Below are positions 1 through 34,002 of a stretch of DNA of 34,002 nucleotides, one piece after another. The stretch is from positions 1-34,002 of the IMG/VR virus record IMGVR_UViG_2623620506_000009; one strand, written 5' to 3'. How positions within the stretch are numbered: the stretch's first letter is position 1; the number at the start of each line of letters is the position of its first letter. The DNA comes from a virus. Its lineage: Duplodnaviria > Heunggongvirae > Uroviricota > Caudoviricetes. Below the pieces are notes generated by a model. It saw nothing but the letters and a program-made list of their open reading frames with translations. It was not told where the DNA came from and did no database searches. Both the position numbers and the translations under genes were made by a program.

Positions 1-726
1 TCACTTCGGGTATGGCTGAACCCTGAACAGCTTGGTGTTTAGGCGCTTTTTTGCGCGCTTATTCAGGAATCTGATGTAGCGATACTGATTAAATTTGTGT
101 ACCACGGCCCGCTCCTTATTAGCCCGTAAATACACACCTCGTTGCCCTCCGCGCTTAATCGCGTTCATCGCTATCTCGTGATACCACTCGCCGTCCAGTT
201 CGTAGAACGTGCTTTCGTGGCTGCCTATAAAATCAAAATTCGACGCCTGATATACCACGCCAGCACGTCCGCAGCGTTCATCTGCAAAGGACTGAACCCA
301 CTCCACTGACGGGTACAGTAACCTGATGGTTTTCAGCGCGTAGCTGATGGCCCGTGATTCAGAATTGCGGGGCATGTCGTCGTGTAACCACATGCGGTTC
401 AGTTCCATATAGCTCCGGTTATCCGTTTCCAGCACAACACGACGCCCTGAGTTGGGGTTAAGGGCATATCCCCACTGAAGAACGCCAACCAGGTCACGTC
501 CGCTGAATACGCCCAGATGCAGGTAGGAGTTATTCACAAAACGGCGGGAATAGTGTTTTGTCTGAATGATTGTGCGGGCCAGCCAGCAGGATATGGTTTC
601 AACGCGCAGCTCCTTTGAACCATAGCCAACAATCCGGCCTTCATACTCAATAACGCAGGGTTTTGTCAGAATGCGTGATTTCTTCTCTTTTCCCACAATA
701 CAGCTCCGTGGGATGCTCTTTGGCAT
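1..726 (-). CDS. mom: DNA modification protein Mom (adenine modification, anti-restriction)
   Basis: ATG at 726 (track ORF starts 4 codons upstream at 738); translation [30 protein letters not shown]... matches recalled Mu Mom along its length; stop TGA at 3..1; preceded by overlapping com. Confidence 0.9.
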
Positions 727-832
727 TCGATATGACAATGTAACGTTTACAGCGAGGGCATTTAATTTCTATATGCTTAAAACCTCCTTTAAACAGTAAT
801 TTATTGCAGTTTTTACAGCGAACAGAGTCCAT
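647..832 (-). CDS. com: Com, zinc-finger translational activator of mom
   Basis: ATG at 832 gives 61 aa [15 protein letters not shown]...IKCPRCKR...THSD: CxxC...CxxC zinc finger very similar to recalled Mu Com; its 3' end overlaps the mom start by about 80 nt as in Mu. Confidence 0.85.
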
Positions 833-859
833 GATTCCCCCTGTGTAATAACCAAACAT

Positions 860-955
860 AATCGCCCGGAGGGCTGGGGGTATTTAATCACAATCGATGC
901 AAACCGACGATCGATATGATGTTATCGATCGTCATAAACTATACATACTGATTAT
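860..955 (-). promoter_or_regulatory. mom operon control region with ATCGAT/GATC repeats (candidate Dam-methylation-sensitive promoter region)
   Basis: Noncoding gap upstream of com. Three ATCGAT hexamers at 893-898, 910-915, 924-929; two of them contain GATC (909-912, 927-930). Mu Pmom is known to be controlled by Dam methylation of upstream GATC sites. Confidence 0.45.
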
Positions 956-1522
956 TTAATCACCGACAGTTAACGCTCTCACCTCGTCCAATATGGACAG
1001 CCGGGAAAGCTGCTCCTTCATTTCACGCTGGCGCTGATAAATCTCGTCATTGCGATCGACCTGTGCCTGTGCCATTGCTGCTGCCAGTTCTTCCAGTTCC
1101 GGCATCGACAGTTTCACCTGTTGATTATCAGCGTCACCCCACGTCATCTCGTTCCGTGCCGTATCGGATTTCGCCGCCATTACTACCGGATAAAGGCGAG
1201 CCAGTGAGCCGGGGCCAGCGTTCCAGGTACGACCGTTCCATTCGAACGTAAATGGCTGCGCTTCCTGTTCTGCGCGCCATGTCTCTATTTCCCGTTTTTT
1301 GGCATCCTTCGCCGCGGCGATAAGTTCAGGCGTAATGGTGAACGGGGCGATTTCGCCCCATTTGCCACTTTGCAGCTCCTGCCAGATGCGCTGGCCTGTT
1401 TCGGCTGTATCTTCTGCCGTGGCTGTGTAGGGGATAGGGGTATCCATCCCTTCAAACAAAACTTCGCAGTCAATTACGCCGCTCTCGAGATAGCGGGGTT
1501 TTTTGATTTCCTGAATATTCAT
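956..1522 (-). CDS. putative tail fiber assembly/chaperone protein partnered with the Stf-like fiber
   Basis: ATG at 1522 (MNIQEIKKPRY...), 10 nt after the fiber stop with GAGGGA SD overlapping that stop; 188 aa; position and size fit a fiber chaperone; family assignment by eye is weak. Confidence 0.55.
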   Translation of the reverse strand: MNIQEIKKPRYLESGVIDCEVLFEGMDTPIPYTATAEDTAETGQRIWQELQSGKWGEIAPFTITPELIAAAKDAKKREIETWRAEQEAQPFTFEWNGRTWNAGPGSLARLYPVVMAAKSDTARNEMTWGDADNQQVKLSMPELEELAAAMAQAQVDRNDEIYQRQREMKEQLSRLSILDEVRALTVGD

Positions 1523-1532
1523 TTGCAGTCCC

Positions 1533-3824
1533 TCATGCAGCTCTGACAAACAGACCGACCAGTGCGCTGTCACCACGAACGCTACCCGCTGCTCCGTTTA
1601 GTGCAATGTAAGCGCCTGGTAAACTCCATTGCCGACATCCTCTTGTCGTTATTAAAGGCGTTGCTGTGGCAACATTTTCCCTGTCACTTGGAATTGCAAT
1701 GGACAGTGGCGTCAGAGACGCCCCCGGGTAGGCATAACCGCGTGTCATGCTGATATTGGTGTCTCCGTCAGCGGTCCCCTGGTATGCAGCCAGAATCAGT
1801 CCACCGACGTCCGGGTTTCCAATACTTGTTGGAGCAACGCGTGAAGACAAGACGTCAGCAAAATCGACGCCTGTTAAATTCAGCTTTCCCCACTCAGGAA
1901 GCGGGCTGCCAGAGCATCGGGTATGATAAACCTCTCCGTTAACACCATAAAAAGTGACCACTTTAGTCTTGCTATCAGGACTGGCATTGCTGGCAACTGT
2001 ACCGGGGATTTTGATATCAACTATCCCCGTAAAAACAACACCTTTAATAATTGGGTTATACCTGTTAACACCGCCGTATTGAACCACCGCGTATCGACCT
2101 GGATTGGTGCTTTTTACCCATTCTACAAACTCTGTTGGCCCGTTTTCGGAACTAAACGATTTTTCTGAGCGGAAGATAGCTCCGTATCCGAATGCACCGG
2201 GTATTGCTAGGCGGCCTTCGGTACGGTCGTAAATATCCTCCTGCACATCCTTTTGTGCTGCACTGCCCAGCTGTGGCGTCAGATTCGTCCATGTAACCGG
2301 AGCGTAGATATCATCGCCACGAATAGTCATGAGTATCCGCCCGTCTTTTCCAAAAAACAGAACCAGCTTTGTTGCTGTCTGGCTGGTTTTGTCGCCCCAG
2401 TTGTTATCCAGCCAGATAATTTCTGTTATCCCGGTTGTTTCTTCAGTTTGTGTGGAAAAGGTGTAATAGCGTCCCGGACGTTTGTTATGGGTAGCTCTGG
2501 CTACAGTTGTCATGTCGCTGGCGACAATTGAATTACCTCCGGATTTCGTCATTCCATAACCATATGCACCAGGAAGTGCAACACAACCTTCGGTATCGTC
2601 ATAAAGCCATTGCTGGACATCCCTCGTGGCTGCGCTTTTCAGTTCGAGTTCATTGCGCATGGAATCCGCTGTGGTCTGTGCCAGCAGTGAACGGGCTTTT
2701 TCCGACAGAGGAGACAGTGAAACATTCCCGTCCTGATTAAAGCACAGAAGATTATCCGCCCGTTCTTCCAGATTGCTGATTGTCGTTAATACGTCACTGA
2801 GTGGTTGTTTACCCGCCAGCGCGTTAGTGACAGTTGTCGCAAAGTTCGGGTCATTACCCAGCGCCGCTGCCAGCTCGTTCAGCGTGTCCAGGGCTTCCGG
2901 CGACGAGTCAACCAGTGCGGCGAGCAGTTTGCGGACAAATGCCGCGTTCGCGGTTTCCAGACCGACTGCATCGTCCGGTGGGGTTGGTGTGGTTGGCGTG
3001 CCGGTGAACGCCGGGCTGTCCAGTGGCGCTTTTGTTTTCGTCTCGTCCATGACGGTTTTGACAGCCTTTGGTGTGGCTGCCAGTTCTTCGCTGTCGTTGT
3101 CTGTATCACTACAGAGTTGCACCAGGCCTTTTTCTGTCGTGGAAGCATTGCTTCCCTTCAGGTCATCAACTATCCGTTGCGCCTCGTCCTTGTGCTCTTT
3201 CGCGTTCTGCTCGCTTTTGGCAGCCGCTTCGGCGCTGGCTTTTGCCTCGCCGGTCAGCGTTGCGGCATCAGCAAGTTTATCGACCGCTTTCTGGACTATC
3301 TTATCGGCATCTTTGACCGCCTGTTCTGCCCGGGCGGCATTCTGGTTTGTTTCAGAGGCCAGCTTTTCAGCTTTCTGCACATTACTCGCAATTTCTTCTG
3401 CATCCTGCTGTATTTCCCCGGCGAGCGTTTCTGTATCCTGACGGGCCTGTTCAGCAGCGGTGGCATGCTCTCCTGCTTTTTCTGCGCTTTGCTGCGCCTG
3501 TTGCGCCAGCTCTTCGAATTTCTTCAGGGCTTCCGGGCGCAGGTCAATATCGGTTGCGCCCAGAAAATCATTCAGCGAACCGTCCGCTGAATCTTCATAA
3601 ACGCGGATGACACCGATTTCTGAAAGGCGCTGTGTGCTTTGTGTCAGGCGAACGCTGTACACACCCGGCAGAACAGGGAAGTCATATTCCCCGTTCTGTG
3701 TGGTGACATGGCTGAAAACACTTTTCAGAATCCCTGCACGGTTGTGCAGGGAGGTCAGTGTAATGGTTGCGCCGCCCAGCGGTTCTCCCGTGGGCGTTTT
3801 AATCACACCTTTAAGCTGCGGCAT
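1533..3824 (-). CDS. side tail fiber protein, lambda Stf-like (763 aa)
   Basis: N-terminus MPQLKGVIKTPTGEPLGG...VYEDSADGSLNDFL parallels lambda Stf N-terminus; Ala/Glu-rich coiled coil; conserved block ELAATPKAVKTVMDETKTKAPLDSPAFTGTPTTP and SPEALDTLNELAAALGNDPNFATTVTNALAGKQP shared with lambda Stf and P2 H; distinct C-terminal region with three [LI]PGA[YF] repeats. Confidence 0.85.
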   Translation of the reverse strand: MPQLKGVIKTPTGEPLGGATITLTSLHNRAGILKSVFSHVTTQNGEYDFPVLPGVYSVRLTQSTQRLSEIGVIRVYEDSADGSLNDFLGATDIDLRPEALKKFEELAQQAQQSAEKAGEHATAAEQARQDTETLAGEIQQDAEEIASNVQKAEKLASETNQNAARAEQAVKDADKIVQKAVDKLADAATLTGEAKASAEAAAKSEQNAKEHKDEAQRIVDDLKGSNASTTEKGLVQLCSDTDNDSEELAATPKAVKTVMDETKTKAPLDSPAFTGTPTTPTPPDDAVGLETANAAFVRKLLAALVDSSPEALDTLNELAAALGNDPNFATTVTNALAGKQPLSDVLTTISNLEERADNLLCFNQDGNVSLSPLSEKARSLLAQTTADSMRNELELKSAATRDVQQWLYDDTEGCVALPGAYGYGMTKSGGNSIVASDMTTVARATHNKRPGRYYTFSTQTEETTGITEIIWLDNNWGDKTSQTATKLVLFFGKDGRILMTIRGDDIYAPVTWTNLTPQLGSAAQKDVQEDIYDRTEGRLAIPGAFGYGAIFRSEKSFSSENGPTEFVEWVKSTNPGRYAVVQYGGVNRYNPIIKGVVFTGIVDIKIPGTVASNASPDSKTKVVTFYGVNGEVYHTRCSGSPLPEWGKLNLTGVDFADVLSSRVAPTSIGNPDVGGLILAAYQGTADGDTNISMTRGYAYPGASLTPLSIAIPSDRENVATATPLITTRGCRQWSLPGAYIALNGAAGSVRGDSALVGLFVRAA

Positions 3825-4341
3825 CGGGACGCTCCGGCCAGTTGATGGAGTAAAAGGAGGCTTCGTCAGTAACGGTGCTTAAATCCAGTGCCTTTACCGC
3901 TTTGATATATGCCATCCACTGCGTAAGACGGGCTTTATCATCGTCGCTGATGGTGCCCAGCTCCAGCTCGGTTTTCCAGTCGGAGGTGATGTCCTTCGCT
4001 TCATTCAGCATGCTCTGGCGTTTTTTTTCTGCCAGTCGCGAGTAATCAACAGGAACCGGCAGCACTTCGCCGTCTTTGTAATACCAGCAGGCTTCAATGC
4101 CAAAACCTTCCGGCAGTTCATCCACTTCCACAATGGTGAAGCCAGCCGGGTAAAGACGGGACACGTCTTCCGCCATTGAATAAATCACGCCGCTTTCAGG
4201 GTGAATACACAATTTGTATTTCTTCGTGAATTTATCCAGTGATTCATAAAAATCCTGTCCGTCTTCACTGCGGAAATACTGAATATCCTTACCATAAGGC
4301 ATATTTTCCGGGTAATAACGCGAAACGTTTCTGAGTTCCAT
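3811..4341 (-). CDS. tail fiber assembly protein (Mu U / P2 G family)
   Basis: ATG at 4341 with AAGGAG SD (track ORF extends to 4377); 176 aa MELRNVSRYYPENMPYG...; C-terminal DDDKARLTQWMAYIKAVKALDLS resembles the conserved tail-fiber-assembly motif; directly follows the fiber gene. Confidence 0.7.
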   Translation of the reverse strand: MELRNVSRYYPENMPYGKDIQYFRSEDGQDFYESLDKFTKKYKLCIHPESGVIYSMAEDVSRLYPAGFTIVEVDELPEGFGIEACWYYKDGEVLPVPVDYSRLAEKKRQSMLNEAKDITSDWKTELELGTISDDDKARLTQWMAYIKAVKALDLSTVTDEASFYSINWPERPDAAA

Positions 4342-4355
4342 TATTTTCTCCTTAA

Positions 4356-5165
4356 TTAACCTGATACGGTGCGCCATGAACCATTGATATAAATCTGCGC
4401 GGATTTGTAATACACACCACCGATGTTATCCGCCGAACTTCTCCCCGTATCCTGGACATAAATTCCTGACAACTGACAGCCGGAAGGCGCGCGAAACGTC
4501 CAGGTGATTTCGTTGCCACCGGGATTGTGAAACACCTCATTGGTGTACTGAAAATTACGCACAGCGCCGGAATCTGTGGTGTTGATGGTGATATCGCTGG
4601 TGCCATCAAACAGCACATTGTTAATCCTGCGGGCCGTCTGAAGCCGGGTTGCCGTTCCGGCGTTGCCACTGATGTTGCTGATGGTGATATCCGAAGACAG
4701 GGCCATGCCGTTGACCCTGCGGGTATTCGGTACAGCACTATTAGCTTTATTTACCGTGTCACGTAATAAAAGCGCGTCGATAATTTCACCGGCTGTGTTT
4801 TTCCCGAGAATACCGCGCACAAAAGCACTGAGCGGCGTTAATGCCATTGTGTCTTCGCCGGTAAAGTACGGGAATGTATTATTCTGACCGGTTAATCCGG
4901 CAATAGCACTGGCTGAACCACTGTTCGTAATAAACAGTTTTTTCAGCGCCGTCATAATCTGGTTGGTGGTATTTTTATCCGGTTTGATATTTGCCTGCCG
5001 GAGAATTTCCAGCAGTTCAGACTGAATAATATTAAACCAGTCCGGCCCCGGATAAGTGGGCGGAATACCATTCCCGCCTTCGGTGAAATAAAGCGTTGTT
5101 TTGCTTAATTCAGCCGCGACAGGTGGCATTACCGGCACACCCGTCGGATTATCCACATGAAACAT
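4356..5165 (-). CDS. tail fiber protein, Mu S-like N-terminus with P2 H-like C-terminal tip (269 aa)
   Basis: MFHVDNPTG...FTEGGNGIPPTYPGPDWFNIIQSELL resembles Mu S N-terminus; NTFPYFTGEDTMALTPL and C-terminal YKSAQIYINGSWRTV resemble P2 H; GGAGA SD before ATG 5165. Confidence 0.75.
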   Translation of the reverse strand: MFHVDNPTGVPVMPPVAAELSKTTLYFTEGGNGIPPTYPGPDWFNIIQSELLEILRQANIKPDKNTTNQIMTALKKLFITNSGSASAIAGLTGQNNTFPYFTGEDTMALTPLSAFVRGILGKNTAGEIIDALLLRDTVNKANSAVPNTRRVNGMALSSDITISNISGNAGTATRLQTARRINNVLFDGTSDITINTTDSGAVRNFQYTNEVFHNPGGNEITWTFRAPSGCQLSGIYVQDTGRSSADNIGGVYYKSAQIYINGSWRTVSG

Positions 5166-5168
5166 AAA

Positions 5169-5753
5169 TTATTCTCCGGTGTAATAATATTCATATTCCG
5201 TGCCCGCCAGTCGGTAATGCTTCAGCAGGCATTCCAGCTCGCGGGTGCGTTCGCTGATTAATGGCGTCATGACGTCATCAATACAGGTAAACCGTCCGGC
5301 ATCTTTGTCCGGGACTTCCACTTTCAGCAGCCAGCGATACCGCGCCGGATGCAGCGGGTACATGCAGTCACGCAGGCAGTGGTGCGGCAGAACGGCCGTC
5401 ACCTTAATGGTGAAGCCCAGCGCCGCCGCAGCGGCTTCAATCTGCCAGGTTGCCAGCCCACCCTTGCGGCGGTATTTCTCCACCACGGCCCGGCGGCGGG
5501 CTTCCGTTGTGGTGGCGGCAATTCCGCATTCCGGCAGCGCCAGATATTGCTCCCACTCCGGCAGCAGCTGGAGCGTGGTTTCCGGTCGCATCTCCACATG
5601 CAGGCGCGAGGCGTCGTATTCAACGCGGGTTAAACGCTCTGCAAGCGCCCTTAAAAAACGGTTTAAATCTGCATCGTTATCACGCGGCCATGCCTTACCC
5701 CGTGGCATGACCTGTTGCAGTGCGGTCAGCCATTCCGTCACGCTGTGAGCCAT
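5169..5753 (-). CDS. tail/baseplate protein (Mu gp48-like)
   Basis: 194 aa ORF, ATG at 5753, overlaps upstream gene end; syntenic with Mu gp48 immediately upstream of the tail fiber gene. Confidence 0.65.
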   Translation of the reverse strand: MAHSVTEWLTALQQVMPRGKAWPRDNDADLNRFLRALAERLTRVEYDASRLHVEMRPETTLQLLPEWEQYLALPECGIAATTTEARRRAVVEKYRRKGGLATWQIEAAAAALGFTIKVTAVLPHHCLRDCMYPLHPARYRWLLKVEVPDKDAGRFTCIDDVMTPLISERTRELECLLKHYRLAGTEYEYYYTGE

Positions 5754-6814
5754 GTCACCTCCCCGATGGTGATAAGCTCATCCACATCACTGGTGGTGTC
5801 TTCCCCGATGTTGAGGAAGTAATCCGTGATACCGGACGTCATACCGATGGCCGTGCGCAGCGAGGACACCGGCAGCATCTGACCGGGGGCCAGCGTTTTC
5901 TGTAATGCGGTCAGGTTTGCCCGGACGGCGTTCCTGTTCGCCTGGCTGTCCGGTGTCAGACGGATGGACAGATCGACTTTCTTCAGCCTGACCTGTACCG
6001 GCCAGACCTCGATGCCGCCCGGTTTGCCCACCATCACGCCCGTGGCCGGGTGTTTGTGACAGAACAGATACTGCTCCATTGTCTTCAGGTCGTCCCGTGT
6101 GGGGATAATGTCTTCACGGTCATCATAAAGCCATGCCAGCCCGACCGTGCCGGGGCCGTGCCACGCATCCCACGCCCACGCGCGGCTGACGCCCGGCACT
6201 TCACGCGCCCAGATGACGTAATCATGTAGTGCACCGCCCACCGGGGGATTGCGGCGCACATACAGCAGACGGTCCAGCAGCTCTGCGATGGATTCGATGT
6301 CTGCGCCACCGGTGATGCCACTTTCAGTCACCGCGCCGGTGCTGCCCGTTCCGGGTAGCGGGGACAACAGAGTGAGCACGGCACCGGCAGCAAGATTGCC
6401 CGCCACACCGGCTTCTTCAGCCTGCACGATGACGGTGACCTCGCCGTCCTGTACCTCGCCGGATGTGAGTACCTGATACACCTGATTCGTGTCGGACTGC
6501 ATCCGGGTTTCTGCCGGAATGGGGGACTGACTGGTGAAGGTCACCGGCCCGCTGGCAAAGGTGGCCTGCTTGCGGATAACCCCTTCATACGTTGCTGTTT
6601 TGATAATGGTTTCATCATCAGACGTGGTGGACGGGATTATCTGGTCCTTAATCCAGCTCTGATGGTCGTATAAATCCCGGACCTGACTGCTGAATGACAC
6701 GTTCAGCGCCTGCTCAATACTGACAGGCGGCAGCTTTTGCAGGCCGAGTTCATACGCAATATCTTTTTCGCCGTCGGCAATCAGTTTGCCCAGCGTGGGG
6801 ATTTCATACGGCAT
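5738..6814 (-). CDS. baseplate J-like protein (Mu gp47-like)
   Basis: ATG at 6814 with GGGAGG SD (track start 6847 is TTG); 358 aa; size and position match the baseplate J family. Confidence 0.75.
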   Translation of the reverse strand: MPYEIPTLGKLIADGEKDIAYELGLQKLPPVSIEQALNVSFSSQVRDLYDHQSWIKDQIIPSTTSDDETIIKTATYEGVIRKQATFASGPVTFTSQSPIPAETRMQSDTNQVYQVLTSGEVQDGEVTVIVQAEEAGVAGNLAAGAVLTLLSPLPGTGSTGAVTESGITGGADIESIAELLDRLLYVRRNPPVGGALHDYVIWAREVPGVSRAWAWDAWHGPGTVGLAWLYDDREDIIPTRDDLKTMEQYLFCHKHPATGVMVGKPGGIEVWPVQVRLKKVDLSIRLTPDSQANRNAVRANLTALQKTLAPGQMLPVSSLRTAIGMTSGITDYFLNIGEDTTSDVDELITIGEVTWLTA

Positions 6815-7256
6815 TAATGGTGGCCTCCCATCGGCGGGTGATTTCAATTGTGAGCGTGGTTTTGTCCGGGCGGGTTAACACCACCTGAAAGGCAATACGG
6901 TCAGGGACGATGATGCTGGCCGTGACGGTGGCGTTACGGGCGTAACCGGCCCGCAGCAGCGGTTGCATGGACAGCCGCGCGTAATCTTCCACACGCAGGC
7001 GGACATCTTCCGTCAGCTTTTCACGCTCAAGCAGCCACAGGCGGGAACCCCACGAAAAATCGCTGTACGTGTCGCCCGGCCAGCCGCGCGGGTCGCCAGA
7101 GCCGTCAGGAATGACATCATCGTCATCAGCACGGGCATCGGTGAAAAGGCAGATAAGAACCTGAGTGACCAGCCCCTCATCCAGTGAGAGGCCGTTATGG
7201 GTGACGGTGATGTCACCCCGTGAGAGCATGTTATTCCAGCGGATTCCTGTCGTCAT
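6804..7256 (-). CDS. baseplate protein (Mu gp46-like)
   Basis: 150 aa ORF; ATGA start/stop overlap with upstream gene; synteny. Confidence 0.65.
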   Translation of the reverse strand: MTTGIRWNNMLSRGDITVTHNGLSLDEGLVTQVLICLFTDARADDDDVIPDGSGDPRGWPGDTYSDFSWGSRLWLLEREKLTEDVRLRVEDYARLSMQPLLRAGYARNATVTASIIVPDRIAFQVVLTRPDKTTLTIEITRRWEATINAV

Positions 7257-7789
7257 ACGGGCGGTGATGTATTCTCATTGTCGCCGTCCTTATGAATGTG
7301 TTCGATGAATGATTTACCGTTGATTCTGACATCTTCAGTAAATTCACAGGGACCGACGAATTTCATTTGTTTACCGATAATATTCAGCAATTCGTCGGCG
7401 GTGAGATTTACCGTTTTCCCTGAAAAGTTTAATTGTTCTCCTGTGATTTCAATAATTCCGCCTTTCCTTAACGTGATATGTGATTTGCCGTCCTGGTGAT
7501 ACAGCCGGACGTCGCCGGTGGACAAGCCTTTAGGGCGACATCGCTTATCCTCCACCGCGATGGCAACCAGCCCGTCACGCCGTCCGCCCACGGCCAGCAC
7601 GATGGCTTCTGAACCTTCTGGCGGAACGGAAGTAAACCCGTAATTCTGGAAGCGTTCCACATCGTCATCAGTGGCATCTGCCAGCGTCTGGATTTGCAGG
7701 TTCTGCCGCTCCAGACTGTCAGACACCATGCGGACAATGGCACGGTCAACCATCAGCCGCAGACGGCGGGCAATGGCGTTTAATCCCAT
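7253..7789 (-). CDS. baseplate assembly/spike protein (Mu gp45-like)
   Basis: 178 aa ORF; position between hub and gp46-like gene; overlapping coupling. Confidence 0.65.
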   Translation of the reverse strand: MGLNAIARRLRLMVDRAIVRMVSDSLERQNLQIQTLADATDDDVERFQNYGFTSVPPEGSEAIVLAVGGRRDGLVAIAVEDKRCRPKGLSTGDVRLYHQDGKSHITLRKGGIIEITGEQLNFSGKTVNLTADELLNIIGKQMKFVGPCEFTEDVRINGKSFIEHIHKDGDNENTSPPV

Positions 7790-8850
7790 GTGGCCACCGC
7801 CTTTGTTTTCTTCGTCTTCGCTTTCATTTCCGGCATGTCCAGTGATTCAGGCGGAACCAGCGCCAGAACCGTCATCCGCCCCTGTGCGCCATCCGTCCAG
7901 GTCACCCCGGATATCAGCCAGGTGGTTTTCAGGTTCTGAATGCTGTCGTCAATATCGACAAGGCGGTTGGTCTGCCACAGCGGGCCGCTGTCGCCCTGTT
8001 CGCGCCAGCCTGCCACCGTGATTTCTGTCGTGCGGGATTCCCCCAGCATCCGGGCTTTGTACCATTCCCCGCGAATGCTGGCACCGCCCACGGTCAGGCT
8101 GTCTTCATTGACCAGAATGCGCGGGCGGTAACGGTTAATTTCCGGGTCTTCGGTGATGTACTGGCGACCACCCACCATCGGGGCAGGCTGGCTGTCCCAC
8201 AGTTTGCCACCGGCACTGGTGGTGCCCTTGATGATGTACTGGCTGTTACGCTCCCGCCAGCTGAAGCGCCCACGGGCGGCGAGGATATTTTTTCCCAGCA
8301 CCAGTGACACGCCTGCGCGAACGGAAGAGGCGCGGGTGATAATCAGGTTACCCGCGCCGTCAGATGTCAGCAGAACGCCGCGCTGTTTTGCCAGCCGGTC
8401 GAGCAGTTCAAACCCCGTTTCACCCTGTTCCAGAACGACGGACGCAAACGCCTCTCCGGTCGGGGTTTCCGTGATGACGGTTATCCCGAACGGGCGGCAG
8501 ACATCAGCCGCCACCTGTTCCAGCCGCACGCCTTTCCATTTCCCGGACGAATGCACCACAGAGCAGTCCACCAGGTCACCGGTTTTGTCGCGCCCCATGA
8601 CACGAATCTCCACGTTATCTGCGTCATAGCTGGGAATAAAATCATCGATATACCCCGTCAGCACGGTATCCGCGCCCAGCCTGACTGTGCAGGGTTGCCC
8701 CTCACGAATCACGCGCGGTGCCGCCGCTGACCAGCGGGTTGTCACACTGAGATCAAACTCACCGGCAATCGCCTTCAGGGAACGGCTAATGGACATTTCC
8801 GTCCAGCCTTCCCACAGTTTGCCGTCAACGGTAAGAATCACGGATTCCAT
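7780..8850 (-). CDS. baseplate hub / tail protein P-like (Mu gp44, late control D family)
   Basis: 356 aa; ATGA overlap with N-like gene; size and synteny downstream of tape measure and N. Confidence 0.8.
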   Translation of the reverse strand: MESVILTVDGKLWEGWTEMSISRSLKAIAGEFDLSVTTRWSAAAPRVIREGQPCTVRLGADTVLTGYIDDFIPSYDADNVEIRVMGRDKTGDLVDCSVVHSSGKWKGVRLEQVAADVCRPFGITVITETPTGEAFASVVLEQGETGFELLDRLAKQRGVLLTSDGAGNLIITRASSVRAGVSLVLGKNILAARGRFSWRERNSQYIIKGTTSAGGKLWDSQPAPMVGGRQYITEDPEINRYRPRILVNEDSLTVGGASIRGEWYKARMLGESRTTEITVAGWREQGDSGPLWQTNRLVDIDDSIQNLKTTWLISGVTWTDGAQGRMTVLALVPPESLDMPEMKAKTKKTKAVATWD

Positions 8851-10124
8851 CAGTCGGTAATCTCCACAGGTTGCGTCGGCAGTATGAATGACGGATGGCG
8901 CAGGCGGTTACGCTGCACGATTTCATCCCGTCGGCTGGTGTCACCATGCTCGCGCCATGCCAGCAATGCGGCAGATGTGGTTGTGGTCAGCGTCACCTGC
9001 CGGGTTTCCGGCAGACGGGCGGCACGCTCGCGGGCATCCGTAATCACGGCCTGCCGTAAATCGCGCAGCGTTCGCCACAATGCCCGCTGGTTATTTTCCA
9101 CCGCCGCCACCGCCTGCTCATGCAGTTCAGCCGCCAGCGTGTCACCGGCAGATAATGCCGCATCACTGGTATCGAACGTCATCGAGGCCACGGCATTTGC
9201 CTGTCCCAGCAGGGTTTCCAGCACAACCACCTGGCGGAAGTCGTCAATGTTCTTCTGCAGGCTGTCAGATACCGGCTGATAATCCGGTGACAGCCCGATA
9301 GCAAAGCCTATTTCACCGTCTGCCACGCTGCCGGGCTTCACGGTGATATCTTCCGGCAGTGCGCCGGTGGCAACCTGTCGGGCACGTTCTCCGGCCCACT
9401 GGTTGCGTAATGTCGTGTAAACCGCCAGTGCTTCGGGTGGTTCCGTCACCAGATCAACCACGCCGTCGATGAACGAGGACAGCTCACTGACCAGACGCCC
9501 CGGTGTGGCAATGATGGTTCCGGCCATCTCCTTAAAATGGTTCAGCCTATCCATCCACTGATTCAGTGCTGACGGTAGCGTGGGCAGGTTAGCCACAAGA
9601 TTTTCCATATCGGACAGAAAGCTGTCGGCCATCTCACCCAGCCCGTCAAGTGCGCCGAACCAGTCGCCATCGTCAATGGCCGCTTTTACCGCATCAATAC
9701 CCGTCAGCACTTCCTGCTGCGTGTTATCCGCCGCAGACGGGAACAGGCGCTCGCCTGCCTCAAACACTTCAAAGGTGACATACGCAATGCCGTCTTCCTC
9801 CGTGCTGAGGCGATGGGTGACCTTGCCAACCTGTACGGTCTGTATCCCGAACCACGGGTGGATAAGCTCGCCGGGGCCGGGGGTATTGAGCGCGTCTAAA
9901 AGGGCGTTTAAATCATCCTGGAAGTTTTTACCCAGCAGCTTTGCGTTAATCTGCTGTTGTCCCGGAACGGCCCCGTTATCATCCGTCCAGGCGGTTTCGC
10001 GCCGGGGATACGCACGGGGAATGGCACGACGGCCACCGGTGCCTTCCGTATCCACCAGAAAGAAGGGGACGCCGCGAAACGAGGCATCGCGCAGCCCGTC
10101 CCATTTGCCGTTGCTCGTTGTCAT
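8850..10124 (-). CDS. DNA circularization protein N-like (Mu gp43)
   Basis: 424 aa immediately after the tape measure gene; start overlaps tape measure stop. Confidence 0.8.
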   Translation of the reverse strand: MTTSNGKWDGLRDASFRGVPFFLVDTEGTGGRRAIPRAYPRRETAWTDDNGAVPGQQQINAKLLGKNFQDDLNALLDALNTPGPGELIHPWFGIQTVQVGKVTHRLSTEEDGIAYVTFEVFEAGERLFPSAADNTQQEVLTGIDAVKAAIDDGDWFGALDGLGEMADSFLSDMENLVANLPTLPSALNQWMDRLNHFKEMAGTIIATPGRLVSELSSFIDGVVDLVTEPPEALAVYTTLRNQWAGERARQVATGALPEDITVKPGSVADGEIGFAIGLSPDYQPVSDSLQKNIDDFRQVVVLETLLGQANAVASMTFDTSDAALSAGDTLAAELHEQAVAAVENNQRALWRTLRDLRQAVITDARERAARLPETRQVTLTTTTSAALLAWREHGDTSRRDEIVQRNRLRHPSFILPTQPVEITD

Positions 10125-11971
10125 TACCCTTGCTCCACGCTGGTGACGCCAGCCTGCGCACTGAGTCTGACGCCGGGTTGATCCACTCTGACACTTTTCA
10201 CGCGGGCGTCACCTTCCACCACCACACGGATTTCCCCCTGCAACTGCTGCGGAAGGAAAGGATAATTCTGTGTGGGTTGCATACCTGCCCACGGTCGCGG
10301 GTCGGCAATGTTCTTATCACCAAGCGAATTGAACCAGTCTGTTACCTTACGCCAGACGGATTCCAGTGCTTTCTGGTTGTCCTGGCTTTGTTGTGCGAAC
10401 TCGCGCTCCCACGGGCTGGCGCTGGCATCACCGGCAACGGATTTAGTGAGACTGTGAACCTCACCCGGCAGGGCGTATTGCGTGGTCAGAAAATCGTAAA
10501 ATTCCAGAGCACCGGCAATGATGCCAGCGCCTTTACCTGCCTTTCCTCCACGGTTACCCGGACCCCGAGGATTGCGGGGATTGCGCGATGAATCCGGTGT
10601 ATCCGGCAGACCGCCGGTATTACCATTCATCCCGCCACTGCCCATATTGACCACATACACCGGCATCACGCCGGAGCCGAAAACATCCGTAATGCCACCG
10701 GGTATCCCTTTGCCTTTCCCTTTGGGATTCATGATGTCGTGGATGGTTTTACCGAACTGATACGTCTTTCTGATGGCGATAATGCCACCCAGCGCAATCG
10801 CCATATATTTACCGACCTGCAACCAGTTCTGGACTGTGTTCTGGTCCACGCTGTTGAGCGCATCCGCCAGGTCCTGAACGGGCTTTGCCAGTTGTCCTTC
10901 AGCAAAACGTTGCCATTCGTTATTCAGTGACTGCATTGCGGCATTAAAGCCTTCAGCATTGGTCTGTGCGGCTTTTTGTGTGGAGCCCACTTCAGCTGTG
11001 CCGTAAATCATTTGCTCCAGCAATTGCCGGTTTTCTGGGCTGAGTAACGCTTTCATCCCCTGCATCCCTGTCTGATCAAACACATCCTGAAGTTTCAGCG
11101 GGTCGTATTTAGCCCGTTTGAGGATTTCCATCATCAGTTCATAGGGCTTTTTAATGTCTTTTGTGCCTTTGACAAAAACGTCAACCCCGTTTTTTTTCAG
11201 GAACTCAATGTTCTTTTTGTCCGACAGGGAGGCATACATGGCCTGAATACTGGTTACCGTCTCATCAATGCTGCCTTTGTTTTTGGCGAACACCTGAGCA
11301 AATGCCCCCATCTGGGCAATGGCTTCCGGCCCCTGATCCTGAATGATGGAAAACAGTTTTGGGGCCGCGCGTGCAACATCAGCAACGCTGACAGAACCCA
11401 CCGCGAACTGTGCATACAACCTGTCCATAGTGTTGCTGACCGCATCAGCGCCCCGGACGCCTTTTTCCCAGAACTGCGCCATCAGCCCGGCGGCCACCTG
11501 TCCGTCAACACCAAATGCCTGCATAAACAGCCCCATGTTGCGCAGGTTATCCACCACATACTGATAATCACCGGTTTTTCCCAGCAGGGCATCAACCCCT
11601 TCACCAAGGGCTGAAGCATCAATGCGGATATCCTTCTGATTGGAAACGTCCCGGATCGCGTTCTTCAGCGTATTGACCTGATCTGCGTTTAATTTGGCAT
11701 TGGTTCCCATACGCCGCATTTGTGCATCAAAGTCGGCGACCTGCTTGATGGTGAGGCTACTGCCAAGCCCGGCAATCATCGCCGTGTAGCGGTTGTCCAG
11801 CGTGTCAAGGCCGCGTCCTGCGGCCTCCGTTGTGGCTTTGACAAGGCGCATGGCCTTCTGATGGTTCCGGGCGAACTGCGACATATTTGCGCCGTATTGC
11901 CGGGCTTTGGCGGTCAGGTTCCCGGCAAGGTTGATCATGATTTCCGTGCTGAGACGGTTACCTGTTGCCAT
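10124..11971 (-). CDS. tail tape measure protein (Mu gp42-like)
   Basis: 615 aa; ATG at 11971; helical N-terminal two thirds, Gly-rich C-terminal region (GSGGMNGNTGG...GPGNRGGKAGKGAG); follows the chaperone gene. Confidence 0.85.
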   Translation of the reverse strand: MATGNRLSTEIMINLAGNLTAKARQYGANMSQFARNHQKAMRLVKATTEAAGRGLDTLDNRYTAMIAGLGSSLTIKQVADFDAQMRRMGTNAKLNADQVNTLKNAIRDVSNQKDIRIDASALGEGVDALLGKTGDYQYVVDNLRNMGLFMQAFGVDGQVAAGLMAQFWEKGVRGADAVSNTMDRLYAQFAVGSVSVADVARAAPKLFSIIQDQGPEAIAQMGAFAQVFAKNKGSIDETVTSIQAMYASLSDKKNIEFLKKNGVDVFVKGTKDIKKPYELMMEILKRAKYDPLKLQDVFDQTGMQGMKALLSPENRQLLEQMIYGTAEVGSTQKAAQTNAEGFNAAMQSLNNEWQRFAEGQLAKPVQDLADALNSVDQNTVQNWLQVGKYMAIALGGIIAIRKTYQFGKTIHDIMNPKGKGKGIPGGITDVFGSGVMPVYVVNMGSGGMNGNTGGLPDTPDSSRNPRNPRGPGNRGGKAGKGAGIIAGALEFYDFLTTQYALPGEVHSLTKSVAGDASASPWEREFAQQSQDNQKALESVWRKVTDWFNSLGDKNIADPRPWAGMQPTQNYPFLPQQLQGEIRVVVEGDARVKSVRVDQPGVRLSAQAGVTSVEQG

Positions 11972-12167
11972 GCTGTTTCTCCAGTTGCTTTATCAGGCGG
12001 AACAGCTGCCGCAGGGGCAGCTGTTCCAGGTACTGAATGCTGAATCTCTGGGACAGGTTAACCAGCAGGTTCATCAGTGCCGCCGCCAGCGGCATCAGTT
12101 CGCCCCCGCGTTGCCACCTCCTCAAGCATGTCATCCAGCGCAGCAGCTTTGGTGCTGATAAGTTCAA
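11958..12167 (-). other. ORF overlapping the 3' end of the tail chaperone gene in the +1 frame and bridging to the tape measure start (candidate frameshift extension)
   Basis: 69-codon ORF with no ATG or SD of its own; overlaps the chaperone gene by about 110 nt and ends 13 nt past the tape measure ATG; G-run CGGGGGC lies in the overlap. Confidence 0.3.
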
Positions 12168-12453
12168 GGTCTGCCGGGTGGAGCATTCGCAGCTGTTTCA
12201 TGTCCAGCGGGCCGGGAATGTTGCCGATGGCCGCAACCTGACGGCGCATCATCTCCAGCCCCATCAGCACCTCAGAACAGTAGGCCACCGCCTTTCCGTT
12301 CCCGCCCATGACGACACGTTCTGCGGCCAGTTGCGCATCAATCACATCACTGGCGGTCAGTTCGCGCAGCTTCACGGTTTTATGCAGGGTTTCATCTGCC
12401 GTGCCTTTGCCGGTCAGAAGCCCGTGTTTCAGTTCAAATGTCATTTCAGCCAT
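12058..12453 (-). CDS. tail assembly chaperone (Mu gp41-like)
   Basis: 131 aa between tube and tape measure genes; AAGGTG SD; canonical position of the G/GT-type chaperone. Confidence 0.65.
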   Translation of the reverse strand: MAEMTFELKHGLLTGKGTADETLHKTVKLRELTASDVIDAQLAAERVVMGGNGKAVAYCSEVLMGLEMMRRQVAAIGNIPGPLDMKQLRMLHPADLELISTKAAALDDMLEEVATRGRTDAAGGGTDEPAG

Positions 12454-12454
12454 G

Positions 12455-12811
12455 TCACACCTTCACGCATTTTTCACCGATAAAGTTCGCACTGATGGTG
12501 CCGGAATCCTCGTCCAGCTCCGCCGGGTTATCCGTGGCTGAACCTGTCATCATGTAGTTCAGGCCGTTGTCGCCGTAGAACATCACCGTGACGTCTTCCC
12601 AGCTGCTGATTTCAATCACGTCCATATCCGCTGCCGCCGCAATGGTCACTTTGATGGACGGCGAGGCCATCTTGCTGGAGATGCCCCAGACCTTGCCGCC
12701 GCCCATATGCTGGGTGCGGCTGAAGCCGCCCGGGTTCAGCGTGGATTTCCCCTCGGTTTTAATTTCGCGGCCATTCACGCGAATGGTCGCCATGCCAAGA
12801 ATTTTTGCCAT
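12455..12811 (-). CDS. tail tube protein (Mu M-like)
   Basis: 118 aa directly downstream of sheath gene; AAGGGG SD; synteny. Confidence 0.8.
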   Translation of the reverse strand: MAKILGMATIRVNGREIKTEGKSTLNPGGFSRTQHMGGGKVWGISSKMASPSIKVTIAAAADMDVIEISSWEDVTVMFYGDNGLNYMMTGSATDNPAELDEDSGTISANFIGEKCVKV

Positions 12812-12820
12812 GTGGTCCCC

Positions 12821-14296
12821 TTAAAGCTTGAACTGAATCAGGCCTGCCAGCACACGCAGCTGGTTCACCAGATTCGGGTGGCAGATAAAGTTCAGGCGGT
12901 TTTTATCACTGCTGTCGCGTGTCACCTGAAGCGTGTCCTTGTAATCGCTGAAGTTCTCCACAAGGCCCGCAGGGATAAGTTCGGTCTGGCAGATATCCAG
13001 CAGCTCTGCGGTGCACAGCTTCGGCGTCATCACCGGCTGACCGGCATCCAGTGAGTCCAGCACGTCATCATCCGCCAGCTTGTGGCGCGGATAACGGTTC
13101 GTGAAACGGTTTTTGATGATATAACGGATACGGCCCAGCGTGGCGGGTGACTGCACATCCAGGTACGACACATCCGCATCACCGTACTGGTTAACCCGGT
13201 ACATGGTGATTTCTCGCTCGATACAGACGTTATCCCCGGCGTCCACCATGTGTGTGGCAATGCCGTCATGCAGCAGCAGGTTACGTTCCGGCATATCCCA
13301 GCGAACATTACGCGCAGGCGGCAGAATGCCGGTCAGGACCAGCGTCTGAAGCGGACGCGCCGGGTCAATGGCAAGGTGATACGCTGCCGTTGCGCCGTAT
13401 GACGCGGCCCACATCCACGCAGGGTGCGGTGACAGGTTGGTGCCGATACAGCTAATCAGCCAGTCATTGCGGGTTTCACCAAACGTGCCTGTCTCGCCGT
13501 GTGTGCCACGAAACGCCGTCCACAACTGCGCCTCCATCATTTTGAGCGGCCCCCAGCGGTTCAGCAGTTCATCACGCAGGGTGTTCAGGCTTTTCGTGTC
13601 GGTGAACGGGGCGATGATATCGGTAAACCACTCCGGGCCGATGGCCGCAACGGCATCCGCCATTTCCGGTGTCCCGGTGCCGCCGGTAAACGCGGTGGCG
13701 GTCACCTTCACACCTGCCGGGAAGGCTTCACCGGTGTAGTAGTTCAGGCGAACGTCGGCACCGTTGCCGGTGACGCCGTGCCAGTTCACGGTCAGCTCCA
13801 CGGTATCCGTGGCATCATCCTTCACCGCAGCGGCCACCTGCGTGGCAGGCTTTTTCGTCACCGCATCAGCAATAGCTTTTGCAATATTTTCCTTCGTAGC
13901 CCCGGCGCTCACGCTCACCTGAACGGACACACCGTTAATCAGCAGTGCCACCGTTCCGGCTTCAGTCGCTGTCCCCAGCACGGTCAGCGTGGCTTTTGCG
14001 GCAGCGCCAACAGGTGCGGCAACCGGCATTGCCCAGGTTTCCGTGTACGTGTTGGCACGACGCAGCATTTTGAGCATTTCAGCCAGCATCGACCCTTTGC
14101 CATAAAGCTGGTCTGCCTGGCTGTCACTGGTGATGCGGGTCAGTGACAGGGCGTCTGCGCTGCCGGACGATACCGCATGGCCCATGACCAGAATTTTTCG
14201 GCTTTGCGCGGATGCACCATCCAGCGCCTGTGAATTGTCGATATCGATCCAGACAAGCGGGACGCGGATATCATCAGGAATTGAACCCAGCGACAT
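12821..14296 (-). CDS. contractile tail sheath protein (Mu L-like)
   Basis: 491 aa; size and position upstream of the tube gene. Confidence 0.9.
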   Translation of the reverse strand: MSLGSIPDDIRVPLVWIDIDNSQALDGASAQSRKILVMGHAVSSGSADALSLTRITSDSQADQLYGKGSMLAEMLKMLRRANTYTETWAMPVAAPVGAAAKATLTVLGTATEAGTVALLINGVSVQVSVSAGATKENIAKAIADAVTKKPATQVAAAVKDDATDTVELTVNWHGVTGNGADVRLNYYTGEAFPAGVKVTATAFTGGTGTPEMADAVAAIGPEWFTDIIAPFTDTKSLNTLRDELLNRWGPLKMMEAQLWTAFRGTHGETGTFGETRNDWLISCIGTNLSPHPAWMWAASYGATAAYHLAIDPARPLQTLVLTGILPPARNVRWDMPERNLLLHDGIATHMVDAGDNVCIEREITMYRVNQYGDADVSYLDVQSPATLGRIRYIIKNRFTNRYPRHKLADDDVLDSLDAGQPVMTPKLCTAELLDICQTELIPAGLVENFSDYKDTLQVTRDSSDKNRLNFICHPNLVNQLRVLAGLIQFKL

Positions 14297-14481
14297 TATT
14301 TTTTCCCTCTGTTTTTGTTGCTATTTTTCGGAAGCTCGGTTATTTCCACATCTCCCTCGGCTTCACGGCGCAGCCAGTAAGCGCAGACGTCGAGACGTTC
14401 CCCTTCCGGGGATAAATGCGCGCCATCCGGTTTACGGACACGGACGTTTTCCCGCGCTGGCTTAATCAGTTTCTGTTCCAT
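14296..14481 (-). CDS. small conserved protein (DUF2635-like)
   Basis: ATG at 14481 with GGGGTG SD (ATG at 14496 has no SD); 61 aa MEQKLIKPARENVRVRKPDG...; sits between gp38-like and sheath genes. Confidence 0.45.
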   Translation of the reverse strand: MEQKLIKPARENVRVRKPDGAHLSPEGERLDVCAYWLRREAEGDVEITELPKNSNKNRGKK

Positions 14482-15073
14482 CGTCACCCCGTACATGGAT
14501 CACGTCGTTAATTTCAGTGTGTTCACCGCTACGCAGCGTTGCCCCGAGGCGCAGGAAGTCCGGGAGCGCGGCGAGTTCAATCTCTTCATCCAGCTGAAAT
14601 TCCTGCTCCCACGTCACCGCCCACATGGTGACGCCCAGCCCGTCGAGGCTGGCGGAGTAAATGTTGTCTGCCCGCACATCAGCAGCCATGCGTTCAGCCC
14701 CCATGCCCGCTGTGGCATCCGACGACAGCAGGCGTTTAATCACCTTTCCGGCCAGTACTTCACAGCGCACGTCGCGGGAGTACCCCCACGAATCCGTCGC
14801 CATGATGTAAGCCACCCAGGTAACCAGACCGGACAGCCCGCCGCGCGGGTTGATATCCCGGACACGCAGGGCCGCTACTCGGATACAGCCGGTACGACCG
14901 GACAGATAGCGTTTGACTTCCTCCGGGCTGTTGAACTGGCCGATGTGACGCTCCACCACGTCAGCCCGGTCAGGGGTTTTCCCCTGAAGTGCTGTTTTCA
15001 GCCAGGCCACAATGCGCTCTGCGGCCGCAACGGTGCTCCCCGGTGTGCGCAGTTCAGGGCGTTGTTCTGTCAT
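14462..15073 (-). CDS. virion protein (Mu gp38-like)
   Basis: 203 aa; ATGA overlap with upstream gene; synteny. Confidence 0.65.
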   Translation of the reverse strand: MTEQRPELRTPGSTVAAAERIVAWLKTALQGKTPDRADVVERHIGQFNSPEEVKRYLSGRTGCIRVAALRVRDINPRGGLSGLVTWVAYIMATDSWGYSRDVRCEVLAGKVIKRLLSSDATAGMGAERMAADVRADNIYSASLDGLGVTMWAVTWEQEFQLDEEIELAALPDFLRLGATLRSGEHTEINDVIHVRGDDGTETD

Positions 15074-15612
15074 GGCAGAACCTCCTTCCAGAAATGACTG
15101 ATAACCTGTTGCAGCTCCTGCTGGTTGGCAGAAGACAGCCCCAGAAATTCACGTTGTGGAATATTCATCATGCGGTTATGTGCGCCGACGGTCTGCCAGA
15201 CCGGATATTTCAGCGCCCGCCCGAAACACTGCGAGATAAGCCGTTTGTGGGCGCTGACCGGCACACTGCCGGAAAAGCCGTCATTCATGATGCGGGCATC
15301 ATCCAGCGGTGAACCGATACGCACCACGCGGTTTTCCACGATGTACTGGATACTCTCCAGCAGATGGCCTTCACCGCGCAGCAGACTCTGGTTGCCGTGG
15401 CGGGTCTTTTTGTACCCGTCAGACCAGTCCGGCCAGCGTTCGCCACCCGGACTGGTTTTCTCATCGATGATGCGGCGGCGGGTCTGTGATTCCACCACCG
15501 CACCGATGCTCTCCAGCAGCTCTGCCTGCAATGAACCATCTGCCAGCTTTTCAACGGCACGGCGGATATCCTCCAGCCGCTGGTCACCGCTGACCTGTAC
15601 AGAAATCCCCAT
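15070..15612 (-). CDS. phage virion morphogenesis protein (Mu G/tail-completion family)
   Basis: ATG at 15612 (track start 15615 is GTG); 180 aa MGISVQVSGDQRLEDIRRAVEKLADGSLQ...; overlaps upstream stop. Confidence 0.7.
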   Translation of the reverse strand: MGISVQVSGDQRLEDIRRAVEKLADGSLQAELLESIGAVVESQTRRRIIDEKTSPGGERWPDWSDGYKKTRHGNQSLLRGEGHLLESIQYIVENRVVRIGSPLDDARIMNDGFSGSVPVSAHKRLISQCFGRALKYPVWQTVGAHNRMMNIPQREFLGLSSANQQELQQVISHFWKEVLP

Positions 15613-16049
15613 CACAGCACCCCTTTCAGGTTGTTACGGGTGAACAGCCGGGCATTGGCACCCACCACAATGATTTTCCCGTGGTCGGTTTCTGCCGGGG
15701 TGGCATACGTCGGCAGGCCCAGGTCACGGGTGCCGTTCGCCATCTCACGCAGGGTTTTAATGGCGTCGTCGTAGCGTTTCTGGATCAGCTCCGTGATTTG
15801 ATTGTCACGCTCTGACAACCAGTAAAACGCCAGCGATACCGCCACGCGTTGCAGCGGGCGCGGGATTTCCGTCACCCCCAGCGGCAGCTGGTAGCGGCGG
15901 GACAGAAACGAATCAATTTCCGCTTCGGCATCACTGATGGCCTGACGGATTTTGTCTTCATCCAGTTCGTTGGTTTCCCGGTTAATCGCCATGTTCCAGA
16001 CAAGATTGCCGTCCGCGCGTAACAGGTCTTCCTGCGTGATATACCCCAT
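15612..16049 (-). CDS. head-tail connector protein (Mu gp36/J-like)
   Basis: 145 aa; ATGA overlap; synteny after major head gene. Confidence 0.65.
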   Translation of the reverse strand: MGYITQEDLLRADGNLVWNMAINRETNELDEDKIRQAISDAEAEIDSFLSRRYQLPLGVTEIPRPLQRVAVSLAFYWLSERDNQITELIQKRYDDAIKTLREMANGTRDLGLPTYATPAETDHGKIIVVGANARLFTRNNLKGVL

Positions 16050-16360
16050 CAGCCTTTCTCCGCTTCCCGGACAATCAGATTCGGCTCTGCCATCAGGCGG
16101 GTGGCAACCGCAGCGGTCACCGCCACATCCTCACCGGCATGTGACCAGAAACGGCCACAGCGCCAGAACCCGTTTTCAGACACGGCCCGGACGTTCAGCC
16201 GGACAGGGGCGTCACCCTGTACAGCAGCCGGGTCTTCAGCCGGACGTGGTTCATTCGCCTGACCGTCAGCCACAATAACGTCTGCCAGCGGTGTCGGGTT
16301 TTCCTGTGCTGCGCTGTTCTTTGCGGCTTTCGCGCCTTTGGTTCCTGCTTTTTCACTCAT
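16049..16360 (-). CDS. small head-associated protein (Mu gp35-like)
   Basis: 103 aa with Ala/Pro/Glu-rich N-terminus and C-terminal VRAVSENGFWRCGRFW motif; directly follows major head gene. Confidence 0.6.
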   Translation of the reverse strand: MSEKAGTKGAKAAKNSAAQENPTPLADVIVADGQANEPRPAEDPAAVQGDAPVRLNVRAVSENGFWRCGRFWSHAGEDVAVTAAVATRLMAEPNLIVREAEKG

Positions 16361-16364
16361 GACT

Positions 16365-16414
16365 CTGCCTTTTAAAAGGCAGTTAAAAGGGCATTCACAG
16401 CGCCTTTTAACTGC
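16365..16414 (-). terminator. tandem hairpins just downstream of major head gene (attenuator/weak terminator or mRNA-stabilising structure)
   Basis: Perfect palindrome CTGCCTTTTAAAAGGCAG (16365-16382) and longer stem GCAGTTAAAAGGGC/GCCTTTTAACTGC (16379-16414) in the 78-nt gap after the major head stop; only a short U-run follows on the transcript. Confidence 0.3.
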
Positions 16415-16438
16415 GGGTTACAGATTACGGATGACGGG

Positions 16439-17344
16439 TTATGCCGGGGTGGTGATGTACGGGCTGTCCACGATCTCCACATCCTTGTACCAGATGTTGG
16501 AATCGCCGCCGTTAACCAGCATGGCGTCAATAATGAGCTTCGCGTCCGCACGGTTTTTCGGCCCCACCACAAGGGTGGTCGGGCGGATGCCCAGCGGTTC
16601 ACCGTTGGTGCCCTTCATGCCCCGCAGCAACTCATTGGCTTTTTTGTAGTTCTCCACCGTCAGTGCCGCACGGGAACCGACGGCAGTCTGCCAGAAGCCG
16701 AAGCCCGCATTGCAGCGACCGTCCACCCCGTACAGGAACTCGTGGTTTTTGAAGGTGTGCTCGCTGTTCAGATCGTCCAGGGCTTCAAACTTAAAGGCGC
16801 GTCGCGTCTGCCAGATGATGGGTTTCAGCACCTGCGACTCATCAATCAGGAACCACGGTTCGCCCTTGTCTGATGCCGGGGTGCCGACAACGTTGCTGTA
16901 GGTGCCGTCACCCAGCGGGTGGTCTTCATCAAAGAAGTTCTGACCGTCAAAACACAGGGTGTTAAATCCGGCACACAGCAGGGCGTAACACAACTTGTCC
17001 GGGAATACGGCTGTCATACGGCCATAGCGTTCGGCAGTAATGCTGTACTGACCAATCTGGTCATCTTCAATGTGTTCGCGCTTAACGCGAATGGAACTTT
17101 CCCAGAGTTTGTTGGTGATGGTGTAACCATAACCGTCCAGCGTTGCCAGCTGACGCTCACCGACCCATTCTTTGATGTCCGGTAAATCTTTCATCCAGCC
17201 GTAGGTGTTGGAGGCGGACGAACTCGGCACCTCAGAAGCAATACGATTCCACTGCGGTTCGACACCACTCAGTCCACGGGTAAAGGCGGCGCTCAGGCAG
17301 GTGGTCAGCGCGTGAAGGATTTCAGAACTGACAGTCTGTCCCAT
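16439..17344 (-). CDS. major head (capsid) subunit (Mu T-like)
   Basis: 301 aa; follows protease/scaffold gene with 1-nt stop/start overlap; size and position match the Mu major head gene. Confidence 0.9.
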   Translation of the reverse strand: MGQTVSSEILHALTTCLSAAFTRGLSGVEPQWNRIASEVPSSSASNTYGWMKDLPDIKEWVGERQLATLDGYGYTITNKLWESSIRVKREHIEDDQIGQYSITAERYGRMTAVFPDKLCYALLCAGFNTLCFDGQNFFDEDHPLGDGTYSNVVGTPASDKGEPWFLIDESQVLKPIIWQTRRAFKFEALDDLNSEHTFKNHEFLYGVDGRCNAGFGFWQTAVGSRAALTVENYKKANELLRGMKGTNGEPLGIRPTTLVVGPKNRADAKLIIDAMLVNGGDSNIWYKDVEIVDSPYITTPA

Positions 17345-18306
17345 TAGTTATTCTCCTGTTTTGGTTTAGCGGCGAGGAACTCTTCCCCGGTAATACCCAT
17401 GCTGCGGCACATCGCCAGTTCGGCGTCGGTCAGCCTCTGCGCGGGTTTATCCTTGCCCTGGCTGGGCTTGTCGTTGTTCACCAGCGGCTGTGCGCCTCTG
17501 GTGTACTCCGCAAACTGTTTGCGGCCTTCTTCCGTGCGGCAGGTGGCAAGGAACATGTCACGGTTTGCCGGGGCCACTTTTCCGGCTTCGATGGCCGCAT
17601 CCACAAGCGCTTCTGCTTCCTTCTCTTCCAGTTGCTGAAGGCGTTGTTCTGCGGTTTCGGCACGGTTCAGTGCCAGATTGTGGGTTTCCACCGGTACAAA
17701 CTTCGTCAGGTCAGGTGTCTGTGCGCGGTTCAGCGCCACCTGTTCGTTCTCCTGAAGTTGTTTAATGGCGGCCACGGTATCGTCCACCGTGGCAGATTCA
17801 GCCAGCCCAAGCAGGCCGGTGATTTGCACAGGTACTGTCATCGGGTTTTTCTCCGTATTCAGTGCAGGAAAGTCCAGGTTAGGTTTGTTGGTCAGCCCGA
17901 CGCTGGACAGGCGCGTCACCACACCGTCTGCGTCAAAGAAAAACGCCGGGCTGTAATAGCGGTAACGGCGTTCGCTCAGCATCCACCGGGCGTACTCGCT
18001 CCAGACAACACGGCCTTCAATGGTGCCGCTGTCCGTCACGCGCAGTTCTTCCACCCAGCCATACGCCGGGGCTTCATCACCGCGTTGCCCTTTAATTTCG
18101 GTGGCGTGTTCAATGTCCACCGGAATTTTGATGTCGGACGAGCGGGTGACCACCTCATGCGGATTGCGGTTAATCCACGTCCGGCCATCGCGCCCGGTGA
18201 ACTCACCCGCAGGGACGAGTTCAAGCCATTCCGGCAGTTGAGCGGGTGTCAGCTCAGGGATGGGTTCTGGCAGGGAAAAACACAGCGCCAGCAGTTCCGG
18301 TTGCAT
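17344..18306 (-). CDS. head maturation protease/scaffold protein (Mu I-like)
   Basis: 320 aa; ATG 18306 with GGAGA SD; C-terminal coiled-coil/scaffold-like region; position before major head gene. Confidence 0.85.
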   Translation of the reverse strand: MQPELLALCFSLPEPIPELTPAQLPEWLELVPAGEFTGRDGRTWINRNPHEVVTRSSDIKIPVDIEHATEIKGQRGDEAPAYGWVEELRVTDSGTIEGRVVWSEYARWMLSERRYRYYSPAFFFDADGVVTRLSSVGLTNKPNLDFPALNTEKNPMTVPVQITGLLGLAESATVDDTVAAIKQLQENEQVALNRAQTPDLTKFVPVETHNLALNRAETAEQRLQQLEEKEAEALVDAAIEAGKVAPANRDMFLATCRTEEGRKQFAEYTRGAQPLVNNDKPSQGKDKPAQRLTDAELAMCRSMGITGEEFLAAKPKQENN

Positions 18307-18520
18307 GTCAGTCTCCGTCGTTTGGGGTTACCGACGGTCAGTATGCGGAAGGCAGAAAAAAAGCCGGATTTACCGGCTTCACTGAAAACGGGAAGAACAC
18401 CCCCTTCAAAACCCCTTCAAAAACGCCACAGCACCTTCAAAAAAGTCAGAATGCACATTCACGCCATCAGAATAAAAAACGCGTTTCTGATGCGTTTCAG
18501 GGGGATTTACGGCGGGAGGG
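18307..18520 (-). promoter_or_regulatory. repeat-rich central intergenic region (candidate late promoter and strong-gyrase-site equivalent)
   Basis: 214-nt noncoding gap between F-like and I-like genes, near the prophage midpoint; three CCTTCAAAA direct repeats (18403, 18414, 18434), GCGTTTC direct repeat, AAACGCGTTT palindrome, plus the terminator hairpin. Confidence 0.35.
18356..18381 (-). terminator. rho-independent terminator after the F-like gene
   Basis: Minus-strand transcript reads TGAAGCCGG-TAAAT-CCGGCTTTTTTT: GC-rich stem plus U7 tract; 26 bp identical to the terminator after mor. Confidence 0.6.
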
Positions 18521-19285
18521 TTACTCACTGTCAAAACGGGCCTGTTTTGTCGCCAGCTGGCGCGCCAGCTCCTGCTCACGGTTTATGCCGGGATTGTAGT
18601 TCCAGCCCGGATCAATCCCTTCCGGCACCTCTTCCTCTTCGCCCGTGCGTTTGTTCACCCAGCGGACAGTTCTGATTTCCGGCGCTTCGGTGTGAATGGT
18701 GCCCTGTGCCGCCAGTTGCGCATATTCACCACGGCTGACCTGACGGATGGTGCATTTACAGCCCCAGCCGTTAGGGGCGAAATGCGTCTGCCAGAACGGG
18801 TGGTCTACAGGCAGACACAGACGCGCCCATTTCACATGCTCCGCCCGGTGCTCGCGGGATGGCCCCAGCTCGTAAATCAGATACGGCATGGCCCGCTTTG
18901 TCCGTTGAATGCGTTCCCACTGGCCCGTCGCGCGGGCAGTGCGCATGTTGGTATCGTAAATCGTGCGGAGGCGGCGGTCGCTGCCCAGCTGTACGGTTCG
19001 GGTTTCGCCCGTCAGCGGATCATCCATCTCCTGTACGCCCCACCATCCGCGTTTTATCAGCAGCGGTTGCAGCGCCTCCCGGAACTCGCTGAACGTCTGC
19101 CCGCTTTGCAGGGCGTCTTCCACAAGGGCTTTCACATCCGACAACAAATCCAGTTGCAGCATTTTTGCCACGGTGAAGCTGTTCCGGTGCTCTTCCCGCC
19201 ACACATCCCGGTAATCAAAACCGGGGCGCAGCTTCTTCGCCTTCAGCCACGCCAGCGCCTCTTTCGGGATGAGAGTTTCACGCAT
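18521..19285 (-). CDS. head morphogenesis protein (Mu F-like)
   Basis: ATG at 19285 (track ORF extends to 19342); 254 aa; directly downstream of portal, overlapping its stop. Confidence 0.85.
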   Translation of the reverse strand: MRETLIPKEALAWLKAKKLRPGFDYRDVWREEHRNSFTVAKMLQLDLLSDVKALVEDALQSGQTFSEFREALQPLLIKRGWWGVQEMDDPLTGETRTVQLGSDRRLRTIYDTNMRTARATGQWERIQRTKRAMPYLIYELGPSREHRAEHVKWARLCLPVDHPFWQTHFAPNGWGCKCTIRQVSRGEYAQLAAQGTIHTEAPEIRTVRWVNKRTGEEEEVPEGIDPGWNYNPGINREQELARQLATKQARFDSE

Positions 19286-20849
19286 GACCGGTGTCCCCCA
19301 GCGTACGCGCCTTAAAGCACACCTCCGCCAGTTGCAGGGCAAAGTCGTCCGCGTTCAGCGTTTCCTGAAGCTCAGGCAGGCGTTTCAGAAAGTCATCAAA
19401 ACTGTCGCATTCCTGCGCCAGTGTCAGCACCGGGTTCGTGAACGCCTCACCGGTTTTCTGCCAGTCACGCAGGGCATCATCCACCATCTGTGCCAGTTCA
19501 TCGGGGTGTTCCCGGTTCAGGGCGACGCGCTCGCGGTTCATCGCCATATCACCTGACATTCCGGCAGAAACCGGATGCAGAACATCAGCCCCTTCGTCCG
19601 GTTCAGCCAGGCCGAACCGGTCCCGCAGTTCCGATTCCTGAACCCGCATCCCCCGGTCAATCAGCGGCACCAGAGCATCTGTCAGCGCCTTCAGATCTTC
19701 CGCTTCACTGATACGCAGAACAACACGGGGATAGTGTTCCTGTGGCCCGTAGTTGGCCTCGATGTAGGGGCGCACCAGATATTCATTCAGCGTGTTAGCC
19801 AGCTGCCGCGCGTCCCAGCGCACAATGTCCATGCGCACCTGATTGTGCACGTCCGCCTGTGAGCGCGAACTGCCGTTATCCGTGGTCATGGTCTGCCCCA
19901 GCACGGCCTTACTGATTTGCGCATCACACCATTCCGCCATTTCACGAAACAGTGCGCCGCCGTTATTCCGGCTGGCGGTTTCCTGCATCTCCAGTTGCAT
20001 GGACTGCGGAATGGCACACCCGGCATCCGAGGCAATGGACGCAATCGCATCAATCAGCACGCGGATTTGTTCCTCCGTGGCGTTGGGACCGTATTTCCCC
20101 ACCGTGACCGGAATGCCGAATTTTTCCGCAAATGCCCACCAGTCGCGCACGGTATAGGATTTCAGCATGTACATTACCGCCACCAGACGGGCCAGACCGT
20201 TACGCAGCGGCAGACCGGATTTCAGACGCGGCTGGTGAACAATGAATTTTCCCGGTGTCAGCGGTACGCCATCCACAGGTTCATCGTCCGTCAGCAGACG
20301 AAACTGGCGCAGCGTGGGCTTTTCGGCTTTCAGAAAACGGGGATCAACCCACTCATAATCACGGGGCATCCAGTGGTTGTTGCGGGTGTCCCACAGGATT
20401 TCACAGACCGCCACGCCTTTTCCCAGCCCGTCGAGCAAATCAAACATCAGCTCAGGGATTTGCGGGGCTTCCATCAGCGCACGGATGGCGTCCGCCAGTT
20501 GCACGTCAGCATCGTCATCACTGGCGGCCACCACCACCGGTTCGATACCCGCCACCGTCAGCTTGCGGGTGCGCAGCACCGAGGCGTAATGCAAATCGCG
20601 TTCTTCCATCTCTTCAGCAAGGATAAAAAAATCACGCGTGATGCCGTCGGCGGCATTGCGCAGAATGCCTGCCAGCCTGCCGGGGTTCAGCCCGGAGGCG
20701 ACGCTGATACCCGGCGAGGCCGAACGCACACCGGAATGACGCGGACGGGCCTGTGCTTCGTTGAGCGCCTCTTTTTTCAGCGTGCCTTCCTCACCGGTTG
20801 CCGGGTTCAGCAGACGGCGAACGGCCCCGGCCAGTTGTTTCAGGTTCAC
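19278..20849 (-). CDS. portal protein (Mu gp29/H-like)
   Basis: 523 aa; GTG start overlapping terminase stop (GTGA); no in-frame ATG for about 80 codons; size and position typical of Mu-type portal. Confidence 0.9.
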   Translation of the reverse strand: MNLKQLAGAVRRLLNPATGEEGTLKKEALNEAQARPRHSGVRSASPGISVASGLNPGRLAGILRNAADGITRDFFILAEEMEERDLHYASVLRTRKLTVAGIEPVVVAASDDDADVQLADAIRALMEAPQIPELMFDLLDGLGKGVAVCEILWDTRNNHWMPRDYEWVDPRFLKAEKPTLRQFRLLTDDEPVDGVPLTPGKFIVHQPRLKSGLPLRNGLARLVAVMYMLKSYTVRDWWAFAEKFGIPVTVGKYGPNATEEQIRVLIDAIASIASDAGCAIPQSMQLEMQETASRNNGGALFREMAEWCDAQISKAVLGQTMTTDNGSSRSQADVHNQVRMDIVRWDARQLANTLNEYLVRPYIEANYGPQEHYPRVVLRISEAEDLKALTDALVPLIDRGMRVQESELRDRFGLAEPDEGADVLHPVSAGMSGDMAMNRERVALNREHPDELAQMVDDALRDWQKTGEAFTNPVLTLAQECDSFDDFLKRLPELQETLNADDFALQLAEVCFKARTLGDTGHA

Positions 20850-22381
20850 AGTAAACCTCCCTCATTTTTCAGGCCGCGCGTCAGCTTCATCTGGCGGCGC
20901 GCGTTGCGTTCTTCCGGTTTCGCCGGGCGGTTCAGGCGGTGCAGTTCGTAACGGTGGCAGTCATCTTTACTGGCAAGGAAGCCCAGGAAAATGGCCACAG
21001 CGGCGTCGCCGTGACGTTTGTGACCGTCGCTGCCTCTGGTTCGTGAATCATCAATGCCGGGAACGCCACGCAGTAACTGAATGGCCCCGAGGTCATTGAT
21101 CACGTCTTCATGCTTCGGAAGGATCAGCTCATCATCTTCAAACGCCGCACGGAAACGGGGCATGTTTTCGCGGTAGAACGCCACGGACAGCATCACCTGT
21201 TCCACTTCGTCGCCGTACCGCTCCGCCGCCTGTTCTGCCAGATACTGACCATTCCCCCGCGCATCCATTTTGATGCCGTCACGACGGGGCAGACGATCGC
21301 AAAGCCAGAACAGCACCTGCTCCTGCTGTTTAAACGGCACATTGCCAAGCTCAACCAGGAACGGCACCTCGCGGGTGGTGTCATCGTTCACCGTCACCGG
21401 GGCCAGTACGGTCAGGTCACCCGAACGCGCAAAGTCTTCCCCCAGACAGTGGCGCAGGTTCTTCGGGAGTTTTTCCAGTTCAGGGCGCACCACTGTTTCC
21501 AGCCATTCCCGGATATCTGCCCGGCGCTGGCTTTCCGTCAGTGCGTTAAATTCCGGTGTGCCGGTAAAGCGCAACACTTTCCCGGTGCCACGGGCCGCAC
21601 GTTCACGCAGTGAGCGGGGGATATACGTGCCGCCGCCGTTTTTCGGGACGCAGTAATATTCTTCCAGTGCGTCTTCGCGGGTGGCGGTATTTCGCAGCAG
21701 ACCTTCTTTCCATTCCGCTTCGGCTTCCGGTGACCACACCATGCCGCGCACCTGACAGATACGCCGGTACAGCCCGTCATTGCAGGCGTCATCCAGCGTG
21801 ATGGTGTGAATGCTGTAATCTTTTTTGCCCGCGCGGCTTTCCTGAATCAGCTGGTTAAACAGGTTGTCCACGCCGTCATGGGTGGAAATAAGGCGAATTT
21901 TGCCGCCCCATGTTTTCAGCGGCAGCACCGCCTTCAGCAGCTCGTCCAGTTTTTCATGGAACGCGGCCTCGTCGATGGTGACATTCCCCTGCATCCCGCG
22001 AATGTTGCTCGGGTTGCTGGACAGTGCCTTGACCTTAAAACCGCTGGCGAAGTACACGACGAACGTCAGAATGTCCTTGTCTTCGTCGGTGATCACTTCC
22101 TCGCAGATTTCTTCCGCTGCCGCATTAAACGCCTTCGCCCACATCGCCACGGCGTCGATAAATTCGCGGGCCATCTCCTTATTCGAACCGATATAAAAGT
22201 GATCGCGCCCGCCGTCTTCCTTCTTCAGTGATGCCGTCAGTGCTGCATCCGCCGCTTCCGCCCAGGTTAAACCGGTACGGCGGGATTTCTCGGCAATTTT
22301 CAGGTCGGCATCATCCGCCACCCAGCGTTTCTGATACGGCAGCAGAACATCATATTCACTGAACGTATCCATCTGTGTCAT
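20846..22381 (-). CDS. terminase large subunit (Mu gp28-like)
   Basis: 511 aa; ATGA overlap with upstream gp27-like gene; size and position. Confidence 0.9.
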   Translation of the reverse strand: MTQMDTFSEYDVLLPYQKRWVADDADLKIAEKSRRTGLTWAEAADAALTASLKKEDGGRDHFYIGSNKEMAREFIDAVAMWAKAFNAAAEEICEEVITDEDKDILTFVVYFASGFKVKALSSNPSNIRGMQGNVTIDEAAFHEKLDELLKAVLPLKTWGGKIRLISTHDGVDNLFNQLIQESRAGKKDYSIHTITLDDACNDGLYRRICQVRGMVWSPEAEAEWKEGLLRNTATREDALEEYYCVPKNGGGTYIPRSLRERAARGTGKVLRFTGTPEFNALTESQRRADIREWLETVVRPELEKLPKNLRHCLGEDFARSGDLTVLAPVTVNDDTTREVPFLVELGNVPFKQQEQVLFWLCDRLPRRDGIKMDARGNGQYLAEQAAERYGDEVEQVMLSVAFYRENMPRFRAAFEDDELILPKHEDVINDLGAIQLLRGVPGIDDSRTRGSDGHKRHGDAAVAIFLGFLASKDDCHRYELHRLNRPAKPEERNARRQMKLTRGLKNEGGLL

Positions 22382-22959
22382 GCGCTAATCCCCAGAATGT
22401 CTCGTTTGATGGTGTCAGCCGCACCGCCTGACAGACCGCCCGTTCTGACCAGTTCTTCGGTTTTCTCTGCCATCTCCTGCGCAAACGCATCACGGATCGC
22501 TTTCTCGCGTTTATGGCTAGTCATGGCTGCCGCTTCCAGACGCTGGGCAACCAGCGCCAGTTGCCCCAGCGCCTTCGGTGCAATGGGTTTGTCGTCTTCT
22601 GCCATCGACATGGACGTTTCAAAGGCCAGCGTTTTTACAAACTCCATCAGCAGCTTGCCGACGTCTGATGTTGGCGCGGAACCCAGCTTTGCCGCCCAGA
22701 CTTCGGCCATTTCGCGGGAGGCACGGATTTTTGCCCCGACTTTTTCCATGCGGATGGCGTAGCGGTTTAAGCCCGTCCGGCTTAACTGCATCTCTTCCGG
22801 CAGGTTGTGTTCGTCAATCAGGGCATTGATGGCTTCGCGGATTTCTTCCTGCGTGTGTCGCTTTTCCCGCAGCATCTGATGCAACTGCTCCCGGATACTG
22901 TCCGGGAGTAAATCCACTTTGGAAAGACGACCACGGGTGGGACGTTGTTCATTTTCCAT
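22378..22959 (-). CDS. putative terminase small subunit (Mu gp27, DUF3486-like)
   Basis: ATG at 22959 with AGGAG SD (track start 22980 is GTG); 193 aa MENEQRPTRGRLSKVDLLPDSIREQL...; immediately upstream of terminase large subunit. Confidence 0.75.
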   Translation of the reverse strand: MENEQRPTRGRLSKVDLLPDSIREQLHQMLREKRHTQEEIREAINALIDEHNLPEEMQLSRTGLNRYAIRMEKVGAKIRASREMAEVWAAKLGSAPTSDVGKLLMEFVKTLAFETSMSMAEDDKPIAPKALGQLALVAQRLEAAAMTSHKREKAIRDAFAQEMAEKTEELVRTGGLSGGAADTIKRDILGISA

Positions 22960-23096
22960 GTGTGCGCTCCTGTTGCTCACTACGCTGTAAACTTTCGTAT
23001 GCAGATTTCAGTGCGCCGTTCTGGATTTCCTGCCATGTCAGGTTGTGCGCCAGACGGCGGAGTTCATCACGGGACGCTTTACTTATCGGATTCTTT

Positions 23097-23396
23097 TTAC
23101 GGTTCACGACAGCCCCCGTCTTCAGTTCCCGGTGTTTTCAGACCGGCGTATATTTCTTCGCGAACGGAGCGGATATCCTTACCCAGCAGCTTCCACAGCC
23201 GCGCACATGCCGGTGATGAACGCAGGGCACGTTTCATGGGGGTATCCAGTGCATCCGGGTTCCAGGGCTTTCCTGTATGTTTTTCGTATGCACGGACAAT
23301 GGCGTTTTGCTCGATATCTGCCAGCACAAGGCAGTACGCCAGCTGCCGCACGACGGCCCGTTCTCCGCGACTTAACGGCTTCAGTTTTCGGGCCAT
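23097..23396 (-). CDS. hypothetical protein (99 aa)
   Basis: ATG 23396 with GAGGGA SD, 2 nt after upstream stop; basic protein; no family recognised by eye. Confidence 0.5.
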   Translation of the reverse strand: MARKLKPLSRGERAVVRQLAYCLVLADIEQNAIVRAYEKHTGKPWNPDALDTPMKRALRSSPACARLWKLLGKDIRSVREEIYAGLKTPGTEDGGCREP

Positions 23397-23398
23397 GC

Positions 23399-23692
23399 TC
23401 AGTCCCTCGCACGGGGTTTTTTAACGCCCGGAACGCTGGACAGGCCGTTTGCCACATCCTCGCCGCTGCCGGTGATTTCAGCCACGTAACAGCCGCCCAC
23501 ATCAGACAGACGAACCAGCCCCTGCTCGCGCAGCCATGCAAGCTGGGTGCGCACCACATCACGGGATACCTTATGACCGTAGGCCTGAAGGCAGGTCTGC
23601 AACACGGATTCATTCGCGCTGTCGCCACAATCCAGCAGGGAACGCAGCAACACCAGACGACGGTCTTCAGTGAGGATCTCTTTCATCGCCAT
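23399..23692 (-). CDS. hypothetical protein, possible winged-helix fold (97 aa)
   Basis: ATG 23692 overlapping upstream stop (TAATG), AAGGA SD; LTEDRRLVLLRSLLD...VRTQLAWLREQGLV suggests a winged helix; function unknown. Confidence 0.5.
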   Translation of the reverse strand: MAMKEILTEDRRLVLLRSLLDCGDSANESVLQTCLQAYGHKVSRDVVRTQLAWLREQGLVRLSDVGGCYVAEITGSGEDVANGLSSVPGVKKPRARD

Positions 23693-23985
23693 TAATTTTT
23701 TTCCTTTAACTCGTTCTCTAATAACAAATCGCTGATGCGGGATACCTGGCGGATGGATGGCCCCAGTTCTTTGATTTCTCCCCGCAGATTGCTGATATCC
23801 AGTTGCAGGCGGTGGAACTCATCACGGTCGGGTAAATGGTGTACCTGGCTTTCCATCACCGACACGCGGGAACGGAGTGAATCAAACTCTTCGCGTTTGA
23901 CGTAGGTCTTTGCCAGAATCAACTGAAGCAGGTTTATTCCTGTCATCAGCAATGCCCACAGAATGGGCCAGTTGGCTCTGATCAT
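23692..23985 (-). CDS. small membrane/coiled-coil protein (Mu gp25, DUF2730-like)
   Basis: ATG 23985 (ATGA overlap with TraR-like stop); N-terminal hydrophobic helix WPILWALLMTGINLLQLIL then coiled-coil region. Confidence 0.55.
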   Translation of the reverse strand: MIRANWPILWALLMTGINLLQLILAKTYVKREEFDSLRSRVSVMESQVHHLPDRDEFHRLQLDISNLRGEIKELGPSIRQVSRISDLLLENELKEKN

Positions 23986-24209
23986 TTCCCAGGACACGTT
24001 TTCCTCCTGCGTTCCCGCATCTGCTGACAGTCAATACAGGTCACCACATCCGGCAGCGCCGCAAGGCGCTGTGCCGGAATAACGTTCCCGCAGTCATTGC
24101 AGAAGCCCCAGCTGTGGGGCGTTTCTTTTGTCCGTGTCTGCCAGGCTTTAACGACGCTCTGACGCTCGTTCAGAACCACTTCACTGATGCGATCGATTTC
24201 GTCGGTCAT
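23982..24209 (-). CDS. TraR/DksA-family C4 zinc-finger protein
   Basis: 75 aa; CNDCGNVIPAQRLAALPDVVTCIDCQ = CxxC-(17)-CxxC spacing typical of TraR/DksA zinc fingers; ATGA overlap with upstream gene. Confidence 0.75.
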   Translation of the reverse strand: MTDEIDRISEVVLNERQSVVKAWQTRTKETPHSWGFCNDCGNVIPAQRLAALPDVVTCIDCQQMRERRRKTCPGK

Positions 24210-24814
24210 TTCGGCCCCGCAGACATTTTGTGACGGCTTGATTTGCTGTAACGGGCAAAGCCGTCAAGGGTTCTTACACCGAGATAGCCCAGCGCCGGGG
24301 TAAGCAACATCAGCGTGATATCCCAGTCCGGTGATGGCATATGCAGCGTGATACCTCTGGCACCGGCAATGGCTCCGGCAATCTGGCCGCAGGAGAGCAA
24401 CAGCACATAGGCCAGACTGCTGTAACAGGAAAGGCGGGCCAGCAGCGGGCGTGTCTGGCGCACATAGCTGTCCGTGGCGTTGTCACCATTGCGGATGGTT
24501 TCCTGCTGTTCGTGGTGTGCGGCCTGCTGGTCAGCCAGCACCAGCTTCTGCCGTTCCACCTCCAGCTGTTGCAGCTGAATTTTCAGGGTTTCCAGTTGCA
24601 CCAGTTGCTCCGGTGACAGCATCACCAGTTTTTGTTCCAGAATGCGTTGCTGTTCAGCAACGGGAAGGCTTTCCCGGACACTTTCCACCATACCGGCCAC
24701 CGAGTCAGCGGCGGCAGATGTACTGCCACCAAACCAGCGCCCGACGGAACGAATCAGCCCCGGCCCAGCTTTCAGCAGAACAGAGGCGATGCCTGAAAGG
24801 GTTAACGGGTCCAT
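24206..24814 (-). CDS. lysis-associated membrane protein (holin-like; coiled-coil N-terminal half, hydrophobic C-terminal helices)
   Basis: 202 aa; Gln/Leu-rich coiled coil then hydrophobic stretches CYSSLAYVLLLSCGQIAGAIAGA and ITLMLLTPALGYLGV; in the lysis cassette. Confidence 0.5.
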   Translation of the reverse strand: MDPLTLSGIASVLLKAGPGLIRSVGRWFGGSTSAAADSVAGMVESVRESLPVAEQQRILEQKLVMLSPEQLVQLETLKIQLQQLEVERQKLVLADQQAAHHEQQETIRNGDNATDSYVRQTRPLLARLSCYSSLAYVLLLSCGQIAGAIAGARGITLHMPSPDWDITLMLLTPALGYLGVRTLDGFARYSKSSRHKMSAGPK

Positions 24815-25212
24815 GAATCCCCCTTATGAAAACGGCGCTGGTGTTTATAAAGCGCCGCGCAGCAGACACCGCCCAGCAAAAATGCCAGTTGATAAAGCTC
24901 TTTAAGAAAAAAGATGCTGAACACCAACATGAAATACCCGACGAACCAGACCACCCATGACCACACGACAATACGGCGAGAGGCTGGTCGATAGCGTCTT
25001 TTTGGTAGCAAGCGATAAGGCACATTGCCCAGTTGAAAGCTGTGAATCAGGCAGAGTGTCGCGCCATATGCCAACACCATGACCGCAAACGCCCGCCATC
25101 CGGCAAAACAGCTCGCCAGAAAAAGCACTGCCGACAGCCCCAGAAACGACCACGTGGACAACATAAAGCGGGAGTACATAACGCGATAAAAAAGACTATT
25201 CATTCTGTGCAT
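24802..25212 (-). CDS. polytopic inner-membrane protein (136 aa, about 4 predicted TM helices)
   Basis: ATG at 25212 with AAGGA SD; track ORF extends to GTG 25383 but the extension is Trp/Cys/Arg-rich and looks non-coding; strongly hydrophobic helices. Confidence 0.55.
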   Translation of the reverse strand: MHRMNSLFYRVMYSRFMLSTWSFLGLSAVLFLASCFAGWRAFAVMVLAYGATLCLIHSFQLGNVPYRLLPKRRYRPASRRIVVWSWVVWFVGYFMLVFSIFFLKELYQLAFLLGGVCCAALYKHQRRFHKGDSWTR

Positions 25213-25423
25213 TGAGTTTTTCCTTGTACTTCTGGCACTGCCAGAAAACGTCCCGTGTATCCACGGAGTTCCAGCCACGCATGTAGTAGCTGGCGTGTGT
25301 GCCGTCATGGCCGGTATAGTCCAGCGGTTTCGGGGGCGGACCTCCGGCCATGCGGTGCAGAACCTCCTGACGCAGGCGGTCACGCCGCCCGGCTTTCAGT
25401 GAGGCATCCCAGCCTTTGCCCAT
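25196..25423 (-). CDS. small basic hypothetical protein (75 aa)
   Basis: ATG 25423, 2 nt after the endolysin stop; fills the gap before the membrane protein gene; protein-like composition; no TM. Confidence 0.4.
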   Translation of the reverse strand: MGKGWDASLKAGRRDRLRQEVLHRMAGGPPPKPLDYTGHDGTHASYYMRGWNSVDTRDVFWQCQKYKEKLNAQNE

Positions 25424-25424
25424 A

Positions 25425-26021
25425 TCACCCCCGCGTGGCGGACATGATGCCCAGAGGGGTATCGATGATTTCCAGACAGGCGTCGGTCAGCTTTTCCATG
25501 CGGTTAAACCAGCCGTTCAGGTATTTGCCCTGGGCGGGTTTTGATTTGATGATGTCGGCATAAAAGCGGGAGCGACGGACAATACAGCGGGCCAGCAGCC
25601 AGTCAGGGGTGGACTGGCTCACGGCCTTGCGGGTACGCGGCCCGATGATGCCGTCAGCATCCACATCAGCGGCTTCCTGCAAAAGTTTGATAGCCTTTTT
25701 AACGCCATGCTGAACCGCCGCATCAAACACAAAAAGCGCCACGCCATCAGGCCACTGGTCACATCCGGCAGGCAGCCAGTAATCACGCAGGTAAATCTGT
25801 GCGGCCTGTTCGCGGGTTAAATCTTTGATGCGGGTATCCGGTTTACCGTCACCGTTGACATCGGTTTTGCCGTCAATCACACCGTCGCGGCGGTCAGAAA
25901 CGCCGTATTTGGTTTCGCCGCCACGGTCAGTGGAGTCATTGACATAGACGCCTTCGATATCGGGACGCAGAATGAAATTCAGCGCATGCTCAAAGGCCGG
26001 GGAGAATTTTTGATTTTCCAT
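25425..26021 (-). CDS. endolysin, glycoside hydrolase family 108 with C-terminal peptidoglycan-binding domain
   Basis: 198 aa; GH108 hallmarks GGETKYGV, YLRDYW, DGIIGPRTR; C-terminal NGWFNRMEKL region typical of the PG-binding module; AGGTG SD; first gene after the mor terminator. Confidence 0.85.
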   Translation of the reverse strand: MENQKFSPAFEHALNFILRPDIEGVYVNDSTDRGGETKYGVSDRRDGVIDGKTDVNGDGKPDTRIKDLTREQAAQIYLRDYWLPAGCDQWPDGVALFVFDAAVQHGVKKAIKLLQEAADVDADGIIGPRTRKAVSQSTPDWLLARCIVRRSRFYADIIKSKPAQGKYLNGWFNRMEKLTDACLEIIDTPLGIMSATRG

Positions 26022-26076
26022 AAAAACACCTGTGAAGCAGAGTTAAACGTGGTCTGCTTCATGGTGCCGGAGGCAT

Positions 26077-26102
26077 AAAAAAAGCCGGATTTACCGGCTT
26101 CA
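26077..26102 (-). terminator. rho-independent terminator of the early operon, directly after mor
   Basis: Minus-strand transcript TGAAGCCGG-TAAAT-CCGGCTTTTTTT begins 5 nt after the mor stop codon; identical 26 bp to 18356-18381. Confidence 0.65.
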
Positions 26103-26106
26103 TTGA

Positions 26107-26556
26107 TTAAGGGCGTCGTGGCGGACGACGAACGGGGTGAGGCAGGTTCGGGGAGGGGTAAAACAAATCCGGCTGGTATTTATTGCGCTCCAGACGTCGC
26201 ATCCGTTTGATGGCCTTGTAGACGGTTTTATACGTCACTCCGTAACGCTGAACCAGTTCAGGAATATTATGGCCGTTAAAATCACGCCAGATACGCATAT
26301 CCCGGACAAGATTCTCCAGAATATTCCCCCTCGGAACATAAACCTGCATCCCGCCGATATGGCGACAAATCGCCACAACCAGCTCAAGGGAATGAGCAGG
26401 GTCTGCGCCAATCCGGGCCAGCTCTTTACGCAGCAGTGCGTTCAGTTCAGAAAGTAACGCCGGATAAGCGGTGTTTTCCTGGTAATCATGAAGATATTCC
26501 AGAACGCTGTCGTCCCGGAGGTCTTCGAATAAATCCTGCTCTTTCATCTGTTTCAT
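26107..26556 (-). CDS. mor: Mor/C-family transcriptional activator (middle operon regulator Mor by synteny)
   Basis: 149 aa; conserved Mor core PALLSELNALLRKELARIGADPAHSLELVVAICRHIGGMQVYVPRG and C-terminal HTH YGVTYKTVYKAIKRMRRL; ATGA-coupled to gemA; followed by terminator. Confidence 0.85.
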   Translation of the reverse strand: MKQMKEQDLFEDLRDDSVLEYLHDYQENTAYPALLSELNALLRKELARIGADPAHSLELVVAICRHIGGMQVYVPRGNILENLVRDMRIWRDFNGHNIPELVQRYGVTYKTVYKAIKRMRRLERNKYQPDLFYPSPNLPHPVRRPPRRP

Positions 26557-27104
26557 ACAGCAATTCTCCCGCTGTTTCGTGCGCGGGCATACGCACTGGT
26601 CAGTGCATCATAGCCGCGCAGTTCCCGCCCGGATGGGCTTACAGGTAAAGGCACACCATGTCGGGCAAAGGCTTCACGGATGCAGCGCATGTGCCACTGT
26701 TTGAGCGTTTCGAGCACAACCTGCAACGATTCCCCGTGACACCATGCCAGCGTGGAAACACCCTGACCGCCATTACGTCTGGCCGTCAGGCGTTCAACGT
26801 ATTTGTCCAGCGCGGCGTCGCTGATATCGGATACGAAACCATCAAGAAACATCTGCTGCCAGATTTTATAAATCTTCTCGCGCGGTGTGACATGCCCCTT
26901 AAAGCGACGGCGGGGATGTTTATTCTGCTTTTTAAAACCGCGCTCTTTCATGGCATCGAGCACTTGTTCCAGTTGTGCAACGGACAGCTCGCGGCAACTG
27001 GTTTTGCCCGTGCACTGCACCAGAAAGGCGCGGTAAGTGTCATCGTCGAGGTGCAACTCCCGGCGGGCAACATGAATTAATTTAATCAGGGATGTGCGAC
27101 TCAT
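26553..27104 (-). CDS. gemA: GemA-like early protein (Mu gp16)
   Basis: ATG 27104 with AAGGAG SD (track ORF extends upstream); 183 aa MSRTSLIKLIHVARRELHLDDDTYRAFLVQ...; same length as Mu GemA; position before mor. Confidence 0.8.
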   Translation of the reverse strand: MSRTSLIKLIHVARRELHLDDDTYRAFLVQCTGKTSCRELSVAQLEQVLDAMKERGFKKQNKHPRRRFKGHVTPREKIYKIWQQMFLDGFVSDISDAALDKYVERLTARRNGGQGVSTLAWCHGESLQVVLETLKQWHMRCIREAFARHGVPLPVSPSGRELRGYDALTSAYARARNSGRIAV

Positions 27105-27471
27105 TTTGCCCCATCTCCTTAATGCAGTGTTTTTCGACCCATGCCACACGAGCAGAATTCAGGTGGCATCTGTCATGTAGGCATTCATCATGGTAGTGCA
27201 CGTTATCTACATTAAATGGCAGGGATTCATCCAGCCCACTCGCGACAAAATCCGCATGTAATTGTTCTAGCGCAGCCTCGCTGTCTGCTCCGATTGATTC
27301 AAAATAGTCATAAACATTGGCGCATAATCCGACTCCCCGAATAAACCCTTCCCCTTCCGTTTCTTGCGCTCCGTTTTTTAACCACTGGTTATAGGCGACA
27401 TAAAAATCATAAAGATGTTTTCTGGTGCTGGCGGATGCGGATTTAATTTCATTTTTCTCTGCGTTATTCAT
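27082..27471 (-). CDS. hypothetical early protein (129 aa), Cys/His-rich C-terminus
   Basis: ATG 27471 with GAGG SD; C-terminal HYHDECLHDRCHLNSARVAWVEKHC suggests metal binding; no family recognised. Confidence 0.55.
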   Translation of the reverse strand: MNNAEKNEIKSASASTRKHLYDFYVAYNQWLKNGAQETEGEGFIRGVGLCANVYDYFESIGADSEAALEQLHADFVASGLDESLPFNVDNVHYHDECLHDRCHLNSARVAWVEKHCIKEMGQNESHIPD

Positions 27472-27646
27472 TTCTTAATACCTCTTCGCAATAAAAGATT
27501 TCATTGGGATAATGTTTTTGTATGCGCTCCATCACCTGCATACATGCCTGCTCGGTGGGCCAGATTTTTTCCGTTACAGGGATGGCATCACAGGCATCAT
27601 TCCCGCAGGTGCCAACCAGCAGGACAAAGCCAATTGACTTAATCAT
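27464..27646 (-). CDS. small Cys-rich protein with N-terminal signal-like hydrophobic segment (60 aa)
   Basis: ATG 27646 (track ORF extends to 27742 with non-protein-like extension); MIKSIGFVLLVGTC... resembles a signal peptide/imperfect lipobox; 4 further Cys. Confidence 0.4.
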   Translation of the reverse strand: MIKSIGFVLLVGTCGNDACDAIPVTEKIWPTEQACMQVMERIQKHYPNEIFYCEEVLRNE

Positions 27647-28181
27647 GTTCACTGACTTCCTGTGTTGCGGCCGGAGCTGGTGAATAATCAAGAATGAGAT
27701 AGCGCATGACGTGGTCGGTGATATTCCAGCCACTGGAACCACAAATAAAGCGCCCCATCCGGATATCGATATACGCCATCACAAAACGGGGCATTCCCTG
27801 TTTGCACATCTCGTCATCCACTTCAGCAACGATGTAAACCGACTCGCAGGTCAGTACGCCTGTCGCAAATTCTTTTGCCAGTGCCGGAATGGCATTGCCT
27901 TCCAGCCAGGGCAAAGAGCGGCGGAACGCGCACCATTGAGCATCATCAACATCGGGGTGTTCCGTTGTTGCGTTTCGTCTTACTGGCGGCGTCGGACGAG
28001 GGCGCGGAACGTCATAAAATCCGTTGCATTCAGTGAGAACTCCGGCATCAACCGCATCACGCAGGAAATACACCATTGAGGAAGGTGGCATCTTCATTTT
28101 TTCAGCCAGAACGCCACAGGTCAGACGCCCGTAAGCCCGTAGTAATGTGCTGACACCGCTCAGAATTTTTGCATCAATCAT
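27639..28181 (-). CDS. hypothetical early protein (180 aa), possible N-terminal winged-helix domain
   Basis: ATG 28181; 97-nt gap after gam; N-terminal LRAYGRLTCGVLAEKMKMPPSSMVYFLRDAVDAGVL resembles a wHTH; no family recognised. Confidence 0.55.
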   Translation of the reverse strand: MIDAKILSGVSTLLRAYGRLTCGVLAEKMKMPPSSMVYFLRDAVDAGVLTECNGFYDVPRPRPTPPVRRNATTEHPDVDDAQWCAFRRSLPWLEGNAIPALAKEFATGVLTCESVYIVAEVDDEMCKQGMPRFVMAYIDIRMGRFICGSSGWNITDHVMRYLILDYSPAPAATQEVSEHD

Positions 28182-28278
28182 TTTTATTTCTCAGATATCA
28201 GATTCAGGCGCGAGCAATCCCCTGACGCATCGCGCCATAATTAAAAGAAAGTGAATTAATTAAATATGCGTGGTGGTA

Positions 28279-28803
28279 TTAAATACCGGCTTCCTGTTCA
28301 AACGGAATAATAGAAAAATCTTCAATACCTGATTTGACTGTAATTCCGGCAACACCTGCGACCGCTTTCGGTTCCAGTAAAATCGCCTCCTTGTTGATTT
28401 CCTGTTTCGTGCGAATAAAGCGTTGCAGGCCAAGACGCTCCAGCGTTTCCATCACCGCATCCATGCCGCGAATACTTACCGATGGTGGGCGCTGACGCCA
28501 TGACACATCACCGGTTACCAGGTTTGCCGTCTTCACCTTGCCGCCGTTCGTCAGTTCGTCACGGTTCGCTTCACACCATCCCTGAACGCCTTTTGAAAGG
28601 GTTTCGATACTGGTTTTAAGGGGCGCAATCTGTGAGGCGTATTTCTCAGTAATTTCAGCGATAGCGTCATTCATTTCCGTTTCAAGTCGTGCCGCTTCGC
28701 GTTGCAGGTCACCAATCCGGCGAATATCACACACCACGGCATCGCGGGATTGAGGAACATAAGCTGCTGCGGCACTCTTGATTCGTTTTGCTGGTTTAGC
28801 CAT
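28279..28803 (-). CDS. gam: host-nuclease inhibitor protein Gam (Ku-like DNA end-binding protein)
   Basis: 174 aa MAKPAKRIKSAAAAYVPQ...GVQGWCEANRDELTNGGKVKTANLVTGDVSWR...SGIEDFSIIPFEQEAGI; near-identical to recalled Mu Gam; AGGAG SD. Confidence 0.92.
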   Translation of the reverse strand: MAKPAKRIKSAAAAYVPQSRDAVVCDIRRIGDLQREAARLETEMNDAIAEITEKYASQIAPLKTSIETLSKGVQGWCEANRDELTNGGKVKTANLVTGDVSWRQRPPSVSIRGMDAVMETLERLGLQRFIRTKQEINKEAILLEPKAVAGVAGITVKSGIEDFSIIPFEQEAGI

Positions 28804-28823
28804 ATAAATAAAGCTCCTGTTAA

Positions 28824-29123
28824 TTAATATTCGCTGTATACAATGCTGGATACAGCACGATTGCTTAATTCCATCTTTTGGGCAATGACATGAATAGCCA
28901 GCCCTTCTTTATAAAGTTCACGACACAAATATTTGTCGTGCTCACTGACCCGGTAAACACACAACGATATTCCGTGCCTTCTGGCATGTGCCTGTAGAGC
29001 GGTTGGGGCAACGTTCAGTTTTTTCGCCATTTCTTCGACGGTCATTTTTCCGACACTGGCTTCGATAAATTCCCGGTCTTCGCGTGACCAGCGTTTACGT
29101 TTACACATCATTCCGGTCACCAC
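28824..29123 (-). CDS. hypothetical small DNA-binding protein (HTH-like)
   Basis: GTG 29123 directly after upstream stop, or ATG 29111; MTVEEMAKKLNVAPTALQAHARRHGIS looks like a helix-turn-helix; start ambiguous. Confidence 0.5.
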   Translation of the reverse strand: MVTGMMCKRKRWSREDREFIEASVGKMTVEEMAKKLNVAPTALQAHARRHGISLCVYRVSEHDKYLCRELYKEGLAIHVIAQKMELSNRAVSSIVYSEY

Positions 29124-29543
29124 TCAGTACAACAGGGGGTCGCGCAGTGATGCCGGAATATGCCGCAGCGATAACTGAACCGCTTTCAGGGCAAGGGAAG
29201 AATACGTTCCCTGCGCCCAGCCTTTCGCCATTCGCCGGTAATCGCGCCAGATATTCTGCCACTGCTCCCGTGCGTCCGGGTCTGACGCGCTGATGTATTC
29301 GCGGTCCATGACGTATTCCCATAAATCCTCGTTAAACGCACCGCCAAACGTGATGGCATTAGAGATGTTTTCGCCACAATAACGCGCACAAATGCTGTAA
29401 TGGTCAAATGTAATCAGATAAGTAGTTTCACCATGCTCATAAACTTTGCGGGTGAAAATAAACTCGCGTAATTCTCCTGGATTGTTATTACGCATTTTAA
29501 TTCGAATTAATGCCTGAATTTCGTTTCTGATTTTGGCGTTCAT
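29124..29543 (-). CDS. hypothetical early protein (139 aa)
   Basis: ATG 29543 with AAGGA SD; no family recognised. Confidence 0.55.
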   Translation of the reverse strand: MNAKIRNEIQALIRIKMRNNNPGELREFIFTRKVYEHGETTYLITFDHYSICARYCGENISNAITFGGAFNEDLWEYVMDREYISASDPDAREQWQNIWRDYRRMAKGWAQGTYSSLALKAVQLSLRHIPASLRDPLLY

Positions 29544-29557
29544 TATCAGCGTTCCTT

Positions 29558-29821
29558 TCAGTGACGTGTTCCTTCAACTGTCGTTTTTGTGACACTGCCA
29601 CCCGTGATGACGCCGTCATTTTTCAGAATTTCAATGGCCTCATGGGTTGACTCGCAAACAATATCCCGACTTTTTTCCAGAACCAGTAACGCTACCATGC
29701 CAGCGAGTGTACATTCATCGCCGTCCAGCTCTGCACTGTGTTCTACGTTAATACTGGTACGTAAACGCTGCCCTTTAACTTCAGATGTCGCATTTTTGAT
29801 TTCGATAATGACTTTTGCCAT
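29558..29821 (-). CDS. hypothetical early protein (87 aa)
   Basis: ATG 29821 with GAGGA SD (track ORF extends to 29875); no family recognised. Confidence 0.5.
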   Translation of the reverse strand: MAKVIIEIKNATSEVKGQRLRTSINVEHSAELDGDECTLAGMVALLVLEKSRDIVCESTHEAIEILKNDGVITGGSVTKTTVEGTRH

Positions 29822-29853
29822 TTTGTTATTCCTCACAAATAAATAAGCCGTTA

Positions 29854-30081
29854 TTAACGCCAGATAATCTGACAACCATTAAGACGGGCCGTCCATACTG
29901 AACGGGCAACCCCTGATTTATGCTCCATAATTCTGATGGCGTTCCTGACCAGCTCCGGTGGCGGGCAGGTAATTTCAAGCACCGGGCGGGCTACGCCCAG
30001 CCAGGATTCGTTGACGTGGCTGCCGCGCTCCTGTAACCAGCTCTTTACTTCCGTCGCCATTTTGATATTCCGTGACATCAT
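29854..30081 (-). CDS. hypothetical early protein (75 aa) at the position of Mu kil
   Basis: ATG 30081 with AGGAGA SD, 14 nt after the B stop; position equivalent to Mu kil but homology not verifiable by eye. Confidence 0.5.
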
Positions 30082-30094
30082 GATTTCGCTCTCC

Positions 30095-31033
30095 TTACGT
30101 GCGCAGCAGGGTTGAAATATCAACGTCCAGGTCTAATTCACGGAAAGCCTGACGCAGATAATCTTCATTAACACGTTCACCTTTGCCGTGGGCAGTCATG
30201 GCCGCAAGGCGCAGCGAGTGGTTCAGGATGCGAAGCGCACCTGGTTTTTGTGCAATCTGCTGTAATAATTCCCGCTCGTTTTCGCCGGTAATTTGCCAGG
30301 CATCCGCAATGGCTTTTACATCGTCAATTTTGGTTTTATTAATTGCCGTCCGCTTTGCAATACGGGAAAACAGGCGGGCAAATTCAACCGTTCTGTTACC
30401 ACCGGTCATGTTTGAATAAACACGGTGATTCCCCATCAGAACAAGGCCAATACGGGCAGACTCCTGTAACAGGCGGAGTTCTTCCAGAACCTCAGCGCCA
30501 AGATGATCAGCTTCGTCGATAATGACCAGCCCCTGCGTACCTTCAAGGCGGCGTCGCAAAGCGCGGGAGAGCGGCCCTTTGCGGCGCGGTGCGTCATTCA
30601 TTCCCAGCTCATAAGCCAGTTCAGTGAGACATTCCAGAACACTGGCGCAGGATGGTGTAATGGTGATCATCCAGACATTGTTATTGGTGCGACGAAATTC
30701 GCGGGCCGCTTCAGTTTTCCCCACACCTGGATTACCGCAGATAACAGAAATACTTTCAGTCAGGCTGGCAAAACGCATACTCGTCCAGATTTGACGTGCT
30801 GTTCTGGTTTCCACAAAACGCGGGGGTTCTGGCAGCTCTGCGGCGCGGTGATAGTTCTCCAGCCAGCGTTCCAGTGTCTGCGCGACACGGTCATTGTCGC
30901 CGTTGTACTTGTTATTCACGAATGCGCTTAACGTTCCTGCGGCCACGCCGGACTCGCGGGCAATTTGTGCATAAGTTGTTTTTTCACTTTCTACAAGCGT
31001 GCGCAGTCCTGTGCGAATATCGGAAATATTCAT
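30095..31033 (-). CDS. B: transposition ATPase / target DNA activator B (MuB)
   Basis: 312 aa; [15 protein letters not shown]..., Walker A GNPGVGKT, Walker [11 protein letters not shown]; near-identical to recalled Mu B; GAGG SD. Confidence 0.93.
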
Positions 31034-31071
31034 CTGAATAACCTCGTAATTAAATTTTGTTTAAACGTTAA

Positions 31072-33060
31072 TTAAATGGCTTTTTTACGTCTGTTCTGTT
31101 CCAGAATATCCAGCGAATGATTCAGATATTCATCACGATCAGTTTCATATTCATCATCGGGTTCCTGGTATTTCACCTGCACCGTGTTACCGGAAGGCCG
31201 GAAAATACCAACAACCCTTGATTCTGGCGCTGCTGGTTCGGCTATCTGCGGCAGCAGTTCAGCAACTTCCAGCGCGTCCATTTGCTTCTGCGCCTTAATG
31301 GCTGCTTTAGTTGCAGATTTCAGTTGTTTCTGGCGGCGGCGATATTCACGACCTGCCGCAGCATCATTAAATGCAACAGGGGCCAGACATTCCGCTTCAC
31401 AGATAAACCGACCGTCCAGGGTGTAGCAATAAACCGTGCTGTGTAGCTGCTGTGGATCAAACCTGACCACAACTTTTTTCACTCCGGCATTCATTAATGC
31501 CATGTTGTAATAAACGTTTTTCGCGCCTTTAAGGGAGCCGCCAACTTTAAGCGTAAACTCGCCTTTGCGTGAAACGTTCACCGCCTCAGCAGGCAGTAAC
31601 AGCATCCGTTTTTGTTCTTCGGTTGGCTTACGCACAATCGTTCTGGCGTATTCACGCTCGAAAACATCATCAAACGAGAGTTTGCCCCCGCACATTTCTG
31701 TTTCACGTCCTGTTCTGGCATTGAACATCGCCACACCTTCGGCAAGGGTTTTCAGAAACAGCTCTGCATCAACAGCACGGTCGCCATAGTTATCAGGTTT
31801 TGCCTGCGGATTTGGCCCCGTATATGCACCAGCCAGTGCCGGATGCTTATCAACGTATTCCTCAAGCCCACCAACACCGAAAGCACGTTCAACAGGTTTT
31901 GCCTGGCCCCAGCCTTTACCGGCAACAACGCTTGTCCAGTGCATTTTCGCGCCCATCAGTAAAAACAGTCCCTTTGGATCGTCCTCTTTCACCTTAAAGC
32001 GGTAGCGATTGGGCGCGCCCCCCGTCAGCCATTTATTCGCTGCACCACGGGTGTTATCAATGGTGATGTGAAAATCCTCCGGGATGCCGTAGCGTGTCAC
32101 CACATCCATGAACGAGAGGCGAATTGAATCGATGTTCTCGCTTACATCGCAGCGCCAGCCCAGAATTTTTCGGGTTTTCACATCCTGCCAGAACCATGTT
32201 TTCGGGCGGATCACATCGCCGTTAAACCAGCGTACAAAGACGTTATGCAGATAACCGTCGCCGTTGATCCACTGCATGGCGTCCAGGTGTTCCACAGTTC
32301 GCTGCTGTGCCGGTATCAGATGCATCAGTGCATGTTCACCTTCACGGCAGGCAACAACCATTGCCTCATCCAGTTGCTGAATCCGGCGAAAGGCCGTGGC
32401 ACGGGAGGGAATACTCCAGCCATGCTCGCGGGCTGCCAGCTCCAGACGCTCATAACATTTGCGGAAGGCGGGTTTTTCTGGTCGCAGATAATCTGCAATC
32501 AGAAACTGCCAGGCATCCTCGTCAAATTCACTTTTGTGAACATTGCGACGAGATGCACCACGTCCATCAACAAGTGCTGCCGCCCAGTCAGGCTTCGCAA
32601 ACTTCTGTACCTGGTAATACTTGTCCCGCAAAGTGGATGCGCTGACCTGGTAATGCCCTGCAACGGTCGCAAAAGCCGTTTTCGTTGAAATCCCCTGGTT
32701 CAGCATTTCGTCTGCAGCCTGAACCGCAGGCAACCATTTTTCAGCAAGTCTGCGCTGGGAATTGCTGGCGTTATCCCATTTGCTCCACAGTGCCTCACGA
32801 TCATAATCATGGGCTTCCAGCGTGGGGCGGGCGATTTCAAAACGGCCCTGGCTTGTTTCAATACCTCCTTGTTGCAATAAAATTTCAGCACGTAATGCAA
32901 CAGGAAATGATTTGATATTGAATTCAAATGATACACCTTTAGTACCTGTAACTTGCCTAAACACCCAGCCTTCTCTTTGTGCCTTACGTGTAATGTTAGT
33001 TGCTTGCTTTGGCAAACCAGCAAAACCAAGCAATTCTTTCGCTGTATACCACTCTTTCAT
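31072..33060 (-). CDS. A: DDE transposase A (MuA), D108-type N-terminus
   Basis: 662 aa; from about residue 70 ([26 protein letters not shown]...) matches recalled Mu A through the catalytic core and C-terminus (...[19 protein letters not shown]); N-terminal 70 aa differ from Mu as in D108. Confidence 0.95.
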
Positions 33061-33067
33061 AGCGCAC

Positions 33068-33289
33068 CTAGTATCGAGATGGCCAGATATCCTGCGGTGT
33101 CATTCCCAATGCATCTGCAATGATTTTTTCCGCTTTTGGGTATCTCTTATCTAAAGCATTTTTTAATGTTGAAGACGAAAGATGATTCGATCTTCCCAAT
33201 TCGGCCAGTGACATATTGCGTTTTCGTAACTCAGCAACGATGTCAGCCCGATGCCAGTCTTGGCGGTTAGCTCTTTTATTCATATGCAT
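33068..33289 (-). CDS. ner: Ner, early transcriptional repressor
   Basis: ATG at 33289 with AAGGA SD (track start 33331 is TTG); 73 aa ...[28 protein letters not shown]...IWPSRY; conserved DWHRAD and IWPSRY motifs as in Mu Ner. Confidence 0.85.
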
Positions 33290-33477
33290 TTCATGTAATC
33301 CTTTCAGATTCACCCGTGAGCTACTCTGCAAAGTAGCTCACGGCATATCGAGCAATGTACAGTGAAATCTTTTTGGAATCAATGATGATTTGAAAAGATT
33401 TTACAGCATCTTGATTAATTATTTGAAACTTAAAGTAATTTTTTTCAACTTTAATGAAATCATTGGGATTTTAAACA
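33290..33477. promoter_or_regulatory. divergent c / ner control region (early promoter and operators)
   Basis: AT-rich 188-bp gap between divergent repressor and ner genes; 11-bp perfect inverted repeat CGTGAGCTACT-N6-AGTAGCTCACG (33315-33342); second dyad AAATCTTTT/AAAAGATTT (33365-33373 / 33393-33401). Confidence 0.55.
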
Positions 33478-34002
33478 ATGTCTTTTGAAATCAAAGAATG
33501 GTTTAATGCGAAAGAGCTGGAGGGGATGCCTGGTGTGCCAAAGTTGGCGACTAACATTACCAGAAAGGCTGTGGCAGAAAATTGGGTAAAACGTCAACGT
33601 CATGGTGGAAAAGGTGTGGCTTATGAATATCACATCAACAGCTTACCAGAAGAAACCCAAAGGGCTATTAAGGGAGCATCATTTTCTTATACCCCTCCAG
33701 TACATGTACCAAGCCATCATACAGTTGATGAGCGGCTAGTTTATGCAATGAGTTTCTTAACGCCTGATGAGCAAGCTGCGGCTATTGAGATCATTCGTGT
33801 GGCAGGAATTAAAGGTCTTATGCCGACAATTGTTAGCAAAGATAAAGCGTTAGAAGCATTGGGGGTTACTGTGGAACAACAAAGAACCCTACAGACACTT
33901 CAAGCATTACCGCCGGAAAAAGCGAGAGAGATTTTATCTCAGTATGAAAATAAGGAACACAACCTCCCGGCAAGAGAAGACGATGTAAAAAAAGCTGTAT
34001 AA
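33478..34002 (+). CDS. c: repressor c (Repc-like), D108-type
   Basis: 174 aa; N-terminal [30 protein letters not shown] resembles the transposase N-terminal DNA-binding domain ([30 protein letters not shown]) as in Mu; only plus-strand gene; stop at window end. Confidence 0.8.
   Translation: MSFEIKEWFNAKELEGMPGVPKLATNITRKAVAENWVKRQRHGGKGVAYEYHINSLPEETQRAIKGASFSYTPPVHVPSHHTVDERLVYAMSFLTPDEQAAAIEIIRVAGIKGLMPTIVSKDKALEALGVTVEQQRTLQTLQALPPEKAREILSQYENKEHNLPAREDDVKKAV

Follow-up and report, generated by a model that had tools for sequence, protein, structure and literature searches.

The window, which is the whole stretch of 34,002 nucleotides analysed here, is spanned by a complete Mu-like prophage read on the minus strand. 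Its left edge is the right end of the prophage by the Mu convention and holds com and mom, both on the minus strand; the window ends at the mom stop codon, and the prophage's own right end is not visible. Upstream of com on the minus strand lie a DUF4376 tail-fibre assembly gene (1522..956) and then a tail-fibre gene (3824..1533). The far end of the window carries a Mu-type repressor, a ner-like gene, transposase A, B, Gam, GemA, and a Mor-family gene, which is directly followed by a GH108 endolysin gene. The com-mom end has the following features.

1..696, minus strand: mom, GTG start at 696 and stop at 3..1, encoding a 231-aa DNA-modification enzyme (Pfam PF25680, E 1.9e-75)
647..832, minus strand: com, encoding a 61-aa zinc-ribbon translational activator (Pfam Zn_ribbon_Com PF10122, E 2.5e-7) that aligns with Mu Com
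691..713, minus strand: translation-inhibitory stem, UCCCACGG / UUGUGGGA, predicted to sequester the mom GGAG RBS and GUG start
833..852, minus strand: com leader, with the RBS AGGGGG at 842-837, read directly
853..862, minus strand: hypervariable patch at the expected -10, with TATGTT (860-855) and GATTAT (863-858)
864..874, minus strand: GC hairpin GCCC-TCC-GGGC, standing in place of the Mu -35/T6 spacer region
879..894, minus strand: C-box remnant (16 bp), ATTGTGATTAAATACC against Mu ATTATGCCCCAATAAC, 10/16 identical, the G/C-rich spacer having turned A/T-rich
893..899, minus strand: mutated third Dam site, CATCGAT against Mu GATCGAT, with the 13-bp offset of Mu from site 2 kept
906..933, minus strand: palindrome with 11-bp arms, GACGATCGATA-ACATCA-TATCGATCGTC, containing GATC site 1 (930-927) and site 2 (912-909), 18 bp apart as in Mu
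928..942, minus strand: distal OxyR-like half-site, ATAGTTTATGACGAT, with 8/10 matches to ATAGnTnnnAnCTAT, ending in GATC site 1
956..1522, minus strand: tail-fibre assembly gene (DUF4376, Pfam PF14301), the last gene of the tail cluster

A preliminary description of this DNA had proposed a Mu-like com-mom module in which the two genes overlap. This was borne out by the two Pfam assignments (PF10122 and PF25680), by the 89% nucleotide identity of com and mom to Mu, SfMu, and D108 in blastn, and by an overlap of 50 nt between the com 3′ end and the mom start, as in Mu. The 61-aa com product is likewise annotated by PGAP in a relative from a complete E. coli genome (L007). In Mu, the G segment and gin lie upstream of com, whereas here the tail-fibre assembly gene adjoins com, and a tblastn search of the window with Mu Gin found no gin. 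In blastn searches against phages, similarity began at window position 822, inside com, and none was found upstream of 822. The range 860-955 that was singled out at first is the gap between mechanical ORFs; because the com start lies at 832, behind the RBS AGGGGG, the true intergenic stretch is 833-955.

A search for Mom returned 4 loci among the genome contigs and 45 in IMG/VR, and 40 distinct com-upstream sequences from Mu, one E. coli genome, three GTDB genomes, and IMG/VR contigs were aligned. Type A is Mu-like, with gin upstream, three GATCs, the box ATTATGCCCCAATAAC, a T6 run, and TAAGAT. Type B, to which the window belongs (17 distinct sequences), has the tail-fibre assembly gene upstream, a two-GATC palindrome, and CATC at site 3. 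Eight further lineages mostly have three GATCs at 18(19)/13 spacing. Of 5426 complete E. coli genomes, 49 (about 1%) have the upstream region, and 284 blocks of the assembly index list the identical Mom protein. Six assemblies with the identical Mom carry the prophage at six different insertion sites. About 25-120 nt past the mom stop codon, relatives L138-L143, which have the identical Mom, contain a terminator-like hairpin ahead of the Mu right-end sequence (...CGTGCGCCGCTTCA), beyond which the host flank differs in all six; this points to recent transposition of this prophage type.

The com leader sequence TGGTTATTACACAGGGGGAATC is common to most type-B sequences, and 12 of the 20 leader positions vary somewhere in the set. 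An in-frame ATG at window 857-859, 27 nt upstream of the com start, would yield a 70-aa Com; it is probably not used as the com start because it has no RBS and is present in some type-B relatives and absent from others.

The coding part of the module appears to be well maintained. The dN/dS of mom was 0.03-0.06 in comparisons with Mu and two type-B relatives, and by this measure mom is under strong purifying selection. In Mu, Com opens an inhibitory stem over the mom start. The corresponding stem was predicted in the window and in nine of the ten other sequences folded, Mu among them; L038 folded differently, although its stem sequence is identical. No variation was seen in the CCCAC and GUGGG arms across the 40 aligned sequences, nor in GAGCAUCCCAC, the putative Com target sequence adjoining the stem (40/40). 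Judging from this conservation, the Com-dependent translational lock appears intact. In a comparison of L042 with the window, synonymous divergence was 0.76 in mom and 0.18 in com, a contrast that suggests a recombination breakpoint inside the module.

In the com upstream gap, ATCGAT starts at 893, 910, and 924 and GATC at 909 and 927 (plus strand). The preliminary description had reported three evenly spaced ATCGAT hexamers, two of them embedding GATC; the hexamers and the GATCs were confirmed, and the spacing, at 17 and 14 bp, is only approximately even. Three of the 10 ATCGAT hexamers found in the 34 kb of the window lie within 31 bp (P about 4e-4 under random placement; 0/300 Markov simulations). 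GATC density was 16 per kb in the gap versus 1.2 per kb in the window, and the clustering of the GATC pair 18 bp apart was not significant on its own, there being three other pairs within 60 bp in the window. GATC is under-represented window-wide, with 40 observed versus about 129 expected from base composition, and the L007 prophage has 48.

The first two hexamers, reading towards com, form the arms of a perfect 11-bp inverted repeat that had been missed in the earlier description. In both Mu and the window, the centre of the dyad lies between sites 1 and 2. The dyad has arms of 7 bp in Mu, extended to 11 bp in the window, and as an RNA hairpin it is predicted to fold at -16.5 kcal/mol in the window versus -8.5 in Mu. 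Within type B, the arms are polymorphic at 1/22 positions, compared with 15/44 com third-codon sites. Across lineages, 89% of the cells in the alignment of the dyad are paired and four pairs have changed on both sides, which exceeds all shuffled and slid controls; such conservation with compensatory changes would fit either a symmetric protein site or a hairpin. The third hexamer behaves differently. It is confined to the sublineage of the window, including the six assemblies with the identical Mom protein, while other type-B sequences read CATCGG, CATCAT, CATCAA, or CATCAG at this position. All 17 type-B sequences have CATC at site 3, which is no longer a Dam site because its G has changed to C. 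Thus, where Pmom has three GATCs at offsets of 18 and 13 within ~35 bp, the window has two at 18 and a third that reads CATC. The hexamers had been put forward as the control unit; in the alignment, the conserved unit is instead the two-GATC palindrome, which is accompanied by a mutated remnant of Mu site 3.

Both a direct comparison and a MAFFT alignment showed the gap to be positionally homologous to the region upstream of mom in Mu (Mu, ATATAGAAAACGACGATCGAATCAATTAAATCGATCGGTAATACAGATCGATTATGCCCCAATAACC; window, ATGTATAGTTTATGACGATCGATAACATCATATCGATCGTCGGTTTGCATCGATTGTGATTAAATACC). The ATAG element, site 1, site 2 (offset 18), and the site-3 ATCGAT (offset 13) are all in register with Mu; ATAG, GACGATCGA, ATCGATCG, and ATCGATT.TG align with Mu at identical offsets of 18 and 13 bp. 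The GATC-bearing repeats are therefore positional homologues of the Mu Dam/OxyR sites 1 and 2, as the preliminary description had supposed. Mu Pmom has three Dam sites, of which two (sites 1 and 2) are left in the window. Downstream of site 3, the window differs from Mu by an 11-bp deletion and has neither the T6 run nor the TAAGAT -10. Aligned with Mu Pmom, then, the Dam/OxyR module proved homologous, and site 3, the C box, and the core promoter proved lost or drifting.

We compared the OxyR-like half-sites with the consensus ATAGnTnnnAnCTAT (PMC2909390). By plain consensus counts, the distal half-site of the window scores 8/10 and the proximal one 5/10, versus 7/10 and 7/10 in Mu; the ATAG element of the distal half-site is at the same distance from site 1 as in Mu, and by these counts the promoter-proximal half-site appears degraded in the window. 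The Mu half-sites, at the ATAG-to-site-1 and site-2-to-site-3 positions, are 31 bp apart. This spacing suits the extended binding mode of reduced OxyR. The Dam/OxyR switches of agn43 and of Salmonella/P22 gtr likewise have GATC embedded in OxyR-type half-sites. In gtr and at Mu sites 2-3, a 13-bp GATC pair lies inside one half-site (PMC2909390), and the equivalent pair in the window is broken through the loss of site 3. In contrast to the agn43 and gtr switches, the sites in the window are overlapped by no promoter and there is no sign of phase variation.

The elements expected next to this region are largely gone. No match to the C box with three or fewer mismatches was found anywhere in the window. 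A C box overlapping the -35 region is likewise missing from the window, where the box has an altered spacer and a left half that lies within a hypervariable patch (4/6 positions polymorphic within type B). At the expected -10, 8/10 positions are polymorphic within type B, compared with 15/44 com third-codon sites. These two hypervariable patches flank GATTAAATACCCCCAGCCCTCCGGGC in type B, every sequence of which has the GCCC/GGGC arms of the GC hairpin. All 23 non-type-B sequences have a -10-like hexamer scoring at least 4.9 bits at a distance of 22-23 nt downstream of the 16-bp box (TAAGAT, TAGAAT, TAAAAT, TAAACT, TACTAT, and TATCCT), compared with 0/17 in type B; the best score of the window at 21-24 nt after the box was -0.9 bits. 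Within type B, the best -10-like hexamers vary in sequence and position (TATGTT at 18 nt in the window, TATCCT at 20 nt or TATTAT at 28 nt in others), and the majority of the sequences lack one. A sigma-70 consensus scan of positions 600-1300 found no promoter, and a search of positions 1-1600 against Rfam returned nothing. Mean pairwise diversity was 0.108 in the gap versus 0.101 at com third-codon sites, so that most of the gap evolves near the synonymous rate. Given that no -10 stands at 22-23 nt and that the box-left and -10 patches are the most variable parts while the palindrome arms vary at a single position, the activator-dependent promoter looks decayed and the palindrome looks constrained.

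The other half of the Mu arrangement, the activator, was examined at the far end of the prophage, where three features are relevant.

18362..18383, minus strand: Mor box with dyad and T7 run, AGTGAAGCCGGTAAAT, an exact match upstream of the head protease/scaffold gene (18306..17344)
26083..26104, minus strand: Mor box with dyad and T7 run, AATGAAGCCGGTAAAT, between mor and the endolysin gene
26107..26556, minus strand: mor, the sole Mor/C-family gene (Pfam Mor PF08765, E 3.6e-30)

The preliminary description had noted no evident C gene, and this holds: the sole Mor/C-family gene is a Mor orthologue, with 63% identity to Mu Mor versus 32% to Mu C, and searches of the prophage with Pfam, PHROGs, and tblastn (Mu C and Mor queries) found no second or divergent family member. 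PGAP annotation of L007 also has one Mor-family gene and no C. Among long IMG/VR contigs, 7/7 of type B have a Mor orthologue and no C match, and 7/7 of type A carry C. In a set of 63 Mor-box loci with a Mor gene, those with a Mu-like Mor (87-99% identity) have an adjacent C wherever the locus extends far enough, while those with a 54-65% Mor have a single family member.

Exact 16-bp Mor boxes occur in the window at 26089-26104 and 18368-18383. Their AGTAA-AGCCGG-TTAAT pattern fits the published Mor site, a 5-6-5 element with a G/C-rich spacer located at -51 to -36 (PMC4390567, PMC4287176). Downstream of mor, the window sequence AATGAAGCCGGTAAATCCGGCTTTTTTT is almost the same as that of Mu Pm (AGTAAAGCCGGTTAATCCGGCTTTTTTT), which has AGTAAAGCCGGTTAAT in the same context after mor. 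By hand count, a -10-like hexamer stands 22 nt after the box in three promoters including Mu Pm (TATCCT, CACCAT, and CATACT), and the 18362-18383 element has its CATACT at the same 22-nt distance as Mu Pm. The two elements of the window are identical to each other, and each also resembles an intrinsic terminator of the preceding transcript. Upstream of com, no Mor box was found with three or fewer mismatches. At that threshold, the window contains nine matches to the Mor-box pattern versus 1.06 expected; the seven imperfect ones are mostly intragenic and include 7406-7421, 23370-23385, and 31071-31086 (minus strand). The match at 23370-23385 (ACTGAAGCCGTTAAGT) coincides with a gene boundary and may represent an additional, weak Mor site.

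As the two Mor-box elements lie upstream of the endolysin and head protease genes, they imply a two-step cascade in which Mor would be used directly for the late genes, without C. In Mu, Pm drives the middle operon that encodes C, whereas the elements in the window appear to be placed directly at late genes (lysis, head, and tail). Late genes under direct Mor control have been described for Mu-like phages of Pasteurellaceae (PMC4553209). SuMu, phiMhaMu2, and 3927AP2 lack a middle operon and C, and in them mor is directly followed by a GH108-type endolysin gene (PMC4553209); the window is alike. On the other hand, no typical com-mom is reported for 3927AP2, the one phage of the three on which the paper comments in this respect (PMC4553209), whereas the enterobacterial lineage of the window has a Mor-only cascade together with a Mu-type com-mom. 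Some relatives (L007 at 12420-12899, L092, L093, L096, and L123) have an extra gene of ~159 aa between mor and the Mor box/endolysin gene, which is absent from the window; judged by eye from untranslated DNA, its N-terminus looks hydrophobic and signal-like.

Taken with the decay of the promoter region, we propose, with a probability of about 0.5, that com-mom in this C-less lineage is transcribed late as the distal end of a Mor-driven head-tail operon, across a partly decayed homologue of Pmom. Early genes would lead to Mor and Mor to the late genes, with no C protein involved. The operon would start at the Mor-box promoter near 18.36 kb, run through the tail-fibre assembly gene, cross the 123-nt gap into com-mom, and end at a hairpin terminator just downstream of mom, so that com-mom would no longer depend on an activator-dependent promoter of its own. 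Com would then open the conserved inhibitory stem over the mom start and Mom would be made, as the conservation of the stem suggests. Read-through is deduced here from the fact that neither a promoter nor a terminator could be recognised. The genes between 18306 and 956 form a contiguous run, terminator-like matches along this stretch are at chance level, and the terminator scan found no terminator-like match on the minus strand in the gap; in relatives, mom is followed by a terminator-like hairpin (AACAGCGG..CCGCTGTTTCGTTT) placed just ahead of the Mu right end. Behind the major head gene, the gap at 16361-16438 (minus strand) contains two nested hairpins (CAGTTAAAAGG..CCTTTTAACTG, then CCTTTTAAAAGG), which may be a partial terminator or an RNA-stability element. 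Under read-through, the Dam/OxyR palindrome would be a residual modulator. It may, speculatively, bind OxyR when unmethylated and damp transcription across the site, or its RNA hairpin may serve as a partial attenuator or stabiliser. A bolder version, to which we attach a low probability, has the palindrome re-used as a methylation-sensitive elongation gate within the Mor-driven late operon, acting as a protein roadblock or an RNA attenuator.

Several observations weigh against read-through. Activator-dependent promoters are hard to recognise by sequence, the constraint on the palindrome is hard to explain once control of initiation has gone, and three alternatives stay alive because the hairpin is followed by GGTTTG, because the sublineage of the window has TATGTT, and because the gap shares a TAAAT half-site with the Mor box. 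The last of these would make Mor the activator of a cryptic gap promoter, in which the old C box has been remodelled with a Mor-type half-site TAAAT (885-881) ~21 nt upstream of TATGTT. Both Mor boxes of the phage have TAAAT as right half-site, 22 nt before the -10-like hexamer, compared with 21 nt in the gap (hand counts), and GATTAAATA is nearly invariant in type B. A parallel comes from L048 (IMG/VR 2906144441_000004), another Mor-only lineage, which has ACTATGCTTAATAAAT upstream of com and TAAGAT 23 nt later. Nevertheless, only ~7/16 positions of the gap element match the Mor box by hand count, and it was not recovered with three or fewer mismatches. Its spacer is A/T-rich where that of Mor sites is G/C-rich (PMC4390567), the 16 other type-B sequences do not conserve the -10 candidate, and in Mu neither Mor nor C activates the promoters of the other (PMC4287176); we regard this explanation as unlikely. 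The com-proximal promoter of L048 itself looks intact and of the activator type, with a box distinct from both the canonical Mor box and the Mu C box; the Mor box that L048 has elsewhere is the canonical one and differs from it. About equally improbable is a weak autonomous sigma-70 promoter with TATGTT (4.9 bits) or GATTAT (2.9 bits) as -10, needing no phage activator and controlled by OxyR/Dam and by Com at translation. A weak local promoter at TATGTT, fairly -10-like and 18 nt past the box remnant, is possible for the window, the distal OxyR-like half-site (8/10) and two GATCs are retained and constrained, and many assemblies contain the exact variant, inserted at different sites. Yet it would have no -35 and no extended -10, escaped the consensus scan, and depends on a hexamer missing from most type-B relatives, whose mom is intact and under purifying selection. 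Constitutive expression would also be costly in a lysogen, unregulated Mu mom being reportedly cytotoxic (PMC3378877).

Slightly less probable still, in our judgement, is that the palindrome serves mainly as an intrinsic terminator or attenuator closing the tail operon, which would leave com-mom at a low leak or effectively silent. The 11-bp stem is stronger than its 7-bp counterpart in Mu, and a short T stretch follows it (GGTTTG, or GTTTT in L007), such that a sizeable fraction of transcripts could terminate there. However, the short T tract is interrupted and does not pass the terminator scan, Mu has the same dyad as a protein-binding region upstream of a mapped promoter, a better terminator lies after mom, and the dN/dS of mom speaks against its being silent. 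A chance or purely historical origin of the ATCGAT/GATC cluster, with no present function, would suit the poor conservation of the third hexamer within the lineage and the near-synonymous rate of most of the gap, but we consider it very improbable in view of the rarity of the triple hexamer (P about 4e-4), the low variability of the palindrome arms relative to synonymous sites, and the retention of a two-GATC dyad, with compensatory changes, in almost all lineages compared.

By gene content and translational control, com-mom of this prophage is a member of the Mu com-mom family, and the alignment places the gap as a variant of the known Mu mom control region and not as a new system. The features that define the Dam/OxyR region are present only in part, and those of a C-dependent late promoter are missing: there is no C gene, no C box, and no -10 at 22-23 nt. 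The preliminary description had asked how the Mom module is activated without C. The question is a real one, and the read-through reading narrows it without settling it; since the interval may hold no autonomous promoter, asking which factor transactivates it may be misposed.

Mu mom, a toxic anti-restriction gene, is a textbook example of layered control, in which Dam, OxyR, C, Com, and Fis all take part. Its control elements are well established (PMC3378877, PMC2582627) and the Mor-only cascade has already been described (PMC4553209), while a Mor-only cascade combined with a Mu-type com-mom and selective promoter decay was not described in the literature searched. The value of the finding is incremental, and it makes a testable prediction, namely late com-mom expression via read-through of a Mor-dependent operon. 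If the palindrome did act as an elongation gate, Mom would still be made only from methylated, replicating phage DNA despite the decayed promoter. The lineage is in effect a natural experiment in which the activator layer is gone and the gene is still strongly selected, and the retention of only the methylation-site palindrome and the translational lock points to which layers of control are indispensable.

Follow-up and report, generated by a model that had tools for sequence, protein, structure and literature searches.

The window analyzed here is the whole 34,002-nt stretch of the viral record IMGVR_UViG_2623620506_000009. Between gp48 and the com-mom module it carries four consecutive genes on the minus strand (956-5165), all found as open reading frames (Table 1). 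Read from the baseplate side, these encode a short tail fiber (fiber 1), its chaperone (chaperone 1), a long fiber (fiber 2) and a second chaperone (chaperone 2). The genes are closely packed, with a 3-nt gap between gp48 and the start of fiber 1, 14 nt and a strong Shine-Dalgarno sequence between the fiber 1 stop and the chaperone 1 start, a 14-nt overlap of chaperone 1 and fiber 2, and 10 nt between the fiber 2 stop and the chaperone 2 start. Inside 956-5165, terminator-like sites are weak only and no promoter-like site was found on the coding strand; the GC content is 0.48-0.55, compared with 0.57-0.61 in the baseplate genes. Given this one-operon-like packing, the natural reading is that both fibers would be co-produced constitutively, and we infer dual receptor specificity for a phage with two such fibers.

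Table 1. Positions (in the window) of the two-fiber cassette, its subregions and its neighbors
Feature	Position	Strand	Length	Description
mom	1-726	-		Pfam Mom, E 2.4e-75; right-end module of Mu
com	647-832	-		Pfam Zn_ribbon_Com; right-end module of Mu
Intergenic region	860-955	-		Clustered GATC sites of the Mu mom promoter region
Chaperone 2	956-1522	-	188 aa	DUF4376 tail-fiber chaperone
Fiber 2	1533-3824	-	763 aa	Long fiber, chimeric along its length
Fiber 2, distal receptor-binding part	1536-2642	-		Two duplicated knob-like domains and C-terminal foot domain
Fiber 2, shaft	3024-3527	-		Ala/Glu/Gln-rich segment (~residues 100-230) and Phage_fiber_2 repeat (228-267)
Fiber 2, N-terminal anchor	3540-3824	-	~residues 1-95	Lambda StfN-type collar domain
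Chaperone 1	3811-4341	-	176 aa	Tail fiber assembly protein, Mu U/lambda Tfa family
Fiber 1	4356-5165	-	269 aa	Mu S-type N-terminal anchor and small C-terminal tip domain
gp48/YmfQ	5169-5753	-	194 aa	Baseplate wedge protein; Pfam Phage_Mu_Gp48, E 5.9e-32

The two fibers and their chaperones

Fiber 1 matches PHROG 1833 ("tail fiber protein", E 1.9e-106). Its residues 1-81 are homologous to Mu S (PDB 5yvq/9ki1; phmmer, E 6.9e-20), with 44% identity between its N-terminus and residues 1-100 of Mu S, and its gene directly follows gp48, as befits an anchor of the Mu S type. In Mu, a loop of gp48 holds the N-terminus of S (PMC11915804), and by analogy gp48/YmfQ is the likely docking partner of fiber 1. 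At the opposite end, residues 212-269 resemble the C-terminus of the phiTE short tail fiber (PDB 9cuy, E 9.6e-14). Full-length proteins of the fiber 1 family (253-331 aa) are found in E. coli, Salmonella and Shigella; the structure model of the fiber 1 monomer is of low confidence. Chaperone 1, encoded directly downstream where a fiber assembly chaperone is expected, contains a Caudo_TAP domain (Pfam; E 2.4e-20, 73.4 bits, cut-off 22.1), matches PHROG 136 (E 2.5e-55) and is 24-29% identical to Mu U/U'. Gene callers agree on the ATG at 4341 as its start, which has AAGGAG 7 nt upstream; an ATG at 4377 was rejected in favor of this start.

Fiber 2 (PHROG 2636, E 2e-182) begins with the Pfam domain phage_tail_N (PF08400; E 1.8e-26, 93.2 bits against a gathering cut-off of 26.6), hereafter StfN. 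This anchor is similar both to residues 4-92 of Ur-lambda Stf (PDB 9e7m, E 6.5e-9) and to the collar spike gp40 of the Vibrio myophage XM1 (PDB 7kjk, E 6.3e-10). The composition of the translation suggests that the segment behind the anchor (~residues 100-230) is a coiled coil; the Phage_fiber_2 match (PF03406, E 1.8e-15) follows, and the shaft region aligns with residues 99-154 of Mu S. The two knobs (~residues 395-515 and 520-645) arise from an internal duplication (31% identity, E 3e-13) and precede the foot (~670-763). An AF2 fragment model of this distal part predicts three ordered domains (pLDDT 70-85), which Foldseek matched to phi812 baseplate chains (9euf) and to the R2 pyocin fiber 6cl6. 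Over its final ~245 aa, fiber 2 shares 84-93% identity with 416-aa fibers whose anchors are of the P2 H type (PF12571). The gene directly downstream encodes chaperone 2, a DUF4376 protein (Pfam; E 9.5e-17, 61.8 bits, cut-off 25; PHROG 1141, E 1.5e-84). Members of this family are required fiber chaperones in Alteromonas phage V22 and Campylobacter CJIE1, and experiments on other Tfa proteins support a like role for the Tfa family (PMC10579305, PMC7882524). The start of chaperone 2 is the ATG at 1522; a GTG at 1576 was rejected.

An earlier note on this DNA had described two complete, co-oriented modules of fiber and chaperone, counting the 269-aa protein as a fiber with a U-like chaperone and giving the long fiber a chaperone-like gene of its own. 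The Pfam and PHROG assignments of the four minus-strand genes agree with this description throughout, as does the N-terminal homology of the 269-aa protein to Mu S. The same note called fiber 2 lambda Stf-like, which holds for its N-terminal anchor but not for its tip, which is of the P2/R-pyocin kind and is paired with a DUF4376 chaperone.

Search for an inversion system, and origin of the late region

A tblastn search of the whole window with Mu Gin returned nothing better than E 2.9; in unrelated loci the same query did recover Gin (76-78% identity), which serves as a positive control. The annotation of the near-identical STEC383 prophage lists no recombinase, and a search of the window for the gix pattern gave 0 matches with up to three mismatches permitted. 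Within 860-5300 no exact inverted repeat exceeds 11 nt, a length equal to chance: in 100 random sequences of matched composition the longest repeat was most often 11 nt (range 10-15). The best imperfect inverted pair spans 27 nt with 70% complementarity. The layout is also not that of a Gin/gix system such as Mu G, P1 C or e14 P: both sets lie on the minus strand and each fiber has its own N-terminus; Gin-bearing loci carry convergent chaperone pairs. These searches agree with the earlier note, in which no recombinase gene and no flanking inverted repeats were visible: the interval has neither an invertase gene nor crossover sites.

DNA identity to Mu at the ~89% level is confined to the early region (window 26605-34002) and com-mom. 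For com-mom (1-832) the figure is 89% nucleotide identity to Mu, D108 and SfMu, and the Mom protein is 96% identical to that of Mu. The late region, from ~860 to 26600 and with the fibers included, belongs to a lineage other than Mu; among the isolated phages of the phage collection none comes close to it, the best match being Klebsiella phage Kp4866-3 at 67%. Mu-level DNA similarity returns within 860-955, where the alignment with the Mu interval from the gin end to com picks up in the final ~30 nt of gin. By these comparisons the prophage is a hybrid of a Mu-like early region and com-mom with a foreign late region. Because the entire late region comes from another lineage, gin and the G segment are absent together with all Mu structural genes, and the earlier suggestion that a lambdoid fiber module replaced gin is too narrow and misdescribes this history.

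The element, an E. coli prophage, has the features of a Mu-type transposable phage. It encodes a MuA DDE transposase (Pfam DDE_2, E 2e-136), MuB ATPase (Phage-MuB_C, E 3.1e-33), a c-type repressor (HTH_Tnp_Mu_1, E 3.6e-44), Gam (E 8.7e-44) and Mor (E 3.6e-30), and it occupies many unrelated insertion sites; the STEC383 prophage sits inside potE.

Variation among copies and relatives

Fiber 1 is 100% identical in the 12 copies read (L013-L024), with at least 10 different flanking contexts, and one fiber 1-identical copy is inserted within another prophage. Identity of fiber 1 at this many sites, together with the presence of MuA, MuB, repressor, Gam and Mor, indicates that the prophage is an active, recently transposed element. 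All 12 copies examined have an uninterrupted fiber 2 reading frame. Compared across 10 copies, gp48, fiber 1, chaperone 1, com and mom hold 0-3 nt differences in total, and almost all of the 89-150 differences lie in fiber 2 residues 332-762 and DUF4376 residues 48-105. The variable spot among these otherwise identical, recently transposed copies is the distal half of fiber 2. Two blocks are seen in each of the four possible combinations, and synonymous changes are numerous, a pattern consistent with recombination.

The same four-gene cassette is present in phiP27 (L54-L57) and Rac-SA53 (tail1-4), in Mu-type E. coli prophages and in non-Mu prophages. It spans at least three phage backbones. 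Its layout recurs in 16 of 16 sufficiently long IMG/VR relatives, always with the modules adjacent and in the same order, and, of 5426 complete E. coli genomes, 42 have the junction between chaperone 1 and StfN. By this distribution the cassette is a conserved one, shared by many temperate E. coli myophages whose baseplates are of the Mu type, and is not a local novelty. Apart from the docking of its collar domain it is ordinary: standard pipelines already annotate it, and phages known in print since 2002 already carry it.

Where gp47/gp48 are conserved, the fiber 1 N-terminus and StfN are 96-100% conserved (100% in every case for StfN), even with the tips replaced; in UMNF18, for instance, the distal part of fiber 1 has been replaced and StfN is still 100% identical. 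In prophages with ~31% identity in gp47, the fiber 1 anchor is undetectable and StfN is 33-38% identical, whereas tips and chaperones are 84-97% identical (84-96% for the fiber 1 tip and chaperone 1). These identities indicate that both fiber anchors track the baseplate lineage and that tips and chaperones are exchanged between lineages. Some relatives, L009 and L028 among them, have lost the distal part of fiber 2 and DUF4376, or carry pseudogenes, so fiber 2 may be dispensable.

Proposed display of the two fibers and comparison with known systems

We think it probable that both fibers are made together and mounted on the same virion, one short and conserved and the other long and diversifying, with no inversion switch involved. 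Both would be produced in each late cycle and placed on one virion at two different docking sites. Fiber 1 would be the conserved baseplate fiber, probably binding the LPS core by analogy with Mu S, and its tip would be folded with the Mu U/lambda Tfa-type chaperone. Fiber 2, with a tip predicted to be folded by the DUF4376 chaperone, would be the long, rapidly diversifying fiber of first contact. In lambda, StfN assembles into a collar of 12 copies where gpV meets gpM (PMC12617516). A sheath hides the corresponding ring on a contractile tail, which means that fiber 2 would have to dock elsewhere; the site could be the neck, to which trimers of XM1 gp40 attach via a homologous domain (bioRxiv 10.1101/2021.12.18.469577), or a ring near the baseplate. 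With both fibers displayed and their tips recombining, host range would be widened without Gin-type phase variation. That fuller picture, in which an S-type set on gp48 and a Stf-type collar elsewhere, possibly on the neck, are carried at once and tip recombination replaces Gin phase variation, is offered as a tentative proposal.

The sheath raises the question of whether fiber 2 is assembled at all, or whether it and its chaperone are a passenger from a lambdoid prophage that leaves fiber 1 as the only functional fiber. Its anchor domain is best known from the siphophage lambda, on a tube ring that a sheath would cover, its genes are truncated in some relatives, and the GC content of the interval falls below that of the baseplate genes. 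We nevertheless regard a passenger as unlikely: StfN is fully conserved with the baseplate lineage and diverges in step with it, like the fiber 1 anchor, which is not expected of a passenger. Moreover, the cassette has been kept across several backbones, the reading frame is intact in all 12 near-identical copies with variation that includes many synonymous changes, and the myophage XM1 mounts fibers by a homologous domain. The constant adjacency and order of the modules might instead reflect one branched or serial fiber, with fiber 1 as a baseplate adaptor that carries fiber 2 directly or through the chaperone bound to fiber 1; other phages do have branched receptor-binding complexes (PMC10408124) and the Mu chaperone is reported to remain fiber-bound (PMC7882524). 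However, fiber 1 comes with a chaperone and a tip domain of its own (the tip akin to the ends of Mu S and of the phiTE short fiber), and the UMNF18 replacement and the identities in divergent lineages mean that StfN does not co-vary with distal fiber 1. StfN-type domains also bind particle ring proteins in both solved cases, and a branched assembly thus seems improbable to us.

We give very little credence to a switch by another route, whether an invertase supplied in trans by a resident prophage and acting on cryptic sites or differential expression of the modules. Pin/Gin-type invertases are frequent on other E. coli prophages, and the genes recovered by the Gin query in unrelated loci are potential sources, but the two modules share one strand with no gix-like site and no inverted repeats above chance, the 12 sequenced copies share a single orientation and base-for-base collinearity, and the interval offers only the weak terminator-like sites and lack of coding-strand promoters described above.

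The findings show that the Mu early-region and com-mom "chassis" is also found in E. coli combined with another structural module, one in which host range would be set by a two-fiber cassette and not by the textbook invertible G segment. In this group, which includes relatives of Stx phages, the clear separation of anchors tied to a lineage from tips and chaperones that move freely provides a ready guide for predicting host range or engineering it. Of wider interest is where a lambda Stf-type collar domain docks on a sheathed tail; if it does dock at an undescribed site on the contractile tail, this would extend very recent structural work on this domain.

phiP27 and Rac-SA53 resemble the present prophage in having a short fiber, Tfa chaperone, PF08400-anchored long fiber and DUF4376 after Mu-type baseplate genes, likewise without an invertase. 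The DUF4376 proteins are 80-85% identical to the one here, and the fiber 1 tip and fiber 2 shaft are 85% and 97% identical to Rac-SA53 tail1 and tail3, respectively. In contrast, the fiber 1 anchor is undetectable in both, StfN is 37-38% identical, gp47 of phiP27 is ~30% identical and no homolog of the present baseplate was detected in Rac-SA53. Unlike the present prophage, neither is Mu-type transposable; both bear annotated attR/attB attachment sites, and com and mom were not found in the loci read. phiP27 is an Stx2e phage.

In Mu, the G segment occupies the genomic position of the present cassette. Both phages have an S-type N-terminus, a U/U'-family chaperone, the mom promoter region, com and mom. 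Unlike Mu, the present prophage is without gin, the 34-bp inverted repeats and an oppositely oriented second set; its second fiber has another anchor type and another chaperone family, and the similarity of fiber 1 to Mu S stops before the position of the G boundary.

Ur-lambda Stf and fiber 2 have in common the ~95-residue collar domain followed by a (putative, in fiber 2) coiled-coil shaft, and fiber 2 can be likened to lambda Stf as an accessory long fiber that speeds first contact. However, lambda is a siphophage whose Stf collar clasps exposed gpV/gpM rings, whereas the present tail is contractile, and the lambda Stf chaperone is of the Caudo_TAP family. XM1 gp40 provides the homologous N-terminal domain on a contractile-tailed phage, although it is not in a dual cassette beside baseplate genes and the neck proteins of XM1 and the present prophage gave no sequence match. 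The fibers of P2 (H) and R2 pyocin, finally, resemble fiber 2 distally, in the shared ~245 residues and the 6cl6 fold, whereas P2 H-type fibers are anchored by PF12571 instead of PF08400.

Gene layout and hybrid backbone of the prophage

The minus strand carries every gene of the window, and the order runs from gp47 and gp48/YmfQ through a cassette of four ORFs, encoding a short tail fibre (fibre 1), its chaperone (chaperone 1), a long tail fibre (fibre 2) and a DUF4376 protein (chaperone 2), to com and mom. The fibre 2 ATG at 3824 overlaps the chaperone 1 stop by 14 nt, and the most likely DUF4376 start, ATG 1522 and not GTG 1576, lies 10 nt past the fibre 2 stop. The mechanical ORF list was too long for this gene (956-1576) and for mom (1-738), whose start is most likely ATG 726 and not TTG 738; for the cassette genes the refined starts are matched by independent gene calls. 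On the coding strand a promoter scan turned up no promoter-like site, and the only terminator-like hairpins are weak ones inside coding sequence; the four cassette genes appear to close the tail operon. The window ends exactly at the stop codon of mom on one side and with the repressor gene on the other, leaving the Mu ends outside.

Features located in the window, with family assignments or remarks
Feature	Position	Strand	Family or remark
gp47	5738-6847	-	Baseplate_J
gp48/YmfQ	5169-5753	-	Phage_Mu_Gp48
Fibre 1, 269 aa	4356-5165	-	ORF
Chaperone 1, 176 aa	start 4341	-	Caudo_TAP; ATG, AAGGAG 7 nt upstream
Fibre 2, 763 aa	1533-3824	-	ORF
Fibre 2, variable among copies	1536-2830	-	comparison of L015-L024
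Fibre 2, internal duplication	1890-2642		domain of ~120 residues
Chaperone 2, 188 aa	956-1522	-	DUF4376; ATG start
Chaperone 2, N-terminal half, variable among copies	1208-1381	-	comparison of L015-L024
com	647-832	-	adjoins cassette downstream
mom	1-726	-	after com
203-aa protein gene	14462-15073	-	Mu gp38 position

The cassette genes are recognised by standard profiles and standard annotation already names all four; the earlier note had described them correctly, as judged by Pfam, PHROG and solved-structure matches. Pfam also confirms MuA, MuB, a Mu-type repressor, Gam, Mor, gpT, sheath and tube. By megablast, Mu, D108 and SfMu share 88-91% DNA identity with the early region (26605-34002) and 89% with com-mom (1-860). 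None of 50,697 phage records is a close relative of the late region (860-26600); Klebsiella phage Kp4866-3 comes nearest, at 67% over part of the baseplate region, and gp48 is only 31% identical to its Mu counterpart in protein sequence, indicating that the whole structural module differs from that of Mu. On these comparisons the prophage is a mosaic of a Mu-like early region and com-mom with a structural module unlike Mu's. The suggestion that a lambdoid fibre module had replaced gin therefore needs correction, as the difference is not confined to the G segment and gin.

Searches for a Mu-type inversion switch

Mu switches host range by DNA inversion of its G segment, through gin and gix. Over the 34-kb window, tblastn with Mu Gin gave no match better than E 2.9. 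The same query picked up Gin homologues (76-78% identity) in IMG/VR loci unrelated to this one, together with the expected convergent chaperone pairs, so the search has power. No match to the gix sequence was found allowing up to three mismatches. Across 860-5300 the longest exact inverted repeat is 11 nt, the length seen most often in 100 random sequences of matched composition, and the best imperfect pair spans 27 nt with 70% complementarity. The lack of a recombinase and of flanking inverted repeats, remarked on from the sequence alone, is thus borne out, and gene layout and inversion searches together show two complete, co-oriented and coupled fibre and chaperone modules with no switch. 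Similarity to Mu S ends near residue 100, ahead of the position of the G-segment boundary, and Mu-level DNA similarity restarts among the clustered GATC sites of the mom promoter region, at a point corresponding to the last ~30 nt of Mu gin.

Anchors, tips and variation of the two fibres

Along its entire length, fibre 1 fits PHROG 1833 “tail fiber protein” (E 1.9e-106). Among solved structures, its residues 1-81 align with the N-terminal part of Mu S (5yvq/9ki1, E 6.9e-20), to which the first 100 residues are 44% identical. Residues 212-269 align with the C-terminal part of the short tail fibre of phiTE (9cuy, E 9.6e-14) and weakly with that of Mu S. Fibre 1 belongs to a large family of full-length “phage tail proteins” of 253-331 aa in E. 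coli, Salmonella and Shigella, and is therefore a complete short fibre; the family, together with the conserved tip, rules out a truncated Mu S. An AlphaFold2 model based on a 30-sequence alignment was of low confidence (mean pLDDT 48.9). Chaperone 1 shares 24-29% identity with Mu U and U'.

Fibre 2 begins with the lambda Stf-type collar domain (StfN; PF08400, “prophage tail fibre N-terminal”, 93.2 bits in Pfam), which matches the solved collar domain of Ur-lambda Stf (9e7m, E 6.5e-9) and, in Vibrio myophage XM1, the N-terminal domain of gp40, the “collar spike” (7kjk, E 6.3e-10). The segment that follows is read as a coiled coil. Pfam also detects a Phage_fiber_2 repeat, the shaft repeat is common to Mu S residues 99-154, and the two copies of the internally duplicated domain are 31% identical (E 3e-13). 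An AlphaFold2 model of residues 376-763 (mean pLDDT 63.2) contains three ordered domains at pLDDT 70-85. Foldseek matched this model, with low TM-scores, to the R2 pyocin fibre (6cl6) and to chains of the phi812 baseplate (9euf), which serves only as supporting evidence for a fibre tip like that of R-pyocins. The final ~245 residues share 84-93% identity with E. coli fibres of 416 aa that have a P2-H-type anchor (PF12571), so that the same tip works on a different anchor. Related prophages such as L025 and L030 carry extra copies of shaft and tip segments, giving fibres of roughly 1000 aa as judged from the distance of about 3.1 kb between StfN and DUF4376. In Alteromonas phage V22 and the Campylobacter CJIE1 prophage, experiments show that fibres need DUF4376 proteins as chaperones (PMC10579305, PMC7882524).

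The window and contig LCVG01000042.1 of NCBI assembly GCA_001637625.1 are identical in the 5753 nt compared. The assembly collection contains the exact fibre 1 protein in 89 blocks, and the copies read lie in at least 10 different chromosomal contexts, as expected of what looks like a recently active transposable phage. One copy is inside another prophage (L022, 13278-16810) with flanking lambda-type head genes (Phage_cap_E, HDPD, Peptidase_S49 and portal). Among 10 copies, differences in gp48, fibre 1, chaperone 1, com and mom add up to 0-3 nt, and nearly all of the 89-150 differences fall in fibre 2 residues 332-762 and DUF4376 residues 48-105. They are concentrated in two blocks (residues 384-449 and 554-670) that occur in all four combinations, and many are synonymous, a signature of recombination; the ORFs are intact. 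A diversity-generating mechanism for fibre 2 is ruled out by the same pattern.

Segment-by-segment comparison, with identities relative to the window, was the most informative of the analyses and separates anchors from tips. Where the baseplate is the same (gp47/gp48 99-100%), the fibre 1 anchor is 96-99% and StfN 100% identical, and tips and chaperones may be replaced. Where gp47 is about 31% identical, the fibre 1 anchor is undetectable and StfN is at 33-38%, whereas the fibre 1 tip (84-96%), chaperone 1 (87-90%) and the fibre 2 shaft (up to 97%) are retained. Anchors thus follow the baseplate and tips do not, so that both N-termini behave as lineage-bound anchors and the rest as exchangeable cargo. 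This tidy modularity is of modest interest in itself and argues, from sequence, that fibre 2 genuinely belongs to the virion and has a docking partner of its own.

Proposed docking of the fibres and comparison with known phages

We propose that every late cycle would yield both fibres and that a particle would carry the two together. Fibre 1 would be seated on the loop of gp48, as is Mu S (PMC11915804). By analogy with Mu, its receptor may be a conserved one such as LPS core, which fits the invariance of fibre 1 within the prophage lineage. Fibre 2 would be a long first-contact fibre, the role of Stf in Ur-lambda (PMC12617516).

The position of an Stf-type collar domain on a contractile tail is the second point of interest. 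The gpV/gpM rings of lambda are held by twelve collar domains (PMC12617516), but the sheath of a contractile tail would hide such rings. Myophage XM1 has six trimers attached to its neck via a domain homologous to StfN (bioRxiv 10.1101/2021.12.18.469577), and we rate the neck somewhat more likely for fibre 2 than a ring near the baseplate. The proteins at the adaptor, terminator and gp38 positions, encoded at 15612-16049, 15070-15615 and 14462-15073, gave no XM1 match against solved structures, the sole match of the three being a weak one of the adaptor-position protein to Mu gp36. The 203-aa protein at the gp38 position, encoded between the terminator-like and sheath genes, had no Pfam family and no significant solved-structure match.

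Fibre 2 might instead be a passenger module that the particle does not use, which we consider unlikely because the lineage-bound StfN argues for a genuine virion component. Mounting of fibre 2 on fibre 1 seems about equally improbable, and the anchor and tip comparison speaks against docking on the distal part of fibre 1. Least credible by some distance, given the inversion searches, is a hidden switching of host range. Concurrent mounting of both fibres on separate partners is the reading we favour.

In the related E. coli STEC719 locus (L006, 1457-4183) the fibre 2 position is split into four genes, encoding a StfN-anchored protein of 301 aa, a 100-aa protein, an SGNH/GDSL hydrolase of 456 aa and a 50-aa protein, which replace the tip and DUF4376 and may form an esterase-type receptor-binding module. 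Phage esterases can act on O-antigen, and by this analogy the hydrolase hints that the fibre 2 position may target a variable surface polysaccharide. In E. coli 54214 (L009, 3328-5384) and L028, the fibre 2 distal part and DUF4376 are lost, so that a StfN stub adjoins com; in strain 54214, YmfQ is also enlarged (324 aa) and an additional 352-aa gene precedes fibre 1.

Both modules are present in all 16 related IMG/VR loci long enough to judge, none of which has Gin, and the chaperone 1/StfN junction was found at ≥80% coverage in 42 of 5426 complete E. coli genomes. We found no paper discussing the dual cassette as a unit in the literature on PF08400, DUF4376, phiP27 and Mu-like prophage fibres. 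The cassette is common. The same gene order occurs in Mu-type E. coli prophages with com-mom, which are numerous, and in prophages that end with DUF4376 adjoining host genes. The layout has been in GenBank since the Stx2e phage phiP27, in which L54-L57 encode a short fibre, Tfa, a PF08400 fibre and DUF4376 after Mu-type baseplate genes, an order shared by tail1-4 of Escherichia phage Rac-SA53.

What the first reader, a model, noticed from the sequence alone, without database searches (positions are those of the whole stretch)
11958..12167. +1-frame ORF bridging tail chaperone and tape-measure genes: candidate programmed frameshift
A 69-codon ORF with no start or SD of its own overlaps the last 110 nt of the chaperone gene and runs 13 nt past the tape-measure ATG. 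It is in the +1 (equivalently -2) frame relative to the chaperone, not the usual -1. A G-run (ACG CGG GGG CGA) lies inside the overlap. Tail chaperone genes in many long-tailed phages make a frameshifted extension product, so this geometry fits a non-canonical shift.
Basis: partly seen in the sequence, partly recalled or inferred. Interest (0 to 1): 0.5.

Follow-up and report, generated by a model that had tools for sequence, protein, structure and literature searches.

The report
Mu-type −2 frameshift in tail chaperone
This is the same rare "slip back two bases" translational frameshift that phage Mu uses to make a longer version of its tail-assembly chaperone, found here in an E. coli Mu-like prophage where databases list the extension as a separate 45-residue hypothetical protein; it is real, but already a known kind.

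Summary
On the minus strand, an open frame (stop-to-stop 12197..11958; listed ORF 12167..11958) lies in the +1/−2 frame of the gp41-like tail chaperone gene (12453..12058). It ends 13 nt past the A of the tape-measure ATG (11971). The G-run is the octamer GG GGG CGA (12107..12100).

That octamer is the published −2 shift site of phage Mu, and it sits in the same codon phase and gene position here. It is invariant and in phase in all 125 related loci examined, including Escherichia, Klebsiella, Vibrio, Shewanella, Alteromonadaceae and Pasteurella phages. Other invariant residues of the chaperone use 2–5 synonymous codons. The extension frame is under purifying selection (ω 0.23–0.43, against 0.9–5.5 in the other frames) and has no conserved start codon.

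Stops in the two frames bracket the shift to about 20 nt around the octamer. The −1 frame never reaches the tape-measure gene.

Best reading: programmed −2 ribosomal frameshifting gives a 165-aa chaperone–extension fusion alongside the 131-aa chaperone. No fusion protein for this lineage exists in the protein collection searched. A possibly new detail is an upstream SD-like GGAG, 9–10 nt from the site, that looks selected at synonymous positions and is absent from Mu. Interest is low: a new member of a known kind.

The parts
12058..12453 (-). Tail assembly chaperone gene (Mu gp41 homologue), zero frame, 131 aa
   Evidence: Pfam Gp41_Mu PF23746 E 3e-37 and Phage_TAC_7 PF10109 E 7e-8. phrog_508 'tail assembly chaperone' E 4e-40. 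Lies between the tube gene (12455..12811) and the tape-measure gene. The exact protein is in NCBI as E. coli 'phage tail assembly protein'.
12100..12107 (-). Slippery octamer GG GGG CGA. Zero-frame codons are CGG 12108-12106, GGG 12105-12103 and CGA 12102-12100.
   Evidence: Single occurrence in the window. Identical string and phase in phage Mu, where it is the documented −2 site (PMC3458567; Mu record). Invariant and in phase in 45 + 80 related loci. Its codons are invariant where other conserved residues use 2–5 synonymous codons.
11958..12107 (-). Extension coding segment in the −2 frame (GGG GGC GAA CTG … TAA): 49 codons plus stop. The fusion is modelled as join(12453..12103, 12104..11958) for P-site-only slippage, or join(12453..12100, 12101..11958) for tandem slippage. 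Both give 165 aa.
   Evidence: Translation. phrog_38797 E 5e-34. ω 0.23–0.43 in this frame against 0.9–5.5 in the control frames. Length of 48–53 aa (up to 55 in one locus) and an 'LPLR' motif are conserved across lineages.
11958..12197 (-). Full stop-to-stop open stretch of the −2 frame (80 codons). The part upstream of the octamer is probably not translated.
   Evidence: In relatives the upstream open part shrinks to 2–6 codons (L013, L038, Mu), so only the part from the octamer onward is conserved.
12114..12121 (-). SD-like GGAGGUGG, with a 9-nt spacer between GGAGG and the octamer. Candidate upstream frameshift stimulator (inferred).
   Evidence: Duplex with the anti-SD is −13.8 kcal/mol, one of only 2 such 8-mers among 33,994 on this strand. 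A 'G GAG' core sits at the same position in most non-Mu lineages. Glu is GAG in 34/34 distinct sequences against a 39% background, and the preceding wobble is G in 41/44 against 34%. Absent in Mu, SfMu and L044.
12078..12094 (-). Local hairpin UGCCGCU-GGC-GGCGGCA, 5 nt downstream of CGA. Weak candidate for a downstream stimulator.
   Evidence: −10.9 kcal/mol, and a hairpin is predicted at a similar place in the enterobacterial clade. But z = −1.75 at best, no compensatory changes, and nothing comparable in Mu or the Vibrio phages.
12093..12095 (-). In-frame ATG of the extension frame, equivalent to the start RefSeq/PGAP uses for a free-standing 45-aa 'hypothetical protein' in relatives
   Evidence: A start at this place is missing in 8 of 78 distinct relatives. 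Mu, SfMu, Shewanella MuM16-2 and Vibrio 1.028.O have no start codon in the frame at all up to codon 12.
10124..11971 (-). Tape measure gene (615 aa). Its SD GGAG (11982..11979) and ATG (11971) lie inside the last codons of the extension frame.
   Evidence: phrog_973 'tail length tape measure protein' E 8e-139. Sequence. In 78 of 80 clade loci the extension ends 11–57 nt inside the tape-measure gene.

Best explanation
A small fraction of ribosomes translating the gp41-like tail chaperone mRNA slip two nucleotides backwards on GG GGG CGA (12107..12100, minus strand). At that moment tRNA-Gly is on GGG in the P site, and the rare codon CGA is in, or awaited at, the A site. tRNA-Gly can re-pair perfectly with the GGG two bases upstream. 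Translation then continues in the −2 frame for 48–49 codons to TAA at 11960..11958, inside the start of the tape-measure gene.

The result is two proteins with the same N-terminal 117–118 residues. One is the abundant 131-aa chaperone. The other is a minor 165-aa fusion with a conserved C-terminal extension.

By analogy with lambda gpG/gpGT, both would bind the tape-measure protein, and the extension would recruit the tube protein, so that the tail assembles to the length set by the tape measure. Neither protein would end up in the virion.

Shown here: the geometry, the identity of the site with Mu's, nucleotide-level selection on the octamer, and protein-level selection on the extension frame.
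Inferred: that the shift occurs in this prophage, its direction (−2, not +1), its efficiency, and the function of the fusion.
For: - Family and synteny: the chaperone is Pfam Gp41_Mu, in the order sheath–tube–chaperone–tape measure–DNA circularisation protein.
- Frame: +1/−2.
- Site identity: Mu has CGG GGG CGA in the same phase near the end of gp41. Its record annotates Mu_56 as a 'verified −2 translational frameshift'. PMC3458567 describes tandem −2 slippage on GG GGG CGA. Efficiency is about 2.2% in vivo (PMC3498833) and 14% in a cell-free system (bioRxiv 2025.10.02.679949).
- Conservation: the −2 frame bridges to the tape-measure gene in 45/45 loci, the −1 frame in 0/45. The octamer is invariant and in phase in these and in 80/80 further loci.
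- Bracketing: L013 has a stop in the extension frame 6 nt upstream of the G-run. Shewanella and Vibrio martha phages end the zero frame at CGA CCT TAA.
- Codon control: R-G-R uses only CGG/AGG, GGG and CGA in 11 divergent lineages. The other 11 invariant residues use 2–5 codons each. From the window's own codon usage, that choice has probability 0.0025 per lineage.
- Coding constraint: ω is 0.23–0.43 in the extension frame and 0.9–5.5 in the control frames. In the overlap, the chaperone frame's third positions are the least variable.
- No conserved start codon in the extension frame.
- Zero-frame tails after CGA vary from 1 to 13 residues and are not conserved.
Against: - No expression data exist for this prophage.
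- The octamer alone is not rarer than chance in the window, and open frames of this length are common here.
- In this clade an ATG or GTG lies 7 nt downstream of the G-run in most members, so independent initiation of a 45-aa peptide is physically possible.
- No significant or covarying downstream RNA structure was found.
- The primary Mu paper (Xu, Hendrix and Duda 2004) could not be read. The experimental basis is taken from the GenBank note and from citing papers.
Confidence: 0.85

Rival explanations
1. +1 ribosomal frameshift. tRNA-Gly on GGG slips one base forward onto GGC while the ribosome waits for the rare CGA codon. The fusion would be one residue shorter (…ATRG-ELMPL…).
For: The target frame is the same as for −2. 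CGA is a rare codon here, 10 of 154 Arg codons. +1 shifts at hungry codons are known, and other phages use +1 for this gene pair (PMC5009743; PMC3498833).
Against: A +1 slip needs only GGG C. Yet the wobble G of the preceding Arg codon is also invariant in 125 loci, and the only change seen (CGG→AGG) keeps GG. Mu's identical site is reported as −2. The SD-like element is 9–10 nt upstream, the spacing reported for backward shifts in dnaX rather than the ~3 nt of RF2 (own knowledge).
Confidence: 0.06
2. No frameshift. The extension is a separate small gene, translated from ATG 12095 with the G-run as its Shine-Dalgarno sequence. This is how RefSeq annotates it (45-aa hypothetical protein).
For: PGAP calls WP_001127483.1 at this place in E. 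coli relatives. The window's own 45-aa product (from ATG 12095) is itself in the collection, on more than 1000 contigs. The G-run is 7 nt upstream of the ATG. 58 of 78 distinct relatives have an ATG within codons 0–8.
Against: The start is not conserved. 8 of 78 relatives have none nearby, and Mu, SfMu, Shewanella and Vibrio 1.028.O phages have no start codon at all in the frame up to codon 12. Yet the octamer, its phase and the extension are conserved in those phages. An SD would not need the CGA, nor a fixed phase relative to the chaperone frame. Mu's product is a fusion.
Confidence: 0.05
3. Transcriptional slippage of RNA polymerase on the G5 run (one base lost or two added) produces a shifted mRNA.
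For: It would reach the same frame. Transcriptional slippage is used by some bacterial and phage genes (PMC5009743).
Against: Known slippage-prone runs are longer homopolymers, mostly A or T (own knowledge). It would not explain the invariant CGA or the fixed codon phase. Mu's site is treated as ribosomal in the literature read.
Confidence: 0.02
4. Chance open frame with no function.
For: 62 open stretches of ≥80 codons on this strand, and the motif count is at chance level.
Against: Conservation of frame, site, phase, length and amino-acid sequence across divergent phages, and ω well below 1 only in this frame.
Confidence: 0.01

Closest known systems
Phage Mu gp41 / FS-gp41 (Mu_41 / Mu_56): −2 programmed ribosomal frameshift on GG GGG CGA (Xu, Hendrix and Duda 2004, PMID 15469818, as cited in the Mu record and in PMC3458567, PMC3498833 and PMC5009743)
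   Same: Homologous chaperone (Pfam Gp41_Mu). The same octamer in the same codon phase near the 3' end. The same target frame. An extension of about 50 residues with an LPL motif, ending next to the tape-measure start. The same gene order.
   Different: The chaperone is only about 43–49% identical to Mu's, and the extension only about 21%. Here the extension overlaps the tape-measure ATG by 14 nt, whereas Mu has a 14-nt gap. An SD-like GGAGG lies 9 nt upstream and a GC hairpin 5 nt downstream, and Mu has neither. The zero-frame tail is 13 residues against Mu's 6. No fusion is annotated for this lineage.
Phage lambda gpG / gpGT −1 frameshift
   Same: Same logic and probably the same function. 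There are two products sharing an N-terminus from the gene just upstream of the tape-measure gene. The minor one carries an extension, and the ratio matters for tail assembly (PMC5009743).
   Different: Lambda shifts −1 on a classical heptamer. Here the −1 frame closes after two codons. No sequence similarity was detected (one search shows no lambda G or GT family hit). Lambda has a non-contractile tail.
Phage P2 E / E+E' tail chaperone frameshift (−1)
   Same: Contractile-tailed phage, with the chaperone in the same position. Pfam PF10109 'Phage_TAC_7: proteins E, or 41 or 14' matches the window protein at E 7e-8.
   Different: P2 uses −1 (per the Mu record note and own knowledge). The slippery sequence is different.
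E. coli dnaX −1 frameshift signal (upstream SD-like element about 10 nt from the site plus a downstream hairpin)
   Same: The arrangement of possible stimulators in the window: GGAGG 9 nt upstream and a hairpin 5 nt downstream of the site. This is a resemblance in how it may work, not membership.
   Different: Different slippery sequence, a different size of shift and a different gene. Neither element has been tested here. The hairpin is not statistically supported.
GGGGGAA 'five-two' motif in actinobacteriophage tail chaperone joins (PRFect paper, PMC10885494)
   Same: A G5 run followed by a two-base repeat, used as a shift motif in tail chaperone genes.
   Different: Different last three bases (GAA against CGA), different hosts, unrelated chaperone families. 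I did not examine those phages.

Membership tests
Mu-type −2 programmed frameshift of the tail assembly chaperone (gp41 / FS-gp41) | Upstream gene is a Mu gp41-family chaperone lying between the tail tube and tape-measure genes | tested here: met
   Pfam Gp41_Mu E 3e-37. Neighbours hit Tail_tube, Phage_sheath_1, tape measure (phrog_973) and DNA_circ_N.
Mu-type −2 programmed frameshift of the tail assembly chaperone (gp41 / FS-gp41) | [quoted passage not shown] | tested here: met
   12107..12100 minus strand. Same phase as in Mu. Site as given in PMC3458567.
Mu-type −2 programmed frameshift of the tail assembly chaperone (gp41 / FS-gp41) | Overlapping ORF in the −2/+1 frame, open from the site to about the tape-measure start, with no conserved initiation codon | tested here: met
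Mu-type −2 programmed frameshift of the tail assembly chaperone (gp41 / FS-gp41) | Extension frame evolves as protein-coding sequence and is homologous to Mu's extension | tested here: inconclusive
   Coding constraint is clear (ω 0.23–0.43). Similarity to Mu's extension is weak: 21% identity, a shared length of about 50 aa and an LPL motif. The window peptide and Mu's were not shown to be in one family by a statistical test.
Mu-type −2 programmed frameshift of the tail assembly chaperone (gp41 / FS-gp41) | A fusion protein is actually made, by a −2 (not +1) shift, at a few per cent efficiency | not testable with these tools
   Needs a protein or reporter experiment. Only indirect support exists: invariance of the upstream GG.
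Lambda G/GT-type −1 frameshift | X XXY YYZ heptamer, and a −1 frame ORF that extends to the tape-measure gene | tested here: not met
   The −1 frame closes after GCG AAC TGA. It does not bridge in any of the 45 loci.
RF2 (prfB)-type +1 frameshift | SD-like element about 3 nt upstream of the shift codon, and a stop or very slow codon in the A site | tested here: not met
   The SD-like GGAGG is 9 nt upstream of the octamer (14 nt before the GGG codon), and there is no in-frame stop at the site. The spacing rule is from own knowledge.

The most novel reading that the evidence does not exclude
In the non-Mu branches of this phage family, including this E. coli prophage, the −2 site may not be a bare slippery octamer as in Mu. 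It may be a stimulated signal: an upstream SD-like GGAG(G) held at a fixed 9–10-nt distance by selection on synonymous positions, perhaps helped by a downstream hairpin. If so, efficiency would be tuned differently from Mu's. In addition, the extension ends inside the tape-measure ribosome-binding region, so frameshifted ribosomes might also influence tape-measure initiation.
Probability: 0.3. Interest if true: 0.4.

Novelty: new member of a known kind. Interest (0 to 1): 0.2.

Why it matters
Natural −2 frameshifting is rare. Mu was described as the only documented case in 2012 (PMC3458567, PMC3498833). Arteriviruses and Trichomonas vaginalis virus 1 were added later (PMC5009743).

This work shows that the Mu octamer is invariant, at the nucleotide level, across a wide set of Mu-like myophages and prophages. 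That gives a simple, testable rule for annotation: join the gp41-family chaperone to the downstream −2 ORF at xGG GGG CGA. It would replace thousands of orphan 45-aa 'hypothetical proteins' in Escherichia, Shigella and Salmonella genomes.

The lineages with and without the upstream GGAG would also make a natural comparison for studying what stimulates a −2 shift.

For the biology of this prophage the finding is ordinary. It is the expected chaperone pair for tail assembly.

Tried and rejected
- The primary paper (PMID 15469818) is not held. I relied on the GenBank note and on citing papers.
- Three literature calls failed on term syntax.
- A scan of genome contigs with the chaperone found no confirmed relative. 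Organism assignment therefore rests on the E. coli genome search and the exact-protein lookup.
- Rfam gave only a chance-level hit (Erse, 12 bits against a 138-bit cutoff), so there is no described RNA family here.
- Downstream stimulatory structure: the 80-nt fold has z = −0.58 and the 45-nt fold z = −1.75. There were no compensatory pairs among 10 distinct clade sequences, and nothing comparable in Mu, Vibrio or Shewanella phages. I kept it only as a weak candidate.
- The −1 frameshift reading is rejected because that frame closes after two codons.
- No tRNA genes were found in the window.
- Structure prediction of the fusion was not attempted. The fusion is not a contiguous window translation, and the homologues came from loci the tool does not accept.
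Full report
**1. What is in the sequence**

The window is an almost complete Mu-like prophage with its genes on the minus strand. Around the finding the gene order is:
- tail sheath, 12821..14296
- tail tube, 12455..12811
- a 131-aa protein, 12058..12453
- a 615-aa protein, 10124..11971
- a DNA-circularisation (Mu N-like) protein, 8850..10124

The 131-aa protein matches Pfam Gp41_Mu (E 3e-37), Phage_TAC_7 (E 7e-8) and PHROG 508 'tail assembly chaperone'. The 615-aa protein matches tape-measure PHROGs.

Its frame relative to the chaperone is +1, equivalently −2. From stop to stop the frame is open for 80 codons (12197..11958). The −1 frame closes two codons after the G-run (GCG AAC TGA). The string ACG CGG GGG CGA is at 12111..12100.

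The extension frame ends at TAA 11960..11958. That is inside the tape-measure gene, whose SD (GGAG, 11982..11979) and ATG (11971) lie within the last codons of the extension.

**2. Is it more than chance?**

Not on its own. The strand has 62 open stretches of at least 80 codons. GGGGGCGA occurs once against 1.55 expected. The case rests on comparison with relatives.

**3. Comparison with phage Mu**

Mu gp41 ends …CAA GAA CGG GGG CGA GTG…TGA. This is the same nine bases in the same codon phase, and a 52-codon frame in the same +1/−2 register runs on to just before the Mu tape-measure gene.

The Mu GenBank record annotates this as Mu_56, 'verified −2 translational frameshift in PMID 15469818'. 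The literature read gives these details:
- PMC3458567 states that tandem −2 slippage occurs on GG GGG CGA, and that the A-site tRNA-Arg (anticodon ICG) re-pairs better in the −2 than in the −1 frame.
- PMC3498833 gives an efficiency of about 2.2%.
- A 2025 preprint measured 14% in a cell-free system.
- PMC5009743 notes that −2 adds one residue compared with +1.

**4. Conservation across relatives**

I collected three sets of loci:
- 35 viral contigs with chaperones 66–98% identical to the window's
- nine phage records
- 80 further viral contigs found with a profile of divergent chaperones, partly overlapping the first set

Frame. In all 45 loci of the first two sets plus the window, the +1/−2 frame is open from inside the chaperone gene to about the tape-measure start. 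The −1 frame never is.

Site. GGGGGCGA is present, in phase, in every one of them and in 80/80 of the third set. The preceding base is C except for two cases of A, which keep the codon Arg and keep the GG.

Bracketing. Stops in the two frames confine the shift. L013 has TAG in the extension frame 6 nt before the G-run. In the Shewanella and Vibrio martha phages the chaperone frame stops at CGA CCT TAA. The change of frame therefore has to happen within about 20 nt centred on the octamer.

**5. Nucleotide-level selection on the site**

I aligned 11 divergent chaperones (41–75% identical to the window's). Fourteen columns hold one residue in all of them. The eleven outside the site use 2–5 synonymous codons each. 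The three at the site use CGG (10) or AGG (1), GGG (11) and CGA (11).

From the codon usage of the window's own structural genes, that choice has probability 0.0025 per lineage.

The wobble G of the first Arg codon is not needed for a +1 slip but is needed for a backward slip. I take its invariance as indirect support for −2.

**6. Protein-level selection on the extension**

Among four lineages 65–74% identical in DNA, Nei–Gojobori ω over 46 codons is 0.23–0.43 in the extension frame. The same alignment read in the other two frames gives 0.9–5.5.

Between the site and the chaperone stop there are 7, 2 and 8 variable columns at extension-frame codon positions 1, 2 and 3. The chaperone frame's third position is therefore the least variable, and the extension frame dominates the overlap.

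The chaperone-frame tails after CGA range from 1 to 13 residues and are not alignable. The extensions are 48–53 residues (one of 55) and share an LPL(R/S) motif about 30 residues from the junction. The window's extension matches PHROG 38797 (E 5e-34).

**7. The annotation rival**

In E. coli relatives (49 of 5426 complete genomes, about 96–97% identical) RefSeq annotates the extension as a separate 45-aa hypothetical protein starting at the ATG equivalent to 12095. No slippage is annotated. The G-run is 7 nt upstream of that ATG and could serve as an SD.

That start is not conserved, however. Of 78 distinct sequences, 58 have an ATG within codons 0–8, 12 have only GTG or TTG, and 8 have nothing. 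Mu, SfMu, Shewanella MuM16-2 and Vibrio 1.028.O have no start codon anywhere in the frame up to codon 12. An SD function also would not explain the fixed phase or the invariant CGA.

Independent initiation therefore cannot be the family's mode of expression. I cannot exclude it as a side product in this clade.

An exact-sequence lookup gave three results:
- The window's chaperone is an E. coli protein.
- The 45-aa peptide is on more than 1000 contigs.
- None of three fusion models for the window is in the collection.

Mu's fusion is there twice: as …RG-G-EW… (GenBank UIW09302.1) and as …RG-R-EW… (Swiss-Prot P0DJY4). The +1 model is absent.

**8. Possible stimulators**

Downstream: a hairpin UGCCGCU-GGC-GGCGGCA (12094..12078, −10.9 kcal/mol) starts 5 nt after CGA, and something similar is predicted throughout the enterobacterial clade. 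It is not supported statistically. The best z is −1.75, there are no compensatory changes, and Mu, Vibrio and Shewanella phages have no counterpart. The region also codes in two frames.

Upstream: GGAGGUGG (12121..12114) pairs with the anti-SD at −13.8 kcal/mol. Only 2 of 33,994 octamers on the strand reach this value. Nine nucleotides separate GGAGG from the octamer.

A 'G GAG' core occupies the same position in most lineages other than Mu, SfMu and L044. The Glu codon there is GAG in 34 of 34 distinct sequences (background 39%). The preceding wobble base is G in 41 of 44 (background 34%). The binomial p-values (about 1e-10) are inflated by relatedness, so I treat this as a lead.

The geometry resembles the dnaX signal, where an SD-like element about 10 nt upstream favours backward slippage (own knowledge). 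I found no paper describing this element for Mu-like phages, but I could not read the primary paper.

**9. Mechanism and function**

My reading is a programmed −2 ribosomal frameshift on GG GGG CGA. It yields a 165-aa fusion next to the 131-aa chaperone, with the roles known for lambda gpG and gpGT (PMC5009743): both bind the tape-measure protein and the extension recruits the tube subunit.

- Direction, efficiency and function are inferred.
- The site, frame and selective constraints are shown.
- Whether the junction reads RG-G-E or RG-R-E cannot be decided here.

**10. Verdict**

The feature is a new, unannotated member of a known and experimentally established kind. Interest is low. The small exceptions are the annotation rule and the possibly selected upstream SD-like element.

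Noticed in passing
window 12114-12121 (−); same position in L002-L125 except Mu-type loci (L001, L041, L044): An SD-like GGAG(G) lies 9–10 nt upstream of the slippery octamer and looks selected at synonymous positions. Glu is GAG in 34/34 distinct sequences, and the preceding wobble is G in 41/44. It is absent from Mu itself. It may be a dnaX-like stimulator of the −2 shift.
   Followed up: partly
L001 (phage Mu AF083977) 1835-1843; proteins P0001, P0002: The Mu frameshift product is modelled with two different junctions. GenBank UIW09302.1 has …QERG-G-EWL… (P-site slippage only). Swiss-Prot P0DJY4 has …QERG-R-EWL… (tandem slippage).
   Followed up: partly
window 11961-12095 (−); L045 3306-3443: RefSeq/PGAP annotates the extension as a free-standing 45-aa 'hypothetical protein' (WP_001127483.1 in the E. 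coli relative). The window's own 45-aa product (from ATG 12095) is on more than 1000 contigs from Escherichia, Shigella and Salmonella. No fusion product for this lineage is in the protein collection.
   Followed up: yes
window 12094-12102 (−): A −1 slip on the same G-run would end after two codons (GCG AAC TGA) and give a truncated chaperone. The stop falls in the same place in L022 and L023, but not in L037 or Mu.
   Followed up: partly
L002-L021, L034, L036 (tape measure genes); window 10124-11971: Among prophages whose chaperones are 94–98% identical, the tape-measure protein varies from 580 to 624 aa. This suggests indels in the ruler, and so possibly differences in tail length.
   Followed up: no
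H42, NZ_CP012497.1 115187-116383: One of the 70 E. coli matches lies on a 136-kb record classed as a plasmid rather than on a chromosome.
   Followed up: no
window 30095-33060 (−) and 33478-34002 (+): ORFs of 662 and 312 aa lie at the far end of the window, with a divergent ORF running off the end. By size and position they fit Mu A and B transposition proteins and a repressor. They were not tested with family searches.
   Followed up: no

Follow-up and report, generated by a model that had tools for sequence, protein, structure and literature searches.

Phage Mu is the textbook example of a three-tier transcription cascade, which runs from the early genes through Mor and then C to the late genes. 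The locus described here raises the question of how the late genes are switched on in a Mu-like phage in which mor is followed directly by an endolysin gene. The stretch of DNA that was analysed, 34,002 nt in length and referred to as the window, is a nearly complete Mu-like E. coli prophage with the phage genes on the minus strand.

Gene order and the Mor/C-family regulator

The layout of the window is as follows.

33478 onward, plus strand: repressor
31072-33060, minus strand: transposase A, with ner before it and B after it in the gene order
26553-27149, minus strand: gemA, preceded by early genes and followed by mor
26107-26556, minus strand: mor, 149 aa (Pfam PF08765 Mor)
Between mor and the endolysin gene, minus strand: spacer of 85 nt
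25425-26021, minus strand: GH108/PG_binding_3 endolysin (Pfam), at the head of what reads as the first late operon
25196-25423, minus strand: homolog of Mu gp18 (phmmer, E=7.5e-33), with two membrane proteins, the TraR/DksA-like, DUF2730, 97-aa and 99-aa proteins downstream
23982-24209, minus strand: TraR/DksA-like ORF (Pfam, PHROG scans)
23692-23997, minus strand: DUF2730 ORF (Pfam, PHROG scans)
23399-23692, minus strand: 97-aa ORF, a homolog of Mu gp26
23097-23396, minus strand: 99-aa ORF (Pfam, PHROG scans)
Further 3', minus strand: gp27, terminase, portal, head genes, tail genes, com and mom
17344-18306, minus strand: I-like head protease (phmmer; annotated by PGAP as "phage protease" in a near-identical prophage), at the head of what reads as the second late operon
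647-859, minus strand: com
1-738, minus strand: mom, with whose stop codon the window ends

A 99.9% identical prophage lies inside the efflux gene mdtO of E. coli XJ34 (NZ_CP098231). It carries one extra ORF of 167 aa beyond mom, outside the equivalent of the window, and its tail-fibre region is annotated as pseudogenes, unlike that of the window. The prophage type was matched in 83 of 5,426 complete E. coli genomes, some of which hold two or three such prophages each. In Mu, gp18 is the first gene of the middle operon; here its homolog stands directly after the endolysin gene. The profile phrog_2121 (284 positions) spans this homolog, part of a 136-aa membrane protein and a 202-aa protein with three transmembrane segments (24206-25423, minus strand), its positions 3-75 corresponding to the gp18 homolog and 91-273 to the 202-aa protein. 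Sharing of one profile suggests that the three are a single fused protein in other phages. The 202-aa protein also has a weak match to GTA_holin_3TM. Elsewhere in the window, perfect inverted repeats with 12-bp arms occur at 11999-12027, between the tail-assembly and tape-measure genes, and at 16379-16414, in the 78-nt gap 3' of the major head gene.

The Mor protein of the window matches PF08765 at E=3.6e-30 with 104.6 bits (cutoff 24.9). Its identity is 63% with Mu Mor and 32% with Mu C, and it has in common with both the invariant residues G68, G69, Q71, Y73, P75 and G77. With the PF08765 match, an N-terminal half that is acidic, the conserved GG.Q.Y.P.G linker and a helix-turn-helix at the C-terminus, it bears the hallmarks of the Mor/C family. 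Both its identity and its synteny after gemA mark it as an ortholog of Mor and not of C, and its DNA-binding region is almost identical to that of Mu Mor. At its C-terminus (26107-26160, minus strand) is a proline/arginine-rich extension of ~17 residues, YPSPNLPHPVRRPPRRP, which Mu Mor does not have; in relatives below ~90% identity tblastn Mor matches end at residue 131-132, before the extension, and the QPDLF that precedes it resembles the C-terminus of Mu C.

The original prediction held that no gene C lies between mor and the lysis/head operon, that Mor is the single Mor/C-family regulator of the window, and that a profile search might yet reveal a divergent C homolog at 23399-23692 or 23097-23396. 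The first two claims are borne out and no such homolog was detected at either position. The endolysin gene comes directly after the mor terminator, and the distance given as about 55 nt is 55 nt from the end of the T-tract at 26077 to the ATG at 26021. A phmmer search with Mu Mor, Mu C and window Mor as queries against the 770 six-frame ORFs of at least 25 aa in the window matched the mor ORF alone (26110-26607, minus strand), the next best having E > 1, and a Mor/C profile HMM, derived from the two Mu proteins together with members of the clade, had just one match in the window at E<=1 (5.1e-67) and no second paralog. In Pfam and PHROG scans neither the small ORFs, those for the 97-aa, 99-aa and TraR-like proteins among them, nor the 167-aa XJ34 ORF matched Mor, and PGAP annotates one Mor-family protein in the whole XJ34 prophage.

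The same picture emerges from the relatives. A GH108 gene follows mor in 56/56 IMG/VR loci that extend past mor, in which Mor is 64-99% identical, and the order in these loci is gemA, mor, GH108, gp18, 3-TM protein, TraR, DUF2730, 97-aa, (99-aa), gp27 and onward to I. It recurs in loci from Pluralibacter, Raoultella, Klebsiella, Serratia, Kluyvera, Brenneria and Trabulsiella. No second Mor/C-family gene was found in 59 related viral contigs, and no second Mor/C match within +/-10 kb of the locus in the 56 IMG/VR loci and about 10 Enterobacterales genomes. A profile search of genome contigs with the Mor/C alignment gave 18 loci, which suffices for host range and not for a census of one- and two-activator phages. 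Given these contigs and genomes, and published descriptions of relatives (PMC4553209), the C-less arrangement is real and less unusual than originally implied.

Predicted Pm-type promoters ahead of the late operons

In Mu, the middle promoter Pm is bound by Mor at a 16-bp element at -51 to -36, with Mor dependence demonstrated experimentally; it lacks a -35 element but has a -10 hexamer and, at -55/-54, a subsite for alpha-CTD (PMC4390567, PMC4287176). This UP subsite consists of -55A and -54A, which come from the mor stop codon (PMC4390567). With the numbering fixed by primer JM6, in which -51 to -48 is AGTA (PMC4390567), the Mu sequence has the box AGTAAAGCCGGTTAAT, overlapped by the early terminator stem-loop, a seven-T run at -30 to -24, the hexamer TATCCT at -13 to -8 and the mor stop codon at -56 to -54. 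The window spacer aligns with Mu Pm free of gaps and with identical spacing, and the corresponding elements are these.

26107-26109, minus strand: mor stop codon TAA, at -56 to -54 as in Mu
26089-26104, minus strand: predicted Mor box AATGAAGCCGGTAAAT, at -51 to -36, identical at 12 of 16 positions to the Mu Pm box
26077-26100, minus strand: intrinsic terminator of the early operon, arms AAGCCGG and CCGGCTT around TAAAT and then seven T, overlapping the Mor box
26061-26066, minus strand: -10-like hexamer CACCAT, where Mu Pm has TATCCT
26053 (about +/-2 nt), minus strand: predicted transcription start, by homology with the mapped +1 of Mu Pm

Likeness to Mu extends from the placement of the box over the early terminator, here over its left arm and loop, to the seven-T run, the distance to the hexamer, the lack of a -35 element (the region is CCGGCT) and the AA at -55/-54 supplied by the mor stop codon. 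Differences are of degree, as the box departs from that of Mu Pm at 4 of 16 positions and has weaker dyad symmetry, and the -10 is weaker, CACCAT matching TATAAT at 3 of 6 positions. At the same distance from the T-tract the relatives have CACTAT, CAAAAT, CACACT or TAAATT, and all of them keep the Mor box at the spacer. The spacer has the sequence features of a Pm-type promoter, with a site centred at -43.5, no -35, a recognisable -10 and A/T at -55/-54. The 85-nt spacer is in these respects the positional homolog of the Mor-dependent promoter Pm of Mu, and on the basis of this homology Mor binding, Mor dependence and the start site are predicted.

A second module of the same kind precedes gene I, and a candidate third lies further downstream.

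18356-18383, minus strand: second module, with Mor box AGTGAAGCCGGTAAAT (18368-18383), terminator hairpin and seven T
18340-18345, minus strand: -10-like hexamer CATACT of the second module, spaced as in the first
About 18332, minus strand: predicted second start
18315-18337, minus strand: gene I leader dyad CCGTCG-N11-CGACGG, before the protease ATG at 18304-18306
7377-7421, minus strand: candidate for a third Mor-type promoter, within the V-like baseplate gene 7253-7789

The 21-mer TGAAGCCGGTAAATCCGGCTT, which covers box and terminator, has exactly two copies in the window where 0 are expected, the second at 18361-18381. Both are on the phage strand ahead of an operon start, and each is followed at equal spacing by GCCT.C.GCA and the hexamer. 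Both terminators (26081-26101; 18360-18380) have an 8-pair stem, a 5-nt loop and a seven-T run, and these two are the sole terminator-like sites with a seven-T run on the phage strand. A full-length promoter PWM matched the two modules alone in the window. Given this duplication, the late region reads as two operons, each with a putative Mor-type promoter at its head, which overlaps the terminator of the operon before it. Three direct repeats TTTTGAAGG(T/G)G lie at 18400-18444 (minus strand), just upstream of the second Mor box, with another hairpin at about 18455-18500; the same region in relatives has TTTTAAACG-type repeats, and in Mu similar TTTTTAAA repeats stand beside the annotated central gyrase cut site.

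In all loci compared, 56 from IMG/VR and about 10 from Enterobacterales genomes, the module is directly before GH108 and a box is found before gene I; every box match in every related locus falls at one of these two places. Most relatives (L017-L063) have an insert of 0.4-0.8 kb between mor and the promoter module, absent from the window phage, and these inserts encode varied small proteins with signal-peptide-like or transmembrane-like N-termini. As the inserts are upstream of the terminator, they are part of the early operon. The module adjoins GH108 even when such an extra ORF (0.4-0.8 kb) stands between it and mor. Ahead of gene I, the box persists (e.g. AGGGAAAGCGGTTAAT) also in loci whose terminator has a decayed right arm, which points to selection on a protein-binding site and not on the terminator.

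The candidate third promoter came from a looser box pattern, whose only match in the window beyond the two modules is AGGGAAAACGGTAAAT at 7406-7421, followed after 23 nt by TATTAT at 7377-7382. This box is retained in relatives at 64-70% protein identity, and is treated as a candidate because it overlaps the coding sequence of a conserved GK(T/S)VN motif, which is partly present in Mu gp45. It may be the equivalent of Mu PP. The box lies ~165 nt before a gp46-like gene and is flanked by an 8-bp inverted repeat, CCGACGAA / TTCGTCGG (7391-7398 / 7353-7360).

These elements can be assembled into a model in which early transcription from the left end would yield Mor and stop at the terminator at 26077-26100. 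Mor would then occupy the box at 26089-26104 and recruit sigma-70 RNA polymerase to a promoter that has CACCAT and no -35, with transcription starting near 26053 and directly driving the endolysin, lysis, packaging and head genes. The module at 18356-18383 would both end this first late operon and restart transcription for the protease, capsid and tail genes, possibly with a third box at 7406-7421 and with no C tier. Mutation of GAAGCCGGTAAAT would be expected to abolish Mor-dependent activity of the promoter modules. The original prediction had offered two alternatives, direct activation of the late genes by Mor or a takeover of the role of C by the TraR-like, 97-aa or 99-aa protein. Pm homology and the identical box/terminator element ahead of the second late operon together make the first the most likely, and a two-tier cascade in which Mor acts directly on the late operons is, in our judgement, strongly favoured by the sequence. 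No C paralog is found downstream of the Mor-dependent promoter, and the sites at the lysis genes and gene I are of Mor type where a three-tier cascade would have C-type boxes at its late promoters.

The takeover would have Mor switch on only a replacement activator, which then does the job of C, and the small proteins do occupy the region where C sits in Mu. TraR-family proteins act on RNA polymerase, and the 97-aa protein has weak winged-helix-like Pfam matches (E about 0.02). Against this, none of the three proteins belongs to the Mor/C family, and the 97-aa protein has its homolog in gp26 of Mu, a phage that encodes C as well. TraR/DksA proteins bind the secondary channel of the polymerase and, to our knowledge, do not recognise promoter DNA and are not sequence-specific DNA binders. 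The candidate activator genes would moreover be downstream of a Mor-type promoter, inside the operon that they would activate, and the second late operon has the same Mor box and not a different site. A replacement activator is on these grounds improbable. A C-type activator encoded outside the window, at the unread right end of the prophage or in another prophage, is barely credible, for while the window ends at the mom stop codon and some E. coli genomes hold two or three such prophages, the only XJ34 prophage ORF beyond the window is the 167-aa protein with no Mor match, no clade locus has a second Mor/C gene within +/-10 kb and the late promoters bear Mor-type and not C-type boxes.

Direct activation by Mor shifts the roles of the promoters relative to Mu. 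There, the output of Pm is confined to a short middle operon (gp18-gp20 and C), whereas in the window the Pm-type promoter would drive lysis and head genes and a second copy, or possibly a second and a third, would head the remaining late genes. The slots themselves, one ahead of the lysis/head genes and one ahead of gene I, both overlapping the preceding terminator, are those of Mu late promoters; unlike in Mu, the window has no C gene and the sites in these slots are Mor-type, not C-type.

A predicted leader hairpin of the endolysin gene

Ahead of the endolysin gene, and spanning the predicted start, lies an inverted repeat whose relation to the promoter and the ribosome-binding site forms the second part of the model.

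26033-26041 and 26053-26061, minus strand: 9-bp dyad TGAAGCAGA / TCTGCTTCA, exact, with an 11-nt spacer
26026-26068, minus strand: predicted leader hairpin, with the 9-bp dyad as core and an outer stem of GGCACC (promoter, -10 region) with GGUGU (Shine-Dalgarno)
26027-26031, minus strand: endolysin Shine-Dalgarno (SD) AGGTG (from the sequence and ORF list), with the ATG at 26019-26021

The dyad had been described correctly as 9 bp with N11 at 26033-26061; its end is 11 nt before the endolysin ATG, and not 13 nt as first given. The spacer had not been recognised as a promoter and the dyad was left unexplained. Judging from the predicted fold and from complementarity in relatives, the dyad appears to be part of a larger hairpin. 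When the window was simulated with a first-order Markov model, perfect inverted repeats with arms of 9 bp or more and a spacer of 3-20 occurred at a mean of 2.8 per 34 kb, corresponding to about 0.007 in 85 nt, and the dyad is retained or compensated in relatives.

The predicted start at 26053 is the final base of the left arm of the dyad, so that the 5' half of the hairpin would be promoter (-23 to -1) and the 3' half would hold the endolysin Shine-Dalgarno and AUG. Since the 5' half is upstream of +1, only read-through RNA could form the hairpin. Transcripts that read through the terminator would contain both halves and have the ribosome-binding site (RBS) masked, whereas Mor-dependent transcripts, beginning inside the left arm, would be translatable. 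The region 26010-26110 (101 nt, with the terminator hairpin included) folds at -33.4 kcal/mol (z=-5.5), and in the MFE fold the SD is paired, the AUG partly paired, and GCACC pairs with GGUGU. Relatives keep hairpins at the leader position with different sequences, the arms differing and the complementarity staying; lineage-specific promoter/RBS pairs include GCCUGC/GCAGGC, CCGGCA/UGCCG and CCGGAA/UUCCGG, and GCCCUC/GAGGGC in Yersinia phage vB_YpM_5.

RNAalifold found no consensus structure in a MAFFT alignment of 21 leaders, as the register of the pairing changes from lineage to lineage, and for this reason per-sequence folds, duplex energies and a cognate/non-cognate permutation were used. 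The promoter segment (-23 to -1) was more complementary to the RBS segment (ATG-16 to ATG+3) than its shuffled versions in 32 of 42 unique leaders, with a median z of -3.5. Cognate promoter-RBS pairs have a mean duplex energy of -16.1 kcal/mol vs -10.4 for non-cognate pairs, and 0 of 5000 permutations were as good, a p-value that is optimistic because the lineages used are related. Opening the RBS takes 14.3 kcal/mol in read-through RNA vs 7.2 in RNA from the predicted +1, the difference exceeding 2 kcal/mol in 27 of 31 GH108 leaders; for the window-type leader the values are 12.4 and 6.3 kcal/mol. Opening energy is the sole measure that separates the two RNAs, since the mean unpaired probability of SD to AUG, or of the SD core alone, barely differs between them. 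The gene I leader of the E. coli clade has no masking difference (9.0 vs 9.4 kcal/mol). An Rfam scan of the whole window returned nothing at the gathering score, and a sub-threshold sroD match on the terminator only.

The likeliest role of the dyad, though at no better than even odds, is as the core of an RBS-masking hairpin that silences the endolysin gene on read-through RNA. Among other readings, the hairpin might instead act within the late transcript as a 5' stabiliser or an RNase III site, or serve as a second, tandem terminator. 5' stem-loops are known mRNA stabilisers, in the E. coli clade U4-5 follows the hairpin, and the placement of the start by analogy with Mu leaves room for an upstream start, which the stabilising version needs, upstream of 26068. 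Other lineages, by contrast, have no U-tract after the hairpin, there is no alternative -10 element upstream of it, the Mu start is experimental and its spacing to box and T-tract is identical in the window, and the complementarity specifically covers the SD and AUG. We regard such roles as unlikely. Less likely still is that the dyad is a DNA operator through which a dimeric regulator gates the late promoter at -10/+1. It is a perfect palindrome across the predicted -10/+1 region and its half-sites are spaced by two helical turns (20 bp from centre to centre); however, its arms are wholly different between lineages and yet complementary, the gene I dyad of the same phage has another sequence, and the complementarity reaches the SD/AUG, which fits RNA pairing. 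Such covariation, and the difference between two promoters of one phage, make an operator a poor explanation. As a recurring operator, TGAAGCAGA was rejected, with no other mismatch-free copy and with 1-mismatch copies in coding DNA. The full model, which joins the two-tier Mor cascade to the RBS-masking hairpin, seems to us on balance probable from the sequence.

Other phages and the com-mom region

Loss of C with lys beside mor is already in print for relatives of this phage, and current knowledge is not overturned by the present locus. In Mannheimia 3927AP2 and phiMhaMu2 and Haemophilus SuMu, lys (GH108 + PG_binding_3) is directly downstream of mor and there is no C (Niu et al. 2015, PMC4553209). 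By their published description these phages, unlike the window, have no typical com-mom module, and no promoter, Mor-box duplication or leader hairpin is described for them (PMC4553209). In a limited full-text literature search, neither duplicated Pm-type modules nor a promoter-RBS hairpin was found described.

A different combination is found in Yersinia phage vB_YpM_5 (MT374853, 4549-6949), in which mor is followed by a near-identical copy of Mu Pm and then by a GH108 homolog, gp18, C and a Mu-type lysozyme. This hybrid phage carries two muralytic enzymes, of which one is encoded by a middle gene. Together with vB_YpM_6 (Muvirus) it resembles the window in the order mor, promoter, GH108, gp18 and in a GH108 RBS complementary to the promoter spacer; unlike the window, the two phages keep C, Plys and the Mu-type lysozyme, with GH108 as a middle gene in a three-tier cascade. 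GH108-gp18 is therefore a Pm-driven cassette even in a C-bearing phage.

T4 gene e, soc, gene 49 and I-TevI are established cases of translational control by a hairpin (PMC3014915). As in T4 gene e, the endolysin RBS of the window would be sequestered by a hairpin whose 5' arm is upstream of the late start, so that early read-through RNA is silent and late RNA translatable. The phages and sequences are unrelated, T4 uses gp55 late promoters where the window would use activator-dependent sigma-70, and in the window the sequestration of SD and AUG in upstream transcripts is a prediction. It is tempting, but to be held tentatively and with slightly more doubt than belief, to read the promoter DNA of the first late operon as doubling as the anti-RBS strand, so that where a transcript starts decides whether the lysis gene is translated. 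A large enterobacterial clade would then have a switch convergent with that of T4 gene e and tied to a collapsed, Mor-only cascade, and the read-through would come from the early operon or from host genes flanking the randomly inserted prophage. If real, a promoter-embedded hairpin would be a guard against premature lysis in a phage that inserts randomly into transcribed host genes. A two-tier prophage would also offer a simple natural setting in which to ask what is gained from the C tier, whether timing, mom control or clamp coupling, and three related natural sites allow tests of Mor specificity.

A further observation counts against the model, namely that com-mom is retained with neither a recognisable Mor box nor an intact C box at Pmom. 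The two genes are intact, and the Dam-site cluster upstream of com (860-955, minus strand) is kept and includes a palindrome with 11-bp arms at 906-933. No Mor-type box was found at Pmom by eye, with the full-length promoter PWM or with the box pattern. In place of the C box of Mu Pmom, ATTATGCCCCAATAAC, the window has ATTGTGATTAAATACC, and the stretch ahead of the -10 is shorter by 11 bp. In the region upstream of com, TGATTAAATA is present twice, about 77 nt apart.

Follow-up and report, generated by a model that had tools for sequence, protein, structure and literature searches.

A conserved gp11 ortholog and a putatively replaceable two-gene cassette between gam and gemA in the early region of a Mu-like prophage

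Within the window, by which we mean the whole stretch of 34,002 nucleotides that was analyzed, a Mu-like E. coli prophage carries three genes between gam and gemA, and comparison with related phages indicates that the first is the conserved early gene gp11, whereas the other two, encoding proteins of 60 and 129 aa, form a cassette that can be replaced by other genes. We slightly favor an overall explanation in which gp11 and this swappable cassette share a Mu-like early operon and in which the three products would serve as an adaptor, a metal-holding protein and an inhibitor, respectively.

Three overlapping genes between gam and gemA

The order is gam, the three ORFs in question and gemA, with all genes on the minus strand. 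The initial annotation had placed ORFs of 180, 60 and 129 aa between these two flanks, and both the positions and, by Pfam, the flanking genes are as described: the left flank is gam (28279-28803, minus strand; Phage_Mu_Gam, 8.7e-44; 94% identity to Mu Gam) and the right flank is gemA (26553-27104, minus strand; GemA, 1.4e-32). The true start of gemA is the ATG at 27104 behind an AAGGAG site, while the listed ORF starts at the GTG at 27149; the alignment with Mu GemA begins at residue 16 of this long ORF and the RefSeq gemA model comprises 183 aa. Downstream of an intergenic spacer (28182-28278, minus strand), the genes for the 180-aa protein (27639-28181, minus strand), the 60-aa protein (27464-27646, minus strand, ATG start) and the 129-aa protein (27082-27471, minus strand) follow each other head to tail. 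The ATG of the 60-aa gene overlaps the stop of the 180-aa gene by 8 nt, the 60-aa and 129-aa genes overlap by 8 nt as well, and the 129-aa gene overlaps gemA by 23 nt.

When compared with a diverged prophage, dN/dS was 0.18 for the 180-aa, 0.10 for the 60-aa and 0.29 for the 129-aa gene, each protein matches a PHROG family (E 1e-27 to 1e-102), and the same three genes are annotated by RefSeq in an E. coli prophage that is 98% identical to the window. The three ORFs are real genes under purifying selection and are translationally coupled. That they might instead be spurious or decaying frames of a defective prophage could be argued from their annotation, as only "hypothetical protein" is found as database name for all three products, and from the fact that the region is dispensable for viability of Mu (PMC3325207), but this reading is effectively refuted by the low dN/dS values (0.10-0.29), by intact frames with overlapping starts and stops, by the existence of large homologous families for the ORF products and by the occurrence of the exact 60-aa sequence on 194 contigs and of the exact 129-aa sequence on 184.

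The order of the Mu B-side early proteins (kil, gp7, gp8, gp9, Gam, gp11, GemA) is kept in the prophage with identities of 82-94%, and neither a consensus sigma-70 promoter nor a terminator was found between the genes on the coding strand. By analogy with Mu, the region thus appears to be a stretch of a long early (Pe-type) operon, which would be expressed from the early promoter. The ORFs of the semi-essential early region of Mu are mostly uncharacterized, and functions of this region that harm the host have been known for decades (PMC3820752, PMC3325207). The region was also correctly noticed to be rich in AT, the GC content being 0.517, 0.437 and 0.446 for the 180-aa, 60-aa and 129-aa ORFs versus 0.576 for the late region.

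The 180-aa protein as ortholog of Mu gp11

Residues 1-177 of the 180-aa protein align with residues 1-176 of Mu gp11 at 87% identity, collinearly over the full length including the N-terminal domain. In addition, the protein matches phrog_1949 (3e-102, positions 1-174 of 176) and Pfam PF25754, Gp11_C, with an E-value of 1.2e-38 and 131.8 bits (cutoff 27) over profile positions 1-78 of 78. By sequence, the 180-aa protein is therefore the ortholog of Mu gp11 and not an orphan, and two statements of the initial annotation do not hold for it, namely that no match to a recognized family was seen and that the gene is accessory. As one finding that would count against it, that annotation had named clear homology to a Mu early protein whose housekeeping function is defined; such homology was not found, because gp11 itself is without a defined function. 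A literature search on Mu gp11, Mup11-14, the PHROG families, N4 gp3 and the "arm" function returned nothing relevant.

The proposed division into a winged-helix N-terminal domain and a separate C-terminal domain is borne out by structure prediction. Residues 1-57 (28011-28181, minus strand) adopt a predicted winged-helix fold of a three-helix bundle plus wing, residues 58-87 (27921-28010, minus strand) form a Pro/Arg-rich linker that is predicted to be disordered (pLDDT <50) and is variable and gapped in the family alignment, and residues 91-168 (27678-27911, minus strand), which are the span of Gp11_C, form an alpha/beta domain with the AF2 element order alpha-beta-alpha-beta-beta-beta (pLDDT 64-92). 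The whole model is only moderately confident (pLDDT 67), and sequence and profile searches found no PDB relative for the C-terminal domain. The winged-helix domain has a pI of 6.1 and a net charge of 0, a charge that DNA binders do not typically have.

A search retrieved 221 gp11 homologs, and the 120 that were listed are proteins from E. coli or Salmonella or unnamed sequences. A position downstream of gam or of DUF5420 in the early operon was borne out across the compared prophages, and in a Salmonella prophage without gam, gp11 adjoins DUF5420 and gp12. As gp11 is retained in Mu-like prophages of E. coli and Salmonella while its neighbors change, it is to be regarded as a conserved early gene and not as a variable accessory gene. 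The spacer between gam and gp11 is conserved as well, showing about 90% conservation in an alignment of Mu, D108, SfMu and two E. coli prophages, and within it a hairpin stem at 28207-28236, GGCGCGA-N16-TCGCGCC, is invariant. This conservation holds where the downstream gene is DUF5420 in place of gp11. The idea that the spacer is a structured RNA was rejected, since an Rfam search gave no match and folding was no better than that of shuffled sequences (z -1.3).

Judging from the predicted structure, gp11 might be a two-domain adaptor in which the flexible linker would tether the winged helix to the family-specific alpha/beta domain and in which the winged helix would contact nucleic acid or a partner protein; we put this forward tentatively, together with the suggestion that DNA transactions early in lytic growth may be its target. 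A rather less likely role for gp11 is that of a housekeeping, sequence-specific DNA-binding regulator which would tune early transcription or replicative transposition of Mu and would not be directed at the host. Such a regulator would fit the winged-helix fold, the conservation of gp11 in Mu-like prophages of E. coli and Salmonella whatever the flanking cassettes, and the conserved non-coding hairpin spacer directly upstream as a possible target site. However, the winged-helix domain is not basic, and the spacer is just as conserved upstream of DUF5420 in SfMu and hence not tied to gp11. Furthermore, when the semi-essential region is missing altogether, Mu can still infect and lysogenize, with increased survival of the host after infection (PMC3325207), and so any regulatory role of gp11 would be dispensable.

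A replaceable cassette between gp11 and gemA

The set of genes that separates gp11 from gemA is not the same in Mu, D108, SfMu and several prophages of E. coli and Salmonella, in agreement with the initial assignment of the interval to the variable part of the semi-essential early region of Mu. Sliding-identity comparison reveals two points at which the similarity to other prophages is interrupted, one where the 60-aa and 129-aa genes meet (~27470) and one at the start of gemA (~27104). In one other prophage, the 60-aa gene is followed by a gp14-like gene, and another one carries a fusion of the 129-aa domain with the zinc ribbon of Mu gp13. When 5426 complete E. coli genomes were inspected, the full two-gene cassette was present in 10 and a partial match, mostly the 60-aa gene alone, in 38 further genomes, while the Mu-type cassette was present in 26-41. 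From the comparison of these sequences, the genes for the 60-aa and 129-aa proteins make up a replaceable two-gene cassette that occupies the slot of gp12-gp13-gp14-gp15 in Mu.

None of the three proteins matched a PADLOC defense model at E <= 1, and when the three proteins were scanned against Pfam, NCBIfam and PADLOC and compared with the PDB by sequence and by profile, Gp11_C was the only match.

A 60-aa protein with four invariant cysteines

The 60-aa protein matches phrog_16556 (1.8e-27) and contains four cysteines (C14, C19, C35, C53), not five as counted initially. These residues are invariant and their spacing (+5, +21, +39) is fixed in phage and chromosomal members of the family. The resulting pattern C-x4-C-x15-C-x17-C is not that of a standard zinc ribbon, as it is without two CxxC-type knuckles, and no Pfam zinc-ribbon model matched the protein. 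Relationships of the family to the zinc ribbon of Mu gp13 and to the N-terminal 60 residues of a 231-aa fusion protein were considered and rejected (hhalign probability <4% in both cases). Chromosomal homologs occur in about 80 species, mostly Erwiniaceae, and are syntenic in the loci of 48-54 of 80 species. In 57 distinct proteins, conservation amounts to 98-100% along the N-terminal MLIGFVLLVSAC segment but to 37-95% at positions 27-49.

These features bear on the suggestion made initially that a signal-like segment might render the protein a periplasmic or superinfection-exclusion factor. In that case, the protein would be a small exported lipoprotein, lipidated at Cys14 after cleavage by signal peptidase II, with a function in the envelope such as superinfection exclusion. 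A hydrophobic N-terminus directly followed by an invariant Cys is what such a lipoprotein would have, the lipobox pattern fits the homologs from a Yersinia phage and Tatumella, and a canonical lipobox, L-V-S-A-C, is found in 78 of 80 chromosomal loci, where the statistic for position -1 is biased because the pattern used for scanning admitted only T or A there. According to the Lol rule, Gly at +2 would allow sorting to the outer membrane, and the +2 residue of the 60-aa protein is indeed Gly. Nevertheless, we judge this reading to be improbable. Just 11-13 residues precede the first Cys in the family, and none of four divergent members complies with all three parts of PROSITE rule PS51257: the candidate lipid-bearing Cys, at position 14 or 12, lies outside the range 15-35 of the rule in each of them; position -1, for which [AGS] is required, is Thr in the window protein (L-V-G-T-C) and Pro in the homolog from an Aeromonas phage; and the Lys or Arg required among the first 7 residues is present only in the window protein (K3), the N-terminal region of the homologs having neither. 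A mature lipoprotein would also keep three cysteines. Finally, a signal peptide that is cleaved off usually varies more than the rest of its protein, whereas the stretch that had seemed signal-like is here the most conserved part, in a family that is represented by a syntenic chromosomal gene of Erwiniaceae.

Since the N-terminus is short and nearly invariant and since homologs are encoded on Erwiniaceae chromosomes, a cytoplasmic Cys4 mini-protein is favored over a secreted exclusion factor. We consider it plausible, at about even strength for and against, that the 60-aa protein is a mini-protein of beta-alpha-beta topology located in the cytoplasm, that it would be the phage copy of a bacterial chromosomal gene, and that its four invariant cysteines, which from our own reading of the topology would lie together, may hold Zn or an Fe-S cluster.

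A 129-aa acidic helical protein related to N4 gp3

The 129-aa protein is N4 gp3-like and matches phrog_6418 (1.9e-49) and phrog_2510 (3e-29), and an HMM built from its relatives matches N4 gp3 at 1.9e-25. From the extent of the family matches, its conserved core is a domain of ~100 aa covering residues 18-116 (27124-27420, minus strand). A profile search with this domain retrieved 926 cluster representatives, where it is found by itself, as tandem copies or as a fused part of mosaic prophage proteins; in one tandem protein, Tyr is seen by eye in place of H103 in all three repeats. Phage phAPEC8 has five paralogs within 10 kb among small hypothetical genes. When 108 members and 44 multidomain relatives were scanned with Pfam, no model was found for the domain itself, and the fusion partners recognized were dATP/dGTP pyrophosphohydrolase, DUF7415, DUF551 and Lar.

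Invariant residues of the family are G48-L49-C50 and P85-F86, and W30, N105 and R108 are 99% conserved; G-L-C, P-F(-N), N105, R108 and W111 are all present in the window protein. The Cys/His cluster that had been noticed initially does exist in the protein, but it is not a property of the family, as H92, H94, C97 and H99 are not conserved and only C102 (65%) and H103 (82%) are partially kept. A MazG-like or Cys-His enzyme was rejected as reading of the domain, the EExxE motif being absent and H103 being replaced by Tyr in 11% of the members. The confident predicted model of the protein, which is all-alpha, consists of five helices, its net charge is -12, and no PDB relative was found by sequence, profile or fold. 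Two further candidate relationships were rejected, that to Mu gp12 because of an hhalign probability <4%, and that to Anti-Tmn of Dhillonvirus on the basis of its description, as the Anti-Tmn fold consists of helices and a three-stranded sheet (PMC11846954).

From the predicted model, the 129-aa protein may be a compact acidic helical binding module that would titrate or inhibit a host protein early in infection, a proposal on which we are evenly divided. Alternatively, conserved Cys50, N105 and R108 could mark an active site and not a binding module in this family. In a more specific scenario, along the lines of the host-takeover or anti-defense function suggested initially, the 129-aa protein, the 60-aa protein or both would inhibit a bacterial anti-phage system and so complement the block of RecBCD by Gam. 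Several features of the 129-aa gene and its family are in line with this: the position of the family in the left-end early region of N4-like phages, the multi-copy presence of the family among small hypothetical genes of lytic phages, the fusion of one relative to a Lar restriction-alleviation domain, the acidic character of the 129-aa protein, and a divergence of its gene far exceeding that of the neighbors (dS 0.56, dN 0.16). Both genes also lie in the variable early region near gam with recombination junctions at gene boundaries. On the other side, dN/dS <0.3 is not a signal of positive selection, the 129-aa protein has no similarity in sequence, profile or fold to solved structures, including structurally characterized anti-defense proteins, and the near-invariant 60-aa protein, as a vertically inherited chromosomal gene of Erwiniaceae, does not display the pattern of an arms race. 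We regard inhibition of an anti-phage system as unlikely, and the binding module remains our preferred reading of the 129-aa protein.

Discussion

The analysis separates the conserved gp11 from an exchangeable slot, maps the recombination junctions of this slot, and links its small ORFs to larger families, namely an N4 gp3-like helical domain with ~900 cluster representatives and a near-invariant, chromosomally encoded mini-protein of Erwiniaceae. No new mechanism is revealed, and as the three families are without assigned function, they are typical phage "dark matter" and not a new kind of system, but the three proteins are concrete and cheap targets for experiments. A more far-reaching view, which we think doubtful, is that members of the 129-aa family are early effectors using a site of Cys50, N105 and R108 against a host or immune protein and that, together with the captured 60-aa metalloprotein, they make up a host-manipulation cassette, in which the phage-captured Cys4 protein would hijack the cellular partner of its bacterial counterpart. 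If this were true, the 60-aa and 129-aa pair would be an exchangeable host-manipulation cassette of Mu-like phages and the 129-aa family a large effector family.

Among known systems, Mu gp11 (Mup11; formerly E10-E12) shares with the 180-aa protein the position after gam and the conserved upstream spacer, and the window protein is four residues longer and deviates slightly from it in the linker and in the tail at the C-terminus. The gp12-gp15 cassette of Mu and D108 (Mu_12, Mu_13, Mu_14, Mu_54) occupies the same slot of the early operon, where its small genes are packed just as tightly, and Mu gp13 is, like the 60-aa protein of the window, a Cys-rich protein of 60 aa. However, the window cassette has two genes instead of four, no homology to gp12-gp15 was detectable by BLAST or hhalign, and the window is without the non-coding gap before gemA where AF083977 annotates a semi-early promoter.

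For the 60-aa protein, the closest counterpart is the Cys4 protein of Erwiniaceae (56-66 aa; e.g., WP_029686408.1 from Tatumella saanichensis), which is 52-59% identical and shares the four cysteines, their spacing and the hydrophobic N-terminus. It differs in being encoded on the chromosome, in synteny with genes for OsmC, an FMN-dependent dehydrogenase and a GntR regulator, and not on a prophage. It starts with ML where the window protein starts with MIKS, has S-A instead of G-T before the first Cys, and its fourth Cys belongs to the motif C-G-E-V-x-R, which is C-E-E-V-L-R in the window protein. T5 Llp and Cor of phi80 and N15 are small phage lipoproteins that block a receptor and offer a functional analogy only. 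They resemble the 60-aa protein in their small size, in expression from non-structural genes and in a hydrophobic N-terminus followed by Cys, but they are without sequence similarity to it, and the N-terminus of the 60-aa protein departs from the signal expected of a lipoprotein. The receptor of Mu-type phages is LPS rather than FhuA.

The 129-aa protein shares with N4 gp3 and with phrog_6418 and phrog_2510 the domain of ~100 aa and the motifs G-L-C, P-F-N and N-x2-R-x2-W, and its predicted five-helix fold superimposes on BFVD models of family members with TM scores of 0.66-0.78. Unlike the N4 gp3 family, it has an N-terminal helix extension of 17 residues and a C-terminal tail whose coding sequence overlaps gemA, it has none of the domains that flank the core in the 231-aa phrog_6418 architecture, and its gene is present in a single copy as compared to the five copies in phAPEC8.

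Results

The window carries a Mu-like prophage on its minus strand, in which MuA (31072-33060, minus strand) and MuB (30095-31033, minus strand) precede a series of homologs of kil, gp7, gp8, gp9 and Gam with 74-94% identity to the Mu proteins. The stretch from gam to mor is 98% identical to prophages of bovine E. coli strains. Its identity to Mu, D108, SfMu and Yersinia Mu-like phages is about 85%, over matches that span only 73% of the stretch. The ORF listing returned the three ORFs that the initial annotation had placed between gam and gemA with the same boundaries, all on the minus strand: a 180-aa ORF (27639-28181), a 60-aa ORF (27464-27646) and a 129-aa ORF (27082-27471). Successive ORFs overlap by 8 nt (ATGATTAA) and 8 nt (ATGAATAA), and no consensus promoter or terminator was found between the three genes on the coding strand. 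Compared with the diverged UMNF18 prophage, dN/dS was 0.18 (180-aa), 0.10 (60-aa) and 0.29 (129-aa), values that mark all three as maintained protein-coding genes. Their GC contents (0.517, 0.437 and 0.446, respectively, versus 0.576 in the late region) bear out the proposal that they are more AT-rich than the structural genes.

An AAGGAG site together with homology to Mu GemA puts the start of gemA at ATG 27104, not at GTG 27149, the mechanical start of the longest ORF. With this start gemA overlaps the 129-aa gene by 23 nt and there is thus no room for a non-coding gap, whereas in Mu a 'semi-early promoter' is annotated in such a gap upstream of gemA (record AF083977).

The 180-aa protein, in which no recognisable family had been seen before, aligns over its full length with Mu gp11 (87% identity), matches Pfam PF25754 ('Phage Mu Gp11 C-terminal domain', E 1.2e-38) and phrog_1949 (3e-102), and by homology is Mu gp11. 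A word-indexed search returned 221 gp11 homologs; among the 120 matches listed, identity was at least 58%, all were called hypothetical, and those with names came from E. coli or Salmonella. A Salmonella Mu-like prophage (L100) keeps DUF5420-gp11-gp12 with a DUF3164 gene in place of gam, and its slot before GemA holds four unrelated ORFs of 183, 109, 249 and 88 aa. As gp11 is kept in this prophage without gam, it is a conserved early gene outside the variable set. The suggestion that all three ORFs belong to a variable region therefore holds for the 60-aa and 129-aa genes, which are exchangeable, and not for gp11, which is conserved despite changed neighbours. In the AF2 model of gp11 (mean pLDDT 67), residues 1-57 form an N-terminal domain of three helices, which a disordered Pro/Arg linker (58-87) joins to an alpha/beta C-domain. 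Because the net charge of the N-domain is not positive, DNA binding is plausible, not assured. Sequence and profile searches of the PDB found no relatives of the C-domain. A local dip in identity, to about 87%, marks the 5' end of gp11 (28104-28203) in all three of the closely related prophages compared, within otherwise 94-100% identical sequence.

In an alignment of Mu-like prophages, the 97-bp spacer between gam and gp11 (28182-28278, minus strand) is about 90% conserved among the window prophage, Mu, D108, SfMu and two E. coli prophages, a level comparable to or above that of the flanking genes relative to Mu (roughly 85% identity), and this conservation holds even where DUF5420, not gp11, lies downstream. 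The spacer contains a hairpin (28207-28236, minus strand) with an invariant stem, GGCGCGA-N16-TCGCGCC, and a variable loop. It had no match in Rfam and folded no better than its shuffles.

Downstream of gp11, Mu carries gp12, gp13, gp14 and gp15 where the window has the 60-aa and 129-aa genes, for which neither BLAST nor hhalign detected homologs in Mu. The Mu-type gene set also fills this slot in D108 and in a Yersinia Mu-like phage, and SfMu has a DUF5420 gene inserted after gam. The order in E. coli 06-00048 is gam-gp11-[60-aa gene]-[gp14-like gene]-gemA, and sliding identity between it and the window shows homology lost between about 27470 and 27104, positions that are the two gene junctions; against UMNF18, the core of the 129-aa gene is the only part where identity drops to 70%. 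In E. coli OZ040490 the order is gam-DUF5420-gp11-[231-aa fusion]-[102-aa ORF]-gp14-gemA. The fusion (positions 2319-3014 of locus L012) joins an N-terminal segment of about 55 aa, the domain of the 129-aa protein (82% identical) and, with 93% identity, the zinc ribbon of Mu gp13, an architecture shared by the phrog_6418 profile (231 positions), and shows that Mu early ORFs are shuffled in modules smaller than a gene. Of 5426 complete E. coli genomes, 10 have the two-gene cassette in full, a further 38 have a partial match, mostly the 60-aa gene alone, and the Mu-type cassette occurs in 26-41. These comparisons show the 60-aa and 129-aa genes to be an exchangeable cassette, mosaic in make-up, whose members come from large uncharacterised families.

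The 60-aa protein matches phrog_16556 (1.8e-27) and contains four Cys, not five as first counted. Besides Mu-like phages, temperate phages of Yersinia, Hafnia and Aeromonas carry copies of this Cys4 protein, those of Yersinia and Aeromonas phages lying in operons with recombination genes (Erf/SSB or RecE/RecT), excisionase and integrase. Scanning one genome per species gave 93 relatives, the best 80 of which are nearly all from Erwiniaceae (Pantoea, Erwinia, Tatumella, Rosenbergiella, Mixta), with two from Yersinia and two from Enterobacter. In 48-54 of these 80 loci (L020-L099; Cys4 gene at about 4001-4170 of each, on genome contigs) the gene lies in one and the same non-phage setting, beside two small ORFs and OsmC, and 37-41 loci also have an FMN-dependent dehydrogenase and a GntR regulator, a constancy that indicates vertical inheritance. 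The Erwiniaceae gene is syntenic and encodes a near-invariant 56-66-aa protein, MLIGFVLLVSACG.DACDALPV...C...LLCGEV.R, with no name in any source. Across the family, neither the four Cys nor their spacing varies. Invariance of the N-terminal MLIGFVLLVSAC segment is 98-100% (57 distinct proteins), positions 27-49 are variable, and the start is fixed in many loci by a stop codon 12-15 codons upstream. Secretion, proposed earlier from the signal-like segment, is weakened by this invariance together with the PROSITE lipoprotein rule, which none of four divergent members obeys in full, position -1 being Thr in the window protein and Pro in the Aeromonas phage homolog; a cleaved signal peptide is thus unlikely. 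That the protein is a lipoprotein retains some weight because chromosomal members have a canonical L-V-S-A-C box. A putative beta-alpha-beta unit would place the four Cys at one edge, an arrangement that would suit a metal site.

Searched as a profile against 1.84 billion cluster representatives, the 129-aa protein gave 926 relatives at E <= 1e-3, aligned over residues ~18-116. They occur as stand-alone proteins of ~100-115 aa, as tandem repeats and as modules of mosaic prophage proteins, fused to dATP/dGTP pyrophosphohydrolase, DUF7415, DUF551 or Lar; Pfam has no model for the domain itself. The domain is present in 219 records of the phage collection. In N4 it is gp3, encoded in the early left end of the genome, and N4-like phages likewise have it at their left end. 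In phAPEC8 (L003, 9776-20081) five N4 gp3-like paralogs lie within 10 kb among small hypothetical genes, and a 53%-identical relative follows the cI-cro-ydaT-replication genes of a lambdoid prophage. AF2 models the protein confidently (pLDDT 89.4) as five helices. G48-L49-C50 and P85-F86 are invariant, and conservation is 99% at W30, N105 and R108, 91% at Y93 and E96, 82% at H103 (Tyr in 11%) and 65% at C102; the Cys/His cluster noted earlier (H92, H94, C97, H99) is not conserved in the family. The protein is acidic (net charge -12), the family not uniformly so. We take it to be a compact binding module from a diversifying family of early genes, in which Cys50 may have an enzymatic role.

Discussion

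The initial observation was correct but ordinary, several of its details having been corrected. Every source name for the three proteins is 'hypothetical protein', searches of PADLOC, NCBIfam and the PDB gave no match, and none of the three is linked to a defined activity. The semi-essential region of Mu, transcribed together with A and B, comprises 14 ORFs, most of them with no assigned function, and specifies host-harming functions (PMC3325207; PMC8705779). The anti-defence role suggested in the initial annotation is putative.

At 25425-26556 of the window, mor (149 aa; 129 aa in Mu) is directly followed by a glycoside hydrolase family 108 endolysin. In Mu this position is taken by gp18-gp20, the late activator C and the phage's own lysozyme, and the late half of the prophage therefore appears to differ from that of Mu.

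Follow-up and report, generated by a model that had tools for sequence, protein, structure and literature searches.

In phage Mu, immunity specificity is a property of the c repressor and its operators and not of the Ner site. For the related coliphage D108, Tolias and DuBow in 1985 and Kukolj and colleagues in 1989 are said to have footprinted Ner on two 11-bp inverted repeats, CCGTGAGCTAC, located 8 bp apart. The Mu genome (AF083977) has a 30-bp dyad between ner and the start of the early promoter, which the dyad directly follows, and its c repressor and transposase carry paralogous winged-helix N-terminal domains. Short repeated motifs, which make up the operators O1-O3 and the transposition enhancer (IAS), are clustered in Mu between c and the early promoter Pe. 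A 61-bp Ner operator of D108 is on record as characterised, according to the title of a paper by Benevides et al. (1994) that is cited in PMC10434027. Full-text searches of papers other than the primary D108 reports found none that quotes the operator sequence. Another related phage, SfMu, has been reported to be UV-inducible (PMC4406740), and the paper describing it (Jakhetia & Verma 2015, PMC4406740) gives the same protein identities as those listed below and leaves operators unmentioned.

Organization of the c-ner region and its relatives

A Mu-like prophage lies inverted in the DNA analysed here, a stretch of 34,002 nt that we refer to as the window, and the left end of the prophage forms the right end of the window. 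The genes for the c repressor and Ner are divergent (Table 1), and the 188-nt intergenic region between them is the site of two inverted repeats, dyad 1 next to ner and dyad 2 further toward c. Positions 33000-34002 of the window are 99.6% identical to the Shigella flexneri phage SfMu (KP010268) and 85.5% identical to D108 (GQ357916); a blastn search with the same segment returned no match to Mu. Judged by these identities, the nearest relative of the c-ner region is SfMu, not D108. It is very likely that the interval represents the c/ner control region of a transposable prophage of the Mu-like (D108/SfMu) type, in which dyad 1 would act as the Ner operator and the block around dyad 2 as a promoter-proximal operator of c. 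This assignment draws on observed sequence identity, the pattern of conservation, motif enrichment and protein homologies. The preliminary description had proposed a switch region here, and the divergent arrangement of c and ner, together with a promoter-like element that is conserved in D108 and lies between the two dyads, bears this out.

Table 1. Genes and predicted regulatory features at the right end of the window
Feature	Coordinates	Strand	Details
B	30095-31033	minus	
A (transposase)	31072-33060	minus	
N-terminal (enhancer-binding type) domain of A	32866-33060	minus	paralogue of c N-terminus
ner	33068-33289	minus	73 aa; Cro-like, represses early transcription and that of the repressor
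Predicted Ner operator (dyad 1)	33314-33343	.	12-bp perfect arms CCGTGAGCTACT (33314-33325) and AGTAGCTCACGG (33332-33343), 6-bp spacer
Predicted early promoter Pe	33354-33382	minus	-35 TTGATT 33382-33377, 17-nt spacer, -10 TACATT 33359-33354
Dyad 2, candidate promoter-proximal c-repressor operator (O2) and enhancer element	33365-33401	.	four AAATC-type motifs: AAATC 33365-33369 and GAATC 33376-33380 (plus); GATTT 33387-33391 and 33397-33401 (AAATC on minus)
IHF-like site (weak, speculative)	33404-33416	minus	AATCAAGATGCTG, one mismatch to WATCAANNNNTTR, A/T-rich tract before it
Candidate c-proximal operator (O1)	33455-33492	.	AAATC 33457-33461 (plus), GATTT 33467-33471, AAATC 33488-33492
c repressor	33478-34002	plus	174 aa, Mu-type winged-helix N-terminal domain

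The similarity to SfMu is nearly complete in the control region, where both dyads are identical and the c proteins are two residues apart, but identity of 97-100% is limited to the segment that runs from about position 31380, within A, to position 34002; it falls to about 70-97% across B and the semi-essential region. Comparison of positions 26600-34002 with positions 1-26600 indicates that the prophage is a mosaic. In a megablast comparison of the late region with Mu, D108 and SfMu, no match was found except for mom/com (1-822, 89%), and the tail-fibre region (1016-3344) resembles the side tail fibre genes of lambdoid or Rac-type prophages (88.8% to phage Rac-SA53), not Mu S/U.

The Ner protein is identical to Ner of SfMu (73/73 residues, 100%), matches D108 Ner in 72 of 73 residues and is 52% identical to Mu Ner. 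The sole difference from D108, A7T, lies outside the helix-turn-helix as placed here. Ner belongs to the Pfam family HTH_35 (E=1e-28), and its nearest solved structures are those of EnrR (PDB 7f9h) and Mu Ner (PDB 1neq). The chromosomal Ner homologues EnrR (E=1e-22) and Nlp/SfsB belong to the same HTH_35 fold family. In the EnrR crystal, two molecules are packed on the short palindrome CTATAG. Unlike the Ner of this prophage, EnrR and Nlp/SfsB are regulators of the host or of islands that act on AT-rich or other targets, outside any phage switch. The ner start codon is the ATG at 33289, which follows an AAGGA Shine-Dalgarno sequence by 9-10 nt. A longer frame starting from TTG at 33331 (33068-33331, 87 aa), present in the open reading frame list, was rejected because this codon is inside the operator and the annotated homologues use the ATG.

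The c repressor is 99% identical to c of SfMu, 89% to c of D108 and 29% to Mu c. It matches the Pfam family HTH_Tnp_Mu_1 (E=4e-44), with MuA domain I-alpha (PDB 1tns) and the Mu repressor MuR (PDB 1g4d) as the nearest solved structures. The same Pfam family covers residues 8-141 of the transposase A, and the N-termini of c and A encoded in the window are about 50% identical to each other; repressor and transposase have paralogous N-terminal domains, as in Mu. Over its first 120 residues, A shares 95% identity with D108 A and 63% with Mu A, with the differences from Mu A concentrated in residues 1-60. Since, in addition, residues 1-65 of c show only three differences from D108, both proteins have D108-type N-termini, as had been claimed.

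The predicted Ner operator

The inverted repeat first noticed upstream of ner, with 11-bp arms CGTGAGCTACT and AGTAGCTCACG at 33315-33325 and 33332-33342, is located exactly as described and gains one more base pair per arm, giving perfect arms of 12 bp; it can alternatively be read as 11-bp arms of the D108 type separated by 8 bp. The repeat is situated 24 nt upstream of the start codon of ner. When the 188-nt intergenic region was simulated 1000 times with a first-order Markov model, perfect arms of at least 12 bp appeared in 0.1% and arms of at least 11 bp in 0.6% of cases, so dyad 1 is clearly far from the chance expectation (P~0.001). Just two other 12-bp perfect inverted repeats with spacers of up to 30 nt are found in the 34-kb window, and a search of the window for GAGCTAC-N8-GTAGCTC, allowing up to three mismatches, found dyad 1 as the sole match.

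At the same position D108 has CCGTGAGCTAC-GCTATAAA-GTAGCTCACGG. The two arms, their 8-bp separation and the distance to the ner ATG are all equal to those in the window, but the spacers differ (TCTGCAAA in the window, GCTATAAA in D108, both in the orientation of the window), and it is the spacer of the window that lengthens the perfect symmetry to 12 bp and shortens the spacer to 6 bp. In a comparison of the two phages, all 22 arm positions agree and three of the eight spacer positions differ (Fisher one-sided P=0.014), while nucleotide divergence nearby amounts to 8% in the ner ORF and 49% in the middle of the intergenic region.

The same pattern is seen in other viral sequences. Identical arms with variable spacers are present in D108, SfMu and seven IMG/VR contigs, and a scan of IMG/VR for the arms detected no contigs beyond these D108/SfMu-type ones. 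Among 80 viral contigs with Ner homologues, every locus of the D108/SfMu type has the dyad, always 24 nt before the ner ATG, with a single arm substitution in three of these loci. Two contigs that encode a 79%-identical Ner keep the core GAGCTAC-N8-GTAGCT and differ in the outer arm positions and the spacer.

The proposal that dyad 1 is a candidate Ner operator gains from these comparisons, as the arms match the D108 dyad base for base at the same distance from ner and the Ner proteins differ in a single residue. We consider dyad 1 a supported prediction of a D108-type Ner operator, to which Ner would bind. Its arms are those that we take to form the footprinted D108 Ner operator, given their sequence identity with the D108 genome. 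Operators of this type have already been characterised, and the region around dyad 1 is almost the same as in a phage that has been published.

The comparison with Mu, suggested earlier along with that to D108, gave a different result for the arm sequence. The Mu dyad has an AGCTA-type core in each arm, as does dyad 1, but its arms differ from those in the window (AGCTAGCTAAGT-N6-ACTTAGTTAAAT). A Mu-type example upstream of ner among the more distant Ner groups is AACTAAGT-N6-ACTTAGTT. Dyad 1 had been called unusually long for a phage operator, a view that does not hold within this family: the dyads of Mu (12+6+12) and D108 (11+8+11) are similarly long and other Ner groups possess long dyads of their own, which makes a 30-bp dyad the family norm.

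Subgroup-specific long perfect dyads were also observed 36-70 nt upstream of ner in the IMG/VR loci L019-L034, L038-L042 and L063-L065. Examples are TGATTAAGT adjoining ACTTAATCA, GAATAACAC-N4-GTGTTATTC and ATAGTTGCAT-T-ATGCAACTAT; in L042 the arms reach 16 bp.

Several further inverted repeats were noted elsewhere in the window. A GATC-rich 11-bp perfect repeat, GACGATCGATA-N6-TATCGATCGTC (906-933), is located just upstream of a com-like ORF (647-859, minus strand) and may correspond to the Dam/OxyR-type control region of the mom operon. Perfect 12-bp repeats lie at 16379-16414 (GCAGTTAAAAGG-N12-CCTTTTAACTGC; nested repeats are also present from 16365 onwards) and at 11999-12027 (GGAACAGCTGCC-N5-GGCAGCTGTTCC).

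The predicted early promoter

The hexamer pair TTGATT-N17-TACATT is the sole promoter-like pair in the direction of ner that is common to the window and D108. It matches 8 of 12 consensus positions and is unchanged in 10 of 11 aligned loci; the remaining locus, L016, has TTGAAT-N17-TATTAT in the same place. Transcription from this predicted Pe would start near 33348-33346, and the Ner dyad would then span roughly +4 to +35. Dyad 1 is found downstream of the hexamer pair within the divergent c/ner intergenic region. The layout in Mu is the same, as the GenBank record annotates Pe at 991-1028 with the remark 'part of Ner binding region'; the dyad of Mu comes next, at 1029-1058. Another pair, TTCAAA-N18-TAAAAT (33427-33398), is a higher-scoring sigma-70 match but was rejected as Pe because it is not conserved in D108 and because it would leave the Ner site about 50 nt past the start, unlike in Mu. 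A consensus scan of the region for a promoter in the direction of c gave no convincing candidate.

Candidate operators of the c repressor

Dyad 2 is present as originally described, with AAATCTTTT (33365-33373) and AAAAGATTT (33393-33401) separated by 19 nt. Taken singly it is within chance and not significant: a 9-bp perfect arm appeared in 12% of simulations (P~0.12) of the 134-nt AT-rich part of the region (25% G+C), and the window has about 17 distinct inverted repeats of at least 9 bp. The support for a function of this site therefore comes from motif enrichment and from a layout that is conserved in D108. Four AAATC-type motifs, of which dyad 2 forms the outer pair, make up a block here (Table 1), two direct and two inverted with spacings of 11 and 10 bp, and the whole block straddles the predicted -35 element of Pe. 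AAATC occurs six times in 33344-33500, compared to 1.8 copies expected (P~0.006), the densest spot of the window; in D108 there are eight copies compared to 1.5 expected, a number reached in none of 2000 simulations. A k-mer enrichment test of the Mu operator region recovered CTTTTC/TCAGTA, which we take to be the Mu repressor consensus, and so serves as a positive control for the AAATC test.

We think it rather unlikely, although by no means negligible, that the palindrome is a chance by-product of AT-richness, so that the -35 element and single repressor or enhancer sites would be functional and no protein would read the symmetry. The frequency of 9-bp arms in the simulated AT-rich segment fits this explanation, and the outer arms of D108 match imperfectly (GAATCATTT versus AAATCCTTT, 7/9) and its inner arms better; the outer and inner symmetry centres of the block are 0.5 bp apart. 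On the other hand, the four-motif layout, with its two direct and two inverted copies and its spacing of 10 and 11 bp, is kept in both the SfMu-type and the D108-type alleles at 17% divergence in the segment, and some D108-type loci have a perfect 11-bp inner dyad, CTTTCAAATCA-N4-TGATTTGAAAG, at the same centre. These two observations argue that approximate two-fold symmetry has been selected.

We read the dyad 2 block as the promoter-proximal operator to which the c repressor would bind, and probably as an element of the transposition enhancer as well. The earlier description placed dyad 2 in the AT-rich stretch expected to contain the repressor operators and the early promoter; a block of four motifs describes the site better than the simple dyad proposed then. 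A second cluster, at 33457-33492, crosses the start codon of c, with its last AAATC inside codons 4-5. All three of its motifs keep their positions in loci of the D108 and SfMu types, which is consistent with a further binding site for the c repressor, and we list it as a candidate operator. The arrangement resembles the motif clusters between c and Pe in Mu, but the repeated motif is (G)AAATC(A) here and of the CTTTTC/TCAGTA type in Mu.

The middle segment between the two AAATC clusters contains a sequence with one mismatch to the IHF consensus, both in the window (Table 1) and in D108 (AATCATGCTGTTA); no exact match to the consensus was found in the c/ner region. Its designation as an IHF site is weak and speculative.

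A profile scan of genome contigs with the c alignment detected only two loci, both in Haemophilus parainfluenzae, whose intergenic repeats are of an unrelated GGAACT type and which are for that reason useless for an analysis of operator covariation. One of them (L005, 1097-2196) encodes a Mu-like c homologue of 234 aa that is 50% identical over the N-terminal domain and is likewise divergent from a ner homologue. The longer C-terminal part of this protein looks like a candidate autocleavage domain of the LexA/S24 type.

Other possible roles of the two dyads

Transcription from the predicted Pe start would run through dyad 1, and early mRNA would open with a hairpin. Dyad 1 might accordingly act mainly as RNA, forming a 12-bp stem with a 6-nt loop at the 5' end of the early transcript that could stabilise the message or tune ner translation, but we regard this as improbable. 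The RNA from 33348 to 33275 (minus strand) folds to -27.4 kcal/mol, with z = -5.35 relative to shuffled sequences and dyad 1 as the main stem; every DNA palindrome, however, yields such a hairpin. One arm position in L016 has changed symmetrically, from G-C to A-T, as would be expected of a stem, yet three other arm positions in this locus are unpaired and the core GAGCTAC/GTAGCT is invariant. A core sequence that is kept where pairing is lost is the pattern of protein half-sites and not of a stem. Moreover, loci L009, L010 and L013 have an uncompensated change in an arm of dyad 1, and the Rfam search returned sub-threshold noise with no family match. Neither strand has a T-run after dyad 1, and no terminator-like site is predicted in 33000-33700, for which reasons a role as intrinsic terminator was also rejected. 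An RNA-hairpin role would in any case be compatible with Ner binding. Least credible of all is that dyad 2 is a second Ner site or an IHF site and not a c-repressor operator, since, although it adjoins the Ner operator and its inner part AATCAATGATGATT is similar to the WATCAA half of the IHF consensus, it has nothing in common with the GAGCTAC core, and 33365-33401 contains no match to the IHF consensus with one mismatch or fewer, such sites lying further toward c.

A model of the switch

The preferred reading, with dyad 1 as the Ner operator and the dyad 2 block as a c operator, suggests the following scheme, in which every contact between protein and DNA is a prediction, as are the start of Pe and repression at the c promoter. 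Firing of Pe would lead to accumulation of Ner, which would bind both 11-12-bp arms of dyad 1, located directly past the predicted start. By analogy with Mu and D108, bound Ner would lower early (ner-A-B) transcription as well as leftward transcription toward c, and the phage would become committed to lytic growth. The block straddling the Pe -35 element would serve as the promoter-proximal operator for the c repressor, with the second motif cluster at the c start and the IHF-like site between the clusters. Because the N-terminal domain of A is paralogous to c, the AAATC clusters may also form the transposition enhancer, in which the A domain would use the c-repressor sites, as in Mu.

Immunity type and distribution of alleles

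The Mu (sensu stricto) immunity type is not matched by this prophage, as seen from the low identity of c (29%) and Ner (52%) and from the different enriched motifs. The preliminary description had included the Ner site in the immunity determinant, which conflicts with established Mu biology, where specificity is assigned to c and its operators. It is these parts that distinguish the prophage from D108. The c-proximal operator segment is 51-78% identical to that of D108, with 51% in 33402-33450, and the part of c that encodes residues 66-174 is 82% identical at the nucleotide level; the positions of the AAATC motifs are mostly conserved. Relative to D108, most of the operator segment next to c is replaced.

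Forty-one of 5426 complete E. coli genomes contain at least 80% of positions 14000-34002 of the window (20 kb), the best at 97.6%. Within this E. coli prophage lineage, the c-ner region is found as an SfMu-type allele in five genomes (99.3%) and as a D108-type allele in about 40 (about 85%). None of the genomes has two copies.

Implications

The significance of these results is mainly one of annotation. The Ner operator, a probable early promoter and likely repressor and enhancer sites can now be placed in an SfMu-type prophage that lacks a published operator map. The operator arms are much more tightly constrained than the surrounding DNA, and the dyads of the different Ner subgroups are a ready data set toward a Ner recognition code. 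The comparison of alleles also raises the question of whether SfMu-type and D108-type phages are cross-immune, as Ner and its operator are common to both and c and the c-proximal operator DNA differ: the arms of the Ner operator are the same, the operator/IHF middle segment is 51% identical and c has 19 substitutions. We consider it doubtful that the SfMu-type allele represents a third immunity specificity among enterobacterial Mu-like phages. If it does, a single Ner switch would be common to phages that differ in repressor immunity, and the two alleles would be interchangeable cassettes circulating within one prophage lineage of E. coli.
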